Of a DNA stretch of 64,000 bases, positions 1 to 64,000 are shown piece after piece; position 1 is the stretch's first letter; every line of letters starts with the position of its first letter. This DNA is from Marsupella aquatica (Eukaryota > Plantae > Marchantiophyta): assembly GCA_973895155.1 (NCBI GenBank), contig OZ316899.1:14263934-14327933 (forward strand). Direction: 5' to 3'. Position numbers and translations under genes: made by a program. The notes beneath the pieces were generated by a model, which was not told the origin of the DNA, made no database searches, and saw only the letters and a program-made list of their open reading frames with translations.

Positions 1-280
1 ATGCCAGTATTTCATGGCTTGGGGGCGGCTGATGGTAGTTTAAAGTTTCCATGACTCAGTCTTTACATTCATGGAATTTTATACGTCTGTTACCCGAAGC
101 ATAAGGTTATGGAACACGTAATGCTTATGCAAATGATCGGGACTTTCCAAATGTGAGACCCACAGGATTTGAGGCAAACAAAACGCTCCCCGTTTTGGGA
201 AAGAGCAATGCTCGATCTCCGATCATAAGCAGATGCATTCACTAAATAGGCAGATACTTGATGCATGTACTCCCCCTATG

Positions 281-357
281 TAGTGTAGTGTAGTGTAGTG
301 TAGTGTAGTGTAGTGTAGTGTAGTGTAGTGCAGTGTAGTGTAGTGTAGTGTAGTGTA
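281..357. repeat. (TAGTG)n microsatellite
   Basis: About 15 near-perfect TAGTG units read directly; explains the spurious HYTTL-repeat ORF. Confidence 0.97.
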
Positions 358-983
358 ACCAAATGATCCCGACACCCTCCACCTTGGGCGCACTCCGACG
401 AACCAGTGGCAGTCCTCCATGTGTACCCCACAGGTTTTAGGTGTGGGTGGCCTGGGGTTCCTTTGACTGGGCCGTGCCATTAGTCTACTGTACCGGTCCT
501 GTGCTAGATTTATTTAATAAGCAGTCCGTTGACAGACTCGGCCTTCATGTCGGCCATGTTGAGCCTTCCCCGTGTACCTACGTTTGATGCCAGGACTTAC
601 CGTTGTCCGATGCCGATGCCGATGCTGGCCGGCTATGATTGGGCGTTGATTGTCCTGGTGCCGTCGATAGGGGTGGCTTTACAGGACGTTCCTTCTGTGC
701 TTGAGACATCTCCAAGAGCCGATGGATCTCCGTCAACTGCCTTTTTGTTTGGGCCTTTAGAAGTTTGTTGTCACCTTGTAATTGTTCCCCGCGGAATCCC
801 GCTATTGTCAGGCTTCCTCCAAGTCTGCCGCCATCCCGTGCTTCTTTGCTGTCAGAGCTGTGATCTCTGATCTAAACCCTGCCACCTTCCGATGGTGAAA
901 TTCGGTTTTCTCTTTCTTGGCCGCCAGTTCCTTTGCTTTAGCCCGGATGTCATCCAACCTCTGAACTGACACGGACTACTATG

Positions 984-1024
<41 letters not shown>
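984..1024. repeat. (CTA)n microsatellite
   Basis: About 13 perfect CTA units. Confidence 0.95.
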
Positions 1025-2176
1025 ATTATTATTGTAGCCGTTGGTGATAGACGACTTAATCCGGGACTCACCGCCCGTGACCCTGGAAGGTTGTTATGAT
1101 TGAGAGTACAAACATATCATTTGTGAAATGCCGATAGCCATTCCTTATAAATGTGTATATGCAAGGGAGGCATTTGGTTTCTGTACCCTAACCCTTTTTC
1201 CCCTATTTTCCTTTTGCACATCATGATTGCCTTTTCATATGTAAACCCTAAACCCTAAACCCTTCTTTTTCATTCACATTTCATGTTAGGTTTGTTTGTT
1301 AGTGTTTAGCATTGAGGGGCGGGGGGGAAATCAATCCTCTCCCTTTGTCTTTGTTGTCTCACTCTCCTGTGCCATTAGTGCTTTCCTTTCCCTTCGTGCC
1401 TAACCTAAATCTACCTGTTCCAATGGCAAATGTGAGGTCACGATTTATTTTATGTCTCACAAATATTGAAAGAATATAAAAAATAGCTTCCTTATTAGTC
1501 TGATATAGATAAGCTCAGCAATTTGAACTCCAAAAGTGCTCCCAACCCACTTTTGATGTTGTCTTGAAGGCCGCTACTTTGTATAGATCCTTGCGGGGAC
1601 GCTTTTTTCCATCCAAAGGCTTGGCAGAAAACTTATCTAGACGACCTAGAGCATATTAGATAATCATCATCTAAACAGTTGTTTAGGGTCTACCTCTACA
1701 CCGAGCTTATGGAGTTTGCAGTACTGTAGTATAACTTGGGAGTTTGAGTATGTATTGGCCCTAAACCCATTTCGAATGGCTCCTCTCCTCTCATCTATGG
1801 ATGAAACCTCTGGTATGTTTGGAAAAAAATAGACAATTTACATTGTGAGGTACCATCAAATATGAAAGATATCATTCACCAAATTTCTGAATGGTGCCAA
1901 CCAAAACAAATTTCAAGTTTCTCCCTGTTCCTTTGATGAACACATTTTATGTTTAGACGTGTGAACCATTCTGGAAAGGTACATCCAATTCAATAATGTC
2001 CACTATTGTATACTCTACCCTTCAGCTATGTCATCGACAAGATTGATTTAAAATTTCCATTTCATCCCTCGATATTATAGCATGTTCGTCCTACTACATG
2101 CCTAGTTTGACTTATCTAAAAGAATTGAAACGATCATCATAAAGAAGTTATGTGAGGAGACATTCTAATTTGACCA

Positions 2177-3029
2177 CACTCTTTACAGTATTTAGTGTCA
2201 CCCGTAATTTTTATAAAAATAAATTAAGATATTGAAAAATATTGATAATTAGAGGTGACAATGTGGTAACCCTAAATTGGAACCAACGACATCTCTTTGT
2301 GTGTATGTTCTTAGAAAGTGTCTTTGTGTTTTGGCGTGTCAGTCTTTGTGAAAGGATTTTGACAGATTGATAAACTATGTCAAAATGAAACTAGTAATTA
2401 ATCTGCATCTCCTTTGGCTTATCCTTGCTGCTAAATGCTACATGATAAATGAAGACCCAAAAAACGTGGGGATTGGGACAAGGGTCACATCTGGGAAATT
2501 GATAAAGCCAAGCAAAGATTGGTTTTTGCCATTGCCATTGGCAAGGGTGGCAAGGGAATCTATAGCTGAGATGAACAATTTTGTTGACAGACATGGCATG
2601 TCTTATGCACAAAATTCAATGATAAGCACCGATTTGTCTCTGTGTCAACTTACACCTGAGCTTCAGAATATCATAGCAAAGTATTGAGTGAATTTTGAAG
2701 GGAGTCGAGATGACCTTGACATTGATGCTAATGTTGAAGTTGCTCCTGAAGTTGGTGAACCAGGTGAAGAGCCAGCTGAACCCACTTCTCAATGTTTTCC
2801 CAATGTTTGTCTGAGTAGTAAATTTTGTTAACTGTAATCAAATATAATGCACAGTTTTTAATTTTTTATAAGCACATTCTCATTATTGTCCATTCTATGT
2901 TTTTAAACTTATTTTGCTTGTGACCACAATTATTGTCATACCATAGTGTCACACACCCTAATTACCGTCACTTACCTCAAATCTAACCTCACATTAATTA
3001 GAGTGTGAGTCTAATTACTGTAAAGAGTG
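2177..3029 (+). mobile_element. Non-autonomous Tc1/mariner (pogo-like) TIR element remnant
   Basis: Inverted termini CACTCTTTACAGTATTTAG (2177) and CTAATTACTGTAAAGAGTG (to 3029), followed by TA (left flank reads CA). Internal peptide ..YAQNSMISTDLSL..QLTPELQNIIAKY*VNFEG resembles the C-terminus of pogo-type transposases. Confidence 0.7.
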
Positions 3030-3755
3030 TAGTTTATGAAAAAAACGAATGAAAGAAAGAATGAATGAAAGTTAATGAAAAAACTACACAACTCTTCAAA
3101 AGCGAGAAAGGTACAATACATTAGGCACTTTATGATTCAAAGAGAAGGGCTTGAACTTTGTGCTTTTCTAATTTTCTGCTCAAATTCGGGCTCTCTATTT
3201 AGGTGATACCTATTGATGAATAAACCATGATCAATGTAAATTTTATATCCAATGGCATATAAGGTGCACTCATCAGTAAATAGAACACTAGTTGCTTGGT
3301 TGAAGGGTCGAACCTTCTCATGCAAGTAAGGAATATGCCCCTCAAAATGATAAGTAAAATATAGGGGACCTGATAAAAACTAGGAAATGAAAAAAATTTA
3401 AGTGACTAAATTCCAAACAGTACATGACTAAAGCATGGACTAGGCCTGATTAACATAAAAATACATTTCAATTCAATGAGACAAGAAAGCCAAATAGTGT
3501 CCCTACCTATATACCCTATATATCTCTATCTCGAAACCATCAACGAGATTGATCTCAAATTTCCATCTCATCCCTTGATAAAACCTTTCATGCTTATAAT
3601 TGCTCGAGAAGCTTTTTGATGGAGGTTTTTCAATGAGCCTAGCATTTCAATGAAGTGTTTAGGGTTTAGGGTTTTCCGAATCAGTGTACCCTTATTTGAA
3701 AGCATAGTAGTGTTGAGGGTTTAGGGTTTATAGATTGATTTCAACTTTCCCACTC

Positions 3756-3757
<2 letters not shown>

Positions 3758-3804
<47 letters not shown>
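3758..3804. repeat. (CT)n microsatellite
   Basis: Perfect CT run. Confidence 0.95.
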
Positions 3805-3807
<3 letters not shown>

Positions 3808-4683
3808 GAGCCTCTCGTTGGTGGATTTAGGGTTTAGGGTAACATCAAGTCCCAAGGGTTTAGGGTTTTCATTTTCCCTGATGTTTTCATTTTTTTAGGT
3901 TTCCGATTACCATTAGCCAAGTACGGGATGAATTTTGGTCGTTTTACGACTAGTTTAGCTGGATTAGGGTTGGGTATAGCTGTTTTACCTTGTGTTACAT
4001 CAAACATGATGGGGGTCCATGAAAGAAGGAGCTTGCCATGCGGGTCCATCAAGAAATTTAGAAACTTGCCACCATCCTCATACTAAACCAATGGCCTAGT
4101 CCAATTGATGCTTATCATCATACTTGTCGTTCCGGACATCCATCCTTGCTGGACTACGGAATGTCCAACCCGCCCTACACGACTCCCACGCATAGCCCTG
4201 GTTGATGACTACTATAGTCCTGTTCGGGTTCACTACCAAGATCCATGTCCTATGGGTTTTCCGGTGACAAAATGGACCGTAAATGGCTGTGTTTCAGCTG
4301 GCTTAGACTTTGGGGCAAACCACCTGCTGTGCGCCCTCTGTTTCGTGCCACGTTTTCATTGTTGTTGCCCACCGTCCTAAACCCTAAACTGTAAACCCTA
4401 AAACCCTAAACCCTTGAATCCCCACTGTTATACCGGCGGTGTGATGGATCCTTGTAGAGCATTGACAATTGGGCATGGCCCTTCTTCGCAGCCCAAGCCT
4501 CCAGCCATTGCAGCCGAACGACCCCATGGCCTGCATCACAATTATCTGTAACGTCCTTTTGTGAAGCGTTTTCCACTTCTTCCCTACCATCTTTCATTGC
4601 ATTGGTATTTTTGCGTCAATAGTGCACAGTAGAAGATTGGTAATAACTCCCTAAACAAGACAATTAGGAATTCCTTGGAAATG

Positions 4684-6815
4684 TTTTTTTTTCATGATTT
4701 TATTAGATAGTGACCACGAAAACCCCGTGGCAAGGAAGAACAAAAAGAGTGATCCCATAACACACAATCAACCACCCCACCTGGAGTGCGGCAACAACAA
4801 GATGTGATGAAAGCCTAGAGCCTAGGCTGTCAATCTCAAACATAGGGATCTCAAGACAAGCAAACCCCATTGGCCAGAGAAAGTCCTATCTAGATGTAAT
4901 CCAGATCTGTTGGCTATTCAACCAAACTATTCTTTCCTGTATAAGTATCTCCTTCACTCGTAGCAATCGTGTATGTCGTCTACTCGGGGGCACACACAGG
5001 CCCACCGTCGATGCATGGTCAGCAGCTTCTAAGAGAATAAAGCGAAGATCGAATGTCCTAAAGCCATTGGCCTGAAACACGTGCGCATTCCTACTCTGCC
5101 ATAAGGACCATAGAATCTGATAGAACATAAATAGCTTTGCAATTGTGCCAGGGTCTTCCTTAGCAGTGAGAAGCAACAGCTCAAGTATCCTATCCGCATC
5201 TCGGGGGGGTCACTTCCATGGAAGTGGCATATCATGTGCGACGAAGTATAGGGCCATTTAAATGGTTTTGGCGGAAGACTTATTAAGTCTTCTATGGAAA
5301 TATAGGGTTGTTTAATTGCAAAATGCATACGTGTCATCACATGATTGGTGTGGTACAACTTTTTAGAAAGTAAGTTAGGGGGGTCATAAATGACCCAAAC
5401 CGTCGCACGTGATGTATGACCCTTCATATAGTGACCCCCCCGAGATCCGCATAATCAGTAAAGGTACCTGCGAAACACGCTGTAGCTAATGACCAACATC
5501 TCTTGGCATGAGTACATTGGGAGAAAAGATGGGGGATAGTTTCTACTGTTCCACTGCACAGTTTACAGTACCCTTCTCCTTTGTCAATGCGCTTGGCTCG
5601 CACCCCGGTAAAGAGACCTGAAGCCAATATCCTCCAAATAAATGTCTTAGCACGGGAGGACAGATCAGAGCTCATCATGCAACCATCTATTGCGCTGACC
5701 TTCCGTAAGAACTCCCTGCAGCAAGCTTTCTCAAACAAGGTGAAGCCTCGGAGGTGTTCTAGCTGCTCATACAAATTGCGCCATTCATTCCGTTCAGTAG
5801 ACCATAAGTCTTGGATGCCTCTTATACCCAGTCGGCCACACAGCACAGTAATGACCTCAAAATTAGTGTTGGGCCAAGATTGGAAACCGATGAGACAGCG
5901 GAGGGTGTCCGTGGTGTTCCACCTGCCAGACATTGTGTCAGTGGGAGCAAAGATCAGGTGGGAGCGAAGCTGTGCCCACGCTTTCCACAAGCCTCCAGTA
6001 TATGAAAGTCCATTAAAGGACCGAGGGCTACATAATAACATCTTGTCCTGAAATGAGTACTTATTCCTACGTATCCACTTATAGTTCATCCAACCCACGA
6101 GTTTCAGATTTTCTGCAAAGAGACAGGCCCATTCAGTATCAGGGCTGTCCATAGCTCCAGTGAACCATTTGGATAATAAAGCATCGGAGTGGCTGCAAAA
6201 ATCCTTCAGCCCGAGACCCCCCAACAGCGTAGGTCTGGCCATTCTGGCCCAAGAGACAACCGGGATCCTCTTGCCCCCCGCCGGATTGTATCCCCACAAA
6301 AAGACCCGACAGAGCGCTATCATTTTCTTTGCGAGTCCCTCAGATGCTCTTAGAAACATGGAGTGGTAAATGGGGATAGCCTATAAAATGTGTCTAACCA
6401 GGAGTGTGCGACCTGAGAAGGACAGCAATTTATTCGCCCAGGAGGATAAACGGCTGCCTATTTTGTCAAGAACAAATCGATGCAATTGATCCATCTTCAA
6501 GTCCACCCCCAAGGGGGCACCAAGATACTTTTGTAGCTCTCCTTTGTGGCTAATCACACAGCCTGTATTCGACAGCCACCTCGGAATCGTATTCATTGCC
6601 AGTGGGATAACAATGGATTTCCGTAAATTGAGTCTTGCTCCAGTTACAATTTCATAGCAATGCAAGACTGATGTGGCCATTTCAAAGCTCCTCAGTGTGG
6701 CAGGGATAAACATTCCCATGTCATCCGCAAAAGGCCTATAACAAGTTGTTAGCTCATCCGAGATTGTTATCCCCAGTAGTCTTCCAGCCTCAAGCTCAGC
6801 GTCCATGAGATCCAT
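4684..6815 (-). mobile_element. 5'-truncated L1-like LINE: RT C-terminal half, zf-RVT, poly(A) tail
   Basis: ORFs 6381-6815 (PFADD, KYLGAPLG, LLSFSGR), 5424-6359 (GGLGL; zf-RVT C-x2-C..ETIPHLFSQC) and 4886-5176 (WSLWQSRNAHVF). On the minus strand AATAAA at 4699-4704 precedes A9 at 4684-4692. Removing the MITE at 5200-5444 restores the frame (TDYAD-RILELLLLTAKED). Confidence 0.92.
5200..5444. mobile_element. MITE, 245 bp, 15-bp TIR, 8-bp TSD
   Basis: TIR CTCGGGGGGGTCACT / AGTGACCCCCCCGAG. Perfect TSD ATCCGCAT at 5192-5199 and 5445-5452. Confidence 0.9.
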
Positions 6816-6819
6816 GAGA

Positions 6820-8260
6820 GGTTGAGTGGAGATAACGAAGAAGAGCGTATTGAAAAGGCGTATCTAAAAGATCAGTTGGTGGCTTTACAGAAGTGGAAGG
6901 TGACGGAAATCAATCGACAGAACAAACAATTGGCTCTGACAGAAAATTCGAAGAAGAAAAGTAGTGGTGATAAGGTCTGCTTCATATCTCTTGGCCTCTC
7001 ATATCTCATACTACAATAGATTCTCAAGGGAGTTTCTGATCGTATTGTGGTGGACCCGTGATTGTTTGCAGCGGGGATACAGAGCTTACATTTGGAATGT
7101 CAACAGAACTTACAACAAGTCAAAAATGCCAAGCTAAAGTGGGTACAAGAGAATGAATTGGATTCAATAGGGAGATAAATGCTCTAAACTATAGTTTAAT
7201 TCTTTCAAAGATAGAGCTAACGCCATTTAATTAGAAGGCCTGTATGACATTCAGGGTCAAGTGCAGAAGGATTGGAATTCTATGGCACAGATCGCTGCTT
7301 TCTTCTAAAACATTCTCCGATGGACGAAGAGTTGAATAAGATCCTGGATAAGGTGTCTACATAGATCATTGCTGAAGAAAGAGCGGGCTTGGAAGCTGAG
7401 TTGTCTCTGGAAGAATTAGTTGCTGCTACGAAAGCCCTAGGAAAGTACAAATCCCCTGGTCACAATGGGATTTCGGGCACATTTAGGGCCTATATTACTT
7501 GCAGGAATCAAACATGGTGTTCAACAGGGGGCAATTCAGTAAGTATTGGTTGAAGGGATTAATCATTCTCCTTATGAAGAAAGGGGATGAACTCAAAATC
7601 AAAAATTAACAACAGACCCATTTCCTTGTTGACGGTTTTTTACAAAGTGGGTACTTAAAGTGTTTCAACTCAAGACGGTTCGAATCCTAATCAAATTATC
7701 TTGCATCAACAGTACGCCTATCTTCCCGGTAGATCTATCCATAACACCTACTCACTAATAATACCATGCAACTCCATGTCTTCCTCGGATCCATATGTGT
7801 GCCTCAAATTGGATGTCACTAAATCCTTTGGCAGTGTGCAATGGTTGTTCATTGAGAAGTTGTTCATTTGAGAAGCTGATGGATAAGATGGGATTTGTGG
7901 TGTTCTTTATTGGCTTCTTCCGGGCCATTACTTGTAATGCGTCGTCTGCCATTATGATTAATTAATGGACGAGTTACAAAATCTTTTGCCATCACAATTA
8001 TATCCGCCAGACAAGGATGCCCGATATGTCCATTATTCTTCATTTTGGCTATTCAAGGTTTGGATGGACTTTTAACGGAGAAAATCTCTGAGGGACTATT
8101 ATCCGGTGTACGCTTCAGGTAGGTGGGTTCACAGCTTGCACATCAATTGTATGCAGACAACACTTTGGTTATTGTGAAGGGAAATCGTGATAATATCAAT
8201 AGATGTAAGGAATACTTTGATGCTTATGCTGTGGCATCTGGTTTAGCCTGTGACTAGATC
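6820..8260 (+). mobile_element. Heavily degraded LINE RT fragment (second family)
   Basis: Broken-frame motifs KSPGHNG, QQYAYLPGRSIHN, LKLD, RQGCPICPLFFILAIQ, HQLYADN. Confidence 0.8.
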
Positions 8261-8289
8261 TTTTTTTGGATCTTTTTTGGCAATGTCAA

Positions 8290-10902
8290 AGCCACGGGAA
8301 AGTTGTGGCACTTCAGATTGGGTCACATCATGAGTGAAAAAGGTTTGGTTATTCTTCAGAAAAAATGATTATTATTTACTTTCTAATTTAAGTTAGAATT
8401 CTGTGAGCATTGTGTGCTTGGAAAGCAACACAGGAAACCCTTTGGAGTTGAAACTCACACCAGCAAGGAGGTACTTGAGTATGTACATAGTGATGTGTGG
8501 GGACCAGCCCCTACTCCCTCACATTCTGGATGAGTTTACTATGTGACGTTCATTGATGATCATTACTCAAGGTATGTGTGGATATATACTTTCTACACAA
8601 TAAGTCTAATGTTTTTGGCACTTTTAAGGAGTGGAAAGCCCAAGTTGAGAATCAGACTGGTAACAAGGTGAGATTTCTTCTATTGGATAATGGCGGTGAA
8701 TACGGTTCTGATGAATTTGGAATGTATTGTAAGGAGCAGGGGATTACACACCATCTCACAACAAGTTATACTCCTCAACAGAATCATGGTGTTTTTTAGA
8801 GGCTCAACCAAATACTATTGGAGCGCTCAAGGAGTATGTTGAGCCAATCACTTACCACATGAATTCTGGGCAGAAGTTGTCAATACTGCAGCTTATTTGG
8901 TAAATTTCTCTCCATCCAGTGCAATTGGATTCAAGACGCCATTTGAAATGAGGTACAAGCATCATGCGGATTATTCACATCTGAAGGTTTTTGGATGTGA
9001 TGCTTATGTGCTTACACCTACCCAGCTTCAGTCTAAGTTTGAGTCCAAGTCAAGGAAGTGCATTTTTTCTTGGATATCAGAAAGGCGTAAAACTTAATGT
9101 TATATAGGTTATGAGATCCAGTAACCTCTAACTTAATTAGTTGTCAGTAGAGATCTTGGTAGAGATGTTTACTTTAATGAATCCAGATCATCAAAAGGAG
9201 GGGGAGAGTTATCAGGGCTCCCATACTGACAAGGGAAAATCTCCTATCCCGGACCAGGTTGGGGGGGGGGGTGATAAGTCATGATGATGTTCATGATAGG
9301 AGAGAAAGAGATGCTCCAAGTATGGAGCTAGTTCCTATGATGGAACAAGAGCCGGAGCATGCAGATTGATGTTGGTGTACCTCAAATTCAGCCAGCAACA
9401 GCAGAACATCAGGCGGCCTAAATCATCTATTAGAAGAACTTCCAATCGTTCTACTAACTAGAGCTCCTACCAGGTATGGACAATGGGAAAATTCATCTAA
9501 ACTAGCTAGATGTTGACATTGCGCCTGACGATGATCATATGGCTTCTGATCTTGGAAGAAGGAGAGTCTTTTTTGTATCATGAGGCAAGTGCTCCAAAGC
9601 TTGGGGGTTTCACTCCCACAAAAATGACATATCACATGCTACGAAGGATAGGGTCATTTTCTTGGTTCTAAGGAAAGACTTAAGAATTTTTGCAGAATAA
9701 CAATAGGGTATTTTTAATTCAATTTTGAGACTTACAAGAACCCGGGATAAGAACATTAGGGTCTTTTTAATCCAAATTTTAGAATATTCTTATAGGGGTT
9801 AGAAAATAAAAACATTTCTTGCAGTTTAGGGGGTCAAAACATCGCAGGTGATGGGGAGGTCCCCATATAGTGAGACCCCCGAGCTTCAAAGCAGAAGCAA
9901 GAGTGGACTGCAGCAATGCAACTGGAGATGCAGTCACTGAAGGACAACAAAACTTGAGGGTTGGTCAAGCTTCTTGAAGGTCAGCAAGTGGTGGACAGCA
10001 AGTGGATTTACAAGTTGAAGGATCAGTCCACGGGAGGTGGGACCAAAGGTGTACAAGGCTAGGTTGGTAGCCAAGGGATCGATTCACACAGGAGAAAGGT
10101 GTGGATTATAATGAGGTCTTCTCACCAGTTGCTAAGTACTTTACAATACAACTATTGTGTGTACTTGTTGTTTTATTTGGTCTGCTACTAGAGCAAATGG
10201 ATGTTGTCATAGCTTTCCTCTATTGCACCTTCAGTTGGAAGAGGTGATCTTCAAGGCAGTGGAATAAGCGGTTTGAAGATTGGATCCGTGCATAGGGTTT
10301 TCATAGGAGTGTGTTGGATCCTTGTGTGTATCTTAAACCGGTGAAGAATGTTGTCTTTGGTTTCATCAATGTTTTAGTACTTTATGTCCAGGATGACATG
10401 CTTATTGCGGCCAAGGATAGATCTGAGATTGTTAAGCTCAAGGCTCTGCTCAGTGCAGAGTTTAAGACGAAGGACTTAGGGCCAGCTAAGAGGATTTTGG
10501 GTATGGAGATCATTAGGGACATACGTGGAGGCTGGTAAGCTATGGTTGACGCAGAGCAATTATGCAAAGAAGATAATTGCAGGGTTCAACATGGGGATAG
10601 CAAGCCAGTAAGTACCTCGTTGGCTCCACACTTAAAGTTGTCAAAGGTTCCTTATGACAAGGCAGTGGGGAGTCTCATGTATTTGATGACTTGCACTAGA
10701 CCTCATCTTGCCATGGCTATGGGAAAGGTGAGCAGGTACATTATTGTTTAATTCAGGGAAGGTACACTGTGAAGCTGCAGTGAAGTACTTGAAGGGAACT
10801 GTGGATCATGGCCTTTTGTTTGATGCACATGCAGCTGATAATATGAGATCATTGATGGGATATGTAGATGTTGACCATGCATAGTATTTGGGTTGGATGA
10901 GG
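8290..10902 (+). mobile_element. Ty1/copia element A (Tork/Tnt1-like), degenerate pol, 5' part
   Basis: LWHFRLGH, CEHCVLGKQHR, VHSDVWGP, DNGGEY, YTPQQN, YKARLVAKG, VGSLMYLMTCTRP, GYVD. Many stops and frameshifts. gag and 5' LTR are absent. Continues at 48940. Confidence 0.92.
9600..9883. mobile_element. MITE, same family as 5200-5444
   Basis: Termini CTTGGGGGTTTCACT / AGTGAGACCCCCGAG. 8-bp TSD CTCCAAAG (9592-9599) / CTTCAAAG (9884-9891). Subterminal sequence is shared with the first copy. Confidence 0.8.
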
Positions 10903-11797
10903 TGTGACACGGGCAACGTGTCACTTAACCAAATGCAGGTCATAGATTAGGATTTATACGGTCATTAGGACCGTAGCCATAGCGTAGAATAGCACGAATA
11001 GCCGTCTTTGCCATTATGAATAGATTAGGAGTAGGTTAGTTGACCAAATGATTACAAATTAAGGAGGAGGATTATTACGCTCGACCGAGGTACGGTGGTG
11101 GCGGCGAAGTAAAAATCTGTTAGGAGAATCACGCTTGGACCGAGACGCCGACTTCAGCTCATTATCAACGACCAAAACGGCCTTGCCCTCTCACGCTCGA
11201 GCTCACCCTGGCACCCCTATAAGAGCAGAGTCGATGGCGTTGTGGGCCATTTGCTCATTTCTACCTTTCGGGATTCATGGACATTGCCATTCACTCTCAC
11301 CTCTGGCTCAAATCAAGCTGACCTTTACAAGGAAATTATCAAGGAATAAGAGCGGATTGTGGCGAGATTTAGTCAGGGCGAGTAAGGCCTCCACCAGCAA
11401 GCGGACTAACCGGGCGGGAGCGCGGACTCGACAAACCAGACTATAGAGGTTAGTATGACCCTTACAGCCTTGGGATTTTGGACCTTGTTTGGCGAGGTTG
11501 GTGCTAAACTCTCCGAGACTTACTAGTACTCTTGCCCCGAGAAAGCCGCTTACGAACGAAGATACGCGAAGTTGGTGGCCAAAGTAGCACAGGTTAACTG
11601 TGAGAAGACGGCCATCACCAGGGATTCCAGTTACAACAAGCTACGGGATAAATCAGCGAGGAAGGGTTCAGATCGGTGGCAGAGATCAGCCTATTTATTA
11701 AAAGTGTATTTTCTTTTGTTCACAAATCAGTCCTGAAATGTACACTTTACGAAGCCCAAATGTACACTTTATAGGCCAAATCTTATTAGTTTTATAT

Positions 11798-11953
11798 TAT
11801 TATATTATATTATATTATATTAATTATAATAGTATTATATTACTTATTAGTTCACAAAGAACCATGGGATAGAGATCATACTTGTAAAAACATTTCTGCA
11901 CAAAGAAGCCCAGGCAAGGACCATTGATTGATAATGTGTGAAAATAATTATAT
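11798..11953 (+). repeat. 156-bp direct repeat, copy 1 (copy 2 at 14728-14883)
   Basis: Identical by eye, offset 2930 bp; brackets the non-autonomous LTR element. Confidence 0.93.
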
Positions 11954-14715
11954 TGTTGTAACTCATACTTGAGTTAAGTCTACCTTTGGGATAACTACCT
12001 ATGTAACTACCCTAACTACTTAGGCTGTAGCCACATGTACATATTCTACCAAGAGTAAAGATGGAACCAACTCTTTGTCTCATTTCTCCCACAACACGTT
12101 ATCAGCACGAGCCTAAGACTGGCTGAATTTTTAGGCCATGACTGATTCAACCTAAGACAAAGAAAGGAGGGAGAGCCCTGAAGACGTGATTTGAATGTGC
12201 CAAAGTTTTTTTAGTTTTTTTCTGCGAGAACTGCTTGAAGCGCTGCAGCTCGCTTTGCACTCTGAATTGAGGCGGAATGTGGACGAAGATGGCATTTGAT
12301 GTTAGCTTGAATGCGGCCAATTGTGTGAAGGGAAAGTGGAATGTATTGTGAGCAAATGGCGTCCGCATCGTTTGTTGTTGGCTTGGGCTATGCACGTTGG
12401 GATCCCGCTCGTCCTAAGTTTCATGGTTGCTATTGGATGTCTTCTTCTCATTTTTAACAAATTTTTTGAGCAATGGATTCCCTCGATCTTGGTGTCTCTG
12501 TCAACTTTAAGTGCAGAATTGCGATGATGCCTCATCGATATTTCAGTTTTGAAGCGACCTATTGCCTCGGAAGTTATCAAATTCCTAGGTTAATTCTGCA
12601 CAGTGGCAAGGATTACGAAGATATCATGGTCCCTGCGGAATTCCTGTTGTGTCTCTTCATTCCTGCCATGCAATGAGGACTGCGGGAAAGGCAATGCTAT
12701 CCCCGCTTAGGGTCTTAGTTCCCAAAGTCACACAGTGATTCTTTCATTGTTATCCGCGAATGAATTTTCATCGTAGTCCTGCTTTGCATTCTGAACTGGC
12801 CTGCGCCACATTAGTTCACACATGCGTCAATAGTCCTGGTCCAGTCCGTTTCACTACGTTCTCTTACTCTTTCTCCACCGGTACTACCAATCTGTTTGTG
12901 AGTTCCTGGAGTTGATGAAGTTAATTGGATTGATTTCTCATTCTTCTTACCGAAAACTGTGACCAAGAAAACTATGCAAGCACATTGAATTGAGAGCGAA
13001 GCCACTGGAAACTCCTACAATTGTCCGGAGGTCTGCTACGTTGAAAGATAGCAATGCAAGGAATGCGGTGAATTGTGTCATGCAACTACATTACGGTAAG
13101 CCGCGGATAAAGGCCTCGGCTGCTCAGGAGATGTCGCCCGAGTACGAGGAAAACAAAGTGGAGAAGAGAAGAGGGGACTCGGACACTCTGTCGCGCCGCG
13201 GAAAGTTCTCTCCCTTAGGCATTTTTTGTGCCTTCGATTTCTTCTTCCTCGTTATCAAAGGCAAACACAAGGATGAGGAAAGTAAGGAGGATAGCGATGA
13301 CCAATGGGAGTCCCACAGTTACGGCACCTATAGCACAGAAGGACACAGAATGCCAGTTTTGGTAAACAACAGTTCTCGTGAGATTGGCAGTATGCATGGA
13401 TAAGATGGAACAATCCACGACCAGGGGTAGGGGCATTGGTGTTATGAGCTTACGAGTTGACCATTGGGAGCACGAACCAAGAGAAGCTTGGAGAAAAGAG
13501 GATAAGAGCACGAAGGGAACGCGCGCAGCAAAGAACAAATCTCGCAACAAAAATGCTGAAACGTCAAGAAAACGTCGAGAACATACCGCTAAGTGCAAAC
13601 CCTCCTTAATTGCAAAACCCATCAAATAGATTTGCGTATACAAAGAACAATGTGCACTGAACCAGGGAAACACACATACTAAGAACGGGGACGAAATGGC
13701 ATTAAAATGAAAGATATCTATTGGAAAGATTACCATATAAGAATTGCCATTCACAAATTCAGGGGGAGAATTGTTTTTCCCAACGTGCCTACTGCATTTA
13801 AAAGCTGCCTACGGCACTTAAAAGTTCAGCTCCGTGCCTACTACACATGGAAGCCAATGAGTGCGTACTGCACATGGAAGCCAATGAGTGCGTACTGCAC
13901 ATGGAAGTAAATGACAAATTGAGGGGGAGACCTCAAGTAAGACTTGACATCAAGCAATGTAACCCATGGGATGTGCCTATTGCACAAGTGCCTTTCGCAC
14001 CAATGAATACCTAAAAATGGAACTTTATTCCATGCATATGGCAAATCATGAAATCTAAGGAATTTTTATAAATGATTGAACATGATGTTAACACAATCAC
14101 TTACCAATACTTGATGAGGTATACTGGATATTAAAGTACCATATGATAATATGAGGTACAGTACCAGGTCATAAGGTACCATAAGGTGAGACATGGCATG
14201 GTAAGGCACCATAAGAGATGGTGCGCCATACCCCAATATGATAACCCTATGTTATGGATATGGTACGTGATATGGTTCAAATAGGTTATGCCCACACCAA
14301 ATCTAGGATTGGACACCCAATCCAATTCCAAAGCCATGGATTACACCATATCATCTTCATTTTGTACTAATACTTTGCTTTGTCATGGCATGTAATCTGT
14401 GACCATCAAGGAGTCTCCATTTCCCGATTGGAAGGAGACACGAGAAACAATCAACCAAGGAGGATCTTCAACAAGCCTATAGTGCTGACAAGCACCTTAA
14501 GAGACTTTGTAGAAATTACACATACACTATATGCTTAAACCCAATTATGTTACACCCATGGGGATGGTAATACTCTTTCCTCCCACAAAGAAAGTAGGGG
14601 AGGTTTTAATGAGGTTACATCCCCCACTTACACTTTACCATACAACATGAATTATAAGACATCTATTAGGAGAAGCTTGACATTCATTTATAGTAGACTT
14701 GAGATGACTTGAGAT
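11954..14715 (+). mobile_element. Non-autonomous Bianca-type copia derivative: 5' LTR, PBS, non-coding interior, no 3' LTR
   Basis: LTR TGTTG..CAACA at 11954-12096. PBS CGTTATCAGCAC at 12097 is identical to copias B and C. Internal AGGGGGAG motifs near 13760 and 13922. Shared 3' hairpin at 14560-14624. No gag/pol motifs. Confidence 0.8.
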
Positions 14716-14982
14716 AATATAATATTATATTATATTATATTATATTATATTAATTATAATAGTATTATATTACTTATTAGTTCACAAAGAACCATGGGAT
14801 AGAGATCATACTTGTAAAAACATTTCTGCACAAAGAAGCCCAGGCAAGGACCATTGATTGATAATGTGTGAAAATAATTATATACAATTGTGTCCAAACT
14901 TACAATGAATAGCCAGGGCTGGCACCCATTTGTACTATCTAATGGGCTTAACATGAGTCAAATCTCTAAACAAAGTGCTCCT

Positions 14983-17900
14983 TGTTAGAATATATTTAAC
15001 CCTTAGCCCATATGATACAAAGAGGTATGCAATACCTAGATATAAAGAGACACAAGACTAGGAAAGGGTAGTTACAACTACCCCAATGTACAACATATAA
15101 TAAGCCACATTGGCTTAAGGGAATAATCAATCATCTTTGTTGGTGTATATACATTTCATAACTTAACACGTTATCAGCACATGATTTTGCTCCTCCAACA
15201 ACTCTCGAGCTACTCATAGGCCTCTTGTGAATTTCTTTTTTTCTGTGAACGAAGCATCGAACGAAATTCCCCAAGACACATTTTTTCTTTTCTTTCGCCA
15301 AGTACACCACAAAAATTTTCATCGACTATGACTACATTGGAGAAGCTCCAATTCCCATTGCTCACAACAGATGGCGACAATTATTTATCTTGGGCACAGA
15401 ATACAGAAATTATTCTCAACATGAAAGGCCTCGGCGACATTATCTTAGCAGATATCAATGGCACATTACAACAAAAGGCTCAGGCACTATATATCATTCG
15501 CCATCACCTCGCTGCCGAACTACAACTTGAATACCTTACAGAGTTTAATCCTCGAGTCCTATGGGACGCTCTCAAATTGAGATTCGACCATCTGCGTCTA
15601 ATTTCCCTACCAGCTGCACGAAATGAATGGATTCATTTACGAGTTCTAGACTACCCTACAATTGCGAAATTCAATAGCGCCTTATTTCGGATAACTGCTC
15701 AACTAGCAGCCTGCGGCGAACCAATCGATGAAGCAGCAAAGATCGAAAAGACTCTTTCTACATTCTCGGCAGCGAACATGCAGTTATCACAGATTTATAG
15801 ACAACGCCATTTCACCCAATTCTCAGATTTGATTGCAGTCATGCTCCTGGCTGAAAAGAATGACCTCCTCCTTCTGAGGAACTCTCGCGAGCGACCACCA
15901 GGCACGCTTCCTAAACCGGAAATACAATTCACGAATACCAATAGAGGTAATTCCTCTTACAATCGACCTCGTGGCCAATTTAAAAGCAATCCAAGTTGTT
16001 TTAATCAATTCCACAAGAGAACATTTTCGCACAGACAAAGGCAAAAACTTCAAGCCTCTCATGAATTCTTGGTATCGTAACCCCAACCATATGCCAAATA
16101 AACCTGCACAGAATTACCCCACAAATAATCAGCCCAAGTGTTTCCGTTGCGGTGGGATAGGGCATATCCAAAAGAATTGTAGAATTCAAGCTCACCTAGT
16201 CAAACTATACCAGGCCTCCCTCAAAACATCCAACACCTTAACAGCCGCACATCACTTGGAGATTGATGACGATCTCTCCAAATATACGCTTGCACCTCCC
16301 CCACCAGAGGTCCATATAATATCACATGGAGTAAATGACACATCTCTCGCCGGTGCTGATATTTGCATTCTTGACAGCGGCACTTCTCACTCCATCCTAA
16401 AAGACAAATGTTATTTCCAGCACATATACCCATCAAATAGACCTGTGACTACTATCACAGGTATAAACCAATTAGAGGAAGGCCATGGACCTGCCCAACT
16501 TACCCTTCCTCAAGGCACAACCATTAAAATTGCATCTGCCATATATGCCCCACTTGCGACACGAAACTTACTAAGTTTCCATGATGTCCGTCAAAACAAT
16601 CTCCACATACGCTCTGCACCCAACAACCACAGAAACTCTCTACAGATTTTTTGAGAAACTGATAATGGCCCCATCACAGTACTAGAGACATTACTACTCC
16701 ATCCCCCCGGCGTTTATGCCACTAAGATCATGTCTTACAATTCCCAACGACAACAATTATCCCCAACAGAATTATGGCATATCCGCCTAGGCCACCCAGG
16801 CCCAGGGATGTACCATAAAATTATGAAGAACACCATTGGCATACCAAAAGGAGTACACCCATCCACGAAGTTAGACACTTGCATCCCCTGTGCACAAGGC
16901 AAATTTATCACTCATCCAGCTTCCACTAAGAACACCTATCAAATCCCTGACTTCCTCTCACAGATCAATGTGGACGTCTGCGGACCTATTGATCCACCGA
17001 GTGGACCATTTAGGTTTTTCCTAGTAATGATCTGCTCCTCAACCAAATGGTCCTCTGTTTCTTTAATTTCCACCAGAAACCTTGTCTTTGCCAGACTGCT
17101 AACACAGCTTATACGTCTTCGCACTCAATTCCCTGACTCTCCTACCAAAATAATTTGAATTGATAATGCTGGCAAATTTACATCACCAGCATTCGATGAC
17201 TTCTGTCAAGTCCTGGGCATCACAATTCAATACTTAGTACCATATGTACATTTCCAGAATGGTACTGCAGAGGCATTAATAAAACGTTTACAGATGATCT
17301 CAAGACCTATGCTATTACAGACACAACTCCCACTTACAGCCTGGGGACATGCTATACTCCATGGCGCTGCACTAGTGCGATATAGACCATCGGCTTTTAA
17401 TATTTACACACCACACCAACTAGCATATGGCTCTATACCAGATATTACACACCTGAAAGTGTTTGGCTGCCTTGTTCTGGTACCCATTCTTGGCCCCAAG
17501 CACACCAAGATGGGACCACAGCGTCGACGTGGCATCTATATTGGCTACGACTCTCCCTCGATAATAAGGTATCTCGAACCCACCACTGCTGATGTGTTTC
17601 GAGCTCGATACCAGGACTGTAAATTCTATGAAGACACCTTCCCAACACTTCTAACTCCAGCACAACTCTCCAAACAGCCTGTCTCAACACACACATTAGA
17701 CTGGACAACAAAGGATCCATTCTGGAATGATCCTCGTACTCAATTGACAAACGATGAAGTGAAACGCATTCTGAACCTCCATCAAATTATGGAGAAAATA
17801 CCTGACGCATTTAATGATGCTACAAATGTAACAAAATCACATATAGATGCAGCCAATACTCCTGCGAGAATTCATATACCAGATACTCGAGCCACAGACC

Positions 17901-20497
17901 TCGCTCCCAAGGCTAAGCGAGGCAGACCTTCAGGTTCCAAAGACTCTAGACCACGGCAGAAGACACCTGTATCAACACATTTATCCTTACAATTACCGCC
18001 AATTATACAAGATGACAATGAAGAAATATCCATCCACTATATGCATACTGGACATTTATGGCATCGAAATTTAACTGAACCAGATGAGCATTTTGCTTTT
18101 CTTATATCCCAGGATATAACTAAAGATTTACCAGAACCCCGGACAATTAAAGAAGCACAACAACGACCAGACTGGCCCAAATGGAAATCTGCTATTAACT
18201 CTGAACTTGATTCTCTGATATCTCGCCAAGTTTTTGGAGAACTCCGAATCGTCCCTGCTGCACAACACCTAACTGGGTATAGGATTATATTGATACGCAA
18301 ACATAATGCCGCAGGTGAAGTAATCCGCTATAAAGCCAGACTCGTGGCTAGAGGCTACACGCAAATATATGGCAAAGATTACAACCTTACTCATTCACCG
18401 GTCATGGACTCCATTACCTACCGATATCTGATTGCTTTTACCCTCACACATCAAATTCGTATGCATCTTATGGACGTGGTAACTGCTTACCTTTACGGTA
18501 TACTTGATACTGACATACAAATGCAAGCTCCACCTGAATTAATTCAGAGGGTAATTTTCCACATTAAGGGGGAGCATACAACCTCCCCAACCCCGGACCT
18601 AAAGTCGGGTATTGATAAGATTGTCCCTACACAGGACTTTAAGGACCATCTCATTCACTCAGGCCAGATGATACCTACTGAAATACATGACTCATCAGCG
18701 GTCCAAAATAAAAAGGCCCAGCAAATTGCTAGTGGTGAACAGTCAGCGGATTCACCATTGAATTATACTGACTTACTCGCTGAGGTAAATCCTGTTCACC
18801 ACAGAATCAATAAAGCCAAGAAATCAGAGAAAGCATTTGCTGTACAGGTTCTTAGGTCACTCTATGGTTTAAAGCAGAGTGGCCGCATCTGGTATAAACG
18901 TTTCCGTGCAGAGATGCTTGCACTTGGTTTTGTGAATGAGGACATTGCCCCTTGCCTTTTTATCAAAAGACATGGCACTGAATTTATAATCATAGCCATA
19001 TATGTCGACGATATTAACCTAATGGGTACTAAACTCATTATGGATCAAACCATTACCACACTTAAGAGCATATTCGAAATGAAGGATATTGGTCAACCCC
19101 TATTCTGTATTGGCATTCAATTTGAACATTTATCCAGCGGTATTCTTATTCATCAATCTACATATACCAGAAAACTATTAAAACAATTCAACATGGACAA
19201 AAGCTATCCAGTCACGACACCTATGGAAATTCGATCTTCAGACACATCCAGAGATCTGTATAAGCGCAGGACCGAACACGAACCAATCTTAGGCCCAGAG
19301 AAACCTTACCTCTCTGCTATAGGAGCCTTGATGTACCTGGCGAATCAAACTCGCCCAGACATCTCTTTCGCTGTCCACTTGCTTGCTCGACACAGCTCCC
19401 AACCGACTATTAGACATTGGAATGGCATTAAGAGGATATTGCGCTACCTTCAAGGTACAATCGATACTGGCCTCTATTACCCTAAAGATGTGCCTAATGA
19501 ATTGATTGGTTACGCAGATGCAGGTTACCTTACAGACCCCGATGATGCGAAATCCCAGACGGGATATGTATTTCTACAAGGACATACAGCCATATCATGG
19601 AAAAGTACCAAGCAAACTTTGACGACCACATCCTCCAACCATGCGGAAATCATAGCACTATACGAAGCTAGCCGAGAATGCCTGTGGCTTCGACAGCTTA
19701 TCAATCATATCCAGTCGTCTACAGGCCATGCAATTCTTACCAAGCCTACTATCATCTACGAGGATAACAAGCCTTGTGTTGATCAGATAGTTAAGGGCTT
19801 CATCAAGGGCGACCGAATCAAACATATTGCCCCCAAATTTTTCCACACGCATGAACAACACGGGGACCAAATCAACGTTCAATGGATACCTTCTAAAGAT
19901 AATCGCGCTGACCTTTTTACAAAGCCCTTACCTCGCATTCTCCACGAAGCGCATTCGATTGGAATAGGACTCCGTAGATTATCGGACTTCACTGCAATCT
20001 GACTTTCCCACCTCTTCCACGATACCTCCTCTGTTCTATGCATATTCTACTGAACGTATGTTCTCCATACTCGAACATTTCGACACATCCTATCAAACAC
20101 TCGTTTAGATTTAGCCATACATGATTACACTCCTTTCTTACTAGTTTTAACTCATTACATGTAAGGTAGTGACACTCTTTTTACCCCAGAAGAAAGCAGG
20201 GGGTTTTTAATGAGGTCATACCCCAATGAGTTTTTCCATTATACTCAGAACTAGACTTAAATTTATTTCCTAAATGGTTACTTTAAGAAACATAAAGTAA
20301 CCAAGGGGGAGTGTTAGAATATATTTAACCCTTAGCCCATATGATACAAAGAGGTATGCAATACCTAGATATAAAGAGACACAAGACTAGGAAAGGGTAG
20401 TTACAACTACCCCAATGTACAACATATAATAAGCCACATTGGCTTAAGGGAATAATCAATCATCTTTGTTGGTGTATATACATTTCATAACTTAACA
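14983..20497 (+). mobile_element. Full-length Ty1/copia element B, Bianca lineage
   Basis: Identical 186-bp LTRs at 14983-15168 and 20312-20497. TSD CTCCT at 14978-14982 and 20498-20502. PBS CGTTATCAGCAC at 15169; PPT AAGGGGGAG at 20303-20311. Confidence 0.98.
15328..20002 (+). pseudogene. Copia B gag-pol polyprotein, disrupted
   Basis: GDNYLSW, CCHC knuckle CFRCGGIGHIQKNC, protease LDSG, LWHIRLGH, integrase, RT YKARLVARG / YGLKQSG / YVDD, RNase H GYADAGY / IKGDRIKHI / ADLFTK. Frameshift near 16000; stops at 16652 and 17156. Confidence 0.95.
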
Positions 20498-21695
20498 CTC
20501 CTTACAATATTTATTTGAGCACGTGCCCTTGTCTCCTTTACTATCTACCCTAATGTCACGGTTGCAACTCCCTTTATCTTCAGGGAGATGAAATTTGGTG
20601 GTGTTGTTCCTAACTGCTATAATCTCCCGCAAAAAGTGTCTGGGATTTTTACTATACAGACCTGAATATTCCCGTCCTACAAATGATCTAGCAAGTGAGG
20701 TGACAAGTGCATCGTCAAGTTCCGCCTCAGGACGTAAGCTACATAGACGGTGCTTCACAGCCCAAGGAATCTCATTGCTATTGAGGTCCAGCACACTATG
20801 CCTATACTGTGACTTCCAAATTTTTGCTGCACATCTCTTACTAAGTTGATCACAAGTAATCTCATTTTTTGCCTTGTCTCTCTTAATGTGCAATAGAGAC
20901 CACTTTGGAGAGTTTAGGAGAAGATAACAATGAATGTCACTTGCATGTGATAGTTTCTCAAGACATGGCCAAAGAATTGTTAGAAGAAAATTGTCTCCAC
21001 GATTGGCATGTGTGTAGGGCACTGGAAATAGTCCGGTCATGTCTGGGTTGGCAAATGCCTTCAAGGGGGAGTCATCCACAAGGAGTGTGTTGGTTTCATC
21101 ATATAGATTTCCAAATGCACTCCATACCACCCAAAAATCCTTCAATAGCACATTTGCCTTTCCATTTGTAATGTCACGCCTTTGAATGCCTGTGTCAAAG
21201 GCTTCCACCTGTGTGAATACAAACTTCAGTTTCAACCGCTCCTCAATAGTGAACATCATGTTCAACATTTTCACTGTTTGCGGCATCCCAGCACATGTCC
21301 AAATTGCAACGTCAAACCGGTCAAAAACCAACTTTAGAAACTCATGGAGCCCTGGCCTCTCTGTATACATGCGACTAGTTCCATTTGATCTATCCCAATG
21401 CACTCCATTTGGGGTCACAATGTTTCTGGATTTGCCCTTGCTTTGGAATTCAAGAGAATCCCAAAGTATTTTGTTAAGATCAAAAATCAGCAACTTCCGC
21501 TTGATGGGACACGGTCTCGATTCTGCAAGTGCAACAAATACAACTCTTAGAAGAAAACCAAATTTGAACTTTGGACTGAGATTGTCTCAGTCCAAAAATA
21601 CAAGACAATGACTAACAACAAAGAAAACCTACATACCATTTTAGAAGCCCCAAAGAGCGTAGGTGGATATCGAGGCTCTAATTGCTGACCGCATT
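20498..21695 (-). pseudogene. FCP1/NIF-type HAD phosphatase-like cargo gene; last codons displaced to 14966-14977 by copia B
   Basis: KRKLLIFDLNKIL, ERPGLHEFL, FDVAIWT, NTLLVDDSPLKAFANP..GLFP. C-terminal C..C-x4-C-x2-H is completed across the copia TSD (CKE/HFV*). Probable 5' exon near 21637-21695. Confidence 0.8.
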
Positions 21696-21935
21696 TTGTG
21701 AGACCGAGAAGTATTTTAGATTGGTATGAAAAAATGGAAAGTTAGACGGTTTGATCTCAGTCTGAAAAAATAGATCCGTATTCATCAATAATGTCAACAC
21801 CCAACTCCTCTTGGATTTCAAAATTGACATCTGAAGTACTTTGTTCTACCCAATAAGTTGACGTCCAAACAGGAGTTATCAATCCCAATTCTCCTCTCTT
21901 ATACTCCTTCCTGTTAAGAATCGATGGAGCAGCAT

Positions 21936-24900
21936 TGTGGTGCGTCCCATGGCTCCCTAAACCCAAGAAACCCCCCAGCTCAAGCCGATTCCCGCAGGTT
22001 TCGCGCTTGGTGAGGCCGTTTCCGCGGCTTAGCGGCATGGGACGCTGCTAACCTTCTACTACTACTATTAACATTTTACACACATATACTGGACAGATCC
22101 TTCATCGGGTCATGAGATACGTAGCCGGCCTAATCTAGGCCTTCCCTTGTCTTCCCCTCCGTCTTGTTAGGTATGTTTGGATTCCGCCGCCGGAATGATC
22201 CCCAATAGGCTTGGTTAAGCCGCTAAGACCTCTCTCAGCTCGACACATCCAACTCTCACTCCCCTGCTTACTTTCCTTCCTTCTGTTAGTTGATGTGGGC
22301 ACTCTTCACACAAGTTAATGCGACACACAAATAGCAAAATGACTCCTTCTGACTGAGTCATACCATGCACTTGCCATACAAACAGTACATCTCATACACA
22401 AGCTCTGCGAACTAAGCCGTGAGGCCAACTCTATTCAGCTCTTAGGCATGAGGAAACATGAATATACACAAGGGTCACTGTATGACTAACCGAGAGCTTC
22501 CCTTACTACTTGATCCCAGCCCGGCTGGTGCAAACTAAAAACTTGCTAAAGAAGAGGCCCTGAGCTCCCCGCTGCCCAGGTACTTATCCTGGTAGTGGAT
22601 CCGCCTAATTCTTTGCAGCGTAAGCCTAATCTATCCTACCTGTAATCTACCTAACTGTACAGCGAGGCAGGAGCACAAGTGTTGCTCCTGCCAGTGGAAC
22701 CGCAATCCCACTAAGCTAAGTGTCAGGGCCGCTCCTGGTCCTGATCCTAATCCTAAACTTGGAGATCAGCGCCCGCCCTGCCCACTCACGCCTCCTCCCT
22801 CCACGTCCGCCCTTCCTAAAAGGAACGACGCCCTTGCACCGTCACGACACCGGTGGTGGATCCTCAATGGACGCCCCCAACGCTTCCTCCTCAGCCATTG
22901 TCGTAGGTTCGTTCTCTGACAGATTACCTGCCCTTGACTGAGTCAACTCTCCATCGGCCTGACTGGGTCTACCATCGGCATCGGCGTCGGCTCAGGAATC
23001 ATTCTCGGCTACGGCCTCAGCCTCGGCTATGGTCTCCCCGGCCTGCTCAAGAGGCGGATCTGGGATACCGGCCTCATTACTGAGTAGTTCGGCTTGGGCC
23101 GCACCATCCCCACCTTTGATGATAGCGGGATCTATTGCCGTGTTCATGCCGGAGGTTGGTGCTGGGTCTACCTCCTTGGTCACGGCCTGTGGAGTCGGAT
23201 TACTCCTTGACCCTGAAGGTTTCCGCTTCTTCTTCTTTTCTGGTTCGGCAGCTGGTCCCTTCCCCTTCCCACTTACTTCCGGCACTGGTGCAGGTGGCGC
23301 GGCTTGTTCTTCGGCCAGTACCACTCCTGGTAACTTGGTTGCCCCAATTGGAGTTGGGCCTGATGAAGACAAGCACTTAAATACTGCGGCTTATTTCTTC
23401 AGCCGCTCTGTTTGGTTGTCGGCCCGCCGCTGGAGGTTCTCCATCTTCCTCGTGATTTCCTCCAACTCCTCCTGGGTCTCATCCAGGTCCTTGCACGCCT
23501 CCTTTAGTTCCTTCTGGGCTTCCTCCCGTTCCCTGTGGGCTTCCTCCAGTTCTTTCTTCAAGGTAGCCCTCTCCTCCCGGGTTGCTCTTAGCTCCTTGTC
23601 GAGCTCTACAATGATGATAGACTCCATCTGGTTCATCTTGGCGTAAGTCTGATCGAGCATCTCGTCCTTCTCCCGTAGGTCGGCCTTGAAGCTGGCCGTC
23701 AGGGACGCAAGCTCCTGCTGCAGCGCCATAATCCCTTGATAGGATTTCCCTAACTCGGCCTCCTTCTGCTCAAGGGCTCCGCAAATTTTCTTGAGCTCCC
23801 CCTTCAACGCCCATTCCTTTCTTTGGGTCTCCGCCATGGCCCGGTTGTTGGATGTTATGTGGGCCTCCTCTGCATTCCTCAGCTCCTTCTTCCATTTCTC
23901 CCTGTCCTTGATTGCGTCGGCCAATTCTCCTTGGGTCCGCGTCAGTAGATTCTCGATCATCCGATTATCAGATTGTGCGGTATCCAACTGGCCCTGCATG
24001 ATATTTAGCTCATGCCGCTTAATCCGCAGCTCATCTTGGGCTTTCTTGGCCACCCTCAGGTCCTTGATTTCGGCTTCCCTTTCCCTAAGCCGACGGATGA
24101 CCTCGTCCTTCTTGCTTCTTTCCAAGGCCACCGCTTCTTCTAATTGGCGCTTCTCCAACATCTCCCTCTGGAAAAAGGGTCCCTGCTCCAACTCCTCCCC
24201 AAATATGTTGAGCGCCAGTTCTCCACACATCTCCCCGTACTCCATGGCTCTGTCCTTAGCATAGGTGGAGGAAGTAGAAGTCATCGGCATCATCCACCGC
24301 GGCCTCTGCTCCCAAGCCGTCTTGCGGATCTCTTCAATCGTGGCTAGAGGTTTGCTTCCTTTTTTGGCTAGCCGCTTGATGTCCTTCGGCCAATCTCCTC
24401 CTGGAAAATCCTTTTCTCTAGCCAAGGCTGCCTCCTCTTCCTGCCTGATTCGCTCCTGAAATTCCTGCGCCGTCTATTTTATGCCGTCAAAGCTCGGGGG
24501 AGCAACATCTGGTGGGGGAGACTCAGGGCTACTCTGCTGGTTGGGGTCCCCTCGTACTACCCTTGGAAGTGTGGGGATAAACCGGCCATAGGTCCTTACT
24601 CCTGGAACGTGATGGTCCGACCCATAGCCGGAGTTATCATGGCTGCAGTCCTCCACTGCCTCCTCTACTTCTTGGACTTCCGGCTTCTCCCTCTCCTCTT
24701 CGTCCGTAGGAGCTTCAGGCAATTCTGCCTCAGATTCAGAGCTTGAGACTCCCACGTACATTCGAACACCCGGCTTGGATTCTGGCCTGATTCTCTCCTT
24801 GTCTCCAGTAAAGGGGTTTTCCCTTGTAAGCCGGTGTAGGCCTACCTCTACAGCAGTGTCCTGCATTGTTGCCGTTGCCGTTGTCGTTGCCGATGCCGAT

Positions 24901-26561
24901 CTCTTTTCTTTCTCCAATAGTTTCAGCAGATTCTGCATGCCTGGTTGTTGCATCGGCAAGTCCTCCATCCTTGGCCTAAACACCTGCTCGATCGTAGGGC
25001 TAACAGGTGGTTGAGGCTTCTCTGCTACCGGCCTCGGTGCTGGAGCTTCCTCGGGTGCCCTTACCTGCAGGGGAAGTACTGGGGCAAAGGTCTGACCTCT
25101 GGCATACCGGCACAACAGCGGCATGTGATAGCCAAGCCGCGACACGCTCCCCATGCGGATTACCTGCTGCTCCTCCTTTAAGATCTTCTTCAATTGGTTG
25201 AGGAGGTACCCGTTGTAGTCCCGGCTTGGGTCTGGCCTCTCTGCCAGATAGACCTGTGCCTTGCCCATCTCTGCCCTCGGCAAGTTACAGTGCATGGTCA
25301 CCCTCAAGAAGTCAATCATCTCTCCTATGTGCGGGTTGGTGCAGGTGTTCCGGAAGAAGCCATTCTTCGTTGATGGCCCGGGGAACGACCGGAACTCCTT
25401 GTCAGGCAAGGTCTTCCTGGTATCAACTTTGGTCTTATTGCCTATCGGCAAGCCAAACACTTCGGCAATCACCTTGGGAGTAAGATAGAAATCCTTCCCA
25501 TATATCCTCGTGCAATTGGTCTCGGGTTCCCATGACCCCACGAATTCTAATAGGTCTGAATCCGGCACCTCCGGCTTCAGCCATGGTAATCTTACAAAGG
25601 CCTCTAAGCCGGATCCGACCATGAAGCCTTGGTACTTCTTGGTCTGCATGGCCGTAAAGCATGCATCCTCCTCCCGTGCAAAATGTAGTTGCACCTCCAC
25701 CGGTAGGGTTGCCGCCCAGCCTTTCCAGGTGTCATCCCTGGTTGGAATGGCCTTGATGGGATCGACCTCCTCCTCTTCGGCTTCTCCCTGCCTCCTGCTC
25801 TGCTGCTCGGCTGGCTTCTTTGGTGCCGCCGACCTCGTTCTTTTTGCCGGGGTGGCTTCATCGTTGACGGCTCCCTTCCTCTTCATCTCTGCTGCCGTGG
25901 AGGTTTCTCCTAGCACCGTTGCCTGGGTCCACCTTTCCGTGCTACCCTTTAATTCCCAATGTATGTCGTTGCAGTTCTTGATGGCATCTCGAATGCCGAT
26001 GATGCTGTCTTTGCAAAACAGAAGATCGTCGAGCTGATTGGAAGTAGGCGTCCACAAGAACTCGTCCTTGATGAGTTCGCCTCCTAAGAAAGCCGTCTTC
26101 TGCAGCTCCCACAATCGAGCGAGCTCCTGCCGTTCTCGAGCTACCCTTTCTGATTCCTCGTCCTCGTAAGTCTTGATGTACTCAGTTGCCCGTTCGAACA
26201 GGCATCCCCAGAAATGTGCCGCTTGATTGACGTTGCTCATACCCTCCCTAGGTCGATCATCGGTATTTATTCTCTCCCCGAGTGCTTGCCTAAGCAGCTG
26301 ACAGTAGTTGGCCTCCCGTAGTCGTCTGCCTAGTTCGTGCTCGCAAATGAGCCACCATCTCCTGCAAGCGCTCCTTACCCCTCTCCTCTTCCGGTCCTTC
26401 CTCCCGTTGATCCTTCCTAGCCGCCGACGCTTAACGCGCCCTAACCCTATCAAGTTTTCACCCCCAGCGTCCTTACCTCCGGCCTCGGCCCGGGTTCCAT
26501 GGTCGCCCCTAATTGTTTATATTTTCCTTGTTTTGTCCCTATACTAAGGTGTTTCTAGGGT
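21936..26561 (-). mobile_element. Second coding LTR-like element D, related to 10903-48939
   Basis: Left end is TGTGG; right end lacks CA. GCAT flanks both sides (21932-21935, 26562-26565). GC-rich. N-terminal AAHFWGCLF resembles ALGFWTLF at 11455. Interrupts the 3' end of the ParB/MTase-like gene. Confidence 0.65.
22992..26240 (-). pseudogene. Retroelement accessory protein: plant-mobile-domain-like region, acidic/Pro linker, long coiled coil
   Basis: Three collinear ORFs (24474-26453, 23391-24425, 22992-23372) in one frame, separated by single stops. LLEFVGSWEPETNCTRIYGKDFYLTPKVIAEVFGLP parallels ICEFISNFDTNASTTKVSRQTLSLTEHRLAQIFCLP near 44295. Confidence 0.6.
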
Positions 26562-26564
26562 GCA

Positions 26565-29500
26565 TTCCTGCTTTACCCACTTAACTGGCCGAGTGATTCC
26601 TGTCTAGGCATCACAAGCATCCATTGAAACTTCTTGGCCTCTATTTGGCCCACTTTTCCACACGTAACATTGTGCATCACGTTCAAGTGACCTCCATCCG
26701 GTTGATCTAACTCTATTCCCTTTTTTCTTTGAGAGAGGAAGGACAACTGGACTTCCCGAGTGTGAACGGACAAAAACCAATTTTTCATCAGAAGCTGAAA
26801 AGAGTGTGTCAAGACAAATTGAAGCACCTGCCTGGTTGTCAACAGTCGCTGATGCACGGGCTTATGGGGTCATGGGAATCTCACGTACTTCGAAAGCCGT
26901 CCCGGGAATCAATTCTTGGGTGTCAGCTTCATTCAAATTGACCTGCCTGTCTCCACCGTCAGTGACCAAATTGGTTGACGAACAATTTTCAAATGTATCA
27001 ATGTCAATTGGTTCTCCAATTCCGTCCGTTTCTTGTTGCACCACATTTGGATTGAGACCATCCTTGTCCAAGTTGTCATCAACCTCAACTTCATAGGGTT
27101 CCACAGGGACGTCATCTGCACCTGATGAAGGGCGTGGTGCAAGACCAACGTTATCTTCAACATCGTAGGGTTCTATGCTTTCACTTTGACCTACACGGTC
27201 ATCCAAATTCTTTGCATACACCACCTCTGATGCCCCATCATCTTTGACTGACTTAGCGCCCACTTCTTTGGAATTATCAGCTGATTCATGTTCTGCAGAA
27301 ACATCCGCAATAGTGGGTTTCCAATGCCTAGAACTCCCACCACGAGGATCCCAATTTTCCTTGATTGAGGGGACCCTCTCGCAAAGGAATGAAGCATACG
27401 CTTCCACAAAGTGTCTCTCATCTTGAGAGTCACAATAAACAAAGCATTTGCGTTGCACCAAGAATGTTGTCTTCATCACTTGACCACCCGAGAAAAAATC
27501 AAGAATCGAGTCTCCAGCTTCTGACAAGGATTCAATAATCCTCTGTATCATCCGCGTGGGTTTGGCATGTGGATTCACCCAACCACCACGAGCACCAACT
27601 ATCTCTAATCGAGGGGCCATGTGCAAAACCTTGGTCGCCTCTTCTGGGGTCAGCATCATTTTTAGATCTTTGGGTTTTGACACATCGTCTGTGTCAACCT
27701 TCGCCTTCCCAGTGTCAATCTTGGTGATCTCAAAATCAGTATCTTTTGAACTGACAAAGAATTTTGGCTTTGGGTGATTGGGTTTGAAAACATCATTCCA
27801 ATTGACATTTTCATCTCGAGAGATTCTTGCAAATATAACTTCTTCAATTCCGCCTCCCCAACACGAATCAAGCGGATGCGGTTGATCCTCTCGAGAATAA
27901 CTCCCATACTCAATGTGAATGGTGAGAGATTTCTCTTGTCCCAATTTTTGAAGTGAGCTTAGGACATTCATTGCAAGAGGCCCCGGATGAACAGTTATGG
28001 CTACAACGATTGTAAGATTTCGTGGTAGCTCCACAATGTATTGCAAAAAGACCAAAACTTCTGCTTCCGTCCACAGCTTCTGGTGATCTCGACTGAAGTC
28101 AACAATGGCAAGTGAGCACGTTGGAGATGATTCTTCTATTGCTGGTGGATCAACTGTTTTCATTAGATTGTCACTAACGAACGTGACCCACGATTGGCTT
28201 CGAGAATGTGTCCCTCCGCCAAACTTCTGGCAATAAATGTCATCAAGGCGCATCACCAAAGCTATTGGCAAGATTGCACTCTCCCTGGTATGATTTGGCT
28301 TCAACAGATTTGACAAAAAAACTTCACCAGCCGCTCTTCTACATCTATTGAATTCTGCATCAACACTCAACAATGGCAGAACCTCTACTACTTTCTTCCA
28401 GTCGGTATCCGACGGGAAATTCTGTGGATCCTTGCCGAAGTAGTACTCTTCAATGAGAGACTTGAGCTTCCTCACTTTTTTCACATCCTTCGCAAGCTCC
28501 TCTATTGAGGGTATGTCAGATTTATTTGTGGCATCTTTCTTCAGCAATGCCTTTCCTGACTTCACTTGTGTCAGGATTTTTGTGATGTCTTTCTGTGAGA
28601 TCAACTCACCATCAAAGGGACGAAACATGGCAACGGTATTGCTTTTTTGGACTTGTTATTTCCTTTCACCCCAGCTCCATCAGGAAGTTTCCCATGCAAC
28701 CACATCTCACAGACTAACCGCCACAACTCAAAAAGATTGTTGTCCGCAAAAAGTAGCTAGTATACATTTTGCAAGTCCTTCCTGCCCATAGTCATTCTTG
28801 CCAGAGCCAACCAATCCTACAATCCAAAAGGAAAGCTAGTCAGTTATCCCCAACTCAAGGGCTGGAAAAAAAGGATTCTAAGTGCAAAAATAGTTTTGGA
28901 TTCCGATGGTCTCAATCAAAAACAAAACTCATACTAAACATTCCAAAAGTTCCAATACTCTTTGACAAATCATGTCGGACTGAGACCATCCGAATCCAAA
29001 ATAGAATTACTCTCTATGGTAGAGAAATGCACACAAAGTAATCACATTTCTTACCTGAAATTTTTGGTTGTCTTGAGCATTTGTTTTGTTGTCGCCATGT
29101 TTTGGTTTGTTTGGATTTCCACATTCAACAAACTGCCGCCTCGCATGGACAACTGTATCTTTAAAGCAAGACTGAAACACCATCATGCTATTGATGGCGT
29201 TCGATCTCATGGAGTGCTCAACAAGAATTGAAGACGGTGTGCGATCAGACAATATTCTGGATTTCCTGAATTCTAACTTCTTGGCCAACTGGGTGAGCTT
29301 GGCATCCTTTGTTGCCCAATCACGAATCCATCTCGCAGCTCTCGTAGAGTGCTGACCACTAACGGCTAGAAATTGGACCTCGCCCTTTTTCACTCCGGCC
29401 AAAAAATCCTTCCGGTCCGACTCCGTATTCTCAAAGTGGAGTATCTTTCTTTGCTCGACATTAAAGGGAATCAAATCAACGACATGTGGCTCATGCCCAG

Positions 29501-30229
29501 GTGTTTTGATCATGGAATCAGCAATGTCTTGCACATGATCAAAATTCATCATCCGATAGCACAATCTCGCTGGTGCAGCAAAAATACTTTCAACTGGGAT
29601 CAGAAAAATTTTGTTTATCCCAAAAGTATAGTACTGCTCCATTTGTTGAAGAACTTCATTCCCTTCTAAGACGTCTTTCTCCTCTAGAGCATGTGGCCTA
29701 TCACCCTCATCTTCAGCATGTAATGAAAAATCTACAGGAGTTGAATTCACAACTACGGTGTCGGTTTTTTGTTTCTTCTTCTCCCTCGACTTCTTTTTGA
29801 CTGGAAGCTTCATCTTCTCGGCTGGAGCCGTGATCTTCTTCTCAACTAAAGTAGGTTTCTCCACCGGAAGCTTCTTCTCCCTCTGCTTTCGCTTCCCTGT
29901 CGCTCTATCCATGGTTGTTGCTGCAGTAGTTTGTGCTGTCTCCATCGTAGTTGCTGGAGTTCCTTTGGCTGGCGTAGACTCAATTATGTTCTATGGTTGT
30001 GTACTTTTCCTCAACTTCACCAAAGACTCTACCCATAGATTTTCTTTTTCCAGGTCAAGCGTGTGTGCAAAGGCTAGTGCCTTGGCGATCCAAACATTTG
30101 AGTCTGGTGATACCAGACCTGCTTTCTCAAGCAAATTGTTAAGAGTCCATGTGGATGGAAGAGAGAATTTTGATGGGTTGTTTACAATGTTGAGTTTCAA
30201 ATAAAGAAACCCATAAAAAATGTCCAAAG
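26565..30229 (-). pseudogene. ParB/Srx-like + beta-class N4C/N6A DNA-methyltransferase-like fusion, main body; N-terminus at 36498-36950, C-terminus at 21757-21935
   Basis: ParB-like IPVESI..R..DHVQDIADSM..LAVSGQHSTRAA. Phase-0 GT-AG intron at 29054-28817 with CTGAC branch site. MTase-like NPHAKPTRMIQRIIESLSEAGDSILDFFSGG..RKCFVYCD; motif IV position reads LAIVDFSR. Several TAG/TAA stops and at least one frameshift. Confidence 0.7.
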
Positions 30230-33200
30230 TGTTCCACATTAACAATGCTCTCCTTCATTACATTGTTAATACTTTATACATATGGCGGTTGCCATGAGGT
30301 GGTTGCCTAAGTAGTTAGGGTTATAACCTCCTTGGGTTATAGTTCTAACCTTAGTTATATAGGTGTGGTAGACTTAACCTATGGTAAACCTATGGTATGC
30401 AACACTCCCCCTTGTATGCATCTTTGGTAATAAGAAAGATGTAGACATCTAAAGTCTACCTATAATAACTATGATAAAGTATTTGCTAACTTCTGTGTTG
30501 AGGGTATTACATATGGAGGTGGGGTGTAACCTCATCAAAACCTCCCCTCCTTTCTTGTTGGGAGGAAAGAGTATTACCACCCCTCCTATACCCTATTTCA
30601 GCACTAAATCATATCTTTAATTTTGGTCTAACTTTGCTAAGTGAGACTAAATAAGTAGTCTTTGTATATGGCTAAGTCTGTTTAGGAGTTAGTCGAGTTG
30701 AGTAGTTTCGTTAGGTTCTATGGCCTCGTAAAATTTAGGGTCGTATTTTCGTGAGAAGTCGAAATGAGGTCGGCCCGTTCGTGAGTAACTGGCTGGAAAC
30801 AAGATGGAACAGGGCTGCGATGTGGTTGAGTCGGGGGGAACGAAGCTGCGAGTCGCAATAGTGATGCAGTAGGTCGATGGGCGATGGGCGATGGTGAGCG
30901 CGCGATCAGTCGTGGGTGCGCGAGTAGTTGATACGAATGGTGTGTTCGTAATCGGATGTCACTTGGGTTTGGTGAAGAGTCTGCAGGTGCATGATTTGTG
31001 TTGAGCTCCTGCTGTTGAATAGGTAAGTGCTTGACTTCTGTGAATTCAGCTTGGGCTTGATTGAATTCAGTTCTTGTATCGGCTCAAATCTTTCCATTTG
31101 GTTTGGTGTTTCGTAGGTGCTTGGCTATGTTAAGTTCGTCACGATCTTGCCTCAGTTCGGTTCTTGCAGCAGTTGTTTATAAATCTGTGTATTCTGGCCT
31201 GCGCATTCATTTTGTGGTTTCTCGGTTTGCTGCTGTGTGGATGTGATCCTCATAATTCTGAAGCTGAATGATTCTTGTAATGCTGTGAGCGCTTTCTCCC
31301 CCTGAATGTTGAATATTTGATTTTCATTTGATGACCTGTAAAAGTTCAGACAGACTACGCATGCCAATTGATTTGGTGAGTATGGAATGTAGAACTGGAG
31401 GTAGTGGCTTCGTGAACATGTCTGCTGAGTTTTCAGAGCTGGGTATCCACTGGACATCAATTGTTTCCCCCTGTTGCTCATGTGTAAAGAAGAATTTGGG
31501 AGAAATGTGTTTTGTCCTGTCTCCTTTTATAAATCCAGCTGCTATCTGTTCGATGCAGGGTTTATTATCTTCATAAATAACAGTAGGTGTGTTGAGCTGT
31601 GGCATACCTGTGGTTTCTTGGATGTAATTGATAACATTTCGTAACCAGATACATTCGCGGCTGGCCTCGTAAAGAGCTATAATTTCTGAGTGGTTTGATG
31701 AAGTAGTTGTCAAAGTCTGCTTGGTGCTCTTCCATGAGAGAGCAGTCGGACCAATCTTAAATACATATCCTGATTGCGACTTGGCATCAGCTGTATCAGA
31801 TAGGTAGCCAGCATTAGCGAATCCTGATAATGTGAGCTCCAGCGTATTTGGATAGAAAAGCCCTAAGTCAATGGTGCCACAGAGGTAACGGAAGATTCGT
31901 TTAACGCCATTCCAGTGCCTGATTGTTGGTTGAGCACTATGGCGAGCAAGTAGGTTTACTGCAAACGCTATATCAGGTCTTGTTTGTGAAGCTAAGAATA
32001 ATAGGGCTCCAATGGCCGACAGGTATGGCTTATCAGATCCAAGTAGTGGTTCTTCCTCTGTTTTCTTCCTGAAAATATCTTTCTCTCTATCCAAGGATCG
32101 TAGGTCCATTGGTGATCTCACTGCCTTTTCTTTATGCATATCGAATTGCTTCAATGTCCTTCGGGTATATGTAGATTGATGGAGTAGTATTCCATGTGAG
32201 AGATGTTCGAACTGTAGTCCGAGGCAGAATGCAATTCTGCCTAGATCTCTAATTTCGAATACCCTGTTCAGTTTGGTAATTGTCTCTTGCAGAATCTTAG
32301 AGGTACCAAATAAATTGAGGTCATCTACGTAGATGGCCACTATGATGATTTCGGGTCCTTCTTGTTTAATAAACAAGCATGGGGTAAGATCAGATGTCTT
32401 GAAGTCCATGGCCAACATTTCTGTTTTAAAATGTCTGTACCATGTTCGCCCACTCTGCTTCAGACCGTACATGGATCTGAGGACCTGAACAGCAAATCGG
32501 ATTTTTGCAGTAAGTGCTTTCTGAGTGGGTACTAACTTAGTAGAAGCGTCCCATCCGATTGCCTTAGCAGTAGTATGTAGTACTGATTTGTTGGTGTGGC
32601 CGAAAGGGCCATCACTGGTATGAGTTTTCTTTTGTATGGGGGTCTCCCCCTGAATATGGTGTTCAACCCTTTTGATTAATTCGGGAGGGGCCTCCATGTA
32701 AATAATATTTTCCAGGTGGCCATATAGGTAGGCAGTAACAATGTCAAGTTGGTGCATTGTCAGGTTGTGGTGAAGGGCGAATGCAATTAAGTACCTGTAG
32801 GTAATAACGTCCATGACAGGAGAGTATGTGAGGTCATAGTCTCTCCCAGGGATTTGTGTAAATCCCTTTGCTACGAGTCTAGCTTTGTATCTCACTATTT
32901 TGCCCTGGGCGTCTCGCTTCTTGACGAATGTCCATTTGTAGCCTGTGAGATGGGTGTCAGGTTGGGCAGGTGTTATGGGGCCGAATACCTGCCGTGAGAT
33001 GAGTGAGTCTAGCTCGGAGTTGATGGCCTCCTGCCATTTATCCCAGTCAGGTTGTTTTCTGGCTTCTGTGATAGTTGTGGGATCAGGTAAGTCCCCCATT
33101 ATCTCCTTGGAAATTTGAAATGCAAATGTGTTGTCTAGGGTGGTGGTTGATCTATCTCTGATCTTGCCTGTGAAGTTATAGTTAATGGCTATTTCTTCGT

Positions 33201-36200
33201 TTGCTGTGGTTCGCGCGGGTGCATCTGGTTGAGGTTGTGTTGCAATGGGGGGGGGGGTAAGTTGGTTCTTCTCTGTCTGGGGTTCTTGTCCCCAGCTCCA
33301 GGTGGGCGTCCTCTCTTCTTTCGTGGTTCAGCAGTAGTTGCTGGTGGTTCAGTTATGTCTATTCTTGAGGGGGCGTTGGTGGCAGGGACGTGTGACCTGG
33401 TGACCTGGGCTACATCCGCAAATGCGTCAGGTAATTCCCCCATAATTCTGGTGAGGTGCAGTATTCGTTGTACCTCTGTGTCGGCTAGTGCTGTCCTCGG
33501 GTCGTTCCAGAATTGGGAGGTTATTTGCCAAGCAATTTCTTTGGATGGGCTATCTGTTGTTTTCTGGCCTGTACTGAGTTTTGGGAATGTGTCTTCATAG
33601 AAATGGCAGTCGGCAAATCGGGCCTTATATACATCTACTGTAGTGGGCTCCAAATATCTGATGATGGACGTGGAATCAAATCCAATGTATATGCCCTTTT
33701 GGCGTTGAGGTCCGAGTTTGGTCCTTTTTGGTCCCATAATTGGAACCAGGACCTGGCATCCGAAGGTTCGAAGGTGGGTCAGTGATGCTGTGGTGCCAAA
33801 TGCCAAATGGTGAGGTGAGCTTGTGTTAAATGCTGATGGTCTATATCGTAGGAGAGTAGCCGCATGGAGGATGGCATGTCCCCATGCGGCTGGTGGTAAT
33901 TGACTCTGCATTATGAGTGGTCTCGCTATGGACTGTAATCTTTTGATGAGTGATTCAGCGATTCCATTCTGGAAGTGTACGTATGCAATTGGGTATTCAA
34001 CCTCTATACCAGCTGCAGTGCAGAAGTCGTCGAAGGTTCTGGAGGTAAATTCTCCAGCATTATCGACTCTGATTGTTTTTATTGGGTGATCAGGAAACTG
34101 GGCTTTGAGTCTTAGGATATGTGCTAACAGTCTGGGGAATACCAGGTTTCGTGTGGATAGCAGGGAGACCTGTGACCACTTTGATGAGGCATCTATGGTG
34201 GCTAAGAAGAAGCGGAATGGTCCGCTAGGTGGGTCAACAGGTCCGCAGACGTCTGCGTGGATTCTCTCCAAGAATTGAGGTATTCTCCTGTCTGTTGTTG
34301 ATGGAGCTGGTCTAAGTGAGAGTTTACCTTGTGAGCAGGCAAGGCAAGGATTTCTCAGTGAGGTTGGGTGGACCGTGCTTGGGATGCCTTGAGTGTCTTT
34401 GATAATTTTGTGGAACATCTGTGTTCCAGGGTGGCCCAGTCTACGATGCCACATCTCAGTAATGGATGGTGATGGTGAATCTACATGAAATGTATGTATC
34501 TCAATGGCGTAAAATCCTTGTTGAAGAGCTGTGAGTGTCTCCTTGACGTCTATGCCATGCTGTGTTTTGGCAACGATTTGGAGAACTTCCTGGGATTTAT
34601 GGCTGCTAGTGTATATGTGCAGGTCATTGTCACGGATGTCCTTGAAGCTGAGGAGGTTCCGTGTGGCCTTGGGAGCGAAGATTGCGGATTTAATGTTGAT
34701 AATTGTGCCCTTTGGCAGTATCAGAGTCGCAGGGCCATGTCCCTCTTCTAAGTTGTGGCTGCCCATTATTGTGGTGACTCGCCTCTGTGATGGGGTAATG
34801 TATTCAAAATAGTCTCTGGTCCGTAGTATCGAGTGGGAGGTTCCACTATCTAGTATGCAGTAGTTGGGGCCTTCAAGCGCTTTCGTCATTTCTGATTGTA
34901 GTGCTAGGTGTATTTCAGGGAGGATGTCGGGGGATTCTAGGAATGCTCCATGAGCCTCATATTGATCATTGTGTAGACTCTTCTGGTAGAGTTTGACTAG
35001 ATGGGCTGGAGCCCTGCATATTCTCCTAATGTGGCCTTTAGTGCCACATCTATTGCAGATTGGTGAAGTGTCGGACTTATCTGAGTTGTATTGTCGATTG
35101 GAGTTTTGTTGTCTCTGCTGATTACTGTTGCTCCTTGTCCAGGTGTTGCGGAATGTGCTGCTTCCCCGACCCCGTCCTCCGCGAAATGAGTTTCTGCCAC
35201 CTCGTTGAAAGTTGTTTCCTCGTCCTCTATATGAATTTCGTCCTCTGAAGTTCTGATTCCCTCGGAAGGTGCTTGCAGATCCCCTCCGCACATCATTAAA
35301 GTGAGCTTCTGGATTAGGATTTGGTGGGAGGGTGCCTGGTGGCCTCTGTTTGGTATTTTGTAATAGCAAAATTTGGTGTTTTTCTGCAAGCAACATGTGT
35401 GCAATTAACTCTGAGTAGGTTGTAAATCTCATATTGCGGTATTGAGTTGATATTACCAAATATGTTGAATGAAATGTTGACAGGGTCTTCTCGATTTGTT
35501 CTTCTTCTCCAACCGGGTGGCCGCAAATCGCGAGTTGTGATACAATGCGAAATAATTCGCTATTGTATTCAGGAATTGTCTTGTAGTCCTATACCCGGAG
35601 GTTCACCCAGTCGTGCCTCGCTGCTGGTAGGAAGACTGTTCTTGTGTGGTCGAATCGAGCATGTAGTTCATCCCAGAGTTTCCGGGGATTATACTCATTC
35701 ATGTACTGTCTCTTTAGTGACTCGGCAAGGTGATGTCGTATAAATATGAGAGCTTGTGCCTTCTGCTGTAGGGTAGGCCCATTATCCGTAAGGATGGTGT
35801 CTTGTAGGTTTTTCGATGTGAGATGTGCCTCTGCATCGATGGTCCATGACAAGTAATTGGAGCCATCGATTGCTAGAGCTTGGAAATGTAACTTTTCTAT
35901 CATGTTATTCGTCATGTCGGGATTTGTGATGGATTGAGACTAGGGTTGTCTCGCTCAGCTATAATGTTGGAACTAAATAGAATTTCGGGTTGTAAACTTG
36001 TGAGTAATCGATCTGCTCTCAGCCGAAATAAATTTGGACAAAATCTCTGTCGAATTGTGTCAAAATTTTTGTGAGTTGATTCTATGGTTTCGACTCTGCC
36101 CTGATCTTGGATTGTCTAAACTGATTCGCTTCTGCTCATCTATATGGCTATGCAATTGAATGTGTATGCGATTGAGTCTGCCTATGCAATTGAATGTGTG

Positions 36201-36497
36201 TGCAATGGGTTGATGAAGATTCTCAAGGATGTCCATGAAAAACTGAATCCTGTCTAAGGCATCCTATTCGAGGGCCATCCGAGGTGGGAGCTAAAAAATC
36301 GAGTACAATCGTGCTGATAACGTGTTCCACATTAACAATGCTCTCCTTCATTACATTGTTAATACTTTATACATATGGCGGTTGCCATGAGGTGGTTGCC
36401 TAAGTAGTTAGGGTTATAACCTCCTCGGGTTATAGTTCTAACCTTAGTTATATAGGTGTGGTAGACTTAACCTATGGTAAACCTATGGTATGCAACA
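30230..36497 (-). mobile_element. Full-length Ty1/copia element C, Bianca lineage
   Basis: 175-bp LTRs at 30230-30404 and 36323-36497 (1 mismatch). TSD CAAAG at 30225-30229 and 36498-36502. PBS CGTTATCAGCAC (minus, 36322-36311); PPT AGGGGGAG (minus, 30412-30405). Confidence 0.98.
31324..35915 (-). pseudogene. Copia C gag-pol polyprotein, disrupted
   Basis: GSNYLSWTIDAEAHL, CNRCGTKGHIRRIC, LDSG, WHRRLGH, RVDNAGEF, YVDD, IKGDRTKHISPKFF, ADMFTK. One in-frame stop at 35589-35591 and a frameshift probably in the G run near 33250. Confidence 0.95.
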
Positions 36498-36950
36498 CAA
36501 AGGAAGCATTCCCTTCAGTCCTCCAATAATCTTCTCCTTTGTGTAGGATTTTGGAAAGAATCCCATCGACAACACACTTAATTCCCCACTTGCATACCAT
36601 TCCACATTGAACTCGGCCGAGAAAGCCTTTGACGGGAGCTGCAACTTTGCCCACCTCATCATGTCTGACACCTCTACAATGATAGAATTCATTCCTCTTC
36701 CTATCATTCCCACAGAGACCACGGGTCCGATGACCAATGTTTGGTTGTTGCCTGTCCTGATCTTGACACATAACATTGGATCCTGAATGTTAAATGAATT
36801 CAAGCGGAAGTTTACTCGCGAGAACTCAAGTCCCCACCGAAATCCTGGATCGCGGTCCTCCAAAATGAGCCCATCGTCGTAGTTTGCCTCTGAAATGGCG
36901 AGAGTTGTATTCACCAAATCACTCTCTGCATTGGAGAGTGTAAATTCATA
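36498..36950 (-). pseudogene. N-terminal coding segment of the ParB/MTase-like gene
   Basis: ORF 36483-36917 runs into the copia C TSD and resumes in ORF 29991-30245 (..GMLPL/DIFYGFL..). Confidence 0.7.
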
Positions 36951-37012
36951 TTAGACTTCAAATCCATGAAATTCGTTTCAAGAAATCACTGTCAAAGTGA
37001 GATTTAGGGCTC

Positions 37013-37275
37013 TTGGATTCGGACCATCTGAATCCAAACCTCCCTTTTGGATTCGGACCATCCAAATCCAATCAAGCCTGTCGGATTCAGATGGTCCAAA
37101 TCCAAACAACCCACTTGGATTTGGATGGTCCGAATCCAAACAACCCTCTTGGATTCGGACCATCCGAATCCAATCAAGCCTGTCGGATTTGGATGGTCCG
37201 AATCCAAACAACCCACTTGGATTTGGATGGTCCGAATCCAAACAACCCTCTTGGATTCGGACCATCCGAATCCAA
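37013..37275. repeat. Array of eight 25-bp palindromes, 34-bp period
   Basis: TTGGATTCGGA-(CCA or TGG)-TCCGAATCCAA plus 9-bp spacers, at 37013, 37047, 37081, 37115, 37149, 37183, 37217, 37251. 102-bp higher-order unit. Confidence 0.95.
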
Positions 37276-38208
37276 CAACTTTAAAAGATGCATGAATAAA
37301 CCTGCAAAAACTTACTTTGGACTTGTGATTGAAATTCTTGGGAATCCCCAAGCGCTAGGGCCACGAGATCACCGACAGAGGAGAGATCCAAGTCATCAAA
37401 TTCTTCGGCGAGCAGGACGATGACGGTTTTCTTGGCAACTTCCATTTTTAGGAGTGACACATGGCAGGATATATTGAGGACACGTCAAGATGGGCAAGAT
37501 CTAGGGCGTTGCAGCAGATTAGGGCAAGAAGGCAATTAGGGCAAGGGCAAGGGATAGCGGCGGCAGCCAGCCAAGAGAGAGGAGCGAGAGCGAGAGCGAG
37601 GAGTGAGAGTGAGAAGCGACTGAGAGAGAAACAACAATGAGGTCTGTGGAAGACCTCGTCCTCCCTTTACCCCCTCCTGAAAGGCTTGTTTGCGTACGGA
37701 TGATCGCTGTACGGATGATCTCTGTACGGATAGAGACCGAGAAGGGATCTGGTCCTATCAGTTTGGATGGGACACTAGCTGTATTGTCTGACACAATGGA
37801 TTGAAAAAGGATTGGATGATTGTTCTAACCGCGATACTCGGTGTTGCCTCAATCTTATCGGATCGCACATTCAGGGCCAAACATACCAACCCACGAGTAT
37901 AAGAGGTCCTCTACAGACATCATTGTTGTTTTAGTTTCATATCTTCACTTGGGCATCCAGGTTTGCGCCAACTTTGGAGACATACTGGAAAAACAAGACT
38001 GCTGAGGTGAGTTATGGTGTTAGTCGCTTTGCTTATTTTGAGTTCTTAGGGAAGAGAGACGAACCCTTTCACTTTGTTCTGCATTCTAGTGACTTCCCAA
38101 TAATTGTTTCACAAATTACCCAATGTTCCGAAAAACCCGGAATGTCTAAATTTGATTAGGAAGAGATCTCAATCTCAATATATCCATGTCAACATAATCT
38201 TCATTGTG

Positions 38209-39255
38209 GAGTTAGACCATCTGAATCCAGGCCTGATGTGTGGATTAGAATGGTCCTAATCCTAGATTGTTGTTTGGATTCGGATGATCCGAATCCAATC
38301 CATTTTCTAGGATTGGGACCATCTGATCAGAATCCAATCTTGGTTTGGATTCGGACCATCCGAATCCAAGAGGGTGTGTTGGATTCAGATGACCCTAATC
38401 CAAGAGGGTGTGTTGGATTCGGATGGTCCTAATCCAAGAGGGTGTGTTGGATTTGGACCATCCAAATCCAAGAGGGTGTGTTGGATTCGGATGGTCCTAA
38501 TCTAAGAGGGTGTGTTGGATTTGGACCATCCGAATCCAAGAGGGTGTGTTGGATTTGGACCATCCGAATCCAAGAGGGTGTGTTGGATTCGGATGGTCCG
38601 AATCCAAGCGTGCAATGCTTAAATTGTGACCTTTGGGATCCAATCTCGGTTTGGATTCGGACCATCCCAATCCAAGCGCGATGGTTTAATTGGGGCGTTT
38701 GAAATACAATCTGGTTTTGGATTAGGACCATCCGAATCCAAGCCCGATGCTTAAATTGGGACCTTTGAAATACAATCTGGGTTTGGATTCGAACCATCCC
38801 AATCCAAGCCGGTTTGTTGAATTGCGACCTTCGGGATCCAATCTGTGTTTGGATTCGGACCATCCGAATCCAAGATGGTGGGTTGGATTTGGACCTTTGA
38901 AATACAATCTGGTTTTGGATTCGGACCATCCGAATCCAAGCCCGATGCTTAAATTGGGACCTTTGAAATACAATCTGGGTTTGGATTCGGACCATCCGAA
39001 TCCAAGCCCGATGCTTAAATTGGGACCTTTGAAATGCAATCTGGGTTTGGATTTGGACCATCCAAATCCAAGCGCATTTGTTGAATTGGGACCTTTGGGA
39101 TCCAATATGGGTTTGGATTCGGACCATCCAAATCCAAGAGGGTGTGTTGGATAGAGGTTGGTTTGGATTTGGACCATCCCAATTCAAGCGCGATGCTTAA
39201 ATTGGACCTTCGGAATACAATCTTTGTGGTTTTGATTTGGACCACCCCAATCCAA
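38209..39255. repeat. Second array of the same palindrome, about 22 units
   Basis: About 34-bp period (spacer GAGGGTGTG) up to 38607, then mostly 66-bp period. Confidence 0.95.
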
Positions 39256-39394
39256 GCGTGATAGTTGAGCCAACGTTTGGATTCACGGAATGGCAATCAA
39301 ATGACCGTATGGATAATTGTGAGTCTCTTCAAATTCTTGTCATTCGGATTTGTGATAGTTTTTCTGAAAATTGTGCAGGTTACTAAATCTGAGA

Positions 39395-42300
39395 ATGACT
39401 GGAAGGTTTTCAAGAGGTGATGATGTGACCTTGACAATTGATGGATATGATGTCGGTTGTGGGACAATTCAGAAAATTAACCCCCAGGATAGGGTGCACA
39501 ACGTATTGTTGGGAGATAATCAAATTGGTGTGCTCGTGGAGAAGGTTTTCGAGCCAACTCAAAAACTACCATTTCCATTGCCAAGGGTAGAAAATCTTTT
39601 CGATGCCATTGACTCATGTGTTATTTGGGAGATCTCGTGCACGTATCTCTCTATAACTCCAGATTCCCAAAAACGCATCAGTACTGGTAGTTGTTCAACT
39701 CGACCAGATAATAACTTGGATAAATCTCCTACAATTGTTATGGAGGATGCATCAAACACTCTAAGGCAAGGGGACGAGGTTGAAATGCTCATGGATGGGT
39801 GTTGTGTAGCCCTTGGAGTTATTTTCAAGGTAAATCCAAAGGACCGATGTCACAACATATTACTTGGTGAGTCTCGGATCAGTGTGAAAATCACTGATGT
39901 TATTCATGGTAGTAAGGCTTTACCTTACATACACAATGGGGCTGAAACAATTGAAGAGGCAAAAGACTCATGGGTTCTCTGGGACTTGGCCGATGTTCAT
40001 AAAAAAATTTGGAATGTTGATGAAGGTAGAAAGTCTTCCTCTAAGAAGCAAGGTGATGGCGACGTTTTAATTGAGGAGAGTTTTGTCTCACATTCTCCAT
40101 CAACAAAATTGACCAAAACTCATTCTGATTATTACCAACGGTCCAACTGGATGTCAGAGTTGGTCGAATTATACATTGGTTCAGGACGATCGAGTAAGGT
40201 TGCCATTGGGACTATCACTGTGCCTCAAGCAACGACGGCTGTTGATGATGAAATCCTAGGAGAAAACTATGTAGGGGTTGTTGTGAAAGATGTCATGGAA
40301 TCGCAATACTTTCCAAGCATTCACAAGGGAGTAATTAGTTTGGTTCGATGGTTTGATGGCGAATTGATCACACAAAACTAGTAGCAACTGGAAAATTTTT
40401 GCCAGACATTCTGGTGGAAGGTACAAAGAATATGGAGTCAATGGATAGGGATGATCTGAATCCGGATCATGTGGTTGGATCCGCATCCGGATGTTGTCAA
40501 AGGCCATATAACTTCAACAAGAGGAATCAAGTTGATCCTATTGAGAAGAAAAGGAGGCTCTTGCAAACCAAGGCAGTTTCAAAAACAACAGAGCCGCAAT
40601 TGATGAGATCAAAAGAGTAAATTGCTGCAAGCATAAATGTTGTCTCATTATGCCAAGGGAAGATATAGAAGATGTTAGGATGGAATTTCACAGGATGTCT
40701 AGCGAGTCCAAAACATCACACATTTTCAACCTCTTCCACTACAGAGAGGATGATGTTCGTGATAAGGGACACCATGTTCTCAAAGGTATGGTTATCTGTA
40801 AAGATGCATTTGCAACCATCCATGGTTTTAGTCACACCAAGTATTATGATTACAAGAGAAGATACATGGAGGGTTGCAAAATTGAGTTCCATGGGAATAC
40901 AGGCTTGAAGAAAACAAGGTCAAATACCTTGCATGCGCGAGCTCTTCTAGAGGCATTTTTGACTCAAAATGTAGAGCCAATGCCTCATATGCCTTATGGA
41001 GGGGCTCATGGGACAGACAGCATTGAGTATCGACTTCCAGCGTGTTACAAAAAGTTAGAGATTTTGGAAGATGTGAGAACAAAGATGAAGGAAGAAGGGC
41101 TTCCTCCTGTTACGGATAACACTCTCTACAAGATATGGAGCACATCATTTGCAAACTTCAGTTTTCACAAGGATGGCGCATTTGCCAAGTGTATGCTTTG
41201 TTGTGAATACAAAGACAGTTTGATGCGAGAGAGAAGGAAAAAAGAACGTGCTGAAATTGAAGAAAAAAGAGCTCAACATCTTCGTGAGCAAATGTCACGT
41301 AGATATGTTTACTACGCTCATCGAGTGATGGCCAAGCAACATCCAGGAGAATATCTTTGCATTATTCACGACAAGATGGATCAAGCAAAGACATGGATTC
41401 CAAAAATGGTTAGTACTCCTAAATCACTTTCGGGTCATGGAATGCCGCTACCTATTGCTCTCACGGGGATGTTGACCCACGGGAGAGATCCAGGAGTTAT
41501 GCACACTTTAGTGTCACTGGCCTTTGGCCAGGAGATGTAGATTTCACGGTGACATCCTTGGCTAAGTGTCTTTGAGATCTTGAAGAGTACAATGGAGACA
41601 AGACAGGTGACATGCTTGATGGCTTGCATTGGGAACCTCATAGACCTTTCTATCAAGCCTTACTTGACTTTGATGCATTTTTGTCGGGATATTTGGAACC
41701 AAAGAATATTCAAGTAAATAGGTATATTGGTTCTGAAGATGGAGCTGCCGACAGTCAGACTGAGACCATCCCAACCCGACAGGATGAGGATGATGGAGGG
41801 GACGTGGGTGGCGAGAAGGGCAGTCCGTTGTTCATGCCCTTGCCAAGGCACCTAACATTGCAAATGGATAATTCAGCAAAGGACAACAAAAACCAAACGG
41901 TCATGGCATTTTGCTCGGAGCTTGTGAGTAGAGGAGTATTTGAAACTGTTCAAATGTCCTTTCTAATGGTTGGTCATACGCACGAAGATGTTGATGCACT
42001 GTTTTCCAAGGTATCATATCAAGTTCAGCACAAGGAAGTTGCAACCCTTCTTGCACTAATGGCAGAGGTTTGGGAATGTGAGAGCATTCATCCAGTTCCA
42101 AGATTGATACAAGAAGTTGCATCTTACAAAGATTATCTTCAAAGTTTTAAGGTCAAAGATATTCAAGGTCACTCAAAACCGGTATGATTTCTTTTCTCTA
42201 TGAGAGATAATGTACCAATATTTCAGTATAAGTCCCATGTTAAGCAAGCTTGGGCTCCCGTTGGCGGAAGGTGCATTTGGGCAACTGATCCAATAACAAA

Positions 42301-43170
42301 TTCTCTTCTTTTACCCAGTGGACAACCCTTAGCTAAATCCATAGGAGAGATACACAAAAAATCAGAAGAGATAATCCCATTCCTTAACAAGTACCTTGAT
42401 TTTTTGAGAAGGAGTTGCATTGATGAGACGTCAATAGCATACAAGGAAAGATTTCCTCTTGTTAAATATTGGGAAAGAATTGTGGAGCTGTTGTCAAATG
42501 GGCTTGCAATGGAAGGGGAGGGAAATAATCAATTTCCATTGAAAAATGGATTTTGGCACGGTTACAAGGTCAACCAATCGGCATGCGAACAGAGTGGTCC
42601 TCTAAGTGAAGATGAGGAGAATGCAGAGATGACAGCTCTTCAAAATGAAGTCTTGGAAGAGATGGAAGATCAAGTGGCACCATTTGTTGGATCTCGAGCT
42701 GAGAGAGAACAAGGACGGTGGATTCCCCTCCAGGATATTTGTGAAGGAAACTTTGTGTTTCTTCGACCCGAGGATGATTGGGAGAAGAAAAATGGTGGAG
42801 GTCATTTCTGGTTGGTGAGAGCTTTGGGTCAGGTGGACCCTAAGCATGAAGTCCCAATTCTTCAAGAGACCCTCCTTTGACTCAACAATATGCTCCAATG
42901 TTCCCCGTGGAATGGTGGAGGCCTAAACACTCTAAACTTGATGTGAGTGAGAGTGCTAGGTATCTCAATTGTTTCATGTCCACCAAGACATGGGAACGAG
43001 ATCCAGGATTTGGTGAGAACACTCAACATTGGCAGTATGCAAATTCTGCAATGTATGGTTTTAAATCTGGAATGAAGGAAGAAAACATGGTTGGCAGAGG
43101 TTTGAAGATTCCTCGAAATGTTCTACAAACTGTCCAAAGTTATCTCCAAAGGATGGACAAGTACACTTAG
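39395..43170 (+). pseudogene. Sola-like DDD transposase with N-terminal repeated Tnp1/EnSpm-type domains
   Basis: FAKCMLC..HLREQ, IIHDKMDQ, LQMDNSAKDNKN, FLMVGHTHEDVDALFS across ORFs 40650-41540 and 41612-42187. Continues through 42200-42880 and 42877-43170. Broken by stops and frameshifts. Confidence 0.8.
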
Positions 43171-43390
43171 TTGTCACTAGCTAAGGTATAATGAGATAGT
43201 TACTAGTTTTTATGTAAGAGTTATATATATTGTGAGACCATGCCATTGAGTGTTTAGTTACTTAGTAGACTATCTACTCATTTTCTAAACTTTTGATTAT
43301 TATGAATATGAATGTTTATTTTTTTTGCATAATTAAAAATATTTTTTATTAATTTCTTTATTTTAAATGATTACAATAAAAGTTTTCAGG

Positions 43391-43650
43391 AAAATGTACA
43401 CTTTTTAGGCCAAATGTACTCTTTGTTGCACTCAAAGCTACACTTTCTAGACTAAATGCACTGAAATGTACACTTTTTAAGCCAAATGTATCCATTTTTC
43501 ACTCAAATGTACACTTTCTAGGCCAAATGTACTAAAATGTACACTTTTAAGCCAAATGTACATATTTTGATGCTCAAATATACACTTTTCATTGGCCAAA
43601 TGTACACTTTTCCAAGCCCAAAAGTACACTTTTCATTGCCCAAATGTACA
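43391..43650. repeat. Subterminal AAATGTACACTTT repeats of the TIR element
   Basis: About 12 degenerate quasi-palindromic copies; 2 more at 11736-11770. Confidence 0.9.
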
Positions 43651-43706
43651 TAAATCAAATAATAATACACTTTTAATGAATAGGCTGATAGAGGCGATTC
43701 TTGAAG

Positions 43707-46700
43707 TCCCCGCAAAGTTCTTTAGGCTGAGGGGCAGCCAGAGACTGACTCCAGCAGAGTTCAACAAGATTCCGGGATACTTCGACCAGCAGATTGCAGC
43801 CGAGAAACGTGAAGAAGACATCAGCAAACAACGGGAAGCGGCGCGTAACCTTATGTTCCTCGAGGAAAGTTCCAACGCCTTCAACTGGGATATGGCTGCC
43901 TCGACACCACCCCCAGCCCCTCAGCCGATGACCACCGACGTACCACCAAACCGGTCCCAAGTCCGTCCAGTGAACAACACCGAGTGTTCCTCGGGTTCTG
44001 AGCGCGTTAGTCCGCAGCTTGAGCAGAGTTCTCGGAAGCAGGTAAGAACGACGCCGGCCCCCGAACCAACAACGCAAACCAACGCCACCCCTGCACCTGC
44101 CCCGACGAACCCCCAACCAACCAGACCCGACGGCCTGTGGATAATCCAAAGTCTAACTTATTACAGATAATCCGCGTCCCCGAGGTAGTATGGATCGCGA
44201 TCAAAAAACTTGACCACGCAGAGTATCTCAAGGAGCATCAGTTGGCGCAGTTCGCTCACTTGCTATAGAGACCCTGTGCAGCCGGGCCGAAGGAGATTTG
44301 TGAGTTCATCTCCAATTTTGACACTAACGCATCGACCACCAAGGTTTCAAGGCAGACCTTATCACTCACGGAGCATCGGCTAGCACAGATCTTCTGCCTG
44401 CCAACCGGGCCAGTGTCGGTTGAACTCCAAATTTGGGATAAGGAGTATACACCTCGGCACTTCAAACCCGAGGGTAAGACAGAGAACAGATACAAGCAGG
44501 GGTCGTGCACCAACTTAATCTGTATGGAGCGGCTTAACTTCATACGAACTACCCTACACATGATTGAGCCACAATCTGAGATTTCACTCTGCATGATCGT
44601 ACAGGTGGAACAGTTCAAGCGGCGGAACTGGGCCCAATTCTTTTACCGTAGGTTCTCGGGGGAGCTTAAGTGAGCTCAGGGAGGTATGGCTATCGGGGGG
44701 AAGACTTACCTGGGAAGTCATATCGCCATCATCCTCGCCTGGTACAAGGCACGGCGGGAGGCCTGGGGAAAGAATATGGCCACCTCAGCCCCGACTAAGG
44801 TCACCCCCGCTACGGAGGAGGCTACCCCGATCGAGCGGACTACCTTGCCTTGAGAAAACCCCGAGCCAGAGGGCCCGACTAATACTCCGTCCCCTCCCCG
44901 GGTTGAAATTCCTCTGCCCCCTCCTGTCGAGCCTCCGCTACCCCCGGTACAACCACCTCCAATCCCTCCACCACTTGAAGAAACCTTCCTCTCCCCATTG
45001 TAGACTACGGAGGAGGTCGCTGCCCCACCCGAGGAACCACCGGTACCTGAGAGGATGGAGGACTACTAGGTAGCCCCGGGAACCATGGCCTACGACCTGG
45101 TCCAAAAGTTTAGTCAGACTCTGTCCGGGGAGCTGGCAACGTACATCGGACAACAAGTTTTGGCGTACTTTCAACCAGCCTTCTTCATCTTAGAACACCA
45201 ACCACGGATCATAAGCCGCTTGGAGGAAGAGCTCATGGCAAAGTGGAATGAGATCGGGCGCCTCCAAATGTTGGTAGAACACCTCAAGGAGGAGGCCGCT
45301 ACCCGTCGTGAGGAGTTAGTCCGCACCATCGAACAGCGGGACGGACTAACCCAGGAGTTGAGCGGGGCGCAAGCGGATCTCAAGAAATTGGACAACACCA
45401 TGCTTCAGTTGCACTCAGAATCCTCGGCTCAGGTTACTAGCCTGACCGACCTCAACAACCAATTCCTGCAGGCAGCTCAGCAGGTGGCTAGTCTATCCGC
45501 CGAATGGGATAAATTGCTGGCGCAGGACCAGACCCATTGTGACTCCATTAACCAGCTCAATCTAGACTAGCGCAGATCCAAGTAGAGGCCGATGAGGCGG
45601 CAAACGAGGCAGAGGAGGCGGTCCGGGATAACAAGGCCTTGCAAGACCGCGTTACTCTGCTAGTCCTCCAGCGGGCCAGACCTGGGCCCACCTTTGATCA
45701 AGGCGGCTTGAGGTCTTGCCCCGACAGGGGGACAAACCCTGGTCCAACCATAGCACGCACGTAAGGGGTGGTTAGCGAAGGGTGGGAGCGGGCGCCGCGC
45801 GAGGCAGTTGAGTCAACGACATCTTTTTGATTAGGCTTAACGACAGAATAGCTATCATTAGGCGCCGAGTAGCGGCGCAGTAGGAAGAATTAGGATAGGA
45901 TCAGTTAGGATTAGCCAACGTAGGATAGAGTCCATCAACGGACTAGATTTTGGTCAGAAGATTTAGCTGCTGCCGTCCCGATCAGCACCCTTGCCGTCAA
46001 CGGTCAGCCGGTCGAGGAGTGCGGCCGGCTAGCCAGAAGGTAGTTAGTCAGTAGGCATTACCCCGGAAGGCAGTATCTTCCGATTCCTTTCTGCAACCAT
46101 GGTATTTAGGCTTCCCCTCCCTCTGTGGGGAGGGGGAGAAGGCTTAGTTATCTCAGTGCAAGGAAAGGCGAGGCACGGGGAGTCCCGGCCTGAGCAGGGT
46201 CAGAGTGCACTAAGGAGTGAGAGCCAGAGTTGAGCTTGGCTGCTAGGCCCGTGGGGATCAAATCCCGCAAAGTTCTTTAGGCTGAGGGGCAGCCAGAGAC
46301 TGACTCCAGCGGAGTTTGACCAGATTCCAGGATACATCGACCAGCAGATTGCAGCCGAGAAACGTGAAGAAGACAACAACAGACAACGGGAAGCGGCGCG
46401 TAACCTTACGTTCCTCAGGGAAAGCTCCAACGCCTTCAACTGGGATATGGCTACCCCGACACCACCCCCAACCCCTCAGCCGATGACCACCGGCGTACCA
46501 CCAAACCGGTCCCAAGTCTGTCCAGTGAACAACACCGAGTGTTCCTCGGGTTCCGAGCGCGTTAGTCCGCAGCTTGAGCTGCGTTCTCAGAAGCGGGCAA
46601 GAACGACGCCAGCCCCCGAACCAACAACGCAAACCAACGCCACCCCTGCACCTGCCCCGGCGAACCCCCCAACCAACCAGACCCGACAGCCCGCCGATAA

Positions 46701-48424
46701 TCCAAAGTCTAACTTATTACAGGTAATCCGCGTCCCCGAGGTAGTATGGGTCGCGATCAACAAACTCAACCATGCGGACTATCTCAAGGAGCATCAGTTG
46801 GCGTAGTTCGCTCACTTGCTATGGAGACCATGCGCAGCCGGGCATAATGAGATTTGTGAGTTCATCTCCAATTTTGACACTGACGCATCAACCACCAAGG
46901 TTTCAGGGAGACCTTATCACTCACGGAGCATCGGCTAGCACAGATCTTCTGCCTGCCAACCGGGCCAGTGTTGGTTGAACTCCAAATTTGGGATAAGGAG
47001 TATACACCTCGGCACTTCAAACCCAAGGGTAAGACAGAGAACGGATACAAGCAGGGGTCGTGCACCAACTTAATCTGTATGGAGCGGCTTAACTTCATAC
47101 GAACTACCCTACACATGATTGAGCCACGATCTGAGATTTCACTCTGCACGATCGTATAGGTGGAACAGTTCAAGCAGCGGAACTGGGCCCAATTCTTTTA
47201 CCGTAAGTTCTCGGGGGAGCTTAAGCGAGCTCAGGGAGGTATGGCTATCAGGGGGAAGACTTACCTGGGAAGTCATATTGCCATCATCCTCGCCTGGTAC
47301 AAGGCACGGCGGGAGGCCTGGGGAAAGAATATGGCCACCTCAGCCCCGACTAAGGTCACCCCCGCTATGGAGGAGGCTACCCCGAGCAAGCGGACTACCT
47401 CGCCTCAAGCAAACCCCTAAACCCTAAACTAATACTCCGTCACCTCCCCGGGTTGAAATTCCTCTGCCCCCTCCCGTCGAGCCTTCGCTACCCCTAGTAC
47501 AACCACCTCCAATCCCTCCACCACTTGAAGAACCCTTCCCCTCCCCATTGCAGACTACGGAGGAGCTCGCTGCCCCGCCCAAGGAACCGCCGGTACGTGA
47601 GAGGACGGAGGACTACCAGGTAGCCCCGGGAACCATGGCCTACGACCTGGTCCAAAAGTTTAGTCAGACTCTGTTCGGGGAGCTGGTGACATACATTGGA
47701 CAACAAGTTTTGGCGTACTTTCAACCAGCCTTCTTCATGTTAGAACACCAACCACGGATCATAAGCCGCTTGGAGGAAGATCTCATGGCAAAGGGGAACA
47801 AGATCGGGCGCCTCCAAATGTTGGTAGAACACCTCGAGGAGGAGGCCGCTACCCGTCGTGAGGAGTTAGTCCGCATCGTCGAACAGCGGGACGGACTCAC
47901 CTAGGAGTTGAGCGGGGCGCAAGCGGATCTCAAGAAACTGGATGACACCGTGCTTCAGTTGCGAAGGGTGGGAGCAGGCACCGCGCGAGGTAGTTGAGTC
48001 AGCGGCATCTTTTTGATTAGGCTTAACGACATAATAGCTATCATTAGGCGCCGAGTAGCGGCGCAGTAGGAAGAATTAGGATAGGATCAGTTAGGATTAG
48101 CCAACGTAGGATAGAGTCCATCAACGGACTAGATTTTGGTCAAAAGATTTAGCTGCTGCCGTCCCGATCAGCACCCTTGCCATCAACGGTCAGCCGGTTG
48201 AGGAGTGCGGCCGGCTAGCCAGAAAGGTAGTTAGTCAGTAGGCATTACCCCGGAAGGTAGTATCTTCCGGTTCCTTTCTGCAACCATGGTATTTAGACTT
48301 CCCCTCCCTCTGTGGGGAGGGGGAGAAGGCTTAGTTATCTCAGTGCAAGGAAAGGCAAGGCACGGGGAGTCCTGGCCTGAGCAGGGTCAGAGTGCACTAA
48401 GGAGTGAGAGCCAGAGTTGAGCTT
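43707..48424 (+). repeat. Diverged tandem duplication inside the solo-LTR-like element (43707-46237 vs 46263-48424)
   Basis: Collinear, with many transitions. Copy 2 lacks about 365 bp (45411-45775). Both copies carry the broken accessory ORF (MAYDLVQKFSQTL..). Confidence 0.93.
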
Positions 48425-48939
48425 GCTAGGCAAGTGCGAGGCGGGGCCTTGTAGAGACTGGTCATCGACTGCCGTTGGGCCTGCTGACCCCCTTAGAAGT
48501 CGAGTCAACTATGTAACCTGATTCTTCGTTGAGTAAATGTAGTCTTCTCCCTCTAATGTCTCCGCGAGTAATTGGTGTTGGGGGCATGCTTTGTCTGGGC
48601 AAAGGCGCCATTTCAAGGGACGTACTGGGTGCGGACTAATGGTAGGGACTGCCACCCATTGCATGTCACAAGGTTTTGTCGTGTCGATGGCTTGAAAGCC
48701 CCAAGCCGGGAGTTAGTCCGAGTCACTAACTGTGGGAATATTCCAGCGGTGGAAAACAAATATACCTATGACCAGTACGAGTTGCGTAAATATTATACCG
48801 ATAAGTATATTGATTTATCCCGACTTAGGGCTAATCGTGGCCACTACACACCTCCTTGCCCAAACCCTCATCCTTACTGGTGGTCGAGGTCGCCCCATAG
48901 AACTAAACTGGATTTAAGGCCCGACTTAGGGGCACGACA

Positions 48940-49867
48940 TGAGGTCAACAAGTGGGTATGTGTTCACACTTGGCGGTGGATGCATAAGTTGGAGGTCTAC
49001 TTTGCAAAAGCGTATTAGGGTTTAGGGTCTACAAAAGCTGAGTATGTTGCAGCAATGGAAGCATCGAAGGAAGCTATTTGGTTAGATAGACTTATCACTG
49101 AGATGGGATTGCCACAAGGGAATGTGAAGCTCCATTGTGATAGTCAAAGTGCTCTTCACCTTGCTGTGAACCAAGTGATGGACAGCAGAGTGAAGCACAT
49201 CGACGTCAGGTACCATTTTATCATGTCGGGTGTGTCTTATAATCAGTTTGAGCTAGTCAAGACTGACGGTAAACTCAACCTTGTTGACGCTTTTACCAAA
49301 GTGATTCCTTTGGAGAGTTTCTCAAGACACCGTGCTACTTTGTAGGTTTTGCAGTTGAAGCACAAGTAGAGCTCCTTAGCAATGTTTTGTGACTTATTGT
49401 ATAATTATGGATTCCTTGATCCTATTAGGCTACGGTTTAATTATATTATAGTTAACCCATGGTCCGTGGTTTTTACGGGGAGACCTATTTAGATGATTGT
49501 CTAGAATTTCCTATTGAGGATACCATATGGTAGCAATTAGTCCAGTCCCCAAGACTAGAGTCAAGGGGGAGTTTGTTGAGTACTGCTTGTGACTCAAGGG
49601 GCTAATTGCATTTAGGCTAATTAACTAAGAATAGGACTTAGCTGAGGTTAGCAGTGATGCATGCTCTATATAACCAGGGCTGATTCCAGCCCCTGGTGGA
49701 TCTTCAGTTCATTGTTGGAGTGGAGCAAGAGAGAAGTAAAGGTGTCTTGCTTTCCCGTGGATGTAGCCTCAATAGTGAGATGAACCACGTACTCGCTGTG
49801 TCGACTACTTTGTATGGTGTTCACATCTGCGTGGTGTCTCGGGATAAGGACCAGATTATCCCCAACA
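48940..49867 (+). mobile_element. Copia A 3' part: RNase H, PPT, 3' LTR
   Basis: RSTSGYVFTLGGGCISWRS, AEYVAAMEASKEAIWL, CDSQSALHL, KHIDVRYHFI. PPT AAGGGGGAG at 49563-49571; LTR TGTTG..CAACA at 49574-49867. Confidence 0.92.
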
Positions 49868-50026
49868 TTGTAGGCGACACAACATGTTTTTTTAACGACA
49901 TCTATTTTCTAAGTACCATCTTGGGCAACACAACATCTTTCTTCTTCACAACATCTTTTGAGCTAGTGTGTTCTTTAAAGTTGACCAGTCAATACAATAT
50001 GTGTACTTCTACAAAACTTTGGAAGT

Positions 50027-50105
50027 AATCCGCCACATCCATTTAAATGGGCCCTATACTTTGTGGCACTCTTGATGTGCCACTTCCACGGAGGTGACCC
50101 CCTCC
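50027..50105 (-). mobile_element. Partial third copy of the MITE (one end)
   Basis: Reverse complement resembles the first 75 bp or so of 5200-5444 (GGGGTCAC..TCC..GGAAGTGGCA..TATAGGGCC..ATTTAAATGG). Confidence 0.7.
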
Positions 50106-53100
50106 ACCCTATTGCCAATTTTTGGTCATATTTTAGTTTAAGTTGGCATATTTCATAGTTGAATTATCATCTTGACAATTTTTATGGACGGTAGCTAGTA
50201 GGTTCAGTTGCTTGCATGGATCCCCGCATGGATCAAGTTAGCTTGCTTGGGTTCATTACTAGTCAGTTAATATTGGCTACTTGTATCGATCAAGGTAGTT
50301 TGCATTAGTAGGGTTTGTTGCTAGTCAATTGATAACTGGCAGGACTGGCTTGTATTGATCAAGGTAATAGCTTGGTTGGAATTGTTACTTGTGACATAAA
50401 CCGTGCTCTTGACCAGGCCCCAACGTACGGGGATGCTTGAATGTACGGATCAAGTTAGCTTGGTAAGATCAAGAAAACCTATGTGGTTGCTCTTCCCAAG
50501 CCTCTTCCATTTAAGGACATGTTTGGGCAGTAAGATTGTACTAGTACTATCCTTTTGTATACAAGGATACACTATCAATGGGGGTATGACATGATCGGTG
50601 TGGAGAGCTTACACTATGGAGACTCAGACAGTATGGCCAACGGGCTTAATTAGAGTTCAATATAACTCTATTGTGTGTAGCTTCGAGGAGGTGAACCATG
50701 TATGTAGCTCTTGTGTCGATCACTTGAGCGTTCATGAGGAAGTTGGGGTGATGATTATTCATCAAATAATCATCTATGAAATTGACTGTGCGGGGTACGA
50801 TATTGATCAAGTAATGTGTCATTGCTTGTTACATGATGACATGTCATTGTTGAATTTACAATGATTATTCATTGATTCATTGCTTTGTATTTTTTCCAAA
50901 TTGATTCATCAATTATCCATTGTATGATGAAGACTACTTCAATTTCAAAATAATAAACAATGAGTTTGCAGTGATTCATCATTGGTCTAGCATGTTAGAT
51001 TATCAATATATCAATGCCACATTAGTGTGTAGTCATTGTGTTTTCATTGTGTAAAAACTATATTTTCATGGAAGGATCATTCTTGTTTCATTGCTTATTC
51101 ATTATCACTTCATTGACAAATCATTGTCATTTCATCATGAACCTATATGATTAATCCATTGTCATTTAGTCACTATTGATTCAATCCCATTTCATTTAGA
51201 TTTATCCGTCATCACGATTTCCATGAAATTGTATCATGAGTTCATCATCTGTTAAATTGTCATTTCAGTGTCATTTCATTGTGACATTGGTCATCATTTG
51301 GTCCTCATTAAACAACTGTGTTTTTGTAGTTGGTTTGTTGATAGTTCAACGTTGTTTTCATATATCAGTGTGATTTATTTGTCATTTTTCATTATAGAAT
51401 CCTTGTCAGTTCCTCGTTGAATCATTTCATTAGCATTTCAATATGATTTTATCATTTTCATTTCCTTGTATTTTCATTGTCATTTCATCAATCTCCCTTA
51501 AGCTCATCAATGTTGTTGACTCAGATGATTTGTTGTTGATGCCTCACAAGCATCAATGAAGAGATGATTTTTGGGGGGTAGCCCAATTTATCCAAATTGA
51601 ATACACTTTCGCAACCTATTTCTATTTAGATGTTTCCAATGAACTTTTGATCAAGATGCAAACAAAATTTTAGCTCTGTAGTCAAATATTCGCCTCCATA
51701 TTAAAGGTCGACGCTGGATGAATTCCAATCATAATTACAGTTTGTCCTAGAGAATCACAAGAGAACTTTCCTAATTTAAGATTAACTTGGGCTAGTCCAA
51801 AGCTCCAAATCTCAAGAGATGACTTGTTTTTCTATTTGCCAACCAAGGGTTACTTTAGTCATCCTGCACAAGGAGATGTCAGATGTCCACTTGTCATCCA
51901 CATTGATCTGAGATTCCTACCTCTAGCTCAAGGGTCCAATATTCCAAAGCTTGCAGAACTAACTTAAAATCAGTATGTCCAGATTTTGAGTTCCGCCTGC
52001 TAAGAAAGAACTCACCCTTCCTCCTGCAACATATATTCACATATGTGTCGTAATCCCGGAAATTTTGTTCCAATGAGCTCTACCTCCGAGTTAGATGCAT
52101 CTTCCTGTGATTGGACATGCCAGTAAACCCCAGTGAGATAAGACACAGCTGCCCTAAACTTCCATTGGATCAAGTCAATTCACAACGGTGCACTGACAAC
52201 GGCGGCAGGGAGACAACCTACAAGAGAGACCTACAGCCATGAAGACTGGGCCCCAAAGTCATTGTGCAACACCACTATGGAAAAGTTTTTTACTACACCA
52301 CTATGGAAAAGTTTTTTATGTCCATGTTTGCCAGCAAGGTTCATCAATTGTTTTACGATATATCTTTTTATTAAGATTATGTATAAAAGACGTGCTAACA
52401 GTAAAATGCCACAGTACGTTAACAAGTGACCTTATTGTGGCTTTGCACAAAAAATACTGACGGAGTTTCAAACCTTACCTGCACATCCCTTCTCCTGTCA
52501 ACATTACAAAGTAAGTTGATGAAGAGATGACCAGTAAATTCATGAGGCCCTAGCGGCATGGCTGCTGGTTGAGCTTCAGGACATCTCCAGGCGGGTGTTT
52601 TGGTTTATTGCCAGGCTGAAGAAAAGTATGGGATCGGGACCTCCGAATGGTGTCCACTTCAAATAGATCCCCTCTATGCCAGAGATGCACAATCGATCTT
52701 ACTATAAAAGTGCCAACTGAAGTCTACCCTCTAGAGCCTAGGTCTAGGGTGAAGCCTATAGAACGTAACTCCATGGTCATCATGTGCATGGAAAAACTCA
52801 TGCGCATGGGAAAAATTCATGACTATGATGTATGTCAACTGGTGCAAGGTTTTTTGTGATAATTTTTAAGTATTTACATTCATAAAATGGGCACTATGGC
52901 CCCACCACAACATATGTGCATGGAAAGAAGGATGTGGATACAAAGACGGATGTGCACAGAAAGGTGAATGGTATATTATATATGACTATTAAAATGATGG
53001 GTTTTTTTATCATTTCATTAATCTTCAAAGAATATGAATAGAGAATATATTTTGGTAACACTTTTATTATCTTCTCCTCTATTCACTTTCAAAGAACGGG

Positions 53101-56006
53101 TAATTGGGGCTAGTGACATCAAAATCTCCAACATTGATATCCCTAATTGTACCTCACACCACTACAATGTCATCTACAATCTAGGTATTTGCAACAATAA
53201 TTTGAAGAATAATCTAGTATCATGGAAACGTAAATTGAAGTTGCTATTGGATTAAGAAGGTTGCGCATTATTTTGCATATAAAGTCATGATTAATTTTAA
53301 GATTCTTGAAAATTCTAGTTCTTGGTCTAAACCCTAAATCCAGCCACGCTCGTCCATTACCGTCCAACAATACACTCCCATTGTTGACATAAGTGAATAC
53401 ATTTGATACTTGTTCTTAATTTCCAGTTCATCCTATTGTGACCGTGCAAACCCTTTTCGATGACAGGCCAGATTAATGTCACACCTTATCTGCGTTATTA
53501 AATTAGTTACCCTAATAATGTTGCCCTTAATCGCCCTTAATTAATTCAAAACTAGCAACAATACTATTACTTGCAATGTAAAACAACATTCAACATAACC
53601 ACACGGCAATGCAAGAAACACACATTCAAACCTCCTGGATATGAAAAGTCGTTCAAGCTTGCCAGTTCTTCACCAACTCGAAGCTTCCATCCTGGTTTTT
53701 GTTGTCTTCTTTTGTTTCTCATGCATCCACATGAGAAACACCAACTCTGAATTACTTTGGCACTGAAGATGGTGAAACTGATAATACTCGCATGGTTTTA
53801 TCTTTGTATTTACAAATCCATCAGGGTTTCACATAAAGAAGTTAAATTTAACAAAGTTACCAGTGTGGCAATATACGAAAACCATCATAGCATGTTTGTA
53901 TATACTAAAACAACCCAGGCGGACTCAGACTGGTGTGCCGACTCGGATAATTATTATCCCGGGGTTTAGGGTACGAATTGCACGGAACCCCATGAATTTA
54001 TGATTTAGGGTGGGAAATGGCAGTAGATGATGCACGGAATAGAGATTGTGGAGATGCACAAAACCCCGTTGGCGGTTGGCCCGTTGAACCACGGAGAGTA
54101 TGTACTCTGTAGTGTTCACGGAGAGTATGTACTCTATAGAGTCATAGAGTGGAGAAGGAGGCCAGAGTGCAACTGGAGGAGTAAGTATTATTATTGACCA
54201 TTGGCTGAACTATTGTACTACCGTAGAACTTTAAGTTTCTCCGCATACTATTCTGCGCATACTATTTGGGTACCGTCTACAAACACTCGTTAGTTCTTGT
54301 TAGGTATAGAATTATACAGTATACTATCATCAATGGCTCCCTCTATCTTTATTCTCTCCAACTCACTTTCAATGTGTTTGTTTTTTCTTCTTTTTTCATC
54401 TTTCTCTTTTTTAATTTCTGTTTTCCTATGGGTGAGAGATGGGTCACCTGTGACACTCTTTCCAAGGTGCTTAACTAGTATGTGGGTCCAAACTCAATTC
54501 TTTCACGTAAATTATATAGCCAAATTACATTCAGAGTAGTGTTGTAAATTTGTATTAAATTTATGTGCATTAAATTAAAATATATAAGAATGACATCAAA
54601 GCTCATCTACAATAACAAGAGTATGCCATAAGAAAAATGATGGCTTGGATTGAGCCATTAGTTATAACTATCTGTAATTTGATCTTGGGCAACTTAGTTT
54701 GAAGATTCAGTTTGTTAATAAATACTAGTAAAAGAAATTTCTCATCATTATCCTAATATCATGGCAAGTGGATTCCAAGCTCTTTTCTTTGCATACTTTC
54801 CTCACAAAAATACAAGGCCTATACTCTGTCCCCCCAACCAGGTTTTAGTTTTTGCATAGGCAAGGGTAGTTTGGGTACATGATACCTTCAAGAATGTAAT
54901 CCATGATGACATCCTATTATGTGCTAATTGTTATTAAGAACGAAAGGCAAGATCGAGGCTAATCAATGCCATTAGCCTTTATTAACCCAGTACGTGACTG
55001 CCTGCTGCCCAGTATTTCTAACGTTACATGGTTTACATGGTTTTAATTAATTGTTTACATGGTTGTGAATTATTACCATGTCAGATATAAAATTGGAAGA
55101 TCAAAGAGGACAATAAAGTTGTGTGAAAGCTTCAAGTTGTACCAGATGTGCGTTCCGAACTTGGTGTCACTCTCTAATTAGTCAATTTGGCCCCGGCGCT
55201 GAGAGAACCACAAAACAAGTTGTTAGAGGAAGAGTTTACACATGTTTTTGATGTAGAGAGATATTAGATGAATTCTTTATCATGATGTATCACTCACTTC
55301 AAGATAACTCCTGGTTTTTCATCAATACTTGAAAAATGTCATTAGTCATATCTGAAACATGACTTTCATCCGCGTAATCGAGCGTAGAATATTTCAACAG
55401 TTTACTTTAACACTTCATCTACTACTACTACCCTTTGGTCATGGGCCTGGTATTTGAGAGTTTGCAAAAGGGAATTTCTTGCAACAGTAGTAGCATTGTT
55501 GTTGTTGTTCACAATACTACCCCTACGGTAGCGATATAATAATGTTGTATGCACTAACAAAGGTGGGGGCCGGTTTAGGGTCATTATTATGATGACACTC
55601 ACCAGTACAGCCGTCGGCCCATTGAATTGCGATGGACCGTCTTTCCAAATAAGGGCAAATGAGTCTGACAAGGGTAATTAACGATAGGTTGCATTGATTA
55701 GTCCTGCCGCCAGCTGCCAGGCACAGTTATGTAATGTCAGGCTCAAGCTGCATTTGCCATCACCAGGTCCGAGGCGTGGTTGTGAAGCGTCTCACTTGGC
55801 CGGGCAGGACATGTTAACTAAAATAAACCAATGAGCGTCGATCAAAAGCTACCTCGCGGGCCTATTATTGTATTGAGTTAGTAAAGCCTGTACACCATGA
55901 GGGCACAAGTGAAAAAATACAGAGGAATTGGGGGGAGAGATGACCAACAAAATTAGGGGTAACAAATGTTTTTGGGTTTTTTGGGTATAGTAGTGGGGAT
56001 GGTTCA

Positions 56007-56147
56007 GTCTGCCATAGCTCCCGGATTACAAGCTAGTCGGGGGTACGAAGGGAATTATGGTTGCGTCTGCCGTAGCTCTCGGATGACAAGCTAGTCGGGG
56101 TGTAAAGGGAATGGTTGGCGTCTGCCATTGCTCTCGGATGACAAGCT
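56007..56147 (+). repeat. Three tandem copies (55-58 bp period) of GTCTGCCRTWGCTCYCGGATKACAAGCT upstream of the ORF
   Basis: Read directly. Confidence 0.85.
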
Positions 56148-56279
56148 GGCGCCCCCCTCAGTCTCATCCGAGAAAAAGTGGTTGTGGGTGCAATTATATC
56201 ATCATGCTTGATTGGAGCTGAATGATCTTTTTGGCCACATATAACTACCCAGCCCGTCCATTCGCTAGCAGACATTACG

Positions 56280-59200
56280 ATGACGTTCCGGTGCGATGGG
56301 TGTCCTGGAATGGAGTTTGTTATTGTTTCTCAAAGAGCCGCTCATAGGAGAGTAGTTCATCAGTTGTTTTGCAGTGTCGTTGAGGCCGATGGCACGAGAT
56401 CTTTAGTCTACATATCCGTAGCTCATGATTGGCCGTGCCCTCACCGTTCTTGCTTGTCTCGCTTACGTCGACCGGAGTGCTTGCAGAACCATTATGCCAG
56501 AGAACACATCCAAGGGACAACCCATAGTCGTGTATCGGTCCCAACAGGCGATTTGGGTGATTCGGTTCCCAGTAATGAAAGTCCTCGGGTGGCGACAATC
56601 TCAGAATTTGTGGACACCCCAGATGTGTTAAGTCGAGAAAATTTGTCTATGGTGAAGTACAAGGGCATGGCATTGCTCTTGTGTGTTACCTGAAATGTTA
56701 TCCTGGATGGTTCCAGCGTGGGGACGGTTTGCAGGCATGTCTGGAAGGATTTTGCGCCCCTCTATAGGAATGGGGGAAGAAGCTTATGGAGCCAACAAGA
56801 TGAGCGATAGCTATCGACGGCCATCGCGAGGATGCAATTAACCCCCCCCAATGCAGTGTGGGATCATTGTATTCAAGGATTAGTCTCCCCAGTCCCCGAT
56901 ATCGTTGTCCGTAGAGGCTACTCGTGCCCCTTTTGCACTACCTACCACAGCGCAAGTAAGAAGACTATGCGTAATCACACGATACGAGTGCATCCCAAAG
57001 TTACCGATATGACCATGCGTTGCAGTAGTAGTGTTCAATGTCTTGTTCAAGGTGTCGGGAAGAAGTACTTTGCAGTTCAATGTCCAGCCGACCGAGCCCG
57101 AGGTAGCAACCAAAGCCTGAAGTCTGCCCTGTCCAAGGCAATTCTTGAGATGGAGCGGATGCTCCCGCACAGAACGATCCTCCCCCTCGAGAGCTATCCA
57201 CGTGGCTCGAACCACTGGATGGGTGAAGGTTGCGGCATGACTCATACTAGAGAATTCAATGTACAACGATATCAGTGGTCCCATGCGTTTGGCTTGCCGG
57301 GAAGGTTCCCCATATGCACGGGTCCCGGATGTTGTGCTCTCGTATGCCACGCTTGTGCAAAAAGTCTTGGTCGAGGCAGATTTCAGAGTGAGGACCTTGG
57401 TTGTGAGTCCTGACTCTCCACAAGGATTCACCGAGTTCCTCCAGGAGTCCACGATAGAGAAGTATTGCTCGGTCATGACAAATTTCCTGTTCACTTTATT
57501 GCTCTCTGCATGTGATCCTCCAGGCTCCCATGTGCTCCTCGTTGTGAAGGCTCCCGACCGCTTGAAGGTCCTTCTCCAAGCCCTAAAGATCCAGTTGGAG
57601 TCCCTTCCAGAGGGTCCCAAAGACCCGGACCACTTTGACTACACTGTCCTACACGACCTGTTGCTCGGTTTGTGGACCCCCCCACATCCGACAAAGGTGG
57701 TAGCCCAAAAATTGACAGACAATTATTTTTTGCAGTTTTTGATCCTGTCCTTGCTCAAAGCGTGCGCGCTCTCCACTGGTTATGCATGAAAGGAATCCAC
57801 AGATGTCACCCCAATGCTGTCAATGATGAAATTCTGGTGCCGAGCGGCAATCAAAATGGAGTTATGTCGCACTCTTTGGAATCGAGCGGCAGCGGATGAC
57901 CTGGATGTCGAAGATGCGAGAGCAATTCTGGCGTACGTGGAGGATAAACCTAGGCTAATAGAGACACCATTCGGCTACATTTCTTCTTGGCAAACCCTTA
58001 TCTGCTCGCTCGTCGGCAAAAAGCCGAAAAGACCGGATCTCATTGCATCAAAGCCCGGTTACACAGAATGCAAAGTGAACGGTTACCCGACCACACTGGA
58101 CGGCTATAGAGAAATGGTGATGGCGGTGATTAGTGAATGCACCGTCCTCATGCGGGAACAAGTTCTGTTGGGTCTGGACATGGATTGGTTGGAGCGACTG
58201 TTGGTACCCGGGGGTAGCGTAATTGTGGACGAGCTCAACAAAGATAGGAACGAATACTCGTTCCTCACTGAAGAAAGAAACCCGTTCCATGAGCACTGGC
58301 ACAATTTGCACCAGCATCTGTTCTCCGATGACATGAGATCATCACATTTTGTCCATCGCTACAACGAGAATGGCATCCAGATGTGGAACAAGAAGGCCTT
58401 ACACGAATGGTTGGCCGTCGCCAATAGATTGAACGACCGGCTCACTTGGCTGCTGCATTTTACATCGGGTCAGCCAGCTAGGGCAGCGGAGTACGGCAGT
58501 TTCTTGATCCGCAACACGACAACCAACCAATAGACGTTCCTGTGGGCAGAAGGGACCTTGGTGATACACCAAACATATAACAAAATGTGTGGTCGGAGAC
58601 GCTCGAAGCACATCGTTTGGTTCTTACCCCTATGTTTGAGGCTAGCCTTCCTCCAGTACCTTACCGTGGTGAGGCCTGTGCAAGTGTTTGTTGCGAGTCA
58701 ATTGTGGGGTGGAGAGAAAGCAGCGGTGTACGCGGATTGTTGGTTTGTTGAAACCGGAAAAAGGCGTTCAACACGGCATGTGAGTGCAGGTGTGGAGAGG
58801 GAGTTCCTGAAACGATTTATGGCCCTGTTTGGGATTAGGCCTCATTGGCACATTATAACGTTCTTTTCCGAGCCCATTTGGTTCCATCTGCAGATATCAC
58901 TGGCTAATGAGCGGCTGGATGCATTTGCAGGCCATTCGGTGTCCACCGCTGGCCATAACTATGCACAGGAATAGCCAAGATTTAAGAGTTGTTGATTGAC
59001 ATGAGTGGAGGAACTTTAGGTTTGTCGCAAAGAAGCTTCCTTGTTTACTGCGGCTGCCCACAGACCTTAGGAGACACCCGAAGGCCGAGGCCGAGCCTGA
59101 GCCTGAGCCTGAGCTGCAGCCAGGCACAGAAGTGGTCCGGCCTCACCCAGGTGTGGAAGTTGAGTTCGCTCCGTCCTCAAAGCAAATCCGGATCCTGCAC

Positions 59201-61070
59201 AGATGTGATGATGGATCAAACACCAATCACGGCAATGAACTAGAGGGCCTAGACCCTGCTGTGATGTATGAAGCATGGATTGCACTTTTCAGCCTTGGTC
59301 ACAGGGATTGGAAGACGCGTGAGCAGGCAATTGCAGTCGCCACGGCGGTGGACAACATGCAGAATTTTGTAGCCATCCTACCCACGGGTTCCGGGAAATC
59401 GGCTGTTTTCATGGCAGCCGCTCGGAGTAGCAGAAAGACGGTGGTTGTCGTCGTTCCTCTGTATGTGTTGATCCACACTCAGCTGGCGGAGTGCAAGGCC
59501 CCAGGTTTTGATTGTCCGGAGTTCAGGGTGAGCTGTATCCCTGTGGCAAAGGCGTCTCCGCTTGTGTTTGTCCCTGTCAAGATTGCCATCCAAGAGAGTT
59601 TCCAAAGTTGGGCCAGACAACTCATTTGCGCCAGCAAATTGCATTCAATCATCATAGACGAAGTGCATCAGGTGTTGTGTCCCTACCATCAAAATCCATG
59701 GCACAGCTTCTCTGGCTTTCCCGACTTCATTGTCAGCTGATTGGATTGACGGCCTCTCTACCGCCCCGCAAGGAAGCGGCATTATGGTGGAAGTTGGGAA
59801 GTCCATGGAAGGTGATTCGGTCCTGTACATCACGACCCAACCTCAAGTACATAGTTGTGGACGATGAGGCCCGACTGGATTTGAAAATCGTGGAACTTCT
59901 ACATGATTGGATGGCCGTCGCCGGCACAGAGGACAGAGCCCTGGTATACACTATGACGAAGAATGAAGCTGTGGATTTGGATCAAACTCTGCAACAACAT
60001 CATGTCCAAAGCTGCTTCTTAACCTCCGACATTGTGAAGGCAGATAGACTTAGCAAGCTACAAAGTTGGGAGGCGGGCACGCCTAAAGTCATGGTGGCAA
60101 CCTCAGTGATCTCCTACGGATATAACTATCCTAGCATTTGCTTGGTCATGCATCGGGGAGGCTTTTATGGGTTGGAAGAGTACCACCAAGAGTCGGGCAG
60201 ATGTGGACGAGACGGCCGGCCCGGAGTGTGCGTGGTGGTTTTGCACAAGGACTATCGTGCCTGGGCGTTGTCCGCGCCATCCGTGCAAATCGAAGGAGTC
60301 AACTAGGAGAGCATGAAGATTGCGCACCAATGGATTGCGAACAGTACCATTTGTCGGCGATACAACCTTCACCTTGAGATGGACGGGAAGGCACAGGTTT
60401 GTGCCCTGCTCCCTGGCGGCTTGGCATGCGACATGTGCCTGGAAGCCACGGCTACCACGCCAAGCCAAAGTGGAGGCAATCGCCCACTCACACACAAGGC
60501 CAGACGGAGCAGCTGTTCAGGATGTATATATTCCGAGACTGGAAAGCGTAAGGATAGAGGCAAACATGCGCAATGATATCATCGATCTCAATTATGTTTG
60601 TCGGCATGGGGGTGATGGGAGGCGATGTCTACTGTGTTGGGAGGACTTGCATAGCCCTGCAAATCATGGAAATAAGGGAGTGTGGCGTAATGAGAGGGTT
60701 ATGCCTGCGGTGTCTGTCCAATCGCCATCGGGTTTCCAATTGTAATGTGAAGAGTCAAGAACGTCATAATAATGCTTGCTTCAAGTGCTTCTTTCCGTTT
60801 GATCAAATCGGCCAAACCCAGGTGCACAAGTGGGAATCCGAGAGCAGCACCTGCAACGATCTGTCCGGAGAGAGGATACAAATTCTAATCTGGCATGCAT
60901 ATAGGAATGACAACTCGTGCAGATGACTCAGGCAGCTGTTTCTTGACATGCCATTGGATGACCGTAAATTTGAGCCTTGGCTACTATCAAAGGCCACGGA
61001 GAGAATGCTGAACAATTTTGTGCGTGTGGCGGCCGCTGTGATGAGGATGAAACCATCATTGGAAGAATGA
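56280..61070 (+). pseudogene. C2H2 / DUF3505-like + tyrosine-recombinase-like + RecQ-family helicase + Cys-rich tail (telomere-linked-helicase-like)
   Basis: CDGC..H..H; GYSCPFC..MRNH..H..VQCL..YFAV; HFTSGQPARAAE; YNK; FLP..YL..VRP; AGHS..HNYA; LPTGSGKS; IIIDEVH; GLTASLPP; TSRPNL; VMVATS; QESGRCGRDG; CRR..C..CDMC. Intronless, many stops and frameshifts. Confidence 0.85.
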
Positions 61071-61397
61071 AGTGAGCTTGCTCTATCCTTGTTGCAGACC
61101 AGAGACTATGTCAAATGCAAAAGAAGCTCAGTTTAGTGCAGCAGGCCTGTGTGAGACGTCTTCCCACCCTAGGAAAGCAATAGGGTGTGCTAGCTGACCA
61201 AGGTGATACACTGACCCGGCTCAAAATAGGAAAATTGTGGAAATCGATGAACCAACCTAATGCATGGCAAAGATGCCCCCACACGACTGTCGTGCAGGGT
61301 TGAGGGTGGGTAAAGGGTTTAGTGGGCGGGGTAGTCATAACCCATGCTAAACCCACGACCGTTTGTGCTTCTCACCCGTCTAAAACTTTGCCTCCCT

Positions 61398-64000
61398 ACT
61401 ACTACTGCTACTACTACTAAGTCTACTACTACTGACTAGGGCTACTGACTGAAACTTATGTTTTTAGTAATACAGTTTGGCACCCGATATTTCACTTGCG
61501 TGGGCTGCCCGGGTCAGGTGGTCGGATTTGCTCTCCTCATTTCGTTCCTCATCACGAGCTTTCACAGAAATACAAACACTTGCAAAATTCTCTTCATTCT
61601 AATTACAAGGTTGGAAAACAAGCTGCGTAACCAAATGTTGAACTATCTGATTATCACATTGTGTGTGAACCTTGAAAATAGCAACTAATGGTAGAAAAGC
61701 CTATAGGTACCAATCTCCTTGCGTCCCGGAAACAATTGTAACTACAAACAAAATGAGGCATAATTAAAATGGGAGGATTTGATAGTCCAACTGATTTGAT
61801 GGTCCGGCTTGGCATGTGAGCAAGGAATTGAAACATTGGACCCCCTAAGGTGGCACTGAAACACACATTGATAAACCCAGGCCGGAGTCCTTTTAGGTGC
61901 AAGGTAAAGTTCAGACCCCCTGTTTTTGGGGATTCGATTTTGGGTACCGGTGTTCAATATCGGGCGGGCGGGGACCAGAGGCATTCGGGTGACCCAAAGG
62001 AGTCCGAGAACGTGTAGGGGTTTGAGATGCCCTACACTAATACCTGCGGCCTGAGCTAAGCCAGCGATGTAATCCCAACCTAATCCTAGCCAGTGTCGCC
62101 CGGACGCTGGTGCTTCCATCTTCCGTGAATCCCGCCGCGTAATGCTTGGCATGCTTGCTAGTCCCACTCCAAACTAGATCCGGACCGCTAGTCCTGATGA
62201 CCCCGCAGACGATCATTGTCCTCCCATAGGACCCGGATCTGGTGGTTCAAGGAGTCAAACTCCCGCTTCATGATGTCCACCTCCTCCGCCGCATCCTCAA
62301 ACTGAGGCATCCTCCAAGTCATGGATGTTACTTGTCAGCATGTCTGCTAGCTGGCCTTGCTCGCTGACCTCTCTCGTAAGGCAATCAACCTCGGGCTTGA
62401 GAGCGTCGACCCCTGTCCTGGCTTCTTGCTGGATCATGCCCGTCTACCATGTGTGCTCCCAACCCTCTAGGTTGTAGATCTGCTTCCGAAGATGAGCTTT
62501 CTCCTCATCCTTGTCCGTGGTCGTGATGAATGAGCAAGCCACATACTCATTTATTTTGTTGATGGCCTCTTTTACATGTGCTTTGATCGCCTCGATAGTC
62601 TCAGTGTAGCGTCGGTCTTCTGTATCCTCCCACTGATATTAGCAAGCCTGGTACTCGGCTTTGGTGGCAGTGAAGATGTCCCTCAAGGATACCATCCTTT
62701 TTCATTGTCAAGAGCAAACCCATCTCGAGGCAAACATTCCTGGCAATGTTTCCCAGCAAGTCGATGAGAAACTTTCCGGGAATTGCCTGTTCCTCCTGAC
62801 GGTGAACTTGGCCCTGCAAATCTTGCCTTTGTCACCCGGATAGGCTTGCCAAGGTCTGGTCAACTATGGTGGTGAGAAACCGGCCTGCTCCGGGGTCATG
62901 GCAACGGGGGAAGAGTGCTTGGCTTCAAGGGCCGGCTCTGGATCCATGGTTGTTACATCCCAAATCCCGAATGCTCGTACAACCGCCGCATTGGTGGGGG
63001 GATGACCTCATTCTGTTGAATTTCCCCGCTCTCAACATCATCGTTGGTTGGCTGAACCCCACCCTCTGAACCAGTCGTCTCTGACTCCGCCTGATTCTGA
63101 ATAGTCTTCTTGCTCTCTTCTTGGACTTTTCCCTTCTCTCCATCATCCTCGTTTCCTGACTCATATACATAAATTGTTTCATGGGACTTTTTCTCTCCGG
63201 AGGCGGGCTCGTCATCCTCCTCCTCATGATCATTGACAATCCTAATCATCTCCTTTCCACCAGCTTCTTTCTTCTTTGGGTGCATTTAGTCATGGATTAC
63301 TGGATGCCCTTGAATCCATTCCTCCACCTTTGTCTCTCATTGAAAATTTTCATGAACACAACATTTGGAGAAATAGTCATCTTTCTCCTCTAGTCATCGT
63401 CTGGGATCTTCATCCGCATTATGTGATCCACCTCTCGTGTTCGAGAGATAAAATATTCCGACTGCTTCATGACATAGGAGACACGTCCAAGACCCAAAAT
63501 AATTTCATCTGCCTTAAAGACCTGATCAGGTGACAGCCATCTATTCGTCAAAGGATCAAAGAAACCGCAGTAGACAACATTTGTGTCCTTATTTGTAATG
63601 TTCCAGACAATGTGCTGAGCAGAACCCATGAAGTGGAGCAACCAACCATCTGCTTGAAATTCCTTTGGGGATGCAAATCTTGTACAGTCCCCGATAGTGC
63701 CAAAACTCACAAAGTTTCTTCATCCATTCTCTGTTTGAACTCCCCTGATAATCAAACAATAGTTACCTTCAACAGACCACGAATTCATAGTCGACAAAAT
63801 ATTCTCAAGTTTGGCCACCATTGGAATTTCAATCCGAAGCCTGTCAAAATGAAAATAAACGTATCGAAATCCTAGAGGACAAAGAGAAATATGTCAAAAC
63901 ATGTGCACGAGACTCACCGTAGAAAATAAACGGGGCCGACAAATCGTATTCATTATTAACAAAATGATGTCAAAACATCCTTTACAAAATGGCCTTTAGC
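61398..64000 (-). mobile_element. Degenerate coding LTR-like element (acidic / coiled-coil ORF remnants); probable host of the helicase element, left remnant about 55138-55430
   Basis: Minus-strand broken ORFs 63390-63710 and 62953-63285, followed by coiled-coil-like remnants. Has a CTA tract downstream of the ORF, as in element D (22056-22067). Confidence 0.45.

Follow-up and report, generated by a model that had tools for sequence, protein, structure and literature searches.

The window, that is the whole stretch of 64 kb analysed here, contains a dead copy of a multi-copy gene that belongs to the telomere-linked helicase (TLH) type in a liverwort-type genome. As modelled for its homologues, the domain preceding the RecQ helicase of this gene has the fold of tyrosine recombinases (YR) and type IB topoisomerases, and the copy itself has the look of a discrete insertion within a (CTA)n microsatellite. 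Since 1998 TLH genes have been recorded at the ends of fungal chromosomes, and the "TLH domain" has carried its name, without an assigned function, since 2009. In the literature searched the domain is without an assigned function and no paper names it a recombinase, whereas in the family of the window copy it models as a tyrosine recombinase.

The decayed open reading frame

The gene is an intronless open reading frame of about 1590 codons (56280 to 61070; this and all other features described here are on the forward strand), colinear with an intact relative of 1654 amino acids (P0002), whose residues 107-1650 are matched by its pieces at 40-46% identity and without intron-like gaps. It is interrupted by about eight stops, in frame at 56691, 56808, 57787, 58531, 58972, 60304 and 60924, and by at least four changes of frame, near 57052-57188, 58965-58970, 59695 and 60438-60681. 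Comparison with contigs of other copies showed the stops at 56691-56693 and 56808-56810 to be private to the window copy.

Three C2H2-type zinc fingers were located by Pfam search and motif position at 56292-56360 (Cx2Cx13Hx4H), 56436-56507 (Cx4Cx12Hx4H) and 56925-56993 (Cx2Cx13Hx4H). Their spacing fits the patterns published for TLH proteins, which are Cx2-3Cx8-14Hx3-5H and Cx2-5Cx11-16Hx4-5H (bioRxiv 10.1101/2024.02.27.582403). The third finger is also a sub-threshold match to OrsD (20.6 bits, Pfam cut-off 26.6). The RecQ-type SF2 helicase core (59318 to 60216) is split by the frame shift at about 59695 and includes Walker A (59381-59401), the DEVH box (59657-59668) and motif VI (60187-60216); the Pfam matches are DEAD (1.2e-11) and Helicase_C (2.4e-14). 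It is followed by a RecQ zinc-binding module of the pattern C-x16-C-x9-C-x2-C (60352 to 60438) and by a Cys/His-rich C-terminal tail kept across the family (60573 to 61067). The family profile matches BLM and RECQ5 with an E value of 6e-63, the zinc module included. The intronless decayed frame, the fingers, the motif set of the middle module and the helicase core with its zinc module had all been noticed in a first-pass annotation of this DNA and are found where it had placed them.

Relationship to fungal telomere-linked helicases

Described TLH proteins include Magnaporthe oryzae TLH1, Schizosaccharomyces pombe Tlh1/Tlh2, those of Ustilago maydis, Metarhizium and Fusarium, the BcTLH proteins of Botrytis, and also a representative in Monosiga brevicollis. 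The window copy resembles them in having at least two N-terminal C2H2 motifs, a RecQ helicase core and, directly preceding it, a family-specific domain of about 250 amino acids, and TLH genes are likewise intronless, multi-copy and often pseudogenised. Unlike the fungal genes it resides in a plant-like (liverwort-type) genome, and unlike TLH genes in general it is not subtelomeric, the 64 kb being free of a telomere array. The domain order is thus of the fungal TLH type and not that of plant RecQ genes, as the first-pass annotation had also read it. The same annotation had proposed a new class; since the architecture of two C2H2 motifs, TLH domain and RecQ matches the published family, the protein does not represent one. 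The assignment is a match by published architecture and by homology to fungal C2H2 plus RecQ proteins, not by direct alignment to named TLH sequences.

Putative active-site residues of the middle module

The middle module comprises about 400 amino acids between the C2H2 fingers and the RecQ helicase. It is placed at 57790 to 58971 by homology and by the fold of the homologues, which predict a tyrosine-recombinase-like core-binding plus catalytic domain; its N-terminal edge is probably about 150 bp further upstream. The GQPARAAE motif (58468-58491) contains the codon for Arg I, the R of GQPAR-x-x-E, at 58480 to 58482. Downstream are Y-N-K (58576-58584), whose catalytic-type Lys codon (58582 to 58584) comes directly after the beta-hairpin in the models, H-W-H (58843-58851) and AGHS-x7-Y (58927-58962). 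The His (58933-58935) and the nucleophile-type Tyr (58960-58962) of the last motif are nine residues apart, a distance also found in XerD, Cre and lambda Int.

Across 166 representatives the family conserves G-Q-P-x-R-x-x-E, Y-x-K-T, (W/Y/F)-R-H and A-G-H-x8-Y, in which R, K, R, H and Y show complete or at least 90% conservation and are spaced as in recombinases, with H-x8-Y. Where the window copy has H-W-H its relatives read (F/Y/W)-R-H, the second Arg being nearly invariant and the R-H pair present in all aligned relatives. The TGG codon (Trp) at 58846 to 58848 thus occupies the position of the family's second catalytic Arg, in line with the earlier suggestion that this W may be a decayed Arg, and the active site of the window copy is therefore broken. 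The family lacks, or does not conserve, the canonical first His of H-x-x-R, so a chemistry like that of topoisomerase IB, rather than of a recombinase, is possible. Of 168 related proteins, 59 contain both G-x-P-x-R-x-x-E and G-H-x8-Y at a distance of about 160 residues, which argues against chance as the origin of the motifs.

Predicted fold of the middle module

The fold was tested on AlphaFold models of two homologues, P0037 and P0014 (21-31% identity), and not on the broken copy. For P0037 (pLDDT 88.9) the VIA Z scores are 10.2 with XerH, 10.1 with an archaeal Xer, 9.9 with XerA, 9.5 with Cre, 9.4 with XerD and 8.0 with topoisomerase IB, and the best 34 Foldseek matches are all tyrosine recombinases, XerA being first. 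For P0014 (pLDDT 87.4) the archaeal Xer reaches a Z of 12.6, and Cre and XerH head the Foldseek list with a probability of 0.9. The P0014 model aligns with residues 57-320 of Cre, 98-340 of XerH and 38-298 of IntI, that is over 228-238 residues including the N-terminal domain. Against the homologue models Cre scores 9.5-9.6, topoisomerase IB structures 8.0-9.1 and the protelomerase TelA 7.2. The best 25 VIA-align rows for P0037 and the best 16 for P0014 all belong to the YR/topoisomerase IB superfamily. The proposal of a YR fold made in the first-pass annotation thus gains support from both models, whose lists are headed by this superfamily only.

The predicted likeness to Xer, Cre, lambda Int and type IB topoisomerases extends to the fold of both domains, the R...K...R...H-x8-Y layout and the His-Tyr spacing. 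The module differs from them in that sequence similarity is below detection, in its large inserts and in being part of a multidomain protein of 1,600 amino acids. No integrase, DUF3435 or other Pfam match at E<=1 was obtained for the middle domain of ten family members, a search of PDB sequences with its HMM yielded nothing but a spurious lamin match, and hhalign comparison of the domain profile with XerD, Cre and lambda Int did not reach significance (probability 0.1). The non-significant XerD alignment sets the R and K of the family on R148 and K172.

Copies, relatives and phylogeny

In four public runs from two organisms, 348-487 contigs per run match positions 54700-60699 at 80-100% identity. 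Single-copy homologues, which the first-pass annotation had named as evidence against its reading, are therefore not what is seen; hundreds of contigs in each run make the family multi-copy. A terminal-overlap test for circular or tandem contigs on L001-L006 found none.

The closest named relatives of the window copy are in the liverwort Calypogeia fissa. In a tree (LG+G4) for which the broken frame was read through with X at each break, the window copy and the C. fissa copies fall together in a well-supported clade that is separate from those of ascomycetes and basidiomycetes. The possible exchange with fungi raised earlier finds no recent trace in this tree, where plant-type copies form a deep clade of their own. 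Fungal C2H2 plus RecQ proteins carry a homologue of the middle domain (E down to 1e-59) at the same position; those with matching architecture and motifs include multi-copy proteins of Botrytis cinerea. Searches of the ESM Atlas returned unnamed helicase clusters only, and generic helicases overwhelmed the results of a profile search that used alignment A3.

The proposed inserted unit and its junctions

The proposed inserted unit is about 5.97 kb long (55431 to 61395) and has (CTA)n on both sides: a (CTA)4 microsatellite remnant on the left (55419 to 55430) and a degenerate (CTA)14 array on the right (61396 to 61438), both on the same strand. Its GC content is 0.505, against 0.362 in the left flank. 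The unit is compact, consisting of the open reading frame flanked by 0.85 kb and 0.33 kb, and its sharp composition edges coincide exactly with the (CTA)n arrays. Within the window (CTA)n is present at only four loci, two of which, both on the same strand, border the GC-rich block; simple sequence repeats as such are common, at about one per kb with a TRF score of 30. The evidence for the boundaries is the (CTA)n pair together with the GC shift, in one copy only.

The 5' non-coding leader (55431 to 56279) carries a 58-bp tandem repeat (2.6 copies) at 55999-56147. It belongs to the repeated unit, since contigs of other copies from the two organisms cover 55470-56364. The left flank is itself repeated in the runs, so that read depth is no marker of the boundary. 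No terminal inverted repeat (TIR) was found at the unit, BLAST of the unit, and of its ends, within the window detected no other fragment, a megablast of the unit against plasmids, an ill-suited collection for this purpose, gave no match either, and an Rfam search of 52-64 kb gave no match.

Copia and CACTA elements surround the copy, which is CpG-depleted like its flanks. The only telomere-like sequence in the window is a 21-nt match at 4382-4402. Telomere-like hexamers near the open reading frame are enriched only at L004 and L005, not at the window copy.

Mobile element or passively duplicated gene

The explanation to which we give slightly better than an even chance is that the window holds a decayed copy of a TLH-type element combining a YR-like enzyme with RecQ, which entered (CTA)n in the manner of a Crypton. 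The intact protein would have C2H2 fingers for DNA targeting, a two-domain YR-like module, RecQ with its zinc module, and the Cys-rich tail. By recombinase-catalysed exchange, as in Cryptons, the 5.97-kb unit would have entered a microsatellite already present, the partners being perhaps a (CTA)n repeat and a short core at the joined ends of about ...CTCC-CTAC-CCTT.... RecQ, a 3'-5' helicase, may unwind or branch-migrate the DNA to which the recombinase would be 3'-linked. Transition mutations (Arg II to Trp and several stops) and frame shifts would later have inactivated the copy. Speaking against this reading, neither another copy ending at these points nor an empty site or a circular junction was observed.

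Like Cryptons, for instance CryptonF-1_cRei, such an element would use a YR-fold enzyme and lack both TIRs and a classical target site duplication. For the Cryptons of Chlamydomonas, integration via a short core common to terminus and target, CACCG/CAYCG, has been proposed (PMC9977147), and a CTA(C)-type core is similarly seen at both junctions of the window copy, one copy being concerned. The differences are the missing first His of H-x-x-R, the fusion to a RecQ helicase and C2H2 fingers, and the lack of a GCR1_C domain. What stands of the Crypton-like element first proposed for this DNA is thus the setting, the (CTA)n flanks fitting such an insertion at one copy; kinship in sequence does not, neither Crypton/DUF3435 nor phage-integrase models showing detectable similarity.

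It is unlikely, but to be taken seriously, that TLH-type genes are not self-mobile and are subtelomeric genes, either host or commensal, that have spread through ectopic recombination, break-induced replication or segmental duplication. The window copy would then be a relocated decayed fragment, and (CTA)n either incidental or an aid to microhomology-mediated capture. Published TLH genes do reside in subtelomeric blocks that are duplicated, and the literature considers a role for them in telomere maintenance; the repeated left flank agrees with passive spread, as does the fact that neither shared ends nor a target site duplication or TIR came to light. The Y' elements of Saccharomyces cerevisiae (Y'-Help1) are likewise subtelomeric, repeated and helicase-encoding and are thought to spread by recombination; their helicase is not of the RecQ type and is not known to contain a recombinase module. 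Against passive spread are the position of this copy in a window free of telomere arrays, the compact block edged by two same-strand (CTA)n arrays, and the hundreds of contigs of graded identity in two organisms. A conserved active site of recombinase type is also hard to explain for a passively duplicated helicase.

A topoisomerase-IB-like or telomere-resolvase-like nicking-closing enzyme, acting with RecQ on telomeric or repetitive DNA, where it might for instance relax or resolve structures, and neither site-specific recombinase nor transposase, is a rather improbable identity for the middle module. R-K-R-H-Y without the first His, as conserved here, is the pentad of topoisomerase IB, Z is 8.0-9.1 for topoisomerase IB and 7.2 for TelA, and in fungi the family is linked to telomeres. 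However, both models give Xer and Cre higher scores than topoisomerase IB, the N-terminal domain can be aligned to the core-binding domain of Cre, XerH and IntI, and a recombinase is the better fit to the multi-copy, insertion-like genomics.

Fungal contamination of the assembly, or a very recent transfer from fungus to plant, is very improbable. Most named relatives are indeed fungal, and the Pfam family of the sub-threshold OrsD match is named after a fungal protein; yet the copy is decayed, sits among Copia and CACTA elements with the CpG depletion of its flanks, has many diverged copies in the runs of two organisms and falls in a supported clade with C. fissa, in which three lineages of the family share no DNA similarity. 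Membership in AcademH or Helitron, known groups of helicase-bearing transposons, which the SF2 helicase, the missing introns and the copy number might suggest, is hardly tenable, as the helicase is RecQ-type and not Pif1, the other enzyme module has a predicted YR fold, and neither an HUH Rep nor an XPG/DDE nuclease was found in any piece of the frame or in six full-length relatives, Pfam thus bearing out the earlier remark that DDE and HUH domains were not seen.

Helitrons and Helentrons (HUH Rep plus Pif1) do share with the window copy a single large open reading frame that fuses a tyrosyl-linking, DNA-cleaving enzyme with a helicase, and this suggests, by analogy, a similar nick-and-unwind logic. 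The predicted chemistry differs, with a YR fold, 3'-phosphotyrosine and 3'-5' RecQ in the one and HUH, 5'-phosphotyrosine and 5'-3' Pif1 in Helitrons.

Returning to the reading of a Crypton-like insertion, the position of the window copy hints that TLH-type genes are mobile. Structures of this kind, with an interstitial copy splitting a microsatellite, allow insertion to be told apart from passive duplication at subtelomeres. A wider proposal, plausible if somewhat short of probable, is that the TLH genes of fungi, choanoflagellates, green algae and bryophytes encode the transposases of a eukaryotic DNA transposon superfamily so far undescribed, in which one open reading frame fuses zinc fingers, YR and RecQ and simple tandem repeats are the sites of a site-specific integration. 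These would ordinarily be telomere repeats, which would account for the "telomere-linked" position, and in the liverwort lineage the target would have shifted to (CTA)n. If the TLH domain is a working YR fused to RecQ, this offers a testable mechanism for the multiplication of TLH genes and their location in tandem repeats, and would give the tyrosine-recombinase transposons a branch that bears a helicase. The high-copy family in a liverwort widens the host range beyond fungi and a choanoflagellate, and a TLH-type family is probably present in green algae too.

The decayed reading frame and its motifs

A chain of open reading frame pieces runs along the plus strand from 56280 to 61070 of the window. 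It follows residues 107-1650 of P0002, an intact relative of 1654 aa, colinearly, with 40-46% identity and no intron-like gaps. The frame is interrupted by in-frame stops at 56691, 56808, 57787, 58531, 58972, 60304 and 60924, and it shifts at least four times, near 57052-57188, 58965-58970, 59695 and 60438-60681. Every motif reported in the first-pass annotation was found in this stretch, all on the plus strand: three C2H2 fingers (56292-56360, 56436-56507 and 56925-56993), GQPARAAE (58468-58491), YNK (58576-58584), H-W-H (58843-58851), AGHS-x7-Y (58927-58962), Walker A (59381-59401), DEVH (59657-59668), helicase motif VI (60187-60216) and the RecQ Zn module (60352-60438). Pfam matched DEAD, Helicase_C and, weakly, OrsD/C2H2 on the window reading frame, and no further domain. 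The H-W-H aligns with (F/Y)-R-H of P0002, the Calypogeia fissa copies and the related proteins P0005 and P0014, in agreement with the earlier suggestion that its W is a decayed Arg; a second Arg, 12 residues further on, is likewise Trp in the window copy. Judged from these residues, the active site of the window copy appears to be dead.

The middle domain: family and predicted fold

The 239-aa piece encoded by 57814-58533, used as query in a full HMMER scan, gave a middle-domain family of 166 representatives, many of them proteins of 1,400-1,700 aa with the same order of OrsD/C2H2, middle domain, DEAD and Helicase_C. Near-invariant in the alignments are G-Q-P-x-R-x-x-E, Y-x-K-T about 34 residues on, (W/Y/F)-R-H and A-G-H-x8-Y, the distance from the first Arg to the Tyr being about 160-170 residues. 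Sequence methods tie this domain to nothing known: Pfam gave nothing at E<=1, the PDB sequence search no match, and hhalign no significant score against XerD, Cre and lambda Int.

Predicted structures of two homologues do provide a link. For the model of P0037 (375 aa, pLDDT 88.9) every one of the first 34 Foldseek rows is a tyrosine recombinase (E 0.05-0.9) and the top 25 VIA-align rows all belong to the tyrosine recombinase/topoisomerase IB superfamily, including XerH (Z 10.2, rmsd 3.0, 151 aa), an archaeal Xer (10.1), XerA (9.9), Cre (9.5), XerD (9.4) and topoisomerase IB (8.0). P0014, whose box-I region G-Q-P-x-R-x-x-E-Y-x-S-F is like that of the window, was modelled over 527 aa (pLDDT 87.4); Foldseek places Cre and XerH at the top with probability 0.9, the archaeal Xer aligns with Z 12.6 over 172 aa, and since Cre, XerH and IntI align over 228-238 residues the N-terminal core-binding domain is also covered. 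From these matches, which support the tyrosine recombinase fold proposed at first pass, the middle module is predicted to be a two-domain tyrosine-recombinase-like enzyme.

In some fungal members a single protein contains two recombinase-like modules. P0170 of Aspergillus thermomutatus has box I at 528 and at 1202, with no helicase Pfam match among the search outputs and neither Walker A nor DExH in a motif scan; in Botrytis cinerea (P0317/P0324), P0317 has W-R-H/G-H-x8-Y at 318/374 and 1232/1278. The database protein P0007 (2687 aa) has fourteen matches to residues 42-93 of the query piece, a short pre-catalytic segment thus being tandemly repeated in it.

Probable kinship to telomere-linked helicases

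Fungal telomere-linked helicases (TLH) are described as having two N-terminal C2H2 motifs, a "TLH domain" of about 250 aa, whose function is given as undetermined, and a RecQ core (10.1101/2024.02.27.582403; 10.1101/2022.03.07.483234). The finger spacings of the window copy agree with the published TLH patterns, and the same architecture and motifs are present in proteins of Ceratobasidium, Rhizoctonia, Serendipita and Suillus, of Aspergillus, Penicillium and Alternaria, and of Botrytis cinerea, in the latter as clusters with many member sequences. Spacing, domain order and fungal proteins together favour the TLH-type reading of the first-pass annotation; membership is strongly suggested by architecture and homology, the named TLH proteins being compared by their descriptions only. 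A literature search found no paper pairing TLH with "tyrosine recombinase", and the word "helicase" occurs zero times in the 2011 Crypton survey.

Copy number, relatives and host

Contigs of four public runs (two organisms, two studies) were placed on 54700-60699, 348-487 of them per run, with identities from below 90% to above 99% and differences from the window copy that are mostly transitions. At 56693 and 56808 all other contigs have C where the window copy has the stop-making base. The 5' leader belongs to the repeated unit, since contigs also cover 55470-56364. It contains a 58-bp tandem repeat (x2.6, 55999-56147) of varying repeat number between copies, and 55725-56353 is missing entirely in some.

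The nearest named relatives are gene models of the liverwort C. fissa. Two of its loci, L002 and L006, carry frames of almost full length, L002 with 2 stops and L006 with 5; they have no DNA similarity to one another and only 68-70% identity to the window, in short stretches. A quick LG+G4 tree, with ordinary RecQ as the root, places the window beside P0002 and P0169 (C. fissa) at SH-aLRT 98; P0005, P0003 (C. fissa) and P0154 join next (98, 99 and 100). This clade lies outside the basidiomycete clades and a distinct ascomycete clade, which argues for long residence and against contamination or recent transfer. The remaining window contents are Copia and CACTA elements, so that the setting is plant-like.

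Boundaries

The GC-rich block (GC 0.505, versus 0.362 on the left) starts directly after (CTA)4 at 55419-55430. It stops where a degenerate (CTA)14 array at 61396-61438 begins; the two arrays share one strand, and no more than four (CTA)n loci occur in the window. At the left junction the sequence is ...CTACTAC|CCTTTGG... and at the right one ...GCCTCC|CTACTAC..., a pattern, seen in a single copy, that would be expected from a Crypton-like exchange at a short core common to both partners; for CryptonF-1_cRei the terminus is CACCG and the target CAYCG (PMC9977147). The block has no terminal inverted repeats, no further element fragments occur elsewhere in the window, and no contig examined showed a circular overlap. 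Contig depth gives no left edge because the left flank is itself repeated. This AT-rich flank (54700-55430) is present at high copy number in both organisms, and several indel variants of it occur (joints 54905-55048, 54917-55306 and 55189-55292).

L006 has (AG)n arrays on either side of its frame, 0.37 kb upstream and 1.6 kb downstream, two CCCTAAA motifs about 100 bp past the stop and three GGGTTTA beyond (features at 8588-8608, 13705-13735, 15232-15366 and 15609-15630). The arrays may be a second instance of SSR flanks with one motif on both sides, or chance.

Proposed mechanism and alternatives

Alongside the observed domain set, conserved residues, copy number and decay, and the fold seen on predicted homologue structures, we regard a new class of transposon as a live but unproven hypothesis. 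The fingers would bind the target or the element ends, the recombinase module would cut and rejoin DNA via a 3'-phosphotyrosine, and the RecQ part, a 3'-5' helicase, would unwind or branch-migrate from the recombinase nick, a polarity mirror of the Rep-Pif1 pair of Helitrons.

In the main rival reading, a subtelomeric host gene has spread passively, through ectopic recombination. Fungal TLH genes are multi-copy and subtelomeric (10.1101/2024.02.27.582403; 10.1101/2022.03.07.483234). The locus studied here contributes an interstitial, microsatellite-splitting, decayed copy, with no telomere array inside the window. The second rival is a topoisomerase/resolvase-type role of the middle module. 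The first His of H-x-x-R is missing from this module and from type IB topoisomerases alike.

The related contig pair L004/L005 (GC 66%) sits within degenerate TTTAGGG-type repeats. L004 holds an intact family member of 1672 aa with many degenerate TTTAGGG/TTTTAGGG-like motifs on its flanks (L004 1-340 and 5360-5740; L005), and both contigs begin in a (CATTGCATTC)3 repeat. This copy would be telomere-linked, in a host whose telomeres are of the plant/green-alga type.

Other (CTA)n and telomere-like tracts in the window

A third (CTA)n locus (22053-22070), about 100 bp past a CCCTAAACC motif (21955-22070 region), edges a GC-rich block at 22-26 kb (GC 0.54) that contains long ORFs without annotation; by BLAST this locus and block show no similarity to the ends of the helicase element. 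A (CTA)13 array lies at 985-1023, and CCCTAAACCCTAAACCC comes after it at a distance of no more than about 220 bp (1246-4649 region). Of the 30 plant-type telomere heptamers (TTTAGGG/CCCTAAA) in the window, for the whole of which about 8 are expected, 15 fall in 1.2-4.7 kb, and the cluster at 1246-4649 looks like an interstitial telomere-like tract.
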